Shown here in pieces: positions 1 through 64,000 of a stretch of DNA of 64,000 bases. Under the pieces are notes generated by a model, which was not told the DNA's origin, searched no databases, and worked only from the letters and a program-made list of their open reading frames with translations. Positions within the stretch are counted from its first letter, which is position 1. Each line of letters begins with the position of its first letter. Source of the DNA: Prorocentrum cordatum (lineage: Eukaryota); contig CAUYUJ010000181.1 in the NCBI GenBank assembly GCA_963575745.1, positions 124,001-188,000 on the forward strand, given 5' to 3'. The translations under genes were made by a program, and so were the position numbers.

Positions 1-399
1 GTAGGCAGCGAAGTCGAAGTCGCCTGCGGTCTTACCTCCAGCGGGGTCAGGCAAGCCGACGGTGAGCAGATACACGTCGATGGCCTCATCCATCTCCTCC
101 GATTCCTTCTTCATGGCAGTGAACTGCTTGTCTCCCTGCCTCTTGGCCGAGCTGCTCATGTTCTCGTGCGCCCTACGATGTAAACCACAGAATGGCGACT
201 TGCCCTTCTTCGCATCCGCGCAGGTAAACTTGACGCACACAGTCTTATCCTTGGCGGCCTCCACCCGTTCAGCCTTGCGCTGTTCTCGAAGCGCCTGGCG
301 TTCAGCAGCACATGCAGAGGGAAGCTTGTCAGGCGGGATCTTATGCACGTTCCTCAAGCGCTGGAGCATCGCCTGCATATTCTCGAACTCGGCGTTAGC
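1..399 (-). CDS. Exon 2 (runs off the window edge) of a hypothetical protein with a C-x4-C...C-x2-H zinc-finger-like motif
   Basis: The manually translated minus frame is stop-free: ANAEFENMQAMLQRLRNVHK...KTVCVKFTCADAKKGKSPFCGLHRRAHENM...GDFDFAAY. A phase-0 acceptor GAG|GCT is at 400/399. It is missing from the ORF track because there is no stop in the window. Confidence 0.65.
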
Positions 400-418
400 C
401 TCGCAGAGAGCACGTAGA

Positions 419-613
419 GGCCTCCTAGATGGGGTCCGAGTACATGGGGTCGAAGGATCGCGCCGCATCGCCAATGCATCGCCGATGCATCGGCGATGCA
501 TCGGCGACACAGGCGTGGAGAAAATCGGGCTCCACATCGAGCCGCATCGTCGATGCATCGGCGATGCGGCGCAATCCTCGGACCCCATCTACTCGGACCC
601 CATGTAGGAGGCC
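419..613. mobile_element. MITE-like foldback element with ~65-bp terminal inverted repeats (TIRs) and a 4-bp TAGA duplication
   Basis: Ends are GGCCTCCTAGATGGGGTCCGAGTAC... and ...CTACTCGGACCCCATGTAGGAGGCC. TAGA lies at 415-418 and 614-617. A partial second copy is at ~46644-46720. Confidence 0.75.
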
Positions 614-949
614 TAGAGCACAACGAATGGAGGAGGGGGGAGGCCCCCGGGGAAGGAGGAGGATGAGGAGGAGGAGGCGGAGGAGGAGGAGGAGGAGGAG
701 GAAGAGAAGGAAGTGGAGGAGGGAGGGGCAGGAGCAGGAGCAGAAGGGGAAGAGAGAGCACATCTTTTGTTACTTATGAATCCCACCAGACCTCTGGGCG
801 TGAATCTGAATGGATTATCTCCCCCCTCGGGAAGGGGGTTATTGCTTCCCCCAGGGGGATCCGGGGCCCGGGGCCCGGGGGGTAATGTGCACCTTTGTTT
901 CGGCTCGTGGGCGTGGGAGGGGAGGGGACTCAACTCTTGTAACCCTCAC

Positions 950-1327
950 CGTCGTCGTCGTTGTCGGTCGTTGGTCGTTGGTCGTCGTGGTGCGTCGTCG
1001 TCGTCGTTGTCGGTCGTCCAGCAACGACCAACGACCGACGACGACGACGACGACGACGAACACAGCGCCAGAGCTCCAGGCAGTTTTCACTCGGCACCCC
1101 GGTCCAGCAACGACCAACGACCAACGACGACGACGACGACGCGAAAACGGCGCTGGAGCTCCAGGCAACGGGCAACGGTCCAGCAACGACCAACGACTGA
1201 CGACGACGACGACGACGCGAAAACGGCGCCGAAGCTCCAGGCAATTTTCACTCGGCACCCCAGTCCAGCTGCTGGACTGGACCAGGGTGCCGAATGAAAA
1301 TTGCCTGGAGCTCCAGCGCCGTTTTCG
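950..1327. repeat. (GTC)n/(GAC)n repeat cluster with a ~110-bp hairpin (1218-1327)
   Basis: CGAAAACGGCGC..GCTCCAGGCAATTTTCACTCGGCACCC pairs with GGGTGCCGAATGAAAATTGCCTGGAGC..GCGCCGTTTTCG. Direct copies of the arm are at ~1070 and ~1142. Confidence 0.75.
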
Positions 1328-1428
1328 TGTACAAGTTCGAGGGAACACTTTTGAGAATTTCTGCACTGCTGCAGTTTTTCTGAAAACGTGTTCCCTCCCT
1401 GTTTTCACCTCTATGGTTGGTGTGCATC

Positions 1429-1608
1429 CTGCGCCTGCGCCGGCGCTGGCGTCGGCGGCTTTGTTGGAGTCGATGGCGGTGGCGTCGCTGGAGTTGGCGT
1501 GCCAGTCGAAGCCAGCGACTTCGGCTTCGGCTGCTCGTCAGCGGCGGCCTCCTCGACCATGGCCTCCGCCAGGAAGTCAGCAGCGAAAGCGTCGTCGTCG
1601 ACCTCCAT
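1429..1608 (-). CDS. Probable exon 1 of the zinc-finger-like gene (acidic/Pro-rich N-terminus)
   Basis: MEVDDDAFAADFLAEAMVEEAAADEQPKPKS...PAPAQAQ is 60 codons ending at a CAG|GA donor, in phase with the acceptor at 399. Confidence 0.55.
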
Positions 1609-2209
1609 GATGGCCCGCCCTGGGCCTGGGCCCTGGTGACCCGTGACAGCCATCAGAAAGAATAAGATGAGAGATATGCGTCGCTCGCAGCTCGATCATT
1701 TGGGGGATGCGGAAGTCGGAGGGGCGCTGACAGGCCCTCAGGCCTCAGGGCCTCAGGGGGCCCACCAACGAGTCTGGGGATCACAGCGCATTATTATTCG
1801 AGAGCTCAACATCCAAAGTCCCAAGACCCAAGAGACCGACAGATACCAGACTAGGCACGATACCGACTGCTTGAAACAACACGACACTGCTGACGATGAA
1901 ACAATGATGCATGCGGGGGTAAGGATCATGGGGAATTATGTTCCCAGAAACCTCTCCGGGAACATATTTCAGACGTCCTCCTGGATGATGCCAATATGCT
2001 GATGATGATGGTGATGATGTGATGATGCTGGTGATGATGTGTTGTGTTGATGCCAATATGTTGATGATGATGGCAATGAAGAGGGCGGCGCGGCCGATCC
2101 TCATTGAGCTGCAGTAAGGACGCCGTCATCGAGGTAGTTGGCGTAGCTAAGATACCTGGCGGCTGCGCGCGCGATTGCGCCGCTGAGCTTAGACTGAGGC
2201 CTTCAGCCT

Positions 2210-2695
2210 TCAGTGGGACTCCCTTTTGGCCGCGAAGCCTGCGATGGGAGGGGTGGCGGGGTACCGAGCGATGCCGCTCTCGTCCACCCAGATGAGCACG
2301 ACCTCTGCGGGGTCGGTTTCGTGGTAGTTCCAGAAGTGATGCCAGTTTGGCTGCAGCCAGATGTCTGGGACATTGCCTCGCGCTGGGAAGTGCCAGCAGT
2401 CTGGGGGTTGTAGGTGGGGAAGGGGAAGTTCCAGATATGCTGGAGCCCATGGCGGCCAAGGCCCTGGTGGGCTTGGTGGAAGATTAGGGGGTGGCTGGAT
2501 CCGCTTCCCATTGCATATGGTCCCCACGACCGCCCTTGGCCTGTCTGGCAGGTCGAGACCTGCCGGGCCACCGCCCGCGCTGGGCGGGGGGATGTCGCCA
2601 TGGTGATATTTGGTGACTGAAGGCGCGAAGGCTTCCGCTGCGAAGGCGGCCTGCACCTGCTCGAAGGGCCAGGGACAGGGACAGGCTGCAGCCAT
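2210..2695 (-). CDS. Hypothetical Pro/Trp-rich protein
   Basis: Non-repetitive ORF (track 2210..2878). From MAAACPCPWPFEQ it reads to WHHFWNYHETDPAEVVLIWVDESG. No family recognised. Confidence 0.4.
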   Translation of the reverse strand: MAAACPCPWPFEQVQAAFAAEAFAPSVTKYHHGDIPPPSAGGGPAGLDLPDRPRAVVGTICNGKRIQPPPNLPPSPPGPWPPWAPAYLELPLPHLQPPDCWHFPARGNVPDIWLQPNWHHFWNYHETDPAEVVLIWVDESGIARYPATPPIAGFAAKRESH

Positions 2696-3249
2696 GACAG
2701 CGGGCAGCCCCCCGCGCTGCGGCGCTGCAGGAGCGCGCAGGCTGCTGAGAAGTACAATGGCGATGGTGGTAAGCTGATGGTCGTTAGTCGTTAGTAGCGG
2801 CAACAGCAGAAACGTAGCGATGGAGCGAAAAAACGCTTGATCGCCGCCGCCACTGGGCAAGCTACCCGACTTCACCACGCCCTAAAGGAAAGTACCACAT
2901 CCCAGAAAGAAACGCTTGGGGCATCTGAAACGGTGCTATGTACATGCTAAGAACGCTGATTTTTGGCAAATATCATGCGAAACGCGTCATTTAGCCGAAA
3001 TACATGTAAAACGTTAGAAAAATACTAAAAACAAACGTTAGGGCATCATTTAGCATACAAGACACAAGACTTATCATTTTTTGCATAGAATACAAAAATA
3101 TCAACAATAATAAAAAAAATGCCCAAAAATCAAAAAAATCCTAGAATATCACTCGGGCTTGAAAAACACAAAAAACGTAAAAGAAACTCAAACAAACACA
3201 AAGGTCGTTGAATGTTCGCGAACATGCACAAAATGATCGGTGAGGGCCG

Positions 3250-3368
3250 CCCCGAAGGTCCCCGAAGGTCTCCCCGAAGGTCCCCGAAGGTCCCCGAAGG
3301 TCCCCCCGAAGGCCCCCGAAGGTCCCCGAAGGTCTCCCCGAAGGTCCCCGAAGGTCCCCGAAGGTCCC
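3250..3368. repeat. 10-bp minisatellite (CCCCGAAGGT)n inside an AT-rich island
   Basis: About 11 degenerate tandem units. Confidence 0.9.
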
Positions 3369-4097
3369 AGAGGCACTTGTGAGAGCATGTCGACCACAAG
3401 TGAGCACGAGTGATATTTTATGATTTTTTGTAAAATTATATGTTTTTTTATATGTTTCAATGCGTTTCTGAATTTCAGTGTTTGTTGTATGCCGAGTGAT
3501 ATTTTACAAAATTAAAAATGTTTTTTTTATGTTTTTGTTTGTTTGTGTTTTGATGTTTAGTGTTTTACGCTAAATTTTAAGAAAAGCAAGCGCAAATCTT
3601 TGTTTTTGCACGTTTCATCTGCATATGCGTTGCAATCGGCTTCAAGGAGTAACCGGGCCGCAAATGATGGCCCACTGACGGCCCCATGATCATGCGACCG
3701 TCTCTGGGTCCCCTTGGGCCCCTCATTGACCCTTTTCGGAGTGCCTTGAAGGGCTCTAGTTTCAGGAGAAGCCCGATGACCAAAAGAGAGCCCAAAGAGG
3801 AGTCCAAGACGCCCAGAGGTGCCTGAGAGGACCCTGAGAGTCCAAGAGACCCCAAGAAGAGTCCAGGAGGACCCAGAGGAGTCCAAGAGGACCCAAGAGA
3901 AGCCCAAGACGGCTCGATGCCTCTGGGGCCCTCTGGGCCCTTCTTGCCGCCCTCTGGGAGGCGCGGAAGAGGAGGGGGGAGGGGGGAGGAGGAGGGGCGG
4001 GCTCGCTGCGCTGTCGAGCTTGGCGTCGGGCGTCGGCGTCGGGCCCGTCGGCGCCCGTCGGCCCGTCGGGCTGGGCGTCGGGCTGCCCGGGCTGCCC

Positions 4098-5880
4098 TCA
4101 GGCCTCGGGCACGACCTGGGCGGGGGGCAGGAGGCAGGAGGAGGAGGAGGAGGAGGAGGAAGAGGAGGCCCAGAGCCGGAGGCGGAGGAGGAGGAGGAGG
4201 TAGAGGGTAGAGGAGGAGGGAGGAGGAGGAAGAGGATGAGAGGAGGAGGAGGAGGAGGTGCAGTGCAGGAGGAGGAGGAGGAGGAGAATAAAAGGGTAGA
4301 AGACACATGGTAACATAAAGCTGGCGGCATCAGCAGGAAGGAGGAGGAGGATGATGAGGAGGAGGAAATAAGAGGATGAGCGCCACGGAAATAGAGGGGA
4401 CCCCCAGCCCTTGCGCGCGCGCCCCAAGGACACACACAGGAGTGCCGCCTGCCCTGGAGGAGGGAGGAGGAGGAGGAGGAGGAGGAGGAGGAGGAGGAGG
4501 AGGAGTCATCATCATCATCATCATCATCATCATCACCATCACCACCAGCATCAGCATCAGCATCATCATCATCATCATCATCATCGTCCACCTCCTCCTC
4601 CGCCTCCTCTTCCTCCTCCTCCTGTTCCTCCTCCTCCCTCCTCCCTCCTCCCTCTTCCCTCCTCCCTCATCCCTCCTTGCTGCTCCTTTCCCTCCTCCTC
4701 TTCCACCTTCTCTCGCTCCGCGCCGACCAGCCGAAAGAGGGGGAGGAGGAGGAGGAGAAAGAGATCAAGAACCTCGATGCCCGCTTGGTCGAACGCGTGG
4801 TCCCACTCTGATGCAAGAAGGTCATGAATCTCAGCATCCACCACATCAATCATCATCCTCAAAGCCTGGGTCTCCGTGGCGTCGCCCTTCTCGACGCGCC
4901 CCTGGCGTCGTCACGAGAGGAGAGGAAGCGACAGAGGCCACTGCTTTGGAGACGATGGTTGATGCGATCTCCAGCGGCACTGGAGATTCCAGGTTGGGGG
5001 GTCGAGGGCCGATCGAACCGACTCTGAGACCCAGGGGGCCTCGTCGATGAACTCATCGAGGAAATCTGTCCCCGAGTCTGAATCGACGAGCATTGATTCG
5101 ATGTGTTCGTCGGGGGTTGGAGGGCCGAATGCCTGTGGCGCGTTCCGTCTCTTCCTCTCCTCTCTGACCTCCTCCCTCTTTCTCCGCCACTTACCCACCT
5201 CATTATTCACCACCTCTCCTTCTCCTCATCGCACGTGTTCCTCATCCTTCTCCTTTTCCTCTTCCTCTCATCCCTCGTTCTCATCCTCCTTCTCCTCCTA
5301 CACATTCTTTGCTCAAGCCAGCCTCCAAGGGCAAGCTGTCGTCGTTCTGGCTGGTCAGGTCCACCACTGGCGGCGGCGCCGCCAAGCCTGACCCAGACGA
5401 TGCCAAGCCTGAGCTTAATGATGTAGTAGTCCTCCGTACCGTCTGTACCCGTAGCCGCCAATATGCCATGTCAACATCATCCAGCGGGTGCTGGTTCGTC
5501 GCGGCGGCTAAGCCTAAGCTGGGCTCAAGGTAGAGGCCCTCGACGCAGCTCAGGAACTCATCCTTGAGATCAGGCAGCGAGAAGATCTGTGCCAAGACGA
5601 TGTCTGCGTCATCAGAACCTTGAAACATCGCATACGAAGTGATCTCTTTAATAATCTCATCTCTGGACATCCCTACCCGAACCTTTTTATTCGGCTCCGT
5701 CTGAGATGTTGGTTCTGCGGTGCTGATGCCCAGGCGAGTAGGAGGAGCGCAATCACGATGTGGGGTGTGATGAGCAGCATCACCAGGAGGACCGTCAGGC
5801 GCAGCCTCCGCCTCAACATCATCACGATGGCGATCGAGCGTGCTCACCCTCATGGCAGAACTGCCCACGCATTGCTGCAT
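4098..5880 (-). pseudogene. Three-exon hypothetical gene with frameshifts (exons ~5880-5323, 5132-4773, 4115-4098)
   Basis: Protein-like frames MSRDEIIKEITSYAMFQG...SLPLE|AFGPPTPDEHIESML...DVVDAEIHDLLASEWDHAFDQAGIE|VVPEA*. Donors are GAG|GC and GAG|GT, acceptors CAG|G. Exon 2 changes frame at least once. Confidence 0.5.
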
Positions 5881-6167
5881 AATGATATAAATAAATGTGA
5901 ATGTAATGATATTCGCCATGTAAAGAGTTGGCTTGGCGAATCAACCTTGAAACTTGAGACTGTCGAATGCTCTGACGTCGGCGCCGAATCGACTCCGCAC
6001 GAGAAGGGAAGGCGCAGTAGCGAGGGGAGTAAACGAGGAAAGGCTGAGGATGCACAAGAGAAGATCGCATGAAAGCTTGTCTGTCCAGCGTTTTCTTCAA
6101 CGCAGCATCTGACCTCGCGAAAGCTCAAGCGCTTCCGAGTCTGATGAACAGGGCGGCTTGTGCTACG

Positions 6168-9100
6168 TCAGTCTGACGACGTGCTCGAGCCCGAGCTAGA
6201 GCTCGACGACGCGGAGGCCGAGCTCGACGTAGAGGAAGAGGAAGGATCTCGCCTGAACTCCTCTGGTATCTGCCCTGCCATCTCGCCATCTAGATCCTCG
6301 TCTGGGCCCAACTCCCTGCGGTCATCAGGGGCCGACATGTGCCCAAACTCGCCTGCGCGGTCAGGGTATTGGAAGGCCATCAGCAACCATCTCTTCATAA
6401 CAAGACGCCATCTGCTTAACGCTGCCTCCAGCGTTTCACCTGCCTTCGGCTTGATGGTTCGAGTCCTGGTGCATCTGGGCTCGACCGTGCCATTCGGGCG
6501 GATCTGCGGCCGATGGAATCGGCACGTGCACTGCAGGGACACGGGCTTGCCAGGGCGCTCAGTGACGATGAAAGCGCAACCGAACCACTTGGACGACTCT
6601 GGATGCTTCTCACCATTGGCCTTCCCGCGGCGGCCCCGGCGGCGGCTGCCAGCTCCGTCGTCGCCCGCCCCTGGCGACCCTGGCGGCGCGTCTGGCGGCG
6701 GCGGCAGCGGGGGCCGCGGCGGCGAGCCTGGCTCCTCAGGCGGCGGCGCCTCCTCCGCCGGCGGCGCCTCCTCTGGCAGCGGCAGCGGGGGCTCCTCTAG
6801 GGCGACGAAATCTATGCATATCCACTGCTGCTGGCCAGGCTCATCCGGGGCCCAGGAGTAGTGTATGCGACCTCCTGGTTTGACCAAAGAGGCGTATACA
6901 GTATTCCTGGCCCCAGGATGGGCCTGGCTTGCAGCAGTGGACATGTATAAATCTCGTCGCCCTATCCTCCAGCGGCGGTGGAACTGGCAGCGGTTCCGCA
7001 TCGCCTGGCTGCCTGCCTCGCCCTCGACCACGTGCGCGGCCTCGCGCGCCCCGCCATGCGCCACCACCTCTCCTGCCTCTGCCTCGGCCCTGGCCCCGGC
7101 CTCGACGAGGCTGGAGCGGCATGCCATCCTGGTCGCCCTCGAAGTGGACGAGCACGCCCTCTCCGTCAACTTCAACAAGTTGCGTGTCGAACTTGCTCGG
7201 ATCCTTGCCATTGCAGACATGCTTGTAGTAGCCCTCTGGTTGCAAATGCAGAAGACGGTCGATCCCAATGGTCTGCATGAGGGCAGACGCTTGGCACAAC
7301 GCCAAGAGATACCACCGATTAGCAGAAGACTTCCAAGAGGCCCACCACACTTTCGAGCTAGCCTCACCTTCATCGTCGAAGCTCAAAGAAACCACTGCAG
7401 CCTTATCTTTCTTCGTTGCACCCTTTGGCAGCATCGAGTGAACCCAACCATGCTGGTGCAAGTATAGTATCAACTCCCACCTTGTAGCATCGCGAAGAGC
7501 GTCCGCCTCGGGGACTTGGGCCAAGGTGTTCTTCGGCGTGTCCAGGCGCAAGGTCAAGCGAAAGGAGTGTACCGCCTTGGCCGTTAATTGCCATGATGAG
7601 TGGCTCGACGTGAATAAGCAACACTGGACCAATCCGCTCCGCGCCATTGTTTCCAACGTCTTGCGGTCTCCGTCTCTGCTGCGGTGGTCCACGCACATCG
7701 AGGCATACTCAGTTTGCTGCGATATGAAGTCCGAGGAAGTACCAGGAAAAGCCCCACACGATGAGAGCTCAACAAGGAGACGGGATAAGTCTGCTGGGTC
7801 GACACCTTCCACACCATGACCTGCGTAATGGTATTCGACTCCTGCCTTAGTGTCGATGCTCCAAGACTCGACGGAGCTCATCATGTCATCGATGGTGCTG
7901 AGTCTGGGCGGTCCCCACACGTAACAACCAGAGGTGTTGACTGCATCCACCAAAGAGGCATGGTTCGTTCTCTGTGAGGGCTGCAAAAACACTGAAACTG
8001 CTGGGGTGCCTAACCGACCTTGATCACCATGGTTTTGCTGCACCTCGCGCACGCTGACAACTACGTCGTCCCTAGCAAATGCTCCGACTCGCTGCGAGGA
8101 TATCGTCACCTGGGAATCCCAGGGGAAGATGGTGAACTATCTCAGTAAGCTTCTGGGGGAGCTCCCTATTCGGCCTCAAAGCGCGCGAAGTGGGAGACAC
8201 GTACTGTTGGAGCCCATTGGGGCCTTCGCTGGACTCTACACCTACTGGCCGCCTTGAAGCCGTCTTGGTGTCTTGGTATTGCCTTGGATATTATCATATA
8301 TGCTTGCCCTTCCTGGTGCTGTCTTACAGGCCCAACAAAACTTATTATCTCCTCTTCCCCTTCGCCCTCATCCTTATGTCCTCCTCATCATTCTTCTCCT
8401 GCTCCTCCTCCTCCTCCTCCCCCTCCTCCTCCTCCTCCTCCTCCTCCTCCACCGCCTCCTCATCCTCCTCCTCCTGCTCACAGCCACCCTCGAGTTCGAT
8501 ACGAGGCTCAATACGAGGCGACCTGGTCTGCAGGCCGTCTGTGCACGACCCGGAAGAAGCACCGCTCGTCCACGAGGTCAGGCAGTTTGAGACCGCCTGG
8601 ATCGTCAGACTCATCTGTGAGGAATACCCCCCCTGCTTTGTGCAAGTTGTTGATCGCATGCGCGGACTCATCGATAACAGCGTCCATTGGGACGATGGAC
8701 ATCGGCCCTCCGACCTTGAAAGAGCACATAGTAGTTGGCGTGCACCGGCGGTAAAAATGATCGACGACAGCATCGTGGAACACCGACGTTGAATGACCAG
8801 CTGGCTCTTCATGCTCTTGATGCGCATCATCGCGTTTCCTTTTCTTGCCGCTGGGGTGTTTGGCCGAGGTGTCCGTGACATTGAAGGACTTCAAATTCCT
8901 GAATTGCGTGTGATGGTCACGCCTGTACACGACGGCTTCCACCAAAGGGTGATGATTGTGACCAACAAACACATCGTTGAAGGGCTTATTGCCAGACAGC
9001 ACAAGCGCTTCTTGAACAGCTGGGTGAGTAGCCAAATCAAGAGCCTGCAGACAGTTGCACATGCCGCGAACCTCGTCGATATGGTTGGTAAGCTCAGCGA

Positions 9101-12100
9101 ACATCTCTGGGCTGTGTTCGACGTGGTGTTCGAGTTCCCCACACCGCAACTGCAAACTGATGCCTGCCGAGGAATTCCGACTGGCGCGTTTGCCCTTCGT
9201 GTTGACGTCGCGGTGCCTGGATTCAATGTATGTCTCCACGATCGGAATGCAACGCAGCCTGGCCCTGACAAGGTACAAAGACGGAAGGTCTGACCAACTT
9301 GTCCCAAGTAGAAACTCAAGGAATTCTGCATGCGCCGTTCCCCCAGGGCAGCATAGAGAGCCAACAAGCCTAGACACTGTCGGGACACACTGCTCTCCTG
9401 AATCTGCGTGTGCACCAGATCTGAAAGTGTCGTAGGCTTCTTGGCAGCACCTGCGAGCCAGCTCTTCATCGATGTGGGCGAGGGCTAGAAACCGATGAGC
9501 GCCCGAAGTAAATACTGCAGTTTTTAAAGATATAACATATGCCATGTGACTGGCAGCACTGCTGAAGTCCGTGACGATCATATCACGCATGTTCTTGGGC
9601 AGACCTGCGATGAGAAAACACACGCTTGTCCGAGAGATCGAGGTGTGCTCGTCAATCAGCTCCTGGATTCTGCCAGCAGCCAGCGCCCCAACGCGTCTAC
9701 CGCGCATCGGGCACGTCGGATAGCTTGACGTTGGTGAAGCTCTGTGGTAGGCCCGGGATCGCTGCGCCCACGTCGCAAGCTTTCTTGTACCAAGGTCGCA
9801 GGAAGAATGGCAATCACACCCCCAAGCCCATTCCTCAATCTTCAGAAGGACTTTGTTTACCTGGATCAGCATCTTGCCGTACTGCCAGTGCGCTTCCGAA
9901 GTCACAAAATCGGTCGGTATGCCCTCATCCTCACCATCGTCAGGCTGGCGTAGCCCAGGCGCATCAATTTTCCGCCCATCCCAGTGCGCTCGCAAGGGGC
10001 CTTCGACCTTTTCGGGGACCGTAGAGCACGTCCTCCTCCTGCCCCCCTCTTCCTCCTCCTCCTTCTCCACCTGCTCCTGCTCCGAGTGCTGTTGCTGCTC
10101 AACGACAAGCACTCAACGACAGGCAACCACTCAACCAAGGCGGTGTGGTCGTGCTGGGGAGTGGTCGTGCTGGGGTGTGGTCGTGCTGGGGGGTGGTCGT
10201 GTGGGGGGGTGGTCGTGCTGGGGGGGTAGTCGTGCTGGGTGTGGTCGTGCTGTGGTGAGGTCGTGCTGGGGTCGTGCTGGGTGATGGCCTTGCTGGGGTG
10301 GGGTCGTGCTGGGGTGGGGCAATGCTGGGGTGTGGTCGTGCTGGGGCTGTGTCGTGCTGGGGTAGGGTCGTGCTGGGGTGGGGTCGTGTTGGGGTGTGGT
10401 CGTGCTGGGGTGTGGTCGTGTTGGGGTGTGGTCGTGGAAACGCACGGGTTCGTGCACCTGGAGAAGGCAAAATCTCTGGGGCGCCCAGATTCCTCAAGTT
10501 CTACAGAACAAGCGATTCGCTCGAGACATCCTCGGTAACTCTGCGGAGCAAGCGTTTCGCTCGAGACATCCTCAACACACGAAAGAGTGGCCCGCACCCT
10601 GTTATTTATCGATCGGGCGTTCAAAAACAAGCGTTTCGCACGAGACTTCCTCGGATTCTTACCTTTCCTGACATGAACGGGAAGCGCGTGAAAAGGACAG
10701 AGCTGCGCAAGAACGCGCAGCATCATCACGATAAAATGTAATGTAGGCGAGCTCTCCGAACGTCCACACGGGATACCTACGGACACGCGCTCCCCGAACG
10801 TCCACAAGGAGAGTCCTGATTATCCTCCTCACTTCTCTGTACGCCTCCAATGTCGTCCGTCTAGCCCTCACTTATCTGATGTGTTCGAAGGCCCGTCCGA
10901 AGGCACACACACGCACCCACACAAGCACACGCGCGCGCACACACCCAGGCCACCAAGATAGCCCAGAATCGTTCCAAGGCGGCCCAAGATGGCCTCCAGA
11001 CGGCCCAAAAGGCCTCCAACACGCCCCAAGAGGCCTCCAAGAGCCCTGCCAAGAGACATCAGATACAAGGAATGTCATAGACAAGGACGATCATATACAG
11101 GAACTCAATATAGAGGAAATATCATATACAAGGACCACCAGTATCATATACAAGGACCAAGTATCATATACAAGGTTATCCAAGAACACCCCGAAAATAT
11201 GTTTCATAGCAGCTCTTTCGACATCCCAGTTTTCCGAGCATGTCTCAGGCGAAACGGCCGTTTTTGAAGTTCCGAAAATTAGGCCAGCGATTTCAATATC
11301 CCGATTTTGTGAGGATGTTTCAGGCGAAGCGCTCATGTTTAACATGAGACGTCTTAAGACATAACCCCCAACTTCACGATTTGGCGAGGATGTCTCAGGC
11401 GAAACGCTGGTTTTGGGAATCCGCCAGGCTCTGAATCACGAGGCGGCGCCGCACGTTCCCCTTCCAGACCTCCCCCAGTTGATAAGTAAATCCCTCTGGG
11501 CAAACAGACGTCCATCGCGCGACTCTTCGAGTCTTGGCGCGCTTCCCGTCATCCGCCGGCCCACCTCGACCTCGATATTCATCAAGGAAAGAATCCGCCG
11601 CCGGCCCACCTTAGTTGAGGCACCGGGGACAGGTTGACCAACTAAAAGAGAACTCTGGGCTGGCGCCCTTTCTGGGAAAAAGGGAGAGGAACCAGTGGGG
11701 TAGACCTCGAGAATTTCTTCCATTGCTTGTATCACGTACCCCCATCGCATGTCGACGATATCTGGAGCTAGTACTCGAATCTTCTCGGCAGACCACGAGG
11801 CAGGCGGTGAGGAAAAACATTGAGCGATTACACGGTCCCTGTAGGTCTTTCTCTTCATGAAACCGCAGAACACTTTGAATGCTCTCATGAACCATTTGAA
11901 ATTCATCATTGCGTGCAGCACGTCTTTCGCCGCATTGTGGATGATATGCATGAGCCCAGGCACCTTTGGGGCTGAGAAGCGCGGGAGATTCAGCCTGGTT
12001 CCTAGGAGGATTCCTCTCCCTCTTGGGCTCAGGCCCTGCAGCCCTAGGCCCTTGAGCCTTGAGCCCGTGGCTGAAGGCTGAGAGGAGGCGAACAGGGATT

Positions 12101-14780
12101 CGCGCCTGTTCGTCTGGACTCCAGGGCCTGGCTTGGAGAGGAGAGGAGTCCTCCTATGAATCTGGCAATCCCACCGGCACGCTTTGTTCTGACTTCTTCT
12201 GTTCAGACCCCTTCTTCCCCCGCGAGACGTTGGAGCGTTTTTTCTACCGAAGGAGTTGGGAGGAGGAGGACGTGAGAGAGCAGGAGAAGGAGGAGGAGGA
12301 GGAGGAGGAGGAAGAAGAGGAGGAGGAGGAGGAGGAGGAGGAAAAGGAGGAGGAGGAGGAGGACGAGCGAGAGAGGAGGGGAGGATGGACTCCAGGACGG
12401 CCTGTCTAGCGCTCCTCCTTCCTTTTCCTTCAAAGGAGGATCATGAGGGTCTGAGCTGGCGCTGACGTGGAACGTGGGAAGCCAGAGACACCAGAGGGGA
12501 AACGCGATCCCCAGGACCCTAGGCCCTGGACCCCTGGTGAGGTCGGAGACATATTGTTTTCCTCCCTCCTCCTCCTCCTCCTCCTCCTCCTCCCTCCCTC
12601 CTCCTCCTCATCTTCCTCGCAGTCATCCTCCTCCCTCCTCCTCCTCTCTCTGCACGCTCCCCCTCCCCTCCCTCCTCCTCCTCCTCCTCCTCCTCCTCCT
12701 CCTCCTCCTCCTCCTCCTCCTCCTCCTCCTCCCCCCCGCCCTTTTCCTCGTCGTCCTCCTCAGGTCCTCCCTCCTCATACTCCTCCTTCATCCTCCCCCT
12801 CTTCCCCCTCGCACTCCTCGTACCCTCCACGTCGCAGAGCCCAGTGCCTGCGCGGCGCTCTCGAAGTACATCTCGTCATGGGCAGGACTGTCAGCCTCCA
12901 GAGCCTCCAGTTGTGCGACGCCACCGCCCATCAAATCTGAGTCTGCCAATTCCATGTCCAGCTCATCAGCGAAGACGTCCACATCTTGGTCCTGCGCTGG
13001 CTGGAGGTCCCGAGGTGACTCCGAATGTTCGCAAGTAAACATGCTCTGGAAACCTGGCACCAACTCTTCCTCCTTGATGCTAGCACTCGTATTGGCCAAG
13101 CCGAGCTCCGCTCCCATATCCGCGGCGAATGAAACGATACTCCTCGCGAACTCCCGAACAAGTGGCCATGAACCGTTTTCAAGCCGGCACTGGTGTAGGA
13201 AGCCATGCAGCTTATGCTGAAAATATGACGCACCAGCTCCCACGGCAACACAGGGCATGGTGTGCAAACTGATCGAGGATGTTATGGTGGTCTCAGCTTT
13301 GGCAATCGCTTCAACCTCGGCCTGAGTGGCATCGCAATCGTCAGTGCCCTGCCGCCGCCGTTGCTGAGCACGTAGTTCGACCAACGTGTCAATCGCCTGC
13401 GACAGCGGCACCAAGTCGTCTTCCAAGACTACTGCGCAAGAACTGATCAACCAGTCGGCACCACATTGCTCACTCGAATCGACCATGAAATATCTCGCTG
13501 GAAGCTTGCCATGGGACTTCGCATCTTGATTCATTCGGCGATGCCACAGCATATAACCAGCGTCGACGGACAGTTGGAAGCGTGACAGGGTTCCAGCTGA
13601 AGGCAGCGGTACATCATGATTTGATATCATGTCGACTATGACGTCAGCAAACTCAGTCGGCAAGGCAATATTGATGGACGCTTGAATTGCTCGGCTAAGT
13701 AAAGAGAAACTCTTGAGGCTTCGTGAGAGAAGAAGGTAACGCAACATGTAAGCCGTCTCAAACACTTGATGGCCCCCACCGCTTGGCCGCAGCGACCCCT
13801 CTTGGCGTTAAACTCGCTGCGCACCTATCAAGCCACATTACCATTTCTTCCAAAGCTGGTCGATCAGACGGGGATGCCGACAAAATGTGAGGGGCCCATT
13901 GTCTCAACATCTTGGATACCCCATCGGCGCGAACTTGCACGTCCAAGATGCTGGAACGTTCGGAGGAGCCAACGACGTGGATGTCAACGTGGTCCCTCAT
14001 CGCCTTCGCGTCCTCGAATATGGCATCGATCTTGGCGTTTCCGCCTCTGGCTTTCGGCTGCAACAGGCCGATGTGGCTGACCGCGCCACCGCAGATCAAA
14101 TCAATTAGCACAGGGTGTGGGAAGTAGGCTGTAAAGCAGAACCCGTCACCACCAAAGTTCACGCCATGCCCTTGCAACCAACAACGGACCGTGTTGGACC
14201 TCGGAGTGGCGGTACCCCCGACCTCTGAGAACAACTGGCCGGCTGGATTCGGCACGTTCATTGAGCCAGTTAGGTCCAGCAAGCGTGTTGAGGATAACCA
14301 AGAAATAGAAGTTAATGTCCTCAAGAGCTTGCTATCTGAATAATCGGACTCGACCCAGCCAACCGGGGATTCGAAGCACATAGCTTCAGAAATGCTGAAA
14401 AACACCTCACGATCGGTAACACTATTTGCTGACAACATGTGGTGCGCCAGTTGATGCCAACGCGTGCACAAGCATAAAGGACCAGAGTACACTTCGCCAG
14501 GCAAAGCAAGCATGATGATACCATAAGCGATCATGTCGCCAGTTGTATCGTTCATTGAATGAAGACGATGAGGACCAACGAGGCCATCGCCTGGCTTGGT
14601 CTCTTTGAAATCAATTGCTGACATGCCCCAGTCATCGCGAACCTTCGCGATGTCCTTTTGAAATATCTTGGGGATCAATTTTGCTGCATCAACTGCGTTC
14701 ACAACGCCACCGCCATCAGCGACACCAGCAGCACGGAGCGCGCGCGTGCGCCTGCTCCTCTGCCTCTGGTTCGCCGCCAT
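6168..14780 (-). CDS. Large (~1810 aa) divergent hAT-like DDE transposase; exons 14780-12848, 11963-11706, 10007-8523, 8109-6967, 6794-6168; one 1-nt frameshift at ~13772-13776
   Basis: Motifs follow hAT order: RYFMVDSS (D ~13480), SFAADMGAE (D ~13120), PGLMHIIHN, VDMRWG, PIVETYIESRH (E ~9224). All four junctions are AG|G and phase 0: ESAAQ|VPGLMH, EILE|VEGPLRAHWD, RPADQ|VTISS, PPPLE|EPPLP. There is a C-terminal QCTCRFH...C motif. Confidence 0.7.
6798..6964. mobile_element. Introner-like foldback MITE forming intron 4 (6966-6795) of the transposase
   Basis: A 167-bp palindrome TAGGGCGACGA...TCGTCGCCCTA whose arms match at 60/72 positions. The 5-bp duplication TCCTC is at 6793-6797 and 6965-6969. 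Confidence 0.85.
10140..10437. repeat. 16-bp minisatellite (GGTCGTGCTGGGGTGT)n in transposase intron 2
   Basis: Visible degenerate tandem units. Confidence 0.9.
10505..11410. mobile_element. Foldback-like element with modular inverted sub-repeats in transposase intron 2
   Basis: GCGTTTCGCTCGAGACATCCTC (10552-10573, about three copies) is inverted to GAGGATGTCTCAGGCGAAACGC (11386-11407, about three copies). Internal ATCATATACAAGGA repeats lie at ~11085-11175. Confidence 0.55.
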
Positions 14781-15832
14781 GGGCGAACATATCAAAAGAG
14801 GAAGCTGCATTAAGCGAAATGCCCACATGATCGTACCTGATCTGATGAGCTGGCGGCGGAGTGTTTGTTGTTCTCTCTGTTGTCGTGATCATGCTTCTCC
14901 TCCATCTCCTCCTCCTCCTCCTCCCCCCTTTTCTTGCCTGCTCACATTCTCCTCTTCCTTCTCCTTTCTCGCCCGTCCGTTCGGAGGCAACTGTTTTATG
15001 GGCGAAGCTCAGATATGCGTTCTCATCACTGACAACACAAGCTTCAAATGTGACGCCAGAGGGAGCGATGCCTAAGTCTGCACATGAATCCACCGGGGCC
15101 CCTGAAAGTCCCCCAAGGCTTGCGAATTCCCCACTTCATCTATGCCTTTTTGCTCGCGTTCGTGCCCGCCAAACCCAAATTCTCCTAATGCGCAGTCAGG
15201 CTACTGAAAGACATGCGAAGGAGGCGAGGACAAAGAGGCGGAGGCTAGGATGCTCAGGCGACGAGGGGGGAGAAGAAGGAAGAGGACGAAGATGAGGATG
15301 AAGATGATCCCGGGGAGAAGGAGGAGGAGTAGACCAGTCCTCGAGGAGGAGGAAGAACACGAGGACGAAGACAGGGGGAGGAGGAGGAGAAGGAGAAAGC
15401 ATAGCATGCAGATGACCCCGAGCTTGCTTGCTTGCACGCGGCTGCTGGACAAGATTACGCAGTACTCCAATGCTCGCAAGAGACATCTAACGCATATGCG
15501 CACCAGCACTCGTGCACGAGGTGACTGACAACACGCTGCACGCGAGCTGAGCAACCCGTCACAGGGTAAAACTGCTAGAAAGATTCACATGTCCGCCGTC
15601 CGCACCGTGCTGGTGCTGCTGCTATGCCAGGTGCGCACGGCTGCGCATCCCGAAGCTCGATGGCTCCGAGGCAGTGCGTGCACATCGGTCCAGAGATACT
15701 AACCCACCGGGAGGAGGAGGAGGAGGAGGCTGCGGGCGAGATAGAAAGCGAAGTGACTTGAAAGTACGACCACTAGGACCAGGGAGGTCCAGATGGTCCA
15801 GAGCACAGGGCTGCAACTCGACTGCTAGAAAC

Positions 15833-16597
15833 TCACGGCGACGGGGGCGGCGGCGGCGGTGGCACCGGTGCGTCACTGAAGTACTTGGCGATGTCTGGCG
15901 GAGGTAGCTCCAGTCGACGTTTCCGCGCGGCGCCCCCCATCCACGCAGGGCAAGGCGAGCCATCTAGGCCATCCTTCCACTCCCCAGCCGCGCCGCGGAA
16001 TGGGCTCGAGCTGTGGTGTAGCTTCGCTATGTTCTTCACCTTGCTGACAATGCTGTGCTCGCGATGGGCACGACGACGTTCGGGGCTCTCACTGTTGACA
16101 ACGATGGTGTCATGCGGCGGCGCCGCCGCCCCCGCTGGCCAGGTCCGCTCCTCCACAGGCTGCTCAGGCGGATGACGCCGCGGGGGCGTCGTCGGCACCC
16201 TGCTGCCCTTCGGCGAACCGCCGCGGCTGCGGCGGCGGCTGTCATTGCGCTTGCGCCCACTGCGGCTGCGGCGGCTGTCCTTGCGCCCACTGCGGCTGCG
16301 GCAGCGGCTGTCCTTGCGCTTGCTGCCCTTGATGCCCTTGCGCTCGCTGTCCTTGCGCTCCCTGTCCTTGCGCTTGATGTCCTTGCGCTCCTTGTCCTTG
16401 TGGCTGTCGTCCTTGCGCTCACTGCCCGTGCGCTGCTGCTCGTCGTACTGAGACTGCAGTTGCTTCGTGCGCAAACGAGCCTTCAGCAACTTCACCTCCG
16501 CCTCCGCCCGCTTCTCCTCGAGCTCAGCTTCGCGCAACTGGTCCGACATCCACAGCTTCGGCATGGCTTTCGCCCGAGGGGCGATTAGAATCACCAT
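15833..16597 (-). CDS. Intronless retrogene: coiled-coil plus RD/RS-rich protein (start at 16597 or 16564)
   Basis: A 254-aa ORF (MPKLWMSDQLREAELEEKRAEAEVKLLKARL...RSRSGRKDSRRSRS) starting 40 nt downstream of a relict SL. Confidence 0.65.
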   Translation of the reverse strand: MVILIAPRAKAMPKLWMSDQLREAELEEKRAEAEVKLLKARLRTKQLQSQYDEQQRTGSERKDDSHKDKERKDIKRKDRERKDSERKGIKGSKRKDSRCRSRSGRKDSRRSRSGRKRNDSRRRSRGGSPKGSRVPTTPPRRHPPEQPVEERTWPAGAAAPPHDTIVVNSESPERRRAHREHSIVSKVKNIAKLHHSSSPFRGAAGEWKDGLDGSPCPAWMGGAARKRRLELPPPDIAKYFSDAPVPPPPPPPSP

Positions 16598-16635
16598 TTA
16601 TTACAATAGCAGCTGCCGACGGCGGACGACGCAGC

Positions 16636-16657
16636 TTTGAGCCAAAACGGCTATGGG
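16636..16657 (-). other. Relict dinoflagellate spliced leader
   Basis: CCCATAGCCGTTTTGGCTCAAA versus DinoSL DCCGTAGCCATTTTGGCTCAAG; 18 of the 21 invariant positions match. Confidence 0.88.
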
Positions 16658-17229
16658 ACGGAGGAGGACCAGGAGGAGGCGGAGGAGGACCAGGAGGCGG
16701 CGCTCAAGAGGGAGAGATGCCTAAGTCTGCACATGAATCCACCGGGGCCCCTGAAAGTCCCCCAAGGCTTGCGAATTCCCCAATTAATCTATGCCTTTTT
16801 GCTCGCGTTCGTGCCCGCCAAACCCAAATTCTCCTAATGCGCAGTCAGGCTACTGAAAGACATGCGAAGGAGGCGAGGACAAAGAGGCGGAGGCTAGGAT
16901 GCTCAGGCGACGAGGGGGGAGAAGAAGGAAGAGGACGAAGATGAGGATGAAGATGATCCCGGGGAGAAGGAGGAGGAGTAGACCAGTCCTCGAGGAGGAG
17001 GAAGAACACGAGGACGAAGACAGGGGGAGGAGGAGGAGAAGGAGAAAGCATAGCATGCAGATGACCCCGAGGAGGAGGAGGAGAATGAGGAGGCTGCGGG
17101 CGAGATAGAAAGCAAAGTGACTTGAAAGTACGAACACTAGGACTAGGGAGGTCCAGATGGTCCAGAGGAGGACGACGGCAGGGAGATGGTGGCCAAATGA
17201 GGCCGACCGAGCACCCCATGCAATTTCAT

Positions 17230-17260
17230 ATCCTCCTCCTCCTCCTCCTCCTCCTCCTCC

Positions 17261-17312
<52 letters not shown>

Positions 17313-17329
17313 CAGCGTCAGCGTCAGCG

Positions 17330-17369
<40 letters not shown>

Positions 17370-17691
17370 AACCATCGTCATCAACATCACCATCGTCGTC
17401 ATCATCATCATCATCATCAGCATCAGCATCATCATCATCACCATAAGCATCAGCATCATCAGCAGCATCAGCATCAGCATCAGCATCAACATCAGCCTCA
17501 TCCTCATCCTCATCCTCATCCTCATCCTCATCCTCATCCTCATCCTCCTCATCCTCATCCTCATCCTCATCCTCATCCTCATCCTGCTCATCCTCATCCT
17601 CATCCTCATCCTCATCCTCATCCTCATCTCCTCCTCCTCCTCCTCCTCCTCCTCCTCCTCCTCATCCTCATCCCATCCTCATCTCCTCATC

Positions 17692-17774
<83 letters not shown>

Positions 17775-18425
17775 TCATCATCCCCCTCCTCCTCATCCTT
17801 CTCATCCTCCTCCCCCTTCCCTTTCTCTTCCTCCCCCTCCTCCTCCCCCTCCCCCCCCCCTTCTCCCCCTACCCCCCTCCTCCTTCTCCTCCACCTCCTC
17901 CTCTGGCGACGACGACGACTACGACGACGACGACGACGACCATCACTGCCACGACGACGCCGACGACCGCAGTCGAAGTCCGGCCGAGGCGGGCGGCGCG
18001 CCGGGGGGGGGTCCTCCGCTGCGGGCGCGGTAGTACTCGGCGGCGGAGGGGGGCACGGACGTGGTGCGGGTCGGCGTGGTGTCCTGCCGCAGGCCGGGCG
18101 CGCCGCTGGGGCAGGGGCCTCTTGCCCTCGGTGCGGCGGCGCGGCGGCGCCTCGCGCGTGCGGCGCGGCCTGCTCACGGGCCCCTGCTCCTCCTCCTCCT
18201 CCTCCTCCTCCTCCTCCTCCTCCTCCTCGTCATCGTTCTCCTCCTCCTCCTCCTCGTCCTCCTCCTCCTCCTCCTCCTCCTCTTCCTCCTCCTCCTCCTT
18301 CTCCTCCTCCTCTCTTCCTCCTCCTCCTCGTCCTCCTCGTGTTCCTCCTCCTTCTCCTTCTCCTTCTCCTCCTCCTCCTCCTCCTTCTCCTCCTCCTCCT
18401 CCTCCTCCTTCTCCTCCTCCTCCCC
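17230..18425. repeat. Compound microsatellite field (CTC)n/(CAT)n/(CATCCT)n
   Basis: Direct inspection. Similar fields are at 20900-21850, 25030-25710, 29340-29640, 46740-47035 and 56480-57850. Confidence 0.95.
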
Positions 18426-19108
18426 TTGAGCTTTGAAGAAATCACGCCCGGAGGTTTTTCGGCATGTTCGGCCCCTGGGGGGGGCCCTCGCCAGCCCTCG
18501 GGACCGTGAGCAAAACGACTCGGGATGAAGAGCGGTCCCGGTTGAGGGGTCGAGACCTCTGGGGGTCGACATCATGACAAAAACACACAACGTCGGGGGT
18601 CTGGGTACACATGCGATACGAAGTCTTGCCGTAATATGTGTAGGGAAACGCCTGTCGTCGAGCGAAGGGGCTTCCTGCGGTGCTCCAGGGCGCCTGGTCC
18701 TCCTCTTCTTCCTCCCCTGCCTCCTCTTCCTCCTCCTCCTCCTCCTCCTCCTCCTCCTCCTCTTCCCCCCCTCCACCTCCTCCTCCCCCCTCTCCACCTC
18801 CTCCTCCCCCTCTCCTCCTCCTCCTCCTCTTCCTCCTCCTCCTCATTATTATCCTCCTCCTCCTCCTCCTCCTCCTCCTCCTCCTCCTCTTCCTCCTATT
18901 CCTTTGAGGGCTACCACGGGGGAGCGGAACTCTCAGTGTGGACGGTACTGGCTGCGCGACGTCTTACTTGATGCGCCCACGTTAGGCGCGGAAGGACCCC
19001 GGGCCCTCAGGCGCCCGACTTGGGGCCGACGCTGGAGTCCCCTCGCCCATGGCCGAGGGCCAGATGGTCTGGATGGGCTGGCTCGGAGGCACGGGCGCCA
19101 AGTACCGA

Positions 19109-19243
19109 CCAGTCATAACTGGGGGAGCTGTGGTCCTTACCCCCCTGGGGCAGCCCATCGCATCGACGATCTCTCGAGAGGGGTGTCGAAATCGATGGGT
19201 CCCCCAGGGGGGTAAGGACCACAGCTCCCCCAGTTGTGGCTGG
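19109..19243. mobile_element. Short MITE-like hairpin with perfect 34-bp arms
   Basis: AACTGGGGGAGCTGTGGTCCTTACCCCCCTGGGG (19117-19150) has an exact reverse complement ending at 19235. Confidence 0.75.
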
Positions 19244-22200
19244 CCTGAAGTGCGCCCCTGAAGCCTTACTCGTCCCTCATCCTTCTGATGCAGTTCGGCT
19301 GAAGGTCAGGACGGTGTCCTGACGTGAGCGAGAAGGCCGACGACCTGGCGCTTCTAGAGAAAGAACAAGCGGCATACACATAAGCTTTCGGAGCTCCGCG
19401 CGGATTTATCGGATCGGCGCTGGACGCCCCTCCATGGCGCGCGCAGCGCGCTGAGGGCGGCGCCGGACGGCACCGAAGTCCCCGTGGGCGAGACAGAGAG
19501 GACACGGAAGGGAACCACATGCCTTTCCAATCCCGCAGGGCTCAAGCACCACAGGCCTGCCCAAAGGCAAAGGGTAGGCACCACATGGCTTCCCGCATCC
19601 TGTGATGCTTGCATTCTACGAATCACCTCAAGTATGAGCTCATTGAGACTTGTGTTCAACAGTCTCCACCTCCTTCTCCTTGTCCTACCCTCCTCGTGCC
19701 CCTCCTCATTGGATCTCGGCGTGATCCTCCTCCCCTCTCTCGACGATCATTCACGACATGATAGCGAGGCCTCCCTCGTCCTCGTCTACATCCTCCTTGT
19801 CTCCCCCTCTGCGTTCTGCGGCTGCTTCTTCCTGCTCCCTCCTCCTCCTCCTGCCCCCCCTCCTCCTCCTCCTCCTCCTCCTCCTCGTCCTCCTCCTCCT
19901 CCTCCTCCTCCTCCTCCTCCTCCTCCTCCTCCTTCCGCATCCTGTGGTAAAAGCGATGGCGTCGGCGGCAGCGGCCGCGATAGAGGTAGGGGGAAGGCGG
20001 AACAGGATGTGGATGGATGGAGTATGAGAAGGACGAGGACGAGAAGATGAGCAGGATGGGAAACAAAAGGTGCAGCAAGAGGATGAGGAGTGGAAGGGAT
20101 AGTGGAGGAATGGAAGATGATACCAGTGCTTACAATAACGATGTGTGTGCGACCCCCCAGCTCCACCCAGAGACTGACTAGGGGCACCTGGGCTCTTAAG
20201 GCTCAAAGACGCGCGCTTGCTGACATTGCGGTGGCGCAGGAGGGGGAGGAAGAGAACACTGCGAAGGGAAATGGGGGGGATGCGGGGAACAAGTGGGATC
20301 AGGAGGACGAGGCGGAGGTGCTGGTCGAGAAACCTCGAACAGGAGGAACAGGAGCGAGAGCAGGGCGCACGGGGAGGCGGAGGAGGAGCAGCCACGGCGA
20401 GGGGCGGGGGATGACGAGGAGGGAGGGCCAGATAGAAGGACGCCGACGTGCAGAGGAGGACTAGGCGGCGGACGAGAAGGACGAAGACGATTGGATGAAG
20501 AACGACGAGAACCAAGAGGAGGAGGAGGAGGAGGAGGAGGAGGAGGAGGAGGAGGAGGAGGAGGAGGAGGAGGAAGAGCAGAGGAGAAGAAAGAGCAGCA
20601 GCAACAGCGTCGGCAGGAATACTGTGAGAATAACTTATGGTGGTGGCTGGCAGAAGGGGTCCTGGAACTTGCCGAAGTCGACTTTATGTCGGCCAGTCTT
20701 CTTGTCCAAGAAGACGCACCTGGCAAACTCCTCACCCGCGGCACGCGGAATGGACCTCGCTCCCACATCCCATGCCGTCCTCCTCCGTTTCATCCACCTC
20801 ATTCTCCTTTCTACCCCTCCTCCACCGCAGCCTATCCCCATCATCCTGGTGCTGCACCTCCACAACTTGCCTGTGTCCACCTCCACCTGTTGCTCTTCCT
20901 CGTCATCATCACCATCATCATCAGCATCATCATCATCATCATCACCATCATCATCACCATCATCAGCAGCATCATCACCGTCATCAGCATCCTCATCATC
21001 ATCATCATCAGCATCATCGTCATAATCATCGTGATCCACTTTCCCCCTCGTCAACACCATCCAGCTATTCGTCCCCATGCCCCGACTCATCCTTTTATCA
21101 ACATCATCTGTCACCGGTGCTTACCATGTTGCCCTCCATCCGTCACTTGTGCCTCGCAACCCTCCCTCCTCCCTCCATCCACTCTCCTCCATCCATCCCT
21201 CCTCCCCCCACACCCTCCCTCCTCCCGTCGCCAAGGCCTCATCATATGAGCCCGCTCCTCGCAATGTGTGCAAGTGTGGTCATCATCTCCTTAACCACTC
21301 CATTATCATCACCACCACCACCATCGTCATCATCATCAACAACATCATCAGCATCAACATTAGCATCAGCATCATCATCGTCATCACCAGCAGCATACTC
21401 ATCATCATCATCATCATCATCATCATGATCATCATCATCATCATCATCATCATCAGCACCGTCAGCATCATCATCAGCAGCACCATCATCAACATCATCA
21501 TCATCCTCATCATCCGCATCATCGTCCTCATTATCATCCTCATCATCAGCATCAGCATCATCAGCATCATCATCGGCAGCAGCAGCATCAGTATTGGCAT
21601 CAGCCTTCTCATCATTGGCATCATTATCAACAACAAAAACAACCAAAACCAATCACATCACAACCATCATCATATCCTGACTCCGCCACCTCCTCCTCGT
21701 CATCATCATCATTACCAACACCTTCATCATCTCATCAGCATCGGCATGACCATCACCATCATCAACAACGACACCATAATCAGCATCAGCATCATAATCA
21801 TCATCAGCATCATCGTCATCATCAGCATCATAATTACCCTCACCAACCGGATCTTAATCCACTAGACTGGCATGCATGCCCTTGCCCCTTGCCATCTTCT
21901 GCCTCCTCATGCTTGTCCTCCTCGTCGTATCTCTCCTCACCCGCTTCGTCCTCATCGTCGGTATGCGCTGCTCCCGCTGCTGCTCCTCTTGCTTCTGGCC
22001 CTCTCCTACTCGTCAACCCCCTTCCTCCCTAATCATGACGACGATTCCTATTCCAACCCCTCTACCAATTCCAACTACTCACCTTGTCAGCCGCCAGCCC
22101 CTCGTTATCCCCCCATGTCAGCCCCATCATCAAATTCTGGGCCCCGTTGACCATCACCATCATCACCATCATTGTCAGTACCAGCATCGGAGCATTCACC

Positions 22201-22976
22201 GCCATCACCAATAACACCGCAATGAGCACCGCCGTCGCTATTGGAATCGCCGTAATCATCAATAGCGCCATTGCAACTCCTCTTATCTTTCGCCTCCTGC
22301 CGCTACTCCTCCTTCTCCCATGCTGTCTCCTCCGCCTTCCCTTGATTATCCTCCTCCGGGTCCCACTCAAAGTCAAATTGCCCGGTATCCCCCTGCTTGT
22401 CCTTCTCGTTGCCCGTGCGCAGAACCTCCATACGCATCAGCATCTGATGCTTCAATCGCAACATCCCAGACCTTGTCCGCCATCTCATTTACCTCCCTCC
22501 CCTCTGCCGGCTCCTCCTGCTGTTCGTCCTCCTGCTGCTATTCCGCTCCCCCACCGTGGCCTGCGTCCTCCTGCTTCTCTCGCTGCTGCTGCTCCTCCTC
22601 GTCCCGCCTTCCTGCTCTCACCTGTCACTTCCTCCATCCTATCTCACCTGGCACCTTCCCACTCCTCCTCCAACCACCTCCTTTTTCCCACGGACCATTC
22701 CCCTCGTCCTTCTCTGCCCCAACTCTCGCTGATCATCCCCCATCACTCGTTCCGCACTCATCGCTCTTCCTTCATCCAGCCTCCCGCACCCTCGTGTCGC
22801 GTCGGTGTCTCCTCCTCTCCACGCTGTGCCGAATGCAACGCGCACTGTGAGATGTGGCGAGCGGATCCGTGCGAAACTGGCATTCGTTGAGCAGGGAACG
22901 CTCGTCACGGTGTTCCTGCAGGCAGACCGCGAAACGCTGCTGGAGCATAAGAACGCTTTCATGGCAAACGCAATTG

Positions 22977-23147
22977 TCCAAGAACTGAACAACCAACGGC
23001 TTACAATCTAAGACAGACATGCTTTTCCAGCACGTATTTTAGACAAGCCGCAGAAGGAAAAGGCAAATTTCCAAGAACTGAATAACCGACGGCTTACAAT
23101 CTAAGACAGACATGCTTTTTCAGCACATACTTTAGACACGCCGCAGC
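22977..23147. repeat. Tandem duplication with a 93-bp period
   Basis: TCCAAGAACTGAA..AACGGCTTACAATCTAAGACAGACATGC starts at both 22977 and 23070. Confidence 0.85.
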
Positions 23148-25710
23148 AGGTTCTTACACCTTCCTTAGTGGGCTTGCAGGCAGGCCCTGACGCTTCGTCA
23201 CCGCTTGACGCAGTACCCACTTGCTCACACTCTTCAAGAGAGGACGCGATGCACCGTGCCTCTTCGCTCCGTACCGCAGGCCGAGCCGAACCGCCCGGGC
23301 GACGGACTGGCGCCGCCGCCAGACGACGGCAACGTGGCCTTGAGAAACAGCCAGAACGGCGTCTGGCCAGGACGGGCCGGCGCCGCTGCCGTCGGGCCCG
23401 CGCTGACTGGACGCACCTGATCCATGGCATCGAAGAGGCCTTCGCGCTGCTGGCGCGCTGGACAGCCACACTGACTGAAAACGAAGCGTGCGGTGCAAAT
23501 CCCTGCTCTCGTTAAGCCGACTGACGGTGAGTGAGGCTATCCCTTAGACGCCCCGAGGAGGCACAGGCATCGGGAGGAGGAGGAAGAGGGAGGAGGAGGA
23601 GGAGGAGGAAGAGGGAGGAGGAAAAGGTAGAGGAGGAAAAGGTAGAGGAGGAAAAGGTAGAGGAGGAAAAGGTAGAGGAGGAAAAGGTAGAGGAGGAGGA
23701 GGAGGAGGAGGAGGAGGAGGAGGAGAATGGGAGGAGGAGGAGGAGGAGAGGAGGTTGGCATGCCATTTGGGGGGACGTCATCCCCACCGCAGCAACGGCC
23801 AGGCTAGGGTGCCGCTCGGGCCCGTAAAGCCTTGTTGGCTCAGTCGGCTTCGAAGTTAAAGTCGCTGCTGCCATCTGACTCGATCACGCTGCGCCGCCCC
23901 ATCTGGTACGGGGGGAGGAGGAGGAGGAGGAGGAGGAGGAGGAGGAGGAGGAGGAGGAGGAGGAGGAGGAGGCGGAGGAGGAGGAGGAGGAGGAGCAGGA
24001 GGAGGACGTTCACCGCTCCCACGGAGCGCGCCGATCCTTGCTAAGCCTGCCTGCGCCTGATCCAGAGCGCTCCTGCATCGCCCTTCCCGCGCGCATCTGG
24101 CGAAACTCGACCGACGGAACAATCGTTGCGCGGCTTCGCCTGTGCGAGGGCGGCGCGCGGCGAGCCACGCAGCCTCCACGAGCAAAACGCCCACGCCTCA
24201 ATGGGCACCGTCTCTGATCTCATCTGATTTCATGCAAGTCCTGCAGCAAACCCGGTGTCCGTGACACCTCGCAGCCAAGGATGCGAGCTGACAGCCGCGA
24301 AGCCCCGGGCAGCCACTGTGTCCGCTCAGGGGCCTCGCGACGAAGGGCGAGAGATGAACCGGTCGCCGAAGCACCCGGCACTCGAGAACGCAGTGGCCCA
24401 CTCTGTCCTCTCTGCCGGGGCAGCCGAGCACATGCGGCGCACGCCGCACCTCTCTCCGGCGTGCGATCCGGCTCCCAGTCCGGGGTGAGCATCGCAGCGG
24501 GGGCCCACGACCTGGGCGCCTCGGCCTGGGAGCGCTCGGAGGCCTTCCCGCCTGCGCTCTCCGAGGGCCTCCACGCCGACATGCTCGAGGAGGCGTCGAC
24601 GCGTCTAGCAGCGCGGGCGCTCGACGGAGTCCGACGGCAGAGACTGCACCGGCTGTGGCCGTTTTCACCGTCCACGATGCCCGTCCTGCTGCAAGTGCGG
24701 GGGCCGTGGTCCGCGACGCCTCCCACGCGTGAAAGGCTCGCTTTATCTGGCTCGTCGGGGTTGCCGGTGTCGCGGGAAATCTCCAGAGGCGTCCAGCAGC
24801 GTAGCCGCGATCGCAGGGGACTCCCACCTCGGCGGTGCCAGTGATGAGGAGCCCTAGCGTGCGCTCTCGGGCAAGGCGTGGCATCCCCTCCGCGTGGGCG
24901 CTGTCTCGAGCGCGGTCCGAGCCAACGCCGCCACGTTCGGTGCGAGCAGCCCTCGAAGCCGAGGCCCTCCCCGGCGGCGCGGCGGCGAGGCTGCAGCCGA
25001 CCCCCGTGGCACAAGCGCGGCCCTCGGCGCGCGGAGGAGGAGGAGGAGGAGGAGGAGGAGGAGGAGGAGGAGGTGGAGGAGGAGGAGGAGGAGGAGGAGG
25101 AGGAGGAGGAGGAGGAGGAGGAGAAGCTGCGACCTGTAGCTCGGGGCGGACCGCACGCGCTCCTGGCACGGGCGCCATTCCTCGGCTGCCGCCGGGGAGG
25201 GCCGCGCGACCACGGCTGCCCCTTTTTGCTTCCGCTTCCCTTCTGGCTCCTGCCAGCTCGCCTCCCCAGCCAGCCCCGGCCCCAAGAGCAGGAGGGGGAG
25301 GGGGGGAGGGAGGCGGGGTGAGGAGGAGAGGGAGGGAGAGAGGGAAGGGAGGGAGGAGAAGGAGGGGAGGGAGGAGAAGGAAGGGGGGGAGGGAGGGAGC
25401 GAGGGAGAGGGGAGAGAAACCTCAGGCGAAACGCCAGGCCCGCTCATCCGACACAGATGGGAGTGCGAGAGGGGAGAGATAGCTGTAAGGTAAAAGGGTA
25501 AAAGGGGGAGGATCAAATAATGGAAGAAGGGGGGAAGGAGGATGATGATGATGATGAGGAGGAGGGAGGAGGAGGAGGAGGAGGAGGAGGAGGAGGGGGA
25601 GGAGAGGAGAGAGGAGGAGGAGGAGGAGGAGGAGAGGAGAGGAGGAGGAGGAGGAGGAGGGGAGGAGGAGGAGGAGGAGGAGGAGGAGGAGGAGGAGGAG
25701 GAGGAGGAGG

Positions 25711-27859
25711 TTTTTTTTGTGCTCCCCCGAAGTGCGCCGAGCGTGCCAGCTGAGGAGGGAGGCGCGGGCTGGGGCGGAGGGGGCGGGGCGCCGCGCGCCC
25801 GATCAGCACGCCTGCGCCCCCGTCTGCCTGCTCCACGCTCTGCCTCGCCGAGCGGCGCCATCTGGGCATCCAGCTCGGCCTGGGAGCGCGTGTCGTAGTC
25901 CATCTCGTCGACCACGAGCACGAAGAGGTGCTGCCACCTCGCTGTCGCCAGGCGCTCCGTGACGCCCCTTCCCAGCGCCTCGTTCAAGCAACTTCTCGGA
26001 GAGGCGTTCCCGCCCGAGGAGCCAGGCCTTGTCGAACGCGAGCGGGACCCCCGCGACGAGGTCACCTTCCCAGGCGCGCGCAACGAGCTGCCGCGCGCGC
26101 CACGGAGCTCTTGACCGGATCCGGGGCGCCGCGCAGTCCATCGCGCTCCAAACATTCTCGAAGCTGGCCGTCAGGTCGGCCCCCACAGGACGCAGGATAG
26201 CACCGCCAGCATGTCGTGGGCCCTTGGGCTCGCCCAGCTCGCTGGCGGCTCTCTCCGCCGCCAGCCCCTCGGCGAGCCCGCGCTGCTCGGAGGGCCCCGC
26301 GGGGGCCTCCAGCTTCACTTCCTGCACGCCCTCCGGCCCCATGGAGGTCCTCGGCGAACTTCTCCGCGGAGAGCTTAGGGCCGCCGCCGTCCTGATCCTC
26401 CACCTCCTCGGTAATCGCGCCGAGCTTGGGCGGCACGTCGGGCACCTCCACGGGGTGCACCAAGCCGCAGTGCTCCCCGCGCGGCTGCTGCATGCGTTGC
26501 GCCAGCAACGCGCGCAGCGAGTGGCGCATCTCCTCCCGCCGCTCGACCTCCTGCTCGAGCTCCTGGCATAGCCCGGTTCGCTCAGCGAGCCGCGCCTTCC
26601 AGTGGGCGCTCTCGTCCTTCAGATCCTCGATCTCCTGCTTGAGCGCCTTCGACTGCTGCAGCTCCTGCATGAAGATCGACTCCTGCCGGCACCTCGGCGG
26701 CCGCAGATCCACGCTCTGAGGCTCGTTGGCGCCCTCGCTGTCCTCGAGCATCTCCTCCAGCACGAGGCAGCGCCCCACATACTCGTCCAAGTTCCTTTCC
26801 AGGTCAAGAACGACTCCAGAGTGCTTCTCCAGCTGCCGCTGCAGCTGAACGAACTCCATCCGATCGGTCTGCACGGCAGTGTTGCGGGTCGCGGCAGGCC
26901 CCTCTGAGCGCCCGTCCGTGTTACTCTCGGCAGGGCATGGCACCCCCGCCGATTCGAACTGAGCGTCCATGTTGGCCCCGCTGGTGCTGTTGCAGCTGCC
27001 AGGGGCGTCCTGAAGGGCCGCGTCGCCGCCGCCATTCAACTGATGCGACGACGCTGGAACTGCTGGCTTGCCTGTTGGCCCAAGGCCCCATAGGCTCCCC
27101 TGCATTCCCAGCGCCATGTATGGGGCTGCCGCCGTAGGCCTGCACGACACCCAGCGCGTGCAGCAGCGCCTCCGCGTCGGCGCCTGGTCGCACACGGTGT
27201 GCAGCCGCCCCAGGCACGAAAGGCGACGCCGCCACGTTCCAGATCTGATGGTGGGACTGCGCGCCAGCCAGCTGCGCGGCCTGCGCGGCCCTCGCAGGCG
27301 CCACCGTCTCCGCCACGGAGATCTCCACGAGGCAGACACTCCGCGGGCGCCGCGCCTCTGGCGGCGGCTTTCTCTGGGCCCCGGCCGCGCGGGCGCGGCA
27401 GGCGGGGCCCTCGCTGAGCCTGCCGCCAGGCTGCCAACGGCGCTCCCACGGGGGGAGCGTGCTTGGCGTGGCACCCGACGTTGCGCCTGAGCACGTCCTC
27501 AGGCAGCACCTCGCGCTCATCTTCCTGCGCCTCCAGCGCCGAAGCTACCAGCGCTAACTGCTCCAGCGTGCGCAGCTTCCCCGCCTGCTTCTGCACCAGC
27601 CGCTCGCGCGAGTAGGCCGCCCACTGCTGAGCAGTCCTCCGAGCGCCGTGCGATCTCCAGCAAGCACCGATGGCCGACCGCCCAGCGGTCTGGCCCCCCG
27701 TCGCCATCTGCATGCCAACGCCCCGCACCGCCGAGGGTCGTGTGGCAACTGGGGCCCATGCGCCACGGCGGCAGGCTCTCGCCCGCCGCTAGCGGCCGCA
27801 CGCCTTGAACCAGCGGCTATGGGCGCCACGCACATGGCGTAAACCAAAATAGTTACGGA
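25711..27859 (-). pseudogene. Full-length processed pseudogene of a coiled-coil protein (two relict SLs, frameshifted CDS, poly(A) remnant)
   Basis: SL relics at 27859-27839 and 27822-27804. Protein-like frames (RERLVQKQAGKLRTLEQL; MEFVQLQRQLEKHSGVVLDLERNLDEY...QELEQEVERREE; TASFENVWSAM; ARWQHLFVLVVDEMDYD) are joined by frameshifts. A8 is at 25718-25711 and (GAG)n lies on both flanks. Confidence 0.8.
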
Positions 27860-28599
27860 GGAGGAGGAGGAGGAGGAGGAGGAGGAGGAGGAGGAGGAGG
27901 AGGAGGAGAAAGGAGGAGGAGGAGGAGAGGAGGGTGAGGGGGGAGGAGGTGGAGGAGGAGAGGGAGGAGGAGGAGGGAGGAGGAGGGAGGAGGGAGGAGG
28001 GAGCAGGAGGGAGGAGGGACGGCGGAGTCTCCTCGCCGAACCCGATCTCCTCCTTCGTGTAGGACTGCCTGCCCTCACGGACGCCCCTGCGCGCGAGGCC
28101 GCGCGGGGCGCCCCCCCCCCCCCCCCGCGCGCGGCAGTCCGCTGGCCCCTCGCCGTGCCGCCGAGCGGAGGCTGGGCGACGCGCCGCGGCTGCCGCCGCG
28201 GCCGGCCGCCTCCTCGCCCTCGCCCTGCGCCTTCGCCCTCCGCCCTCGCCCTCCGCCTCCAAGTCCTCCTCCTTGGCCTCGCCCTCGCCCTCCATTCCTT
28301 TTCCTTATTAATACGGCGAGGGCATTGGATAAGGAGCCAATGGATAAGGAATCCAGGGTCTCGAAGCCAGTGGAACTCGAATCGTGGATCGGCCATGGAT
28401 ATCACCGCCGCCCTTGCTAGATAAGGAAGCCCCCAGGGTCTGAAGCCTCCTGGGCACATTCCTTAACCAACGCCCCCAGCGTAGCTTCTCCCTGTCGCGC
28501 CCCGAGGCCAGTGTTTAGGGCGTGCCGGGCGTTTCGCCTGAGGCTTCCTCACCGTGACCCTGAAGCTGTAAACGTTGGCAACAGCTGCACAGATGGAAG

Positions 28600-29005
28600 G
28601 CGGGTGGTTTTCAAACTGTGGCTCTCGCTTCAGCGCTGCGCACATTCGTCTTTAAAACTTCGCAAGGGTTTCACGGATTGAGGGCGACTGGTTTTCAAAA
28701 TGTGCCTCTCGCTGTAGCGCCGCTCATATTCATTTTAAAGAGTTGCAGAGAGTTTCGCGGATTCAGGGAGGTTCTTTTACAAAAGTTGGTTCTCGCCCAA
28801 GCGCCGCGCACATTCGTTTTAAGCATTTGCAGGAGCTTCACGGATTGTGGGCGAAATGTGGCTCTCGCCTTGGCGCCGCGTGCATTCGTTGTAAAATGTG
28901 CAAGAGCTTCACGGATTGAGGGCAATGCCTTTTCAAAATGTCGCTCTCGCCTTAGCGCCGCGCACATTGGTTCATACAAATTTCAAGAGTCTCACGGATT
29001 CCCAT
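28600..29005. repeat. Degenerate ~70-86-bp tandem repeat (about 5 units)
   Basis: Recurring GCTCTCGCCTTAGCGCCGCGCACATTCG...TTCACGGATT. Confidence 0.8.
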
Positions 29006-30179
29006 GATCAGCGTACCCGAAATGGCGTTTAGGAAATATTCTGGATTATGCGGGCGCAACAATTGCGTTGGTTCGTGGTGTTGACGTTTCAGGACTGACA
29101 TGGCGTTCTGGCACGATTTAGCCTCGTCAAGACGCAGCAATCAGGATGATCCGTGGCGTCGGAATCCCGAGAACAATGTTTTGGCATGCTTCAGGATTTT
29201 CAAACGGTTGTCTTCCGACAAGGCAATTCCCAAAGTGGAGCGGTACCGTTGTAGGAGCCTATGCAGAGGGATATTGGAGGGAGGGTAGATTCGGGTAGAT
29301 TCCAACATCGTTGATGACTCTTGGGTTTCGACTGGTCCTCCTCCTCCTCCTACACCTCCTCCTCCTCCTCCCCTTGCTCCTCTTCCTCCTCCTCCCCCTC
29401 CTCCTCCTCCTCCTCCTCCTCCTCCTGCTCCTCCTCCTCCTCCTCCTCCTCCTCCTCCTCTCTCCTCCTCCTCCTCCTCCTCCTCTTGCTCCACTTCCTC
29501 CTCCTCCTCCTCCTCCTCCTCCTGCTCCTCCTCCTCGCCCTCTCCCTCGCCCTCGTCCTCGCCCTTCTCCTCCTCCTCCTGCTCGTCCTTGCCCCCCTCC
29601 TCTCTCTCCTCCTGCTCCTCTTCCTCGCCCTCCTAGCCCCTCGCCCTCCGCGCTGCGCCCGGCGGGCCGCGCAGGGGAGGGGCCGGGGGGGAGCTCAGCA
29701 GACCCCTCTGTCGCGACCCCGGGGGGAGGCCGCCCGGCAGGGGCGTCGGGGCGGGTGCCGCCCAGGGCTGGAAGCGAAGAAGGGCGCGGCCCTGCCGCGC
29801 TCCAGTGCGGGGGCGGTGTGCCTCCCTTCCCAGAGGGAGGGCGATCGGGGGGGGGGGGGGGGGCTCTGGCTCGAGGGACACGGGGGAGCATAGCAGGGGG
29901 GGGGGGGAGTACGTCAGGCTCGAGGCTCGAGGTTCTCGGACGTGCTCGGCGGCCCTCCGCGACACCGCGTTTCGCCTGGGCGGGGTGGGCCATCACGCAC
30001 CCTCTCGGCCATGAGCGGGAGATTGGGGAATCGATGCGCTCCCTCCCTGAGCCTATCCCCCCCTGACGCTGACCCGGACCTCCCCCCACTCCTCACGAGC
30101 GGTGAATAGATCCTTGCCATGGGACTCCCGTGGGGGGCCCTCTTGTCGCTTTGGGAGCAAAAAGCTGCGAGTTCGGCGA

Positions 30180-31066
30180 GAGTCATTAGAATCCTTGTGT
30201 AAACGCTCTCAATAGGAATCTGATTGTAGAGGCTTCCAATCAGAATCCTCTTGTATATGCTCTCAATAGGAATCCTTTAGTTTCCAATGCAAAGCCGACT
30301 GCAACGCGTGTCATTAGAACCTTTTGGTAAACGCTCTCAATAGGAATCCTAGTGTAGAGGCTTCCAATCAGAACCCTCTTGTACAGGCTCTCAATAGGAA
30401 TCCTTGTGTATTAGTTTCCAAGAGGAAGCCGATTGCAACGGGTGCCGTTAGAATCCTGTTGTAAACGCTTTCAATAAGAATCCTATCGTAGAGGCTTCCA
30501 ATCAGAATCCTCTCGTATCGGCTCCCAATAGGAATCCTTTTGTATTACTTTCCAATAGGAAACCCTTTGCAACGGGTGTCATTCGAATCCTTCTTTAAAC
30601 GCTTTCACTAGGAATCCTATTGCAGAGGCTTCCAATCATAATCCTCTTGTATATGCTCTCAATCGGAATCCTTTTGTATTTCTTTCCAATAGGAAACCGA
30701 TTGCAACGGGTGTCCTTCGAATCCTTATGTTAAACGCTCTCAATAGGAATCCTATTGTAGAGACTTCCAATCATAATTCTCTAGCATATGCTCTCAATAG
30801 GAATCCGTTTGTATTAAATGTCAATGGGACGCCGATTGTAACGGGTGTCATTAGCATCCTTTCGTAAACGCTCTCAATCGGAACCCTCGCGTAAAGGCTT
30901 CCAATCAGAATCCTCTTGTATATGCTCTCAATAGGAATCCTTTTGCATTAGTTTCCAATCGGAAACCCTTTGCAACGGGTGTCGTTAGAATCCTTTTGAG
31001 AACGCTCTCAAAAGGAATCCGATTGTAGAGGCTTCCAATCAGAATCCTCTTGTATATGCTCTCAAA
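30180..31066. repeat. AT-rich satellite, ~133-bp unit built from ~40-bp subunits (6-7 copies)
   Basis: Recurring CTCTCAATAGGAATCC / GAGGCTTCCAATCAGAATCC / TTGCAACGGGTGTC. Confidence 0.92.
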
Positions 31067-31333
31067 GGAACGCCATAACTTTAGGAACGCCGGGAGAAAA
31101 AAAAAACAACAACAAAAACAACGAAACTGAAGTGCTGGAGGCTGAAACTTTGGAAAAACCATGGTGAAACAAAAACCAAAAACAAAAAAGATTCCAGGGA
31201 AGACCCGTCCGCCCCAAAGGGGAGGTTACATGGGCGGGCTGGTGTCACTGGAATCTTTTTTGTTGGTTGTTCCAAAATTTCAGCCCCCAGCACTTCAATT
31301 TTTCTCAGGGTTTTCCTAAAATTATGGCGTTCC
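31067..31333. mobile_element. MITE with long imperfect TIRs
   Basis: GGAACGCCATAACTTTAGGAA...TGAAGTGCTGGAGGCTGAAA is inverted to TTTCAGCCCCCAGCACTTCA...TTCCTAAAATTATGGCGTTCC. Related arm pieces are at ~33510-33548 and ~34998-35032. Confidence 0.75.
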
Positions 31334-31524
31334 GCTGGACGGGGGGGGGGGGAGGAGGAGGATGAGGTGGTCCCTTCGGACGGGTCTTTCCTGGTGTTTT
31401 TACCTAACAGCTTGTTCTGATAGGTTTCTAGTGGTGTCAAAAGAGAGCAGCAGATGACTCCACAGGGGGGTCTGGGCGGGTGCCGGACAGGGTGCCGCAG
31501 AAGTCGTTTTAAGCCAACAGTCAC

Positions 31525-31871
31525 ACACTTCGTGCTCTTCGACCTCCCAGAACTCCATTCCCGGGCCACATTCTGAATGCCCGGAGCCAACTGTAGGCCA
31601 CTTCGTGCTCTTCGACTTCCCAGAACTCCATTCCCGGGCCACATTTTGAATGCCCGGAGCCAACTGTAGGCCACTTCGTGGTCTTCGAGTTCCCAGAACT
31701 CCATTCCTGGGCATGATTTTGAATGCCCGGAGCCAACTGTAGGCCACTTCGTGGTGTTCGAGTTCCCAGAACTCCATCCCTGGGCATGATTTTGAATGCC
31801 CCGAGCCAACTGTAGGCCATTTCGTGTTCTTCGAGTTCCCAGAACTCCATTCCCGGGCCACACTTTGAATG
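31525..31871. repeat. 73-bp tandem repeat (~4.7 copies)
   Basis: CCCAGAACTCC recurs at 31546, 31619, 31692, 31765 and 31838. Confidence 0.92.
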
Positions 31872-33297
31872 CTGAGGCAGGCTGATGCTGAGGCTGAGGC
31901 AGGCTGAGGCTGAGGCAGGCTGAGGCTGAGGCCGAGGCTGAAGGCAGACTGAGGCTGAGGCTGAAGCAGGCTGAGGCTGAGGCTGAGGCTGAGGCAGGCT
32001 GAGGCTGAGGCTGAGGCTGAGGCAGGCTGAGGCTGAGGCAGGCTGAGGCTGAGGCCGAGGCTGAAGGCTGAGCACTGAGGCTGAGGCAGGCTGAGGCTGA
32101 GGCCGAGGCTGAGGCAGACTGAGGCTGAGGCTGAAGCAGGCTGAGGCTGAGGCTGAGGCAGGCTGAGGCTGAGGCTGAGGCAGGCTGATGCTGAGAGGCT
32201 GAGGCTGAGGCTGAGGCTGATGCAGGCTGAGGCTGAGGCAGGCTGAGGCTGAGGCCGAGGCTGAAGGCAGACTGAGGCTGAGGCTGAAGCAGGCTGAGGC
32301 TGAGGCTGAGGCTGAGGCTGAGGCTGAGGCAGGCTGAGGCTGAGGCTGAGGCAGGCTGATGCTGAGGCAGGCTGAGGCTGAGGCTGATGCAGGCTGAGGC
32401 TGAGGCAGGCTGAGGCTGAGGCCGAGGCTGAAGGCTGACTGAGGCTGAGGCTGAAGGCAGGCTGAGGCTGAGGCTGAGGCTGAGGCAGGCTGAGGCTGAG
32501 GCTGAGGCTGAGGCTGAGGCTGAGGCTGAGGCAGGCTGAGGCTGAGGCTGAGGCTGCAGGCTGAGGCTGAGGCTGAGGCTGAGGCAGGCTGATGCTGAGG
32601 CTGAGGCAGGCTGAGGCTGAGGCTGCAGGCTGAGCAGGCTGAAGGCTGAGGCTGAAGGCAGATGAGGCTGAGGCCTGAGGCTGAGGTCAGGCTGAGGCTG
32701 AGCTGAGGCTGAGGCTGATGAGGCTGAGGCAGGCTGAGGCTGAGCAGAGGCTGAGGCTGAGGCAGGCTGAGGCTGAGGCCGAGGCTGCAGGCAAACTCAG
32801 GCTGAGGCTGAAGCAGGCTAGGCTGAGGCTGAGGCTGAGGCTGAGGCCGAGCTGAGGCTGGCTGATGCTGTGGCTGAGGCTGATGCAGCTGAGGCTGAGG
32901 CAGGCTGAGGCTGAGGCTGAGGCCGAGGCTGAAGGCAGACTGAGGCTGAGGCTGAGGCTGAGGCAGGCTGAGGCTGAGGCAGGCTGAGGCTGAGGCTGAG
33001 GCAGGCTGATGCTGAGGCAGGCTGAGGCTGAGGCTGAGGCTGATGCAGGCTGAGGCTGAGGCAGGCTGAGGCTGAGGCCGAGGCTGAAGGCAGACTGATG
33101 TTGAGGCTGAAGCAGGCTGAGGGCGAGGCTGAGGCAGGCTGAGGCTGATGCAGGCTGAGGGTGAGGCTGAGGCAGGCTGAGGCCGAGGCTGAAGGCAGAC
33201 TGATGTTGAGGCTGAAGCAGGCTGAGGGCGAGGCTGAAGCAGGCTGAGGCTGAGGCAGGCTGAGGCTGAGGCTGAGGCAGGCTGAGGCTGAGGCTGT
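31872..33297. repeat. (GGCTGA)n hexamer satellite with GGCA interruptions
   Basis: A ~1.4-kb continuous array. Confidence 0.95.
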
Positions 33298-33548
33298 GAG
33301 TGCGACTGCTGTTGCCACTGCGACTGCCATCGCGAATGCGACCACGACTGCGAGAACAGCAGAATTCTACAACAGGATTCTTATCTGAATCTTAAGGGGA
33401 ATGCTTCCAGATATGCTCCTACACATCGCTGTTAGGTTGCTTTGCCGGGATAATTTGTTTGTTCCTTCGGACGGGTCTTTCCTGGTGTTTTTTTTTTGTT
33501 TTGCAGCAATTTTTCAAAGGTTTCAGCTTCCTGCACTTCAGTTCTTTT

Positions 33549-34981
33549 CCCCAACCATCCTGTGGTGTTGGGTCCTCGTTTTGAAGAGACGGTGGCCCGC
33601 GTCTCCTCTCCTCCTCTCCTCCTCCTCCTCTCCTCCTCCTCCTCCCCTCTCCTCCCTGCGTTTCACCCACCCAGTACAACGTTTCGTGGCCCCATAGGGA
33701 GCTCCACCGAAGGCTCCAGTGGCAGCGTTCGCATGGCGGCTTCGGGCCATTTCGGCACACCCCTCACGAGGATCGTGGCACCATAGGGAACTCCACCGAA
33801 GGCTCCAGTGGCTGCGTTCGCATGGCGGCCTCGGGCCATTTCGGCACACCCAGTACGGCGTTTCGTGGCCCCACAGGGGGGTCCACCGAAGGCTCCAGTG
33901 GCTGCGTTCGCATGGTGGCCTCGGGCCATTTCGGCACACCCCTCACGAGGATCGTGGCCCCGTAGGGAGCTCCACCGAAGGCTCCAGTGGTTGCGTTCGC
34001 ATGGTAGCCTCGGGCCATTTCGGCACACCCCTCACAAGGATCGTGGCCCCATAGGGAGCTCCACCGAAGGCTCCAGTGGCTGCGTTCGCATGGCGGCCTC
34101 GGGCCATTTCGGCACACCCCTCGCGAGGATCGTGGCCCCATAAGGAGCTTCACCGAAGGCTCCAATGGCTGCGTTCGCATGGTGGCCTCGGGCCATTTCG
34201 GCGCACCCCTCGCGAGGATCGCGGCCCCATAGGGAGCTCCACCGAAGGCTCCAGTGGCTGCGTTCGCATGGTGGCCTCGGGCCTCGGCACACCCAGTACA
34301 ACACTTCGTGGCCCCAGAGGGAGCTCCACCGAAGGCTCCAGCGGCTGCGTTCGCATGGCGGCCTCGGGCCATGTCGGCGCACCCCTCACGAGGATCGTGG
34401 CCCCATAGGGAGCTTCACCGAAGGCCCAATTCGCAGCGTTCGCATGGCGGCCTCGGGCCATTTCGGCACACCCCTCACGAGGATCGTGGCCTCCACCGAA
34501 GGCGCCAGTGGCAGGGTTCGTATGGCGGCCTCGGGCCATTTCGGCACACCCCTCACGAAGATCGTGGCCCCATACGGAGCTCCACCGAAGGCGCCAGTGG
34601 CAGGGTTCGCATGGCGGCGCGGGCCATTTCGGTACACCCCTCACGAGGATCGTAGCCCCATAGGAGCTCCACCGAAGGCTCCAGTGGCTGCGTTCGCATG
34701 GCGGCCTCGGGCCATTTCGGCACACCCCTCACGAGGATCGTGGCCCCATAGGAGCTCCACCGAAGGCCCCAGTGGCAGCCTCCCTCATGGCCCTTAGAGC
34801 CCTCTCCTGCTTCTGCTCCTCGGTCAGGGGGGCGCCGTCCTCGTCGTCGTCGGCGCCCGCGAAGACGGCCACGAACGTGTCCCTGAGCATGTCGGGCTCC
34901 GGCGGGAAGTTGTGGCCACATCGGGAGCGCTGACGAAGATGTTATTCACAATTGCGGTAGTCACAACTGCGTATGGTTGGG
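33549..34981. mobile_element. Satellite-bearing element, copy A (89-bp units, ~33660-34780)
   Basis: Ends are CCCAACCATCCTGTGGTGTTGGGTCCTCG and CTGCGTATGGTTGGG. The unit core is GTGGCCCCATAGGGAGCTCCACCGAAGGC..GGCTGCGTTCGCATG. Confidence 0.7.
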
Positions 34982-35396
34982 TCTTTCGCCAAGCTAATTT
35001 TTCTCAGGGTTTCCCTAAAGTAATGGCTTTCCCTAGGCAAGGGGGAGGGGGGGGAGGAGGAGGAGGAGGGGGAACGGGGGGTGGGGGGTGAGGACGAGCA
35101 ATAGAAGAATGATGAGAGGATGAGAGGATGAAAGGATGAAGGGGGGGAGGAGGAGGAGGAAGAGGAAGAGGAAGAACGGCTTTGAATTGGCCCAAAGAGG
35201 GCCCCCCACGGGAGTCCCATGCCATATCCTTATCCGCGCCCTCGCGGTCTGGATTCTGAGACGCGGTCCAGCGGATACGCGGTCGCGCGGATACGCGGTC
35301 GCGCGGGGCATCCGCGAACAAAAAACGCCCCGCATCCGAGGTGTCGCGGCCCTGAAGGCTGGTCCGCGAGGCCGCGGGTGGTACGGATATTTTTGT

Positions 35397-36823
35397 CCCA
35401 GCCATCCTGTGGTGTTGGGTCCTCGTTTTGATGAGACAGTGCCTCGCGTCACTCCTCCTCTCCTCTCCTCCTCCCCATCCTCCTCCCTCCTCCCACAGGA
35501 GCGCTGCCCTCTCTCCTCCCCTCACACGTTTCGTGGCCCCACCGGGAGCTCCACCGAAGGCCCCAATGGTTGCGTTCGCATGCGCCCACCGCGCCCATTT
35601 CGGTACATCCCTCACACGTTTCGTGGCCCCACAGGGAGCTCCACCGAAGTCCACAATGGCTGCGTTCGCACGCGCCCACTGAACCCATTCGGTACACTCC
35701 TCACACGTCGCGTGGCCCCACTGGGAGCTCCACCGAAGGCCCCAGTGGCTGCGTTCGCATGCGCCCACCGCACCCATTTCGGCACACCTCTCACACGTTT
35801 CGTGGCCCCACTGGGAGCTCCACCGAAGGCCCCAGTGGCTGCGTTCGCATGCGCCCACCGCACCCATTTCGGCACACCCCTCACACGTTTCGTGGCCCCA
35901 CAGGTTGCCCCACCGAAGGCCCCTGCTGCTGCGTTCGCATGCGCCCACCGAACCCATGTCGGCACACCCCTCACACGTCGCGTGGCCCCACAGGGAGCTC
36001 CACCGAAGGCCCCAATGGTTGCGTTCGCATGTGCCCACCGCACCCATTTCGGTACATCCCTCACACGTTTCGTGGCCCCACAAGGAGCTCCACCGAAGGC
36101 CCCAGTGGCTGCGTTCGCATGCGCCCGCCGCACCCATTTCGGCACACCCCTCACACGTCGCGTGCCCCCATAGGGAGCTCCACCGAAGGCCCCGATGGCT
36201 GCGTTCGCATGCGCCCACCGCACCCATTTCGGCACACCCCTCACACGTTTCGTGGCCCCACAGGGAGCTCCACCGAAGGCCTCAGTCGCTGAGTTCGCAT
36301 GCGCCCACCGCACCCATTTCGGCACACCCCTCACACGTTTCGTGGCCCCACTGGGAGCCCCACCGAAGGCCCCAGTGGCTGCGTTCACACTCGGCCACCG
36401 AACCCAGTTCGGCACACCCCTCACACGTTTCGTGGCCCCACAGGTTGCCCCACCGAAGGCCCCTGTTGCTGCGTTCGCTTGCGCCCACCGCACCCATTCC
36501 GGCACACCTCTCACACGTGTCGTGGCCCCACAGGGAGCTCCACCGAAGGCCCCAGTGGCTGCGTTCCAATGCGCCTACCGCACCCACTTCGGCACACCCC
36601 TCACACGTCTCGTGGCCCCACAGGGAGCTCCACCGAAGGCCCCAGTGGCTGCGTTCCAATGCGCTCACAACACCAATGTCGGCACACCCCCTGCACGTTC
36701 CGTGGCCCCACAGGGAGCTCCACCGAAGGCCCCGGCACAGCACTCATGCGTTTCGTGGCCCCACAGGGAGCGCTACCGAAGAAGATACTCACACATGCGG
36801 TACGCACAGCTGCATATGGTTGG
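35397..36823. mobile_element. Satellite-bearing element, copy B (90-bp units, ~35520-36780)
   Basis: Same left end (CCCAGCCATCCTGTGGTGTTGGGTCCTCG) and right end (CTGCATATGGTTGG); about 14 units. Confidence 0.7.
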
Positions 36824-39492
36824 ATCCTACCCACGACCCCCGTCATCCCACATCTGAAGGGGCCCATGGACACACACAAACAAATAAACACAAACCCCAG
36901 GATTCCCCAGATTTCCCTTACGTACCTACCAGACGTTCGCCTTCCCCCCCACACTTCCCATATGTTAAATGCTTTCTTGGGAATCGGCAACTGTCTGTGT
37001 GTGTGGTTTTTGTTCCTCCTGAACATCGTGGGGCAAGGCTTCGTGCCTGTGCCTTACATCGCCGCTCGATGACCTCCCACCACGGCGCCGGAGGCGCCCG
37101 TGTGGCGACGGAGGCGCGGCAGCCAGCGGCGGGCCAGAAGCTGGCTGCGTGCAGCCGACGCGAGGAGCGGCGCGATGACGAGGAGGAAGAGCCTCCTCGT
37201 CCTCGCGCCTCCTCCTCGCCCTCTCCGCTCATCGTCCTCGCGCCGCTCCTCGCCCTCATCGTCCTCGCCCTCCTCGTCCTGGCCCTCGCCCTCCTCGTCC
37301 TCGCCCTCGCATCGTCCTCGTCGCGCGCGCTCCTCCTCGCCCTCGCTCTCCTCCTCGCCCTCGCGCCGCTCCTCGCCCTCCTCCTCCTCCTCCTCCTCCT
37401 CCGCCGCCTCCTCCTCGCCCTTCCCCCTTTCGCCCGACCTGGCCCCCGCGCCCCGCCTCGCCCAGGGCTCGCTCCTGCCACTCGCGCGCGCCCGCAACTC
37501 GGCGGCCCGCGCGGCGGTGCGAACGGACGAGCGGGCGGCCCCCCCTGTGGCGGCTCCCCCCCCTCCGCCGCGGACCCCTCCTCCTCCCCGGCCCCCTCCC
37601 TCCCCGGACCTAGGAAAGCAGGAGTGGCCCGAAGACCGCAGCCCTTCCTGAGCACGGCGCGGCCCCTGCTCCAGCGTCTCGGCCTGTGCTCCGCCCTTCT
37701 CCTGCTCCGTCGTCCCTCTCCGCCCCGGCCTCCCCTGCCGCCCGCGAGCTGGAGCGAAGTCTTCCCCGCCCCCGCCCCCCCCCACCCCACCCCTCGCGCG
37801 CCCAGCCCCCCCGCTTGCCGGGTGGCCTTCTGCGGCAGGGCTGCCCGCGAGGGGGCGGAGGCGGCGGAGCACGAGGGAGGGTTGGGGGAGCCAGCAGGAG
37901 GGGGAGGACGAGGAGCAGCAGGAGCACGAGGAGAATCGGCGGCGGCAGGGACAGCAAGAGGAGCAGGCAGGAGCAGGCCGGCAGTGGTCGGGCAGCTGGC
38001 GCAGGATGAGCGCAGGAGGCAGGAGGACGCGCGAGGAGGAGGAGGAGGAGGAGGAGGAGGAGGAGGAGGAGGAGGAGGAGGAGGAGGACGAGGAGGAGGA
38101 GGAGGAGGAGGAGGAGGAGGAGGAGGAGGAGGAGGAGGAGTCGGGCGGAATACGAGGCAGGATCAGGAGGAGGATGCCAGAGGAGGGGCGCGCGACCCTC
38201 TCCCGGACCCCTGCGCTCGTCCCAATATCGCACGATGCTCATCAGCGACCGTGTACACGCGATGGCAGTGCAGTGGTATAGGCAGCTGAGCTCGGAGCTG
38301 AGGAACTACTTTTCGAGCGCGCCACAACCCCATCACGGACCTATAGGCCTGTAGGACGATGTTGCTGATTTAGTTTCTGCTTACTGTTGCATATCCTCGG
38401 CGCGCCTCTCTTCTGCAGCCCTTGCGGTGCCTGCTCTCGTCTTCTGCTGGCTCCGTGGTCTTTCATTGTCATCTCGCCCGACGTTCCTTCCTCCTCATAC
38501 CGTTCTCCTTTCGTCAATATTCCTGGGCTGCGGCATCCGGCATTTGGCAAAACATGCTGGGATGATAACAGGAGTTGATATTTCAGAGACTGCAGGGGCG
38601 TGACCTGGGATCCTGCGATCCCGCAGGGCATCTTCCTGTCGCCTCGCGACCCAGGCTTTCGGCATCCTCCGTTCAAGCGGGCTCACCGCTCCATACCATG
38701 AGGCAAATTGTTCACGATCCATCCGCGCGGACGAAGACGAGGTCGAGTTCACGACCCGTCTCAGTTCGGCCCACTCGTCGGAATTGCGCTGTTCCTATAC
38801 TCAGCCTCCTTCTTCTTGCGCTGTTGCGCAAGCACGGTGGCGGGGGTTTGCCGCAGGCGGCTGGATATGTGTCGTTGGCTCCGTTGCTCAGTTGAGGCCG
38901 TGCGCCGAGCATGGCCTGATCGGTGCTGGATGATGCTCATGGAGGCCCGAGCCCCACCGCCGGTTTCCTCCTTTTCCTCCAGTGTTCCGTTCGTCCCACC
39001 CCCCTCCGTCGCCACAACCGAGACTGCGCGACCCCTGGCCGCTCCCCAACAAAAGCGAACCGTTCTGATCAGCGGGCCTCCAGAAGGAAACGCCCGCACG
39101 CTGCTGCTCACCTGCCAGACTAGTTCTGGATATGAAGCACACGGCCTCCACGTCCTGCTCCTCCGCCACTCCTGCTGCGACACGGACGTCTGACAGCCGA
39201 ACATCATGAAGGCCCAGCAACGGGCAGAGACGGCGAGCAGAGAAAGGGGTAAGACGGAGACAGTGGGTGAAGAGAAAGGGAAAGCGAAGCTATATCCCCC
39301 TCGCCCGTCCCCATCCTCCTCGCCCTCCCGCTGGCTCTCTCCATCACCCCCTCTTCTCCTCGTCCCCTCCCATGGGCCTCCCCCCTCCTCATCTCCCTCC
39401 CAATCTCGACGCTCCCTCTGAAAGCCAACCTGCAGATCGAGACGCGCGTCTCGCAGAGGGCCAGGAGGAGAGAGAGGGAGAGAGAGAGAGAG

Positions 39493-39527
<35 letters not shown>

Positions 39528-40739
39528 AGCAAAAGAACGCGAGAACACAGGTATGACGCAATTCAGAGTAGGAGTGGGAGGGGAGGGTGGGGCTGGCGGT
39601 CCTGTTATTTCCTCCACGCCGCTCAGAATAACGATGACCTCCAGATAGGGTATAGGAGGAGCTCCTCCTCCGTCCTGAAGGGAGCCACGGGCCCTTCTTC
39701 CACCTCCCTCTCCTCGTCCTCCTCCTCCGCCGCGGGGACAGCCGTGGCTTCTGTCCAAGCGCTTGCCTCCCAAGCGCTGGAAGTTGGCACCAACACTGAC
39801 ACAAGGGGTTGCCTCCACCAGGGGAGAATGATCCTGGATGTGGGTGCTGGTGGAACTCTCCCGGCCACCTCAGAAGCCCGCACACAGCCCCCGGCACCGA
39901 GATCAAGATCACCTTCCCTCGGCCCTCGGTGGAGGCGCCCGCCGACACTGCTATTGCTGCCAACCTCTGGGCCGGGCGAAAAGCCGCGTCGGGCACGGCG
40001 TCGGACATGTGTGCAAACCGCACGGTTGCCTCTTCCCCCCCCACCCTCTGCCCCCTCCACCTCCAGCCCAACTCCTCGGACTCATCGTTCTCCCCTCTTC
40101 CCTCCCTCTCTTCCTGTTCCTCACTCTTACCCCCCCTCATCCCTCTCGTGCTCCTTCTCCCCACCCTTGTTGATCCTCCTTCTTTCTCCTCCCCATCCTT
40201 CGCCTCATGAGGATGGCGCTCAGAGTGGTGCTCAGTCCCGTCGTCCGCGCTGCATCCGCCTGGCTTGGGTAGTTCATGCCAGGTCGTGTGGAGGCGTCAC
40301 CTCCAGTACCATGTGGTGCGCGCTACTGGAAGTGCAGGGGCAGAAGCATCGGTCCTCGGGATCAACCAAACGTTCGAAAAGTCCCCCCATTCCCTTTCCG
40401 CCCCCTCCCTGACCGAAATCCTCTCGGTCTGTGGCGAAAGGGAGAGGCACAGTGTGAAGCGGGCTAGGGACCAAGAAGGAGCAGCCCTGAGCGGTACAGG
40501 GGGGAAAGAGAGAGGCCAGCGCAAGAGGGCGCCAGGCCGACTCGACCCTCCCGCCCCGCCCGCCAAATCGATAATTGCCATCCCCGCCATGTCGACGCTA
40601 CGGCAGGGAACGGGGTAGGGAGGAGGAAGAAAGATAGGACAAACCAGAGGGAAGGACTGGAGAGTTGAACTGAACGGAGAAGATAAGTGCACACATATCT
40701 ACATATAAATATATATATATATATACACAAAGCATTCGG

Positions 40740-43308
40740 GAAGTGAACTCTCCTGGGGACTGCGAGTCGACGTGGCGCCGTTCCCGGACTTGACCGACCG
40801 CGAGACGGGACTGAATGGACTCGATGTGGGCAAAGGGCCTGGCGGTGATGCCCCTCATGGCTGCGATGAGCTCCCCACCTGCTCTGGTAATGTCATCGCA
40901 ACGCATCGCTGGAGGCAAGGCAGGGCGCCAACCTGCATTGACAATGCCATACCCAGGGCCCTCTCTTCTGACGCCTGGTGGTGTTCGCACAGCCGGCGAT
41001 TTCATGGCAGTGCCGCTGCCTTTCGAGCAGATGCCGAGGAAATGACCTGCTGTCTGCAGTGGCGCGGGTGTCTGGGCGAGCTGCGTTTTCGCAGGTCGCA
41101 TCTGCGCCTCCACTATTTAGGCGAACGAAGAATGACATAAACATAAAAACTCGGAGGTCCGCGCGGATTTCTCGGATCGGCGGTGGACCCCCTCCCTGGC
41201 ACGCGGAGCGCGCCAAGGGCGGCGCCGCAGGCGCCGGCAGGGGGCCCCAGCGCCCACCCGAGAAATCCGCGCGGACCTCCGAGTTTTTTCTTGTTTATGA
41301 CGTGGTTCGTACCCCGACCTGTTTTGCCTTCCGCAGGGACGCGGGCGTGGTCTTGGCAGGCCGCCGTGCCCGCGCCGTTGCCCACCCTCGCCTGCCGTGC
41401 GAACTCGGCCATCGCCTCGGTGCGGGCGGTGCGAGCGAGCCTGGGCCGCTAGCCCCCGTCGCGGGGGCTGCCGTCTGCCGCGGCTGAGTCGGGGCAGACG
41501 GTGCTGCCAGAGAAGACTCGGCGCTCGCGGACGCGTCATTGGCGCCTGCCACAGCGCCGCCGTCGCGTCGTTGTCATTCACCCGTTCGTGTGACATCAGG
41601 CGGGCCGTCTGTTCTTCGAGCGCGTCCATCTCTGCCTTGGCCACAACCGCCATGGCCCTGGACTGGTCCTTCACAAGCTGCCGGGCGAACGTGCCGAGCT
41701 GCTTCTTCCTGGTGTTCCACTGCTCGACCACGTGTCCGGCGCCTTCGATCTCACTGTCATCGAGGTCGAGGTCCAGCCGGTCGCCCTCCGTTGTAGTGGT
41801 GCCCTCGTTCTCGAGGAGACCTTTGAGGCTGATGCCAACTGCGTCGGTGGCCCCGTCCTTGAGCCGCGATGGGGCCAGGCTGGCGCGCACCTGCTCCTCC
41901 TTTGCTCCGGCTTCGGCAGGTGGGCGCCATGTCGCGCAGGTGCGAGCTCGCTTCTTCCCATTGCTGCCGGTGCTTCAACACTCCCCGTGGCACCATCGTG
42001 CTTGGTCCGACCCTTGTGGGCGGCCGCAATGGCACGGTGCAGGGCCGCTCTGGGCAAGACTGGGGGCGGTGGGCTCGGTGGGCGTGCGGCCAAGATTCTC
42101 TTCGAGGCCCCGCATCGTCTCGGGGCTGATTCGCCTGGTTCGGGCCGCCATCAGGGGCTCCGCCTCCAACTCGTCGGAGCCCACGCCCGACCACGCGTGC
42201 ATCGTGACTGTGCCTCTTGCGCCGACGCTCTGCCTGCACCGTCGCGGTCCATTCTAAGCCAGTCCATCGGGCGGGCCCGAACCACAGACAGGCCCACTGT
42301 GATGAGGAGGCGGCGGGGCCGATGGCCCCAGTGGGAGCGGCGGCAGCAGAGCGACAGGCGAGGGCCAGGGGCAGAAGATGCTGGCCGCAAAGGGAGGAGG
42401 AGGAGGAGGAGGAGGAGGAGGGAGGAGGAGGGAGGAGGAGGAGGAGGAGGAGGAGGAGGAGGAGGAGGAGGAGGAGGAGGAGGAGAGAGGAGGAGGAGGA
42501 GGAGGGGGAGGAGGGGAGGAGGGGGAGGAGGGAGGAGGCGGCATCGTCCAAATAGACTCGGGGGCAGGCGGCTGGCACGCTCAAGCGGCCGTGGGGGAGG
42601 TTGGGGGGGGGAGGGGTCCCGGGGGCTGTGACCGCCTCCCCGGGAGGATCACCCCTCCCCTGGGGGGGAAGCTTTCGGCTCCAGAGCGCCAGCGTCGTCG
42701 TCGTCGTCCTGCAGGGTCGCGGCACCAGCCGCAAGGCCTTCGCAATGGCTTTGGAGGCAGGCGGCTGTCACCATCAGCCTTGGAATCGCTGAAGCCTCGG
42801 TGGCACAGATGGCTTGACCGCGGCACCGCACCCGAAGCACGCCTCCCGCGCGCGCGCCAGATCCACGCGGAACTGCGCAGCCGACACGGCACATGCGGTC
42901 AGGAACTTTGGGATAGCGTGTCGCCGCGGCGGCCCCGACGACATGCTATAGCTTGTAAGCAGGTGGCGTGTCGCTCTGCTCCGCAGGGCGGGAGGCTGGG
43001 AAAAACTCGAGACGCTGACGCCTCGGGACTGGGAAGTGGATAGCGTGTCGCGCCGAAACGTGGTATGCCAGAACAAGCGGAGCTACACGCTATCCAAAAA
43101 GTTCCCGACCGTTTTGCTGCTCCTTTGCCATGATTGTGACGGGTGCCCCTGCAGAAGCTCACGGATCGAGTGCGGCTTCGCGAGGGACGGACATTGCGAA
43201 ACTCATGTCTGGGACTGGCCAGGCGAACTTCCGAACTCTGCCAGGGATCATCGCTGTCCACTTCTCCCATGGATGGAGCCTGGAGTCGCGAGCCAAAAAC
43301 GGGCATGG
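40740..43308 (-). pseudogene. Decayed retrocopy starting at a relict SL (43308-43287); 3' extent uncertain
   Basis: CCATGCCCGTTTTTGGCTCGCG is followed by an ATG at 43270 (MGEVDSDDPWQSSEVRL...) with frameshifts. A downstream protein-like frame (LKGLLENEG...VEQWNTRKKQLGTFARQLVKDQ, 41890-41530) may belong to it. Confidence 0.45.
41136..41299. mobile_element. Palindromic MITE family (best copy); relatives at ~19375-19460, 47370-47540, 49655-49785 and 51700-51845
   Basis: TIR AAAAACTCGGAGGTCCGCGCGGATTTCTCGG / CCGAGAAATCCGCGCGGACCTCCGAGTTTTT. The copies share the core CCCTCCCTGGCGCGCGGAGCGCGCC. Confidence 0.8.
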
Positions 43309-43619
43309 AGAGAATGAGGGAGGGTGGAGGGAAGGAGGGGGAGGAGGGAGGGGGGGAGGGGAAGAGCCAGGGGAGGGGAAGAGGGAGGGCAGGGCGGGGA
43401 GGAAGGGGAAGGGGGAGGAAGGGGAAGGGGAAGAGGGAGGGGAAGAGGGCAGAGGGCGGAATAGAAGGAGGGGAGGGGGGAGAAAAGGGGAGGGGAAAGG
43501 AAGAGGTGAGGGGAAGAGAGGAGGGGAAGAGACAAGCTAGGCGCGCTCGCGTCAGATCTGACGTCCTACCCCTCCCGTCCATCCCTTACCACGGCGTAGA
43601 TCTCCTCTCTATTCGCACA

Positions 43620-45265
43620 TTCGGATGTCGCAACATGGCATAGCATTACATGCCATAACATGGTGTTGAAGATCAAAACGTAGCATGGCATAGCATGACG
43701 TGGCGACGCCCCAACGGGGGGGGCTTCTGCGGCCCAACAATTCAACGAATCGGCACCGAATGTGATCACTTCCGAGGATTTTCGGGAGGCCATGTTCTAG
43801 GTTTTGGGGTCTTCTTGGAAGGACCGAAAACCATGCCGTGGCATGGCACGGAAAATGACGACGCCAGCGCTGCAGTGGGAGCACGATTCGGGACGAGCGG
43901 AAATGCGATAATGAGGCCAGCGCTGGAGCGGGAGCACGCGTCGGAACGAGCGGTAGCCCGAAACTGAAGCCAGCGCTTCAGTGAGAGCAGCACTTGAAAC
44001 GAAGGACGCGTAGCCTGACATAGCATGGCGTGGCGACGCCCCAGTGGGGGGGGGTTCGGCGGCCCTGAAAACCAACGAATCGGCACCGAATGTGTAATCA
44101 CTTCCGGTTTTGTTTTCGGGGGGCATTTTCTGGATTTTGGTGCCGATTTGGAAAGATCGAAAACCAACCCGTGGCATGGCGATGGAAATCCGCCGATCCG
44201 GCGTGTGAGTTTCTGAGAGCGTGGACTTGAGCTCGCTCAAGCTTCGCTCTGCAGGGGGGGGGGGGGGTACACGTTATTTCCGACGTCATTTCCGACGTTT
44301 TTCGGTAAAGGGGGATATTTCCGACGTCATTTCCGACGTTTTTCGGTACCCGGGGAGAGGGGGGTATAGAAAACTCCACTTCCGGAGCCACCCCGGATCG
44401 GCGGCACTGGCCGGAGGCCAGCCCAATAATGACGCCAGCGCTGCAGCGGGAGCACGATTCAGAATGAGCGGTAGCCCGAAAATGATGCCAACGCTTCAGC
44501 GAAAGCAGCATATTGAAAGAGAAAACCAAAGCAAATACACTTGAGAAAACCCCAATCAGCGGATGATTTGAAAATTGATACTATGGATCGTGAGATCGAT
44601 TGTAAGATCGAGAATGAGATCGATAGTGGAATCGATCGTGAGGACGATTGTAACGTCGATCGTGAGACCGAGAGTGACATCGATTCAATGAGACCGAGAG
44701 TGAGATCGATCGCGAGATCGTTCATGCGATCTCTAGTGAGATCGCTTGTGAAATTGATAGTGAGATCGATTGTGAGATCGATGGTGAGATCGATCGAGAA
44801 GTCGGTAATGAGATCGATGGTGAGACCGATCGATAAGATATTGACCAGGAACCCGAGAACACGGGAACCTCGCCGCCCTCCGAAATCGGCCCAGAACCCG
44901 GAACCCGGAACCCGGGAACCCGGAACCGGGAACCTGGGAACCCAGCGTGCGATCAAAATCGGCGGGGCGCTTTCGACAAATTCTTCAACATCCGCAAGGA
45001 CCCCGTCAGTGCAAGCACTGATTGGTGAGCATTGAATGAGATCCGTGATAAACTCGACAGTGAGATCGGTAGTGAGATCTTCAACCATCGGCCTGGAACC
45101 AATGATCAGGAACCTGGGAAACCATCAGCCCGGAACCAATGACCAGGAACCCGGGAACCCCAGAACCCGGAACCGGGAACCCAGCGTGCCACCAAAATCG
45201 GTGAGGTACTTTCGCCAACTCTAGCAACATCCGCGAGGACCCCTTCAGTGCAAGCACTGATTAAG
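43620..45265. repeat. Patchwork of duplicated modules (~340-bp and ~240-bp periods) with a GATC-rich 12-bp array at 44585-44835
   Basis: CATAGCATGRCGTGGCGACGCCCCA..CAACGAATCGGCACCGAATGTG occurs twice, as does TCAGTGCAAGCACTGATT; (GTGAGATCGAT.)n array. Confidence 0.8.
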
Positions 45266-45624
45266 GAAAAAACAACTCCCAGGAATCCTGCGTGAGAAAA
45301 TTGGGGGGTGAAAGTGGGGGTCGGGCGCAGGGTCCCGGCAATGGTGTCTTTATGGGCCATGAATGGGCGATACATCCTCGAGTGCTGCATTCGGCGGGGG
45401 AACCAATTGAAGCTCCCCGCCTGCACCCATGCGCGAGACTTGAAGGGAAACGAAGCAAGGGGGCGGGGGGTTCGGGAAAGGCGACGAAGGCAACATGCGC
45501 TGAGGGCACAAAAAGAAAAGGTTGGAATAAACGAAAGCGGTGAGGTGAGTGTCAAACTCTGCCCAGCCAATCAGACATGCGGAACACTGCGCCTCAGTTT
45601 TGGGGATCTTGGAGGCCAGGGCAA

Positions 45625-45845
45625 CATGTGCATTCACACTGTGGAAAAAGCAAAATGAGAATTCACATGTTTGGAAAAAAGAGAATGTGAATTCACATTT
45701 TAGAGCAAAAGGCAAACGTGACTTCACATTTTGGAATTTTGGGTAGGAAAAAGAATGAAAGGGCCAGAATGTGAATTCACATTGTGGGGGGAAAACAAAA
45801 TTTGAATTCACATGTTGGGAAGAAGAAAAATATGAATCCACATTT
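45625..45845. repeat. Phased array of the 16-bp palindrome AATGTGAATTCACATT
   Basis: Perfect copies are at 45684 and 45768, with degenerate copies at ~45625, 45654, 45715, 45799 and 45829. Confidence 0.8.
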
Positions 45846-48800
45846 TGGGAGAATCGCGGGGCCCATTCCAAATCTGTCTTGGGAATCGTTAAGTCATCGT
45901 TTGGGAACATATGCGATCATCAGTCGCACAATCAAGACACACTTGCACTCCACTTCGCTGCCCCACGCGCAATATGCAAGAACGCCCGCACGCATGAACG
46001 ATAATGGATGGACGGCGCGTGTGCCCGCGCGGGCAACGCGCGGGCACGAACGCTGGCCCTCCATGACCGCCCACATTGGATGCCAATCGTACCCGATCAC
46101 ATACATGAGCGATACATTGAGCATACATGGGCCATTCTGTCCCCATTGAAGACTCCCTGTTGCAGACCCGCTCTTTCACCCTCCAAGAAAAAACAGTACG
46201 CGGAGGGGGGCCGGACATTTCCCAGACGCCACCAGGGGAGAGAGGAGGGTACTATTCATGTTGTCTAACTGCGCAAGGGGAAGAGGGGAGGGGAGGGGAG
46301 GGGAGGGAGGGCAGGGCGTAGAGGCATGGAACGGGGGAGGACGGGAGGGGGTGGGCGGGCAGGGCAGGCGAGGGAGCAGGCGCGGCAGCTCCTCCTGGCC
46401 CCATATGTTAGCGTAGACCTCCTCTGGCGTCGGGTCCCTGTCGCCTTGCTGCGGCCGTGGCGCTCTCCGAAAAGGGCTGCGGCGGGCTGGGCGGTCGGCG
46501 AGGGCATGGCAGGGGCGATTGTAGAGGCCTCCTCGTCCTCCTCCTCCTCCTCCTCCTCCTCCTCCTCTTCCTCGTCGCTGGTTCTCCTCCTCCTCCTCCT
46601 CCTCCTCCTCCGCTTCCTCCTCCTCCTCCTCCTCCTCGCCCGCGATGGGGTCCGAATTGCTGGGGTCGGAGGATCGCGCCGCATCGTCGATGCATCGCCG
46701 ATGCATCGGCGATGCGTCGGCGCCAGCTCCTTCCTCAACACTCGTTTTTGTGTTTTGTTTGTTTCTCCTCTCTCTCTCCTTCCTCCTCTCCCGCCTCCTC
46801 CTCTCCTCTCCTCCTCTCCTCTCCTCCTCCCTCTCCCCTCCTCCTCCTCCCTCCCCTCCCTCCCCCTCCCCCTCCCTCCCTCCTCCTCTCTCCTCCTCCT
46901 CTCCTCTCCTCCTCCTCCTCCTCCTCCTCCTCCTCCTCCTCCCTCCCCCCTCCCCCTCCCCTCCCTCTCCTCTCCTCCTCCTCCTCCTCCTCCTCCTCCT
47001 CCTCCTCCTCCTCCTCCTCCTCCTCCTCCTCCTCGCTCGTCCTCCATCGCTTGCGCCCCTTCCCTGGGAAACAAAGGTCCTGTGGGGGAGACCACAAGGT
47101 ACCAATACCGCTGCTCCCCGGACCTCTTCTGGGGTGCGTTCTGACCAGGATTTCGAAGCGAATCCAGCGGTGGCGACGAGGGCCTCCCAGGAGGCGGGAA
47201 AAAGGGAAAACAGGCGAAAAGGTGGAGGTATGGGAACCTTTCCCTCCTCTGACCTGTGCGGGGGAGGAGGGCGGGGCTGCAGTCGGCCTTCGCCTTCGCC
47301 GTTTGCGACGGGATCTATGTGCCTGGCCCGTCCTGGGCCCAGGGATGTGTACTCGAAGAAGAAAAGCGGCATACACATAAACTCTTGGCGCTCCGCGCAG
47401 ATTTCTTGGATCCGCGCTGGGCCCCCCTGGCGGCGCCTCCGGCGCCGCCCCTGGCGCGCTCCGCGCGCCAGGGAGGGGGGGGGGATCCAGCGCGGATCCA
47501 AGAAATCCGCGCGGAGCGCCGCATGTTTGTGCTCATGCCGCTTGCTTCTTCTATGTATACGCCTCTCTGGCCAAGCCGGGACGCTGTAGACGCCGTCCCT
47601 GGGCCCAAGTTGGGCCAGGTCTCGGGGAGTGGATATGTACAGATCCCGTCGCCCGTCGAGTGGACTCGGAACGTGCGTCGGATCGGGCTGCATCCGCCCC
47701 GGAGTCGAAGTCAAATCGGATCGGCCGTGCCAGGACGCACACCAAGGCCATGCGAACACCGGGCCAGACTGGGCCGTCGGAGCATCGGAACCGAGCCGGA
47801 TCGGGCGGGCCGAAATGGACCGTGCCTGGGAGGGAGCCTGCGCCTGCGTCCTGGGTCGTCCCGGGGGAGCTTTGAGGGCCAGCCGAGACAGGAGCGCGGC
47901 TCTCTCTCTCTCTCTCTCTCGCGTTCGTCGAGTTTGGGGGGCCTCCCGGAAGCTTTTCGTCGCCAGCTGGACTCGCCTCGTGGAACGGGTCCCCAGACAT
48001 CCGCCGAGATGATTGTTTCAACCTGCGGCCCCAGAAGTCCCGACCCCTTCCCCGGGGGTGGTTTCTCGTCCTGGATATTTTTGTGAATAACGGGCCAGGA
48101 AAAACCGCCAGATTGAAAAAATCAACCCTCGGATCTCTGGGTCTGGATGGACTCGGGAGGGGCCCAGGGACCGGGGACCCATTTAGAGCGGACTCGGGCC
48201 GAGCAGTAACGCTGCCTCTGTCTATAAACTGGCCCTCCTCTGGGGGACGGCCCTTCGCGGGTGCTGTAGGTGGTGGCGCCAGGGCCGCAGAGTGGAAGAC
48301 AGATCCTGGCCGACTCGGTCCTCCAATATGGCTGAATACAATCAAACCGTAATTAAGGATGCAAGGGCCTTGGAAGGCCATGTTGACACTTTGCGAGCAG
48401 GCCGCGGCCAGCTGAAGCGGCCAAGGATGGACCGAGGAGGCAAGGCTGCAACGGTACCCTTGGGAAGGCTGCCGCCCCTCCTTACTCTGCGGGTTGACTG
48501 TACGGCTGGATATGACTCCAATACGGCCCAACATGCCCTCCAGACAGCCCACGAAGCCCCAGCAGGGCTCCGAGAGGACCTCCAGAGGGCCAAAATCATC
48601 TGTCTCCCCTCATGGGTTTCAGAAGTGTTCGTGGTCTCGATGCTTCGGGCTTCAGGTAAAGCGCGAAAAGATTGCCACGCGACGGCCCAGGAAGGCCTCC
48701 AAGACGGCATCCGACTGCCAAAAGGTCCCTTAGCACCCAGAGGCCCCAAGAGGTCCCCGAGAGAGGCACTCGAAGCTGCCTCCGAGGGGCCCTGGAGGCT

Positions 48801-49853
48801 CCCAGAAGGCTCCCAGGAAGCCCCCAGAAGACCCCAAGAGGGCCCCGACACGAGGTTTCCGTTGGGTTTCCAAGACGGCTGGGGGGAACACATTGTCCAA
48901 TAGCTCGGCCAAGCTTTGGTCGACCCTTTGGCCACGTCGTCTTTTCTAGAAAGACAGAGGGCGGCGATGGTTCGCCGAAGGCGTCTTCGACATACGTGTT
49001 GCAACTCAAGCGGGCAAACGTGTGAGGTGCAGTATGTGCTGTGCAATATGTGAGCATCTGTAATGCGATCACTATGGTGTAGCCTGGGCGGTGCACCACA
49101 GGGCACCCTATTGCAGAAAGGGCGCCCACCATAGAGCACCACGCGGCATCAACGGCGCAAACGCGTGGCGGCGAGCCGAAAAAAACACGCCCAACGGCTT
49201 CGAAACCACATCCGACTCACGAACTCCTTCAACCAATGTTTGGATAATCGATGGCAACGTGAACAAAAGAGAGAGAGAGAGAGAGAGAGAAGGGAGATGA
49301 GGGGTGGGGGAGAAGGAGGATCAGCAGGAGCAGCAGCAACGAGGCAGCAGCACAGGGGACGAGCAGGAGGCGAAGCACGAGGAACAGACTTAAGGAGAAT
49401 GGACGAGGAGCACGAGGAGAAAACAAGGGATGAGGAAGTCTCCTGCTGTCGCCACCACGGCCGCGGCAGGCGGCCAGCGGCCAGCAGACCGGGGCATGCA
49501 GGAGCACGGCTCGCGGAGGGGTCGCCGAGCTGCGGCAGGAGAGGCAGGATGAACAGGGGAACAAGAAGTGGCATGAACACATGACATGAATAGGGGAACA
49601 ATAAGTGAATAGGGGAACAAGAAGTGACATGAATAGGGGAACAAGAAGTGGCATGAACATAAAAGCTCGGAGGTCCGCGCGGATTCCTCGGCTCGGCGCT
49701 GGATCCCCCTCCCTGGCGCGCGGAGCGCGCCAAGGGTGGCGCTGGAGGCGCCGCCGGGGGGCCCCAGCGCCGATCCGAGAAATCCTCTGTTCCCCTAATG
49801 AAGAGCAGCATCGGGGGAACGAGGGGGACCGGGGGAAGGCGAGGAGGACACGG

Positions 49854-49884
<31 letters not shown>

Positions 49885-49904
49885 CGACAAGCAGGAGCAG
49901 AGGC

Positions 49905-51358
49905 TCATTCTCCCGCCCCTCGCCCGCGGGGCCGGCCCGTTTCGCACGGGCCCCGCGAGGCCGCCGCAGCGGCGCGGCCTCCCCTCCCGGCCCCAGCCTC
50001 CGGCCCGCCGCGAGGCCCTGCGCGATGCACACGTGCTGGTCCCACGTGCTCTTGAGGGGGTGGTAGGCCGCCCACCGCTGGTCGGTGCAGCCGTGGTCGG
50101 CGCGGTGGCAGCTCTTGTCGCTCACCAGGAAGAGGTCCTCCACGGAGCCGACCCCGAGGAGGTCGAGGCAGTGCTCCGCGAAGTAGTCCTCGCTCCACCC
50201 CGCCCACGGCAGCTCGTGGTAGCAGAGCTGGATGCCAGCCGTGTAGGCCCTCAGCGCGGGCAGCGAGAGCACCTCGACGGCCCCCAGGAAGTGGAACTCC
50301 GCGCCGAAGCAGTCAGCGTTGCGGACGTACAGCAGGAGCGATGCGTCGAAGGCTGCCAGGTGGGAGCGGAGGCGCCCAGCCAGGACCACCGCGTCTGGGT
50401 CGACCTTGACGGTCCAGGCTCTCGCGGCCGTGCGGGGGTCTGCGGCGACCTCCTTCCAGAGCCGCACCCACGTGGGAGTGTTGAGCCACGAGTTGGTGGT
50501 CTGCCCGTCCTCGGCGTAGTGGCCCTTCGCGTGCGGCATCGGCAGATCTGGCACGGCGGATGTGGTCACCACTCTGCCGAGTGGCGTGGTTCCCAGTGTC
50601 AGGTTCCTCGAGCCGCTGCTGTAGACGCCGAAGTCGTCGCAGCCGAAAACGCCGACGCCCTGACGGAGCTGCGCCGACAGCAAGGCCTGCTCCGCGCCGC
50701 TGGGCCACATGAGGCAGAAGCAGAAGAGCGTGCCCGAGACGACCGTGGCACGGCTCTCCGGAGGGCCCTGTGGCCCCCCGTCGCTCGCCATGGGGCCGAT
50801 GCTCGTCGCTGCTGCCTTGGCGGTAGCGTTGCGCGGCAGTCTGTAGCCTCCCCAGGCGGCCAGCGTGGTCGTGGTGGTCGTCGTCGAGGCCCGCGTGGAC
50901 GCAGTGCTAGTTGACTGCGCAGACGCAGTGCCAGTGTGCTCCTTCGCCTCGGCGCGCGCGGCGAGCGCCGTTGGTGCCACCGCCTCGGGGCGCTTCTCTC
51001 GGCTGTGCACGGCGGTGGCCTCCACGGCTTGACTGCCGGGTGGCATCACACAGAGCCTGCCGTGACCTGGCCCTTGTCGTGCGCACGCGTCCAGAGCAAT
51101 GATCGTGGCCGTGGCCGCCGCCAGGAGGAGCCCTGCAGCGGTCCAGGCAACGCACCGCCGCCGAGACGCATCCCTGCTGGCCTTCACGTCGCTGGGAGGC
51201 GCGACTTCGAAGCCGTCGCCGATCGGCTCGTCGTAGAGCGGCGCGCGTGAGGTGACGAGCTCCTCAAGCAGCTCGTCCTCCTCGTCCTGCGGCAGCTCGG
51301 TGTAGAAGTGGGGCGCGGGCTGGCTCACCCCGGGGCGGATGGCATCAGCGTGCGGCAT
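49905..51358 (-). CDS. Intronless GT-A fold glycosyltransferase, GT31 (galactosyltransferase/fringe)-like, type II membrane topology; 3' end uncertain (frame stays open to 49229)
   Basis: It has an N-terminal TM segment (VAWTAAGLLLAAATATIIAL), a Ser/Thr-rich stem, TLFCFCL, WLNTPTWVRLW, a DxD in WTVKVDPDAV, GAVEVLS and WSEDYFAEHCL. Confidence 0.8.
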
Positions 51359-51427
51359 GGCCCATGGCGTGGCGGCGCGCGGCGGCCACAAACGGCCGGC
51401 GGGGTCCAGCGCGGAGCCAGGGACGTG

Positions 51428-51447
51428 CGCGAGCCATCGGCTACGGA
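51428..51447 (-). other. Relict spliced leader upstream of the glycosyltransferase
   Basis: TCCGTAGCCGATGGCTCGCG has the first 9 nt and TGGCTC of DinoSL intact, with the T-run shortened. It lies about 70 nt before the ATG at 51358. Confidence 0.65.
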
Positions 51448-52154
51448 GGAGGACGACGAGAAAGGGAGCCTCCCCCCGTTCATGGCCCCACCAGGTGCCG
51501 CGTTATACCCCCTTCCCCCACCTCCCCTCCGCCCTCTCCCCTGGGAGGGGAGCGCGGAGAGGGGACGTACGAAGCGCCCCTCTTTCGGCGTCCTCGGCCG
51601 CTGGTCACAGGTCGTGCTGCCGCCACTGGGCCAAGTCCTTCCTTCCTCCGAGCCTGCAAGATCTACGCGGCGGACACGAACCTTAGAAGAACGAGCAGCG
51701 TAAACATACGCTTTTGGCGCTTCTCTCGGATTTCTCGGATCAGCGCTGGACCCCCCTCCCTGGCGCGCGGAGCGCGCCAGCGCCGCCAAGGGAACCCAGC
51801 GCGGATCCAAGAAATCCGCGCGAAGCGCCACACAGTTCATGGTTATGGCGTTGTTTCTTCTTCGAGACCTGCTTTCCTCCCCTCCTCCCAGCGCCAGAAC
51901 CCCCGACTGCAGCGCGGTAAGGGGGCAGAGGGAGGGTGCAGAACACAGGGGGAGGCGGGAGGGCGAGGAGAGGGGAAGCACCACGCGAGCCACGCGAGGC
52001 GGGAAGGTGAGGCGAGGAAAGGTGGGAGAGCGGATCTGTATTTAGGTCGTGCATTTCCTCCTACAAGAAGATTTTGGAAGACAGCTGTACAAGCCACCCA
52101 AACATTTCAAATGTTGTCAAACGTAATTGAAAACACCGCCCCCAGAATATATTT

Positions 52155-54458
52155 CCCAACCAACCTGTTGTTGGGTCCTCGCATTGAACACAAGGTCCCG
52201 CGTTCCTCCTTCCTCCTTCCTCCTTCCTTCCTTCCTTCCTCCGCCTTCTCTCCATCCCTTCTCCCATTCCTGCCTTTGTCGCCCCCGCCCAGCACTCGTT
52301 TCGCGCCCCCACAGGGAGCTCCACCGAAGGCCTGAGTCGCTGCGCTCGCATGCGCCCACCGCACCCACTTCGGCACACCCCATCACATGCTTCGTGGCCC
52401 TATAGGGAGGTCCACCGAAGGCCCCAGTGGCTGCGTTCGCATGCGCCCACCGCACTCATTTTGGCACACCCTCATAAGTTCCGTGGCCCCATGGGGAGCT
52501 CCACCGACGGACCTAGCGGCTGCGTTCGCATGCGAACGCCGCACCCATTTTGGCACACCCCTCACACGTTTCGCGCCCCCTCGGGAGCTACACCGACGGC
52601 CCCAATGACTGCGCGCGCATGCGCCCAACGCACCGCGCCCATGTTTGGCACGCCCCACGCACACGTTTCGTGGCCCATGGGGAACTCCATCGACGGCCCG
52701 CGTGGCTGCGTCGCATGCGCCCACCGCACCCATCTTGGCACAGCCCGCACACGTTTCGTGGAGCTCCACCGAGGGCCCCAGTGGTTGCGTTCGAATGCGC
52801 CCACAGCACACATCCTGGCACACCCCTCACACGCTCCGTGGCCCCATGAGGAGCTCCATCGACGGCCCCAGTGGCAGCGATCCCATGCGCCCACCGCGCC
52901 CATTTTGGCACACCCCTCATACGCTCCGTGGCCCCATAGGGAGTTCCACCGACGGCCACAGTGGCTGCACTCGCACGCGCCCACCGCACCCATTTTCGGC
53001 ACACCCCTCACATGCTTCGTGGCCCCACAGAAAGCTCCATCGACGGCCCAATGGCTGCGTTCGCACGCGCCCACAACACCCATGGTGGCACATCTCTCAC
53101 ACGCTTCGCTGCCCTATAGGTAGCGCCACCGACGGCAACATTGTCTGCGTTCGCATGCGCCCACCGCCGTTCGCATGCGCCCACCGCACCCATTTTGGCA
53201 CACACACACACACACATACATGCACCTCGTACGTTTCGCGGCCCCTTCGGGAGTTCCAACGACGGTCCAAATGCCAGCTATCGCATGCGCCCGCCGCATC
53301 AATTTTGGCACACCCCTCACACGTTTCGTGGCCCCACAGGGAGCTCCACCGACGGCCTCAGTGGCTGCGTTCGAATGCGCCCACAGCGCTCATCCTGGCA
53401 CACCCTTCGCCGGTTACGTGGCCCCACAGGGAGCTTCACCGAAGGTCCACATGCCAGCGATCGCATGCGCCCACCGCGCCCATTTTGGCACACCCCTCAC
53501 ACGTTTCTTGGCCACACAGGGAGCTCCACCGTCGGCCCCAGTGGCTGCCCACCGCGCCCATTTTGGCACACCCCTCACACGTTTCGTGACCCCACAGGGA
53601 GCTCCACCGACCGCCCCAGTGGCTGCGCTCGCATGCGCCCACCGCACCCATTTTGGTAACCCCTTCCACGCTTCGTGGCCCGATAGGGAGCTCGATCGAC
53701 ACCCCACTGGCTTCACTCGCATGCGCTCACCGCGCCCACGTTGGCACACCTCGCATACGCTTCGTGGCCCCACAGGGGGCTCCACCCATGGTCCACATGC
53801 CAGCGATCGGATGCGCCCACCGCACCTATTTTGGCACACACTCCGCACGAGTTGCGTGGCTCCACAGGAAGCTCCACGGACGGCCTCCGTGGCTGCGTTC
53901 GCATGCGCCCACCGCACCCATCTTGGCACACCCCTCGCACGTGTCGTGGCCCCCAAAGGGAGCTCCACCGACGGCCCCAGTGGCTGCGTTCGCATGCGCC
54001 CACCGCGCCCATTTTGGCACACCCCTCATACGCTTCGCGGCCCCACAGGGAGCACCACCGACGGCCCCAGTGGCTGCGTTCGCATGCGCCCACCGCGCCC
54101 ATTTTGGCACACCCCTCATACGCTTCGCGGCCCCATAGGGAGCACCACCGACGGCCCCAGTGGCTGCGTTCGCATGCGCCCACCGCGCCCATTTTGGCAC
54201 ACCCCTCACTCGTTTCGTGGCCCCACAGGGAGCACCACCGACGGCCCCAATTCGCATGCGCCCGCCGCACTCATGTTGGCACACCCCTCACTCGTTTCGT
54301 GGCCCTACAGGGAGCACCACCGACGGCCCCAATGGCTGCTTTCGCATGCGCCCGCCGCACTCAATTCTGGCAAATCCCTCACACGCTTCGTGGCCCATTG
54401 GGAGCTCTTCCGAATGCGGTGCATACATCGACGGTGCTCACGACTGCAGATGGTTGGG
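52155..54458. mobile_element. Satellite-bearing element, copy C (more diverged ~90-bp units, ~52295-54415)
   Basis: Left end CCCAACCAACCTGTTGTTGGGTCCTCG. The right end CTGCAGATGGTTGGGTCTTTCGCCAGGCTATTTTTTCT matches copy A. Confidence 0.7.
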
Positions 54459-54515
54459 TCTTTCGCCAGGCTATTTTTTCTGCGGGCGTTGAGGCTATGG
54501 CAGAAACGTGCGATG

Positions 54516-54561
<46 letters not shown>

Positions 54562-57500
54562 GTATTGCCTCGTGATGCACACATTTAGTCTACCTTTGAA
54601 GGTCCTGAGCATCTGGCGCGGGCACGATTTATGTCCATACCCACAGCGTCTTGGACTTCCTGGGCAGGTGCGCCAAGAGGCCGAGGCGCAGTGTATGCGG
54701 TTATGGCGTGGTTTAATTACGCCGACGGTGTGGCTATGGCGGACGCATGCGATGATATCTAGATTGCCTCGCGGTGCACACATCGTTCGTCGATCTTTGA
54801 AGGTCCTACGAGGTGCCCCAGGGCTTCCGTGTGGGCCCCTGGGGGCCATCGGGGGAAAATGCATGTCTCCGCGAATGGATGTCCATACCCAGGCGCGCCA
54901 GCAGGCCGAGGCGCAGTGGATATGGACACAACATTCAAGGCTTCAAGGGCCAGATGCGCATCCATGTCCACTGCGCCTCTGGTTTCTGAGGCTGGGAGCC
55001 CGAGACTCCAAGGCGCAGTGGATATAGATACACATCTTCCCTGCACCTGCTGGCAGGCCGATTGCTTATTCGACGTGCTCATCGCAAGCGAAGAGAAAGT
55101 GGCGCGCTGCGGCGCATCTCATCTGGTACCGGTTGCACGGCGCGAGCGGGCTGTACCTGTCTATCGTGTGGGACACCTGGCCGGCCGCAAGGGGCGGACG
55201 GGCGGGCCTGGGCGGAGGACGACCTGGAGGACCGAGGAAGAGCAGGGGCAGGGGAGAGGACGAGCAGGAGTACTGAGGAGGAGGACTGAGGAGACGGCGT
55301 GGGGAGGAGGCGGAATGACGCAGAGGACGAGCCGAACAGGGGAAGGATTATGATGATGAGGATGAGGAGGAGCAGGAGCGCAAGGGGCAGAGAAGGATCC
55401 GCAGGCTAAGGGTGGCCGCATCTAGCCCAGGAGGACTCGCGAGGTGCCCACGCTGAGAGTGCGGCGCCACAAGCCCCACCTTTCTCGTCCTCCCCCGTCC
55501 CACTCCCTCCTCGTCCTCCCCGTCGTCCTCGTCCACGTCTTCCTCCCGACGACGGCCCTGGCCTGGCGAGCCACGGAGGTGGAGTCGGGAAGGGGTGCAG
55601 GCGCGGCGGCTGGGGACATGCCCGAGCCCACGGCGGCAGCCGCCCCGAACCCCATGGCACGCCGCGGCCCGGGGGATGCCAGCGACCCTGCCGCAACCGC
55701 GGCTGGCACGAAGCGGGTCGCGCCGGGACCGCTGGCGGGCATGGCCGCGCTGGCTGCCCCGCCCGCGCCTGGGGCTGGCAGCGGGCCTGTGCCCGGGCAA
55801 CTGCTCCCCTGGCCGGCGGCCCCGGCGGCCGGTTTTCTGCTGTCGGGGGGGCGCAGGCATGGGCGTGGCGCGCGGTCGCCCAATCCCCACGGCCCTCCCC
55901 AAAGTGCGGCCGGTGCCGCCTCGCTCGGCGGCGGAAGTCCGCGATTTCCCGGGGAAGCGGGGCCCGTCGCCCATCCGCGCCCCTATTGATCCAGACTTAC
56001 GATCGCCTGGTGCTTGTCGCGAGGCGGCGGGCGGCGGCCGCCCCTGGGCCCGCGCCCGAGGGGCCGAGGGGCCAGCACGCCGCGGGCGCTGCTGGCTGGC
56101 CGACTGCCGTGCGGAGGCGAGGTCGGCGCGCCACGCTCGGCATGCGAGGGGCATGCGGGTGCCGACTCCTCGTCCTGGAAATCGAATATGGTTCCTCCTC
56201 CTCCTCCTCCTCCTCCTCCTCCTCCTCCTCCTCGCCCACATGCCCCTCCTCCTGCTCGTCCTCGTCGTCCTCCCCGTCCCCAGCCCTCCCACCCCCTCCT
56301 CGCCCCGCTTACGCTGACGCTGGCACATGTTTATGTGCCGACCACTTGTACCCGCCACCCCCCTCGCACCTGCAAGTTTTAGCGGGCCACTGGGCGAGGG
56401 AGACCGCGGGTCGGAGCCGAGCGAGAAGAGGCGGGAGAGGGATGGGATACTTCGTGCCGCTGCTGCTGGTTGTCCTCCCCTCCTCCTCCTCCTCCTCCTC
56501 CTCCTCCTCTTCTTCTTCTTCTTCTTCTTCTTCCTCCTCCTCCTCCTCCTCCTCCTCCTCCTCCTCCTCCTCCTCCTCCTCCTCCTCCTCCTCCTCCTCC
56601 TCCTCCTCCTCCTCCTCTCCTCCTCCTCCTCCTCCTCCTCCTCCTCCTCCTCCTCCTCCTCCTCCTCCTCCGCCTCCTCCTCCTCCTCCTCCTCCTACTC
56701 CTCCTCCTCCTCCTCCTCCTCCTCCTCCTCCTCCTCCCTCCTCCTCCTCCTCCTCCCTCTCCTCCTCCTCCTCCTCCCCTCCCCTCCTCCTCCTCCTCCT
56801 CCTCCTCCTCTCCTCCTCCTCCTCCTCCTCCTCCTCCTCCTCCTCCTCCTCTCTCCATGCATTCCCCCCGCGCCCGAGCCGCAGAGGTCGCGTGCCAGCG
56901 GCCTGGGTCCGCTGGGATTGCGCTCCGGCGGTGGCCAGGTGCCTCAACGCGTCAGTGTGTTGCTGTTGGGCCACGGTGTGTCCGGTTCTGCTGATAGTCA
57001 GTGACGTCAGTGATGGAGCCTTAGTCCTGGCACGAGCATTCCCGTCGGCCTCACTTCGTCGCCCTCATCCTCCCCGGAATCATGGTCCATGTCTCTCCCT
57101 CGGTGTGTCGGCGTGCTGCAGGTCGTGGAGCCGCAGTCGGGGCAAGTGAGTGCCACTGGGGAGGAGGGGGGCGGACGCAGCAGCCTGATGCCAAGCTCGA
57201 CGAAGCCATCGCGAAGCCACTGAGCTGCTTCCAACGCTTTGCACACGAGTGAGGCAGAAGCAGAAGGAAGACCAGCCAGATAACCAAAGACACGAACATG
57301 CCCTGCGCGTATCCAGCCCATGGTTGCCGAAACGACGCGTTAAGCCAAACTGACCAGCCCGAATTGGACTGTAGATAAGCAGAATAAGAAGAAGACACAG
57401 AAGAAGGAACAGAGGGAGGCGACATCACGGTGAAGGACAACTGGCACGACGCTGTGTGGAATTTCCTGGGCCCAAACGGCCAAGACAAAACATCCAGCGC

Positions 57501-58249
57501 AACATAAAATATGAAAGGATGAGGAGGACGAGGAGGTGGTGGAGGAGAAAGAGGAGGAGGAGGAGGAGAAGGAGGAGGAGGAGGAGGAGGTAGGGGGAGG
57601 GAGGAGGAGGGGGGTGAGGAGGAGGCGGAGGAGGAGGAGGAGGAGGAGGAGGAGGGAGGAGGAGGAGGAGGGAGGAGGAGGAGGAGGAGGGAGGAGGAGG
57701 AGGAGGAGGAGGAGGGGAGGAGAGGAGGAAGGAGGAGGAGGAGGAGGAGGAGAGAGGAGGAGGAGGGAGGAGGAGGAGGAGGAGGAGAGGAAGAGGGAGG
57801 AGGAGGAGAGGAGGAGGAGGAAGAGGAGGAGGAGGAGGAGGAGGAGAAATGGGCAGAGCAGCAACACTGGACTGGAAGGAGGCGAGGCTGACCCCACAAC
57901 TCACAAGAGGCCCATGGCTCACTGCCGCGCCGATCGCGGCAGGACAACGCGGGTTCAAAGGGCAGGAGGAGGAGAGTGGGAAAAAGAGGGACGGGAGAAG
58001 AGGAGGAGGAGAGGGAGGAGGAGAATGGGAAAAAGAGGAGGAGGAGGAGGAGGAGGAGGAGGAGGAGGAGGAGGAGGGGCGGGAGCCGAGGAAGAGGCTC
58101 GCATACTACGCAGGCTGGCGCGCGGGAGCGCCGCCAAACGCCCTACCCCAAATTTCACTGCGATCGGGGGTGCGGCCGCGCGGTTCCACGCAAAACGCGC
58201 CCCTGAAGAAAACATGATCCGTCTGACGCTGCGCAAGGCCGTGCCCTAG

Positions 58250-59960
58250 CTGACCGTGTCCTGCGCAGCACATACAAGCCCAAGCTTCGGAGCACGCACC
58301 GCTCAGTCAATGTCAGCGCTGGGCTCTCCCACGAGCCTGTGATGTCCAGCGCGATCCCGATGAACGCGTCCATCGCCTGGTCCAAGGACGGCCAGGACAG
58401 TCCCAGAAAGCGGGATCACATCGAGTGATAGCGTCCACTAAAGCGTGATACTCGATCGAATTCACGGCGTGGCAGCCCAACAAACAACGGCCCCGTCCCT
58501 GGAACCGCCTCGACGTCGACCACCCGTTGAACGCGATGCAGATGTAGGTCGCGATGACGCGGGGAAGTACGAGCTTGGCAAGGCTCCAGCCACCTGTCCA
58601 CCCTATGTCCAGCATGCGCTGGGTTCTGCCACAAGTCTAATCGCCTGCGCAGGTGCGCAAAGGATGCGGCCAATCTGTTGGGGCGCGGGAGGGCGGACGC
58701 TCGAGCTTGCCGTCCTAATTTTTGAAATTCGCGATGCCCCGCCAGCGCGAGAGATCGACTTCCGCCACTTCCGGCGTGAACGTAGGAGACCGCCGACCCC
58801 AGGGAGAACAGGCAGCAGGTGCAGTACCAGTGACTGTAGAAACGACGTCTGGCGCCTGCTGATCGTACTCCGTGAGGTGCCGGATCTCCGCGGCACGGTG
58901 GTTGACATGGAGGCCTCCGCGCGTTCCGCTCTCGCGCAGCACGACGCGGGCCCAAGCGGCAACCGCCGAAGATGAGAAGCCAAGCCGCTCCAGCAGAACG
59001 CCAAAGTGTTTCGAGTTCTTCAAGAACGGAGCTCTGACCCAACCAGGCGACACCACAAAACAATCTCCCCAGCGCCTTGCGCTCCACTTCGCCGAACGCC
59101 TCTGGTGAGAAGTCAAGCCGCTCCAGCAGAAAGCCAAAGTGTTTCAAGCTCTTCAAGAACTGAGCTCTGACCCAGCCAGGCGACACCACAAACAATCTCC
59201 CCACCACCTTGCGCTCAACTTCGCCGAACGCCTCTGTGAAGGGGTCAACCTGCGCGCAGGCCCGGGGAACCGACCTCACGCATCACGTAGACCCTGTCGG
59301 CGTCCAGGGTGCCGGCCACGCCCAGCTGCAGCGCGCGCCCGACCTCCGCCGGGGTCGCGGAGACTTCCGAGGCGCACAACCCCAAAGTGAACTGCTCGCG
59401 GCCCGGGGCAACGAGGCAGCCCGAGTGATTCGCCTTTTGGGCCACCCCCAGGACACCCCAGGCCGGCGCCGCTGAGACGAGGCGCGCGCGGGCAGCTTCC
59501 AGTGTAGAGAGGGATGAGGACTGTCCTCATGAGGTTCAGCCGCAACCCCGCGGTACGCTCGAACTCCCCGATTACCCGCTCCCCCACAGCCGCCAGTCGG
59601 CCAGTGCCGAGTCGCCATGCGCACCCGCGCAGCATGCAGTCGGGGAGCAGACGAGCGATGCGCCGCATCAGAGTATCGATGGCCGCCGCGAAAAACAGAG
59701 GAGATGAGGGGCACCCCCGTCGAACGCCACGTCAAAAATCAAAGCGGGCGTGTTGGGCCCCACCCGAGGCGATTTCACGCGAGCTTTTCTGGCGTGGTGT
59801 GCCCCACACATCCGCGAAACCAGGATGGGTCAGCTGAGGTATGAGAAGGCCCAGTGTATGCAGCGATATTCGAAGCATTTTTCCCGATGGCAGGTCGCTG
59901 GTCGGCTCTGTGGGTATAGCAGGTACATCAGGCCGGCGTTGAACTCCATCGGCTGAACGT
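58250..59960 (-). mobile_element. Decayed non-LTR (LINE) retrotransposon ORF2 fragment: RT core to C-terminal zinc knuckle
   Basis: RGVRRGCPSSPLFF (59731-59690) corresponds to the RT motif GVRQGCPLSPLLF. Also present are EFERTAGLRLN..RT and NGWSTSRRFQ..RCLLGCHAVNSIEYH. It has stops and frameshifts and an internal ~133-bp duplication (58973/59106). Confidence 0.8.
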
Positions 59961-60683
59961 AAGAGTGCCGCTAGGCAAGAGTGACCTTTGGTGCACGGCT
60001 CTTGGGGATCGCGAGGAGGCCACACCCAAGCGCGCAGGCCGCTGCCATCGCATCGCGTTCAACCATGCCGAGAGGCCGGAAGCACCGTGCCCGTGCATGT
60101 GCCTGGTGGCGGCGTGCAGAAAAACGACGCGGAGAAACGGGCGCAGCGCCTCCATGCGGGAATCGGAGTATCGTCTGGGCCCAGCGCGGCGGGGTGGCTG
60201 GAATTTTGATGGCAGTCTCGAAAATGCGAGGCTGGGATTTCTCTGTATCCACAGCCTGGGAACCCATGTCCTGGTGCCCCAGCGGGCGGTGGATGTGGGT
60301 ATATTTTGGCCCCCGGTGGCCCGAATATATCCATATCGACCGCTTGTGGAGGTCTGCGAAGATCGATCCCCCAAGCGGTGGTTATGGATCAGTCCCCGCC
60401 TCGGAGAAATGGGACTTATGCAGGCGAGCCCGGTCCAGGTGGAAGTTGTGGATGGCAGCGAGTGGGCGGTGCTTCTCCTCCTCCTCCTGCAGCCACACGA
60501 CCGACGATCAAAACCAGGTCTTACCCGAGATGGCGCAGCGATCTTACGCCGCGGCTTAAGCGGGCCGCCAGCGCGGCACGCCACGCTGGAGACGAGGGCG
60601 CTTGCGCGCGAGCTAATGCGGGCAGCTTACGCGCCAGTGTCGGCGCAGACGACCTCGTTTTCTTGCGTCGCGCAAGTGGGACT

Positions 60684-60936
60684 TGTGCAGGCAGTCGAAA
60701 GTGAGCCTGGTAACTCAAATAGCATCCGATTCCATGATAGACATCGGATGGCAAATAGCGTCCATCGCTCTGCTGTGATAGTACAGTATGAGGGGTGGAC
60801 GGATAAGATCGGATAATATCGATGTAATGATCTTTCCAGCACATAGCGAACACTCGAGGTGTCCGGGCAGATAGGGCGCGCGTGCCTTGGGCCAAAGGCA
60901 ACGGCGCGCGCGAGCTATGCTCCCGATACTATAACA
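60684..60936 (-). repeat. Candidate 3' LTR of the copia element
   Basis: A purine-rich stretch (AAGGGTAGGTCTTTGGGAGA) is followed by TG at 60936. The CA end at 60684 is a guess, and the partner LTR is outside the window. Confidence 0.3.
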
Positions 60937-61328
60937 TCTCCCAAAGACCTACCCTTAAAGTCGGGAGGGGAGGAGACGGAGAGCATAGTCGCACGCAAAG
61001 GTCGCGCGCACGACTGTTTGCAAAAAAAGAAAACAGTGCGTACAGTCTGGCCTAACACCAGACTGCAAGGCGAGTTTCCTCGCAAAGTATTTCACGCAAA
61101 TACAAGACAGCCCCTTCAAACAATGAAGGGCTATCGGCTCAGTTAGAGGTAAGCCAAACAGGCCATACCTCACCAAGCAAATGTGTATTAAGGCAAAGAG
61201 CCTGAGTTGTACGAAGCCGGCTCGTTGCCAGGCGTGAAATACAAGGCTCGTTTCCGAGCAACTAGAGGGGCGCCTTTATAGTAGGCGCCCGTGCTGGCAA
61301 ATTGGACCGCGAGGGCAACAAGGACATA

Positions 61329-64000
61329 CTAAAATTGATTAGACTTAGGTTTGTCTCTGTCCTCGGGACCCCGAAAGGGAACAAATTGCTTCACGTCATA
61401 CTTAAATGACTGAGTGCCTGACATCACTTCCAGAAGCAGCTCCCGATCGATGCTTCCCTTTGTATGCCCATCTGCGGTCATATCCCTAGTATCACACCAT
61501 TGCACATTATGTACTATACCTATATCCATGAGCTCACGTATCCAGCTGATATGTCCAAGCAGAGTCCGTTCTGTAGGTATTTTGAGATCCCTGCTTGATA
61601 AAGATTTGTAGACGGACTCGGCGTCTATGGTAAGAGAGACTTTGATAGCTAGGCCTCCAACTTCACGCATGTCTCGTAGTTGTCGTGGAGTCAAAGCTCC
61701 TGCCTTAAGCTCGTGGAGAGTAATGAGCGTAGGGTAACACTCATCAAGGTTATGTGCGGCTGCAAGTGCCTCCGCAGCATAACTGGACCTCACCTGTAAT
61801 CGGTGTGATTTGCATAGTCCGTCACAGAGGTGAACGACGGACTTGCCTTGAGGCGAGTTTCCTCGCCGTAGTACACTGGCCCCGCGTATGCCGTAGCCCT
61901 TGGTCTCGTCATCCTCCTCCCCGGTAAGCTTCCGATACCCCGAATCGCTATGGATGTCAACTTCATTCGTCGGCTTCAACCGAGGGAAGGTGATGCGTTT
62001 CGGGCTGCTGATCAGCTTTCGCGTCACGGCATTCAAACGTCTGACTTGCAGATTGGTGGGCCCTTGAATTTTCTGAAGAGAGACCACGCATACCATGAGC
62101 CAGATTTGGGTAAGAAGGGCATAGGCGAGAGCTCCTCGCAGGCTGACGAACATGTCGGTAATGAGTTTCGTGGCTTTGGCATCGGCCGCCGCTCCTGTAA
62201 GTTCTGGGTGTGTGATAGGACGTAGTTGTTTGATATACTCGTCCTGGTCCATGATCACATCTCCTTGATCATTCTTAGTGTAGCGAACGGCGCAGTTCGT
62301 ATATGTGTGCTTGTTGAGCTTGCATTTGCCAAACACCTTTTCGACGCGTTGTACATAGTCGTCTATATTTTTCTCTAGACCTGTCATGTTAATATCATCG
62401 ACATGTTTTGCCGTCAGAAGGTCGTGGCTGAATTCAAATTCAGGATCGTAGCTGGTCGGTGTAAGTCCTATAGCTCGTGTGGTCGTACGAAGTTTGAGAG
62501 AGAACGCTCTTGGAGCGTCCTTTGTACCCGTTCCTGGTTTGAGGCATCTAAGACAGTGTCGACTTTCGTCGTAGGATGAGAAGCCGGGTAATGTACGAAG
62601 TACCTGAGCACTTCCTGGTGGAAGAGTAAAGCAAACCATGCGAGTTTCCTCGCCGGTGGCATGGGCAAGTTCCTCATAGGTCAAACCCTTGAGGAACGCC
62701 TTATCGATATCCATGGATGCTAAGATCCACTCTGGATGGCATGCCGCTTCACTTGCCAGGAGTCGTTGGGACTGCCTTCGGGCGGTTCCCGAGAATGTTT
62801 CCACATCAAAAGCCTCAGTATCCATAAATCCACGAAGGACCAGTCTGAGACGAATGGTTTTAACGTTCCCGGTACCCATCTTTACGAACTTCCACTTGTA
62901 TACATACCTGGATGTCATGATGTTGGAAGCTTTGGATAGATCATACATCTCAAAGCATCGGTTATCAATCCAGATTTTGAGCTCAGTATACAAAGCTTCA
63001 CGAACCTCCTTTGGATGTGCTGCTATGTCGGCTTTGGTCAGTAGATCATCTTCTTTGACAACCGCAGCACGTTTAGCAGCAGAGGATACATATACTCTCA
63101 TCGTTGCGACCATGTCGGTATCGAGCTGTGCAAGTTGAGTCTGATCCAACACTATTTTTGACATTTCTGATGTAAAGCATAATTCAACGTAAGGACCATA
63201 TTCATCACTGTCAAGAGAGTAGCTCTCGTCGGTTGTGGTTGAACAAAGAGAGACTAGACAGGACTCACGTGATTTCGGCTCGTCTCCGAGCATATCTGAT
63301 GATATAATATCATCTTCGTCCACAAATGCTGAAACCAAAACACATTGGTCGGGCAGCATAGTTGTTGGGACGCAATAAAGATAATCATCGGTAATCGTCG
63401 TAGGATGAAGGTCCATACGTAGCTCGCCGTACCACTCTTCCAGCATCATAGCTTCGATATGGTGTTCCCAATTTTCCTCATAGATTGTCGACAGACGGCC
63501 TTCACTCGGCGATGCAGCATCTGGTGTGTCTGGAGAAGGCCTGTTTCCAGGCGACTCGTGTTCTCCAGACGTGTTGCTTGAATGCTGATATTGAACCAAA
63601 TCGTCGTGAAATCCTAAGGAAGGGACACGTGAAGTCAAGCATTGAATAAGTCTGGAGTGAGTGCTACCAGTGATCTGAGAAATGTTTAAGCCGGTGCCCA
63701 CACATTCGTAATAGTGGAACGCCGGGCTGATGTCGTTGTCATAGTGGATCAGCGTAGACCCGGTGGCGTACTTTACTGCAGGTAGGCTTGACACACTCTT
63801 AGCCAATCGAACTGCTACTACATGTTCTACTCGGAAGTAATTTCGTACGAGATACTGTAGTGCTAAGTGTACGCGCGGGTGAAACTTGCTGTCGTCTGAC
63901 AGATTAAGGTTTCCCTTGTAATCGGGGATATACCCGAAAACTTTGGCAGGTTTCCCTGCGCTGAGGTGTGCCACATAAGCAAGGACGGTTTGCATGGCCA
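61329..64000 (-). CDS. pol: Ty1/copia LTR retrotransposon polyprotein, C-terminal part (RT plus RNase H); open at the window edge
   Basis: Over 888 codons without a stop. RT motifs: SRYVYKWK, RLRLVLRGF, DIDKAFLKG, GTKDAPRAF, KHVDDI. RNase H motifs: HSDSG, RSSYAAEALA, IDAESV, DMTADGHTKG. Confidence 0.95.
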   Translation of the reverse strand, partial: AMQTVLAYVAHLSAGKPAKVFGYIPDYKGNLNLSDDSKFHPRVHLALQYLVRNYFRVEHVVAVRLAKSVSSLPAVKYATGSTLIHYDNDISPAFHYYECVGTGLNISQITGSTHSRLIQCLTSRVPSLGFHDDLVQYQHSSNTSGEHESPGNRPSPDTPDAASPSEGRLSTIYEENWEHHIEAMMLEEWYGELRMDLHPTTITDDYLYCVPTTMLPDQCVLVSAFVDEDDIISSDMLGDEPKSRESCLVSLCSTTTDESYSLDSDEYGPYVELCFTSEMSKIVLDQTQLAQLDTDMVATMRVYVSSAAKRAAVVKEDDLLTKADIAAHPKEVREALYTELKIWIDNRCFEMYDLSKASNIMTSRYVYKWKFVKMGTGNVKTIRLRLVLRGFMDTEAFDVETFSGTARRQSQRLLASEAACHPEWILASMDIDKAFLKGLTYEELAHATGEETRMVCFTLPPGSAQVLRTLPGFSSYDESRHCLRCLKPGTGTKDAPRAFSLKLRTTTRAIGLTPTSYDPEFEFSHDLLTAKHVDDINMTGLEKNIDDYVQRVEKVFGKCKLNKHTYTNCAVRYTKNDQGDVIMDQDEYIKQLRPITHPELTGAAADAKATKLITDMFVSLRGALAYALLTQIWLMVCVVSLQKIQGPTNLQVRRLNAVTRKLISSPKRITFPRLKPTNEVDIHSDSGYRKLTGEEDDETKGYGIRGASVLRRGNSPQGKSVVHLCDGLCKSHRLQVRSSYAAEALAAAHNLDECYPTLITLHELKAGALTPRQLRDMREVGGLAIKVSLTIDAESVYKSLSSRDLKIPTERTLLGHISWIRELMDIGIVHNVQWCDTRDMTADGHTKGSIDRELLLEVMSGTQSFKYDVKQFVPFRGPEDRDKPKSNQF

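What the first reader, a model, noticed from the sequence alone, without database searches (positions are those of the whole stretch)
6793..6969. An intron that is exactly a foldback transposon plus one TSD: both splice sites come from the duplicated GAG|GA
Seen: a 167-bp palindrome (arms 60/72 identical) flanked by a 5-bp duplication, GAGGA on the sense strand. The 5' copy gives a non-canonical GA donor (GAG|GA) and the 3' copy gives the AG acceptor. 167+5 = 172 nt is exactly the intron needed to join two out-of-frame ORFs scarlessly (PPPLE|EPPLP). Established: dinoflagellates tolerate GA donors and contain Introner elements. Inference: with GA donors, any insertion that duplicates GAGGA becomes a perfect intron, so a (GAG)n-rich genome offers abundant harmless landing sites. 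Here the host is itself a transposase gene.
Basis: partly seen in the sequence, partly recalled or inferred. Interest (0 to 1): 0.85.

Follow-up and report, generated by a model that had tools for sequence, protein, structure and literature searches.

The report
Hairpin mini-transposon as probable introner intron
A small, many-copy hairpin transposon sits inside a dinoflagellate-type gene, and the five bases it duplicated on insertion could act as both splice sites, a way of making introns already described in dinoflagellates but not confirmed by RNA here.

Summary
The anatomy is confirmed. The element is 167 bp (6798-6964) with 72-nt arms, 60 of 72 complementary. It has TA termini and an exact 5-bp duplication, GAGGA on the sense (minus) strand.

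It is a real mobile repeat. DNA contigs of the best-holding run pile up 35- to 200-fold on it relative to the single-copy flanks, and their homology stops at 6963-6965. Relatives lie at about 47.3-47.65 kb in the window and on two metagenome contigs.

It interrupts a real gene. Two homologues carry the upstream and downstream domains in one continuous protein.

Removing 172 nt (6966..6795) gives a GA..AG intron and joins PPPLE|EPPLP. That scarless join is automatic for any insertion with a target-site duplication, so it is not evidence of splicing.

No RNA run holds the locus, so splicing is inferred. One independent copy (L002) has the same CAG|GA-TAGGG layout in phase 0. The downstream domain is intact although the arms have diverged by about 8%.

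The mechanism is already published: Polarella introner classes 12-14, including a 5-nt NAGGH duplication. The "transposase" label for the host gene is unsupported.

Verdict: a new member of a known kind, of modest interest.

The parts
6798..6964 (.). 167-bp palindromic MITE-like element with TA...TA termini; GC 55.7% against 75.3% and 65.7% in the 300-nt flanks
   Evidence: multi-copy in run X1, where summed depth is 278-1490 in the element bins against 5.5-8.3 in unique flanks
6798..6869 (+). left arm (72 nt)
   Evidence: aligned to other family arms
6893..6964 (+). right arm (72 nt, 60/72 complementary to the left arm)
   Evidence: four X1 contigs and one X4 contig lose homology at 6963-6965 (table 8)
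6870..6892 (.). 23-nt loop between the arms
6965..6969 (-). target-site duplication, 5' copy on the sense strand (GAGGA); GAG is the last codon of the upstream exon and GA the proposed donor
6793..6797 (-). target-site duplication, 3' copy on the sense strand (GAGGA); its AG (6796-6795) is the proposed acceptor, and GA (6794-6793) begins the next exon
6795..6966 (-). proposed 172-nt GA..AG intron, phase 0 (inferred, no RNA evidence)
6967..8109 (-). upstream coding exon (D); 109 homologue clusters
6171..6794 (-). downstream coding exon (E) with a conserved KWFGC..C.FH..C..R.R domain; stop codon at 6168-6170
8110..8522 (-). probable 413-nt GT..AG intron between exons C and D, with CCAGGT repeated at both boundaries
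8523..10112 (-). further upstream coding exon (C) of the same gene
47300..47655 (.). diverged, larger relative of the element, with a second palindrome (47364-47543) inside it; no readable TSD

Best explanation
A non-autonomous, palindromic (hairpin) MITE of a multi-copy family inserted into the proline-rich linker that joins two conserved domains of a large, multi-exon gene. The gene belongs to a dinoflagellate-type family of unknown function. Insertion duplicated the 5-bp target GAGGA (pattern NAGGH). The element carries no splice site of its own, since its termini are TA...TA. The duplication supplies both sites: exon ...GAG|GA-TAGGG...CCCTA-GAG|GA... exon. Splicing of this 172-nt, phase-0 GA..AG intron would restore the pre-insertion mRNA exactly. 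The 72-bp stem would place donor and acceptor side by side at the base of the hairpin.

Shown: the anatomy, the multi-copy nature, the position inside coding sequence, and splice-compatible dinucleotides.

Inferred: that the spliceosome actually removes it, and at these junctions.
For: TIR and TSD.

Repeat family: X1 depth is 278-1490 over the element against 5.5-8.3 over the flanks. Other contigs' homology ends at 6963-6965, and organism B (X4) holds a contig 90% alike over 6908-6965. There is a second relative in the window and two metagenome contigs carry the element end.

Coding host: 109 homologue clusters. P0002 and P0005 carry both flanking domains collinearly. The spacing from the HFE(G)E motif to KWFGC after excision is about 113 aa, against about 105 and 135 aa in the two homologues (counted by eye).

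The gene has other interruptions that behave as introns.

Independent copy L002 has CAG|GA-TAGGG at phase 0 of a 174-codon open frame. The background frequency of NAGGH is about 2-2.5%.

The 12 arm mismatches are mostly private to one arm or the other, so the copy is not new. Yet exons C, D and E (1119 codons) have no stop. The simulated chance after 8.3% neutral change is 0.005 for D+E and 0.24 for E alone. The conserved Cys/His/Trp positions of exon E are intact.

Published precedent: a 5-nt NAGGH TSD supplying both sites, and GA donors enriched in young introns.
Against: There is no RNA evidence of any kind.

The scarless join is automatic for any TSD-flanked insertion.

The age argument assumes perfect arms at insertion. 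For the one exon whose translation depends on splicing, it gives only P = 0.24.

L001 has GATTC next to the element and lies 245 nt past a PPR gene's stop. The 47.6-kb copy has no readable TSD.

L002's open frame has no Pfam hit, and its contig ends inside the element.

There are 143 alternative in-frame junction pairs.

A very stable 72-bp stem could hinder as well as help the spliceosome.
Confidence: 0.55

Rival explanations
1. It is a plain disruptive insertion. The element is transcribed but not removed, the upstream frame runs into the stop at 6843-6841, and the protein loses its C-terminal KWFGC domain, or the gene is a young pseudogene.
For: No RNA evidence of splicing. About 12.7% of target 5-mers in these exons would mimic splice sites by chance. 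Exon E staying open has P = 0.24 even under neutrality. The host belongs to a large, diversified family (109 clusters) in which single copies may be dispensable. Long open frames are common in this GC-rich window.
Against: Exon E keeps all residues conserved with P0002 and P0005, in a single frame. Exons C and D are also intact. L002 has the same NAG|GA layout in phase 0. Dinoflagellates are reported to splice GA-donor, TSD-derived introns efficiently.
Confidence: 0.25
2. It is spliced, but not at the TSD junctions. The GA donor at 6966 or another G[TCA] pairs with one of the AG|GAG acceptors in the (GAG)n-rich downstream exon, or with sites inside the element. This changes the length of the low-complexity linker by a few codons.
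For: 143 in-frame G[TCA]..AG pairs were enumerated. Several have boundary repeats as long as or longer than the TSD junction, for example 6967/6752, 6967/6767 and 6967/6749. Gozashti et al. 2022 report introners that add or delete neighbouring codons (passages).
Against: The TSD junction is the only one that restores the ancestral sequence, and it sits at the base of the hairpin. Published TSD-recruiting classes use the TSD sites.
Confidence: 0.15
3. It is not a transposon at all, but a local inverted duplication or an assembly artefact that happens to be flanked by a short repeat.
For: GAGGA-like words are common in the neighbouring (GAG)n/(GGC)n sequence.
Against: Depth over the element is 35- to 200-fold that of the flanks, with many separate contigs. 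Homology breaks exactly at the element end. Relatives exist elsewhere in the window and on two metagenome contigs with unrelated flanks. An X1 contig of 1590 nt carries the element joined to exon D (record 3), though X1 may be the source sample.
Confidence: 0.02

Closest known systems
Polarella glacialis introner-like elements, class 12 (5-nt TSD) and classes 13/14 (4-nt AGGH TSD); Roy et al., bioRxiv 10.1101/2020.10.14.339549 (parts 1-2 of 4 read)
   Same: A DNA-transposon-like element with a TSD. With a NAGGH duplication both the 5' (GH) and the 3' (AG) splice sites come from the TSD. The exon is restored exactly. GA donors are typical of young introns. Strong phase-0 bias is expected, and this intron is phase 0.
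   Different: Class 12 elements are said to begin with C, whereas this one begins with TA. With an NNAGG target this family would therefore make a GT donor rather than GC. No sequence comparison with the published classes was possible because the supplements are closed. The organism here is unnamed and GC-rich. Nothing here shows splicing.
Symbiodinium introner-like elements with a 4-nt TSD (Roy et al. preprint; Gozashti et al. 2022 PNAS, PMC9860276, Fig. 2B legend)
   Same: Inverted repeats plus a TSD, with the TSD supplying the 5' splice site, in dinoflagellate genes.
   Different: Those elements carry their own 3' splice site at the element end and have a 4-nt TSD. Here the element carries neither site and the TSD is 5 nt.
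Amoebophrya introner elements (Farhat et al. 2021, PMC7789003; passages)
   Same: Inverted repeats at the intron ends plus 3-5-nt direct repeats overlapping the exon/intron boundaries. A hairpin is proposed to bring the exon ends together.
   Different: The inverted repeats there are 8-20 nt and the splice motifs are highly non-canonical. Here the arms are 72 nt, nearly the whole element, and the boundaries are an ordinary dinoflagellate GA..AG.
Florenciella introners that co-opt both splice sites from the insertion site (Gozashti et al. 2022, Fig. 2E legend)
   Same: The element carries neither splice site.
   Different: A different lineage (stramenopile). The details of TSD and TIR were not read.
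Miniature inverted-repeat transposable elements (MITEs) in general
   Same: Short, non-coding, with TIRs, a TSD and many copies.
   Different: The arms cover 144 of 167 nt. No autonomous partner or superfamily could be assigned.

Membership tests
Introner element (transposon-derived spliceosomal intron) | Belongs to a family of similar sequences present in many copies in the genome | tested here: met
   In X1, summed contig depth is 278-1490 over the element against 5.5-8.3 over the flanks. 62 contigs were laid. Relatives at 47.3-47.65 kb, L001 and L002.
Introner element (transposon-derived spliceosomal intron) | Lies inside a protein-coding gene, so that its removal restores the reading frame | tested here: met
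   Homologues P0002 and P0005 span both flanking domains. Removing 172 nt joins the frames.
Introner element (transposon-derived spliceosomal intron) | Its boundaries are used as splice sites in RNA | not testable with these tools
   No RNA run holds the stretch. No near-identical protein exists in the libraries: best identity 42% and none found.
Introner element (transposon-derived spliceosomal intron) | Many family members are themselves introns of different genes | tested here: inconclusive
   No genome is held. Of 3 other copies, L002 lies in an open frame with the same layout, L001 is 245 nt past a PPR gene's stop, and the 47.6-kb copy lies in uninformative GC-rich sequence.
TSD-recruiting introner class (both splice sites from a NAGGH/AGGH duplication; Polarella classes 12-14) | The TSD has the pattern (N)AGGH, with AG used as acceptor and GH as donor | tested here: met
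   The TSD is GAGGA on the sense strand. The L002 flank is CAGGA. Use as splice sites is inferred.
TSD-recruiting introner class (both splice sites from a NAGGH/AGGH duplication; Polarella classes 12-14) | Same element family as Polarella class 12 (element begins with C) | tested here: not met
   The element begins with TA. The class 12 description was read. The match is therefore in mechanism, not in family.
MITE | Short, with terminal inverted repeats, a TSD and no coding capacity of its own | tested here: met
   167 bp, 72-nt arms, 5-bp TSD. Searches with the translated element found no protein.
Foldback (FB) transposon superfamily | Very long arms built of tandem subrepeats, and a 9-bp TSD (features recalled from memory, not from a call) | tested here: not met
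   The TSD is 5 bp. The repeat finder on 6600-7200 listed no tandem subrepeat within the arms. 'Foldback' applies only as a description of shape.
   No Pfam family reached its curated cut-off in the 7 window ORF pieces or the 14 homologues up to 1881 aa. The only hits were four sub-threshold ones, two in the 8511-10112 piece and two in homologues. NCBIfam gave 0 of 6, PDB 0, and the Atlas no usable hit.

The most novel reading that the evidence does not exclude
This could be a still-uncharacterised introner family of a GC-rich dinoflagellate. It would be a near-complete hairpin that carries no splice signal at all. It would persist in coding sequence only where its 5-bp duplication reads NAGG[H], or NNAGG, which with the element's terminal T would give a canonical GT donor. 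Its 72-bp stem would clamp the two TSD-born splice sites together. If so, tolerance of GA donors together with (GAG)n-rich exons would make about 2-13% of exon positions safe landing sites. The family would then allow a direct test of how hairpin structure and the TSD alone suffice to create an intron.
Probability: 0.3. Interest if true: 0.5.

Novelty: new member of a known kind. Interest (0 to 1): 0.3.

Why it matters
If splicing is confirmed, this locus is a clean single-gene example of intron birth. The element brings no splice signal, and the 5-bp target-site duplication alone provides a GA donor and an AG acceptor. That supports the published model for why dinoflagellate genes are so rich in introns and why GA donors mark young introns. 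The principle is already in print for Polarella. The added value here is therefore limited to a new element family with very long hairpin arms and TA termini, in another GC-rich dinoflagellate-type genome.

Tried and rejected
RNA evidence: the look-up of sequencing runs listed no RNA holder. The one read-laying run could therefore use only DNA contigs. No DNA joint skipping 6795-6966 (an empty site) was listed. Runs X7 and X8 gave no cover over the element, which is no proof of absence.

Whole genome: none is held, so no census of copies or TSDs was possible.

Protein searches with the translated element, meant to sample flanks of other copies: none found among longer or near-length proteins. 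The first word-based search with the upstream exon also found nothing. The exhaustive search did find homologues.

Scans with the TIR pattern: 0 in viral contigs and 0 in genome contigs.

Three 1-mismatch matches to the 11-nt terminus (52392, 54297, 57056) proved unrelated on alignment.

The Atlas gave nothing. The search of earlier findings gave nothing.

I considered reading an AT-rich stretch of L002 flanked by GAGGTGC as an intron. I dropped this because it does not join the long open frame.

The 47.6-kb copy gave no readable TSD.

A full-text search for 'introner' with 'foldback' found 0 papers.

Full report
**1. Observation**

The plus strand holds an inverted repeat with arms 6798-6869 and 6893-6964. 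Each arm is 72 nt, the arms are 83% complementary (60/72), and 23 nt lie between them. The element is 167 bp and begins and ends with TA (TAGGGCGACGA...TCGTCGCCCTA). It is flanked on both sides by tcctc, at 6793-6797 and 6965-6969. That is GAGGA on the minus strand.

I scanned the whole window for terminal inverted repeats with an exact 5-bp flanking repeat. This gave 4 hits, 3 of them inside (GAG)n tracts, and this element was the only non-low-complexity one. Folded as RNA, the sense strand forms one long hairpin: -126.8 kcal/mol, z = -12, 0 of 200 shuffles as good. The element has 55.7% GC, against 75.3% and 65.7% in the 300-nt flanks.

**2. It is a mobile, multi-copy element**

No whole genome is held for this window. 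One DNA run, X1, holds 0.70 of the sampled words of 6000-10200. X1 may be the source sample.

I laid Logan contigs of X1 on 6300-7500 at 80% likeness or better.
- The unique flanks have a summed word depth of 5.5-8.3.
- The element bins have 1490 (6792-6832), 300, 278 and 730 (6915-6955).
- The tool warns that depth is not a copy number, but the contrast is 35- to 200-fold.
- Four other X1 contigs (records 5-8) and one contig of another organism (X4, record 16, 6 differences in 58) match the right arm and stop matching at 6963-6965. That is exactly the proposed element end.
- One X1 contig shows a variant that skips 6828-6904 (table 5).

Inside the window, a diverged and larger relative lies at about 47300-47655. 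It is 71-75% identical over 57-101 nt (E 2e-9) and encloses another palindrome at 47364-47543.

A scan of metagenome contigs with a degenerate pattern for the terminus found two contigs, L001 and L002. Scans of viral and prokaryotic genome contigs found none.

Aligning the six available arms gives a shared terminus, TAGGGCGACGAGATCTATACATATCCACTGCCCCTGGCCAGGCCCATCCTGGGCCCAGGAG. The flanks are unrelated to one another.

**3. It sits inside a real gene**

The upstream minus-strand frame (6967-8136) has 109 homologue clusters at E <= 1e-3 in an exhaustive HMMER search. Thirteen reach 1e-10 or better, and the best is 42% identical.

Two of the 109, P0002 (366 aa) and P0005 (409 aa), align to the upstream frame. 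In the same polypeptide they also align to the downstream frame 6171-6794 (E 2e-9 and 3e-14). The shared downstream motif is KWFGC..IVT.R..S...C.FH...C.R.R..P, and every one of those residues is present here.

In those homologues the order is RG-rich, then proline-rich, then basic, then KWFGC, without interruption. The element lies in the proline-rich part.

Ten of the 109 also align to the next frame upstream, 8511-10112. tblastn of long homologues (1600-1900 aa) maps collinear blocks at 13705-13049, 11999-11703, 10031-8520, 8067-6967 and 6605-6276. The host is therefore a large multi-exon gene on the minus strand.

Between 8523 and 8109 the best in-frame join is a 413-nt GT..AG intron with CCAGGT at both boundaries. 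It was the top candidate of 42.

The host is not recognisably a transposase.
- Pfam listed no family for 6 of the 7 window ORF pieces. The seventh (8511-10112) had two hits far below their cut-offs.
- Pfam listed no family for 12 of 14 homologues. The other two had only sub-threshold, low-complexity hits.
- NCBIfam gave none for 6 proteins.
- The PDB sequence search gave none for P0044.
- The Atlas gave no usable hit.
- Cluster names could not be looked up.

A 21-nt match, with 3 mismatches, to the dinoflagellate spliced leader lies at 16636-16656 on the minus strand, just upstream of an open frame. None of 100 shuffles gave any match. This fits a dinoflagellate origin, as do the GC-rich, low-complexity exons.

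**4. The intron reading**

On the sense strand the sequence reads ...CTG GAG|GA-TAGGG...CCCTA-GAG|GAG CCC.... Removing 6966..6795 (172 nt) gives a phase-0 GA..AG intron followed by G, and joins ...PVPPPLE|EPPLPLP.... Without removal, the upstream frame stops at 6843-6841 inside the element.

Two cautions apply.
- Removing an element plus one TSD copy restores the original sequence for any transposon insertion. The exact fit is therefore not evidence of splicing.
- The splice-like dinucleotides are not very improbable. With TA termini, 12.7% of the 3345 5-mers in exons C-E would allow an exact G[TCA]..AG excision, and 2.0% are NAGGH. In addition, 143 in-frame G[TCA]..AG pairs exist around the element, several using the same GA donor with AG|GAG acceptors further into the (GAG)n-rich exon.

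**5. Indirect evidence for splicing**

(a) L002 was found without regard to its flank. It reads ...ACC CAG|GA-TAGGGCGACG..., which is a NAGGA flank in phase 0 of a 174-codon open frame unrelated to the host gene here. That frame has no Pfam hit, and the contig ends inside the element. L001, by contrast, has GATTC next to GGGCGACG. It lies 245 nt beyond the stop of a PPR-repeat gene, a place where no splicing is needed.

(b) Of the 12 arm mismatches, 10 can be polarised by a majority of the other family arms. Derived states fall on both arms. X1's majority bases at 6847 and 6942 restore pairing (table 3, read). This suggests about 8% private change since a near-perfect palindrome. A simulation of 8.3% neutral substitutions leaves exons D+E stop-free in 0.5% of trials and C+D+E in none of 1500 trials. 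Exon E alone, the only exon whose translation depends on splicing, stays stop-free in 24% of trials. The inference is therefore suggestive, not strong. It also assumes the arms were perfect at insertion.

(c) After excision, the spacing between the two domains (about 113 aa) falls within the range of the two homologues (about 105 and 135 aa; counted).

**6. What is known**

I read parts 1-2 of 4 of Roy et al. (bioRxiv 10.1101/2020.10.14.339549). The preprint reports the following.
- Symbiodinium introns made by elements with inverted repeats and a 4-nt TSD that supplies the 5' site.
- Class 12, with a 5-nt TSD. With NAGGH it takes both sites from the TSD. With NNAGG it uses the terminal G plus the element's first base, C.
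- GA donors are commoner in recently gained introns.
- A GH dinucleotide follows the acceptor.

Passages of Gozashti et al. 2022 (PMC9860276) describe families in which both splice sites come from the TSD or from the insertion site. Passages of Farhat et al. 2021 (PMC7789003) describe Amoebophrya introners with 8-20-nt inverted repeats and 3-5-nt direct repeats over the boundaries, and a hairpin that joins the exon ends. Passages of a Prorocentrum cordatum genome preprint (10.1101/2022.07.25.501386) report introner elements enriched in a 59.7%-GC dinoflagellate genome.

This element differs from class 12 in starting with TA rather than C, so I do not place it in that family. A full-text search for 'introner' together with 'foldback' found no paper. 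The near-complete hairpin shape may be undescribed under that name, though hairpin-forming introners are described.

**7. Verdict**

The insertion, the TSD, the multi-copy family and the coding host are shown. Splicing at 6967^6794 is a reasonable inference, which I put at about 0.55. A further 0.15 goes to splicing at other junctions and about 0.25 to a plain disruptive insertion. The finding is a new member of a known kind. Its interest is modest unless RNA data and a genome-wide census show an active family of this type.

Noticed in passing
window 418-614: Another long-arm palindromic element: 71-nt arms, 90% complementary, flanked by a non-palindromic 4-bp direct repeat, TAGA. It is unrelated in sequence to the element studied.
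   Followed up: partly
window 1215-1330, 19094-19258, 41145-41288, 47364-47543: Four more hairpin-type inverted repeats, with arms of 54-67 nt at 79-89% complementarity. Together with 418-614 and 6798-6964, that makes six long-arm palindromes in 64 kb. Such elements seem common in this genome.
   Followed up: no
window 16636-16656 (-): CCATAGCCGTTTTGGCTCAAA matches the dinoflagellate spliced leader with 3 mismatches. The motif was recalled from memory, and none of 100 shuffles gave any match. It lies just upstream of the open frame 15833..16597 (-). It may be a relic leader of a retroposed gene.
   Followed up: no
window 8110-8522 (-): The probable 413-nt GT..AG intron of the same gene has the hexamer CCAGGT at both boundaries and no inverted repeat inside. 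The repeated boundary resembles the TSD signature described for dinoflagellate introns.
   Followed up: partly
window 10031-11703 and 11999-13049 (-): The host gene's homology blocks are separated by gaps of about 1.7 kb and 1.0 kb that correspond to almost no residues in the homologues. The gaps hold inverted-repeat clusters (10504-10655 against 11233-11415) and long CT/GA-rich arms (12258-12389 against 12632-12798). These are probably large, repeat-filled introns. Their boundaries were not resolved: 441 and 808 candidate pairs.
   Followed up: partly
window 6171-14888 (-) and proteins P0001-P0109: The host belongs to a large family of proteins of up to about 1900 aa: 109 clusters at less than 50% mutual identity. 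None reaches any curated Pfam cut-off, and none has an NCBIfam, PDB or Atlas match. The C-terminal KWFGC..C.FH..C module looks like a small Cys/His domain. That reading is inference.
   Followed up: partly
window 52310-52417 and 54215-54322 (-): Two copies of another repeat that begins TAGGGCCACGAA. They are similar to each other but not to the element studied.
   Followed up: no
L001 3-356: This metagenome contig carries a PPR-repeat gene end (PF13041, E 3.8e-14). A copy of the element's terminus lies 245 nt downstream of the gene's stop codon.
   Followed up: yes
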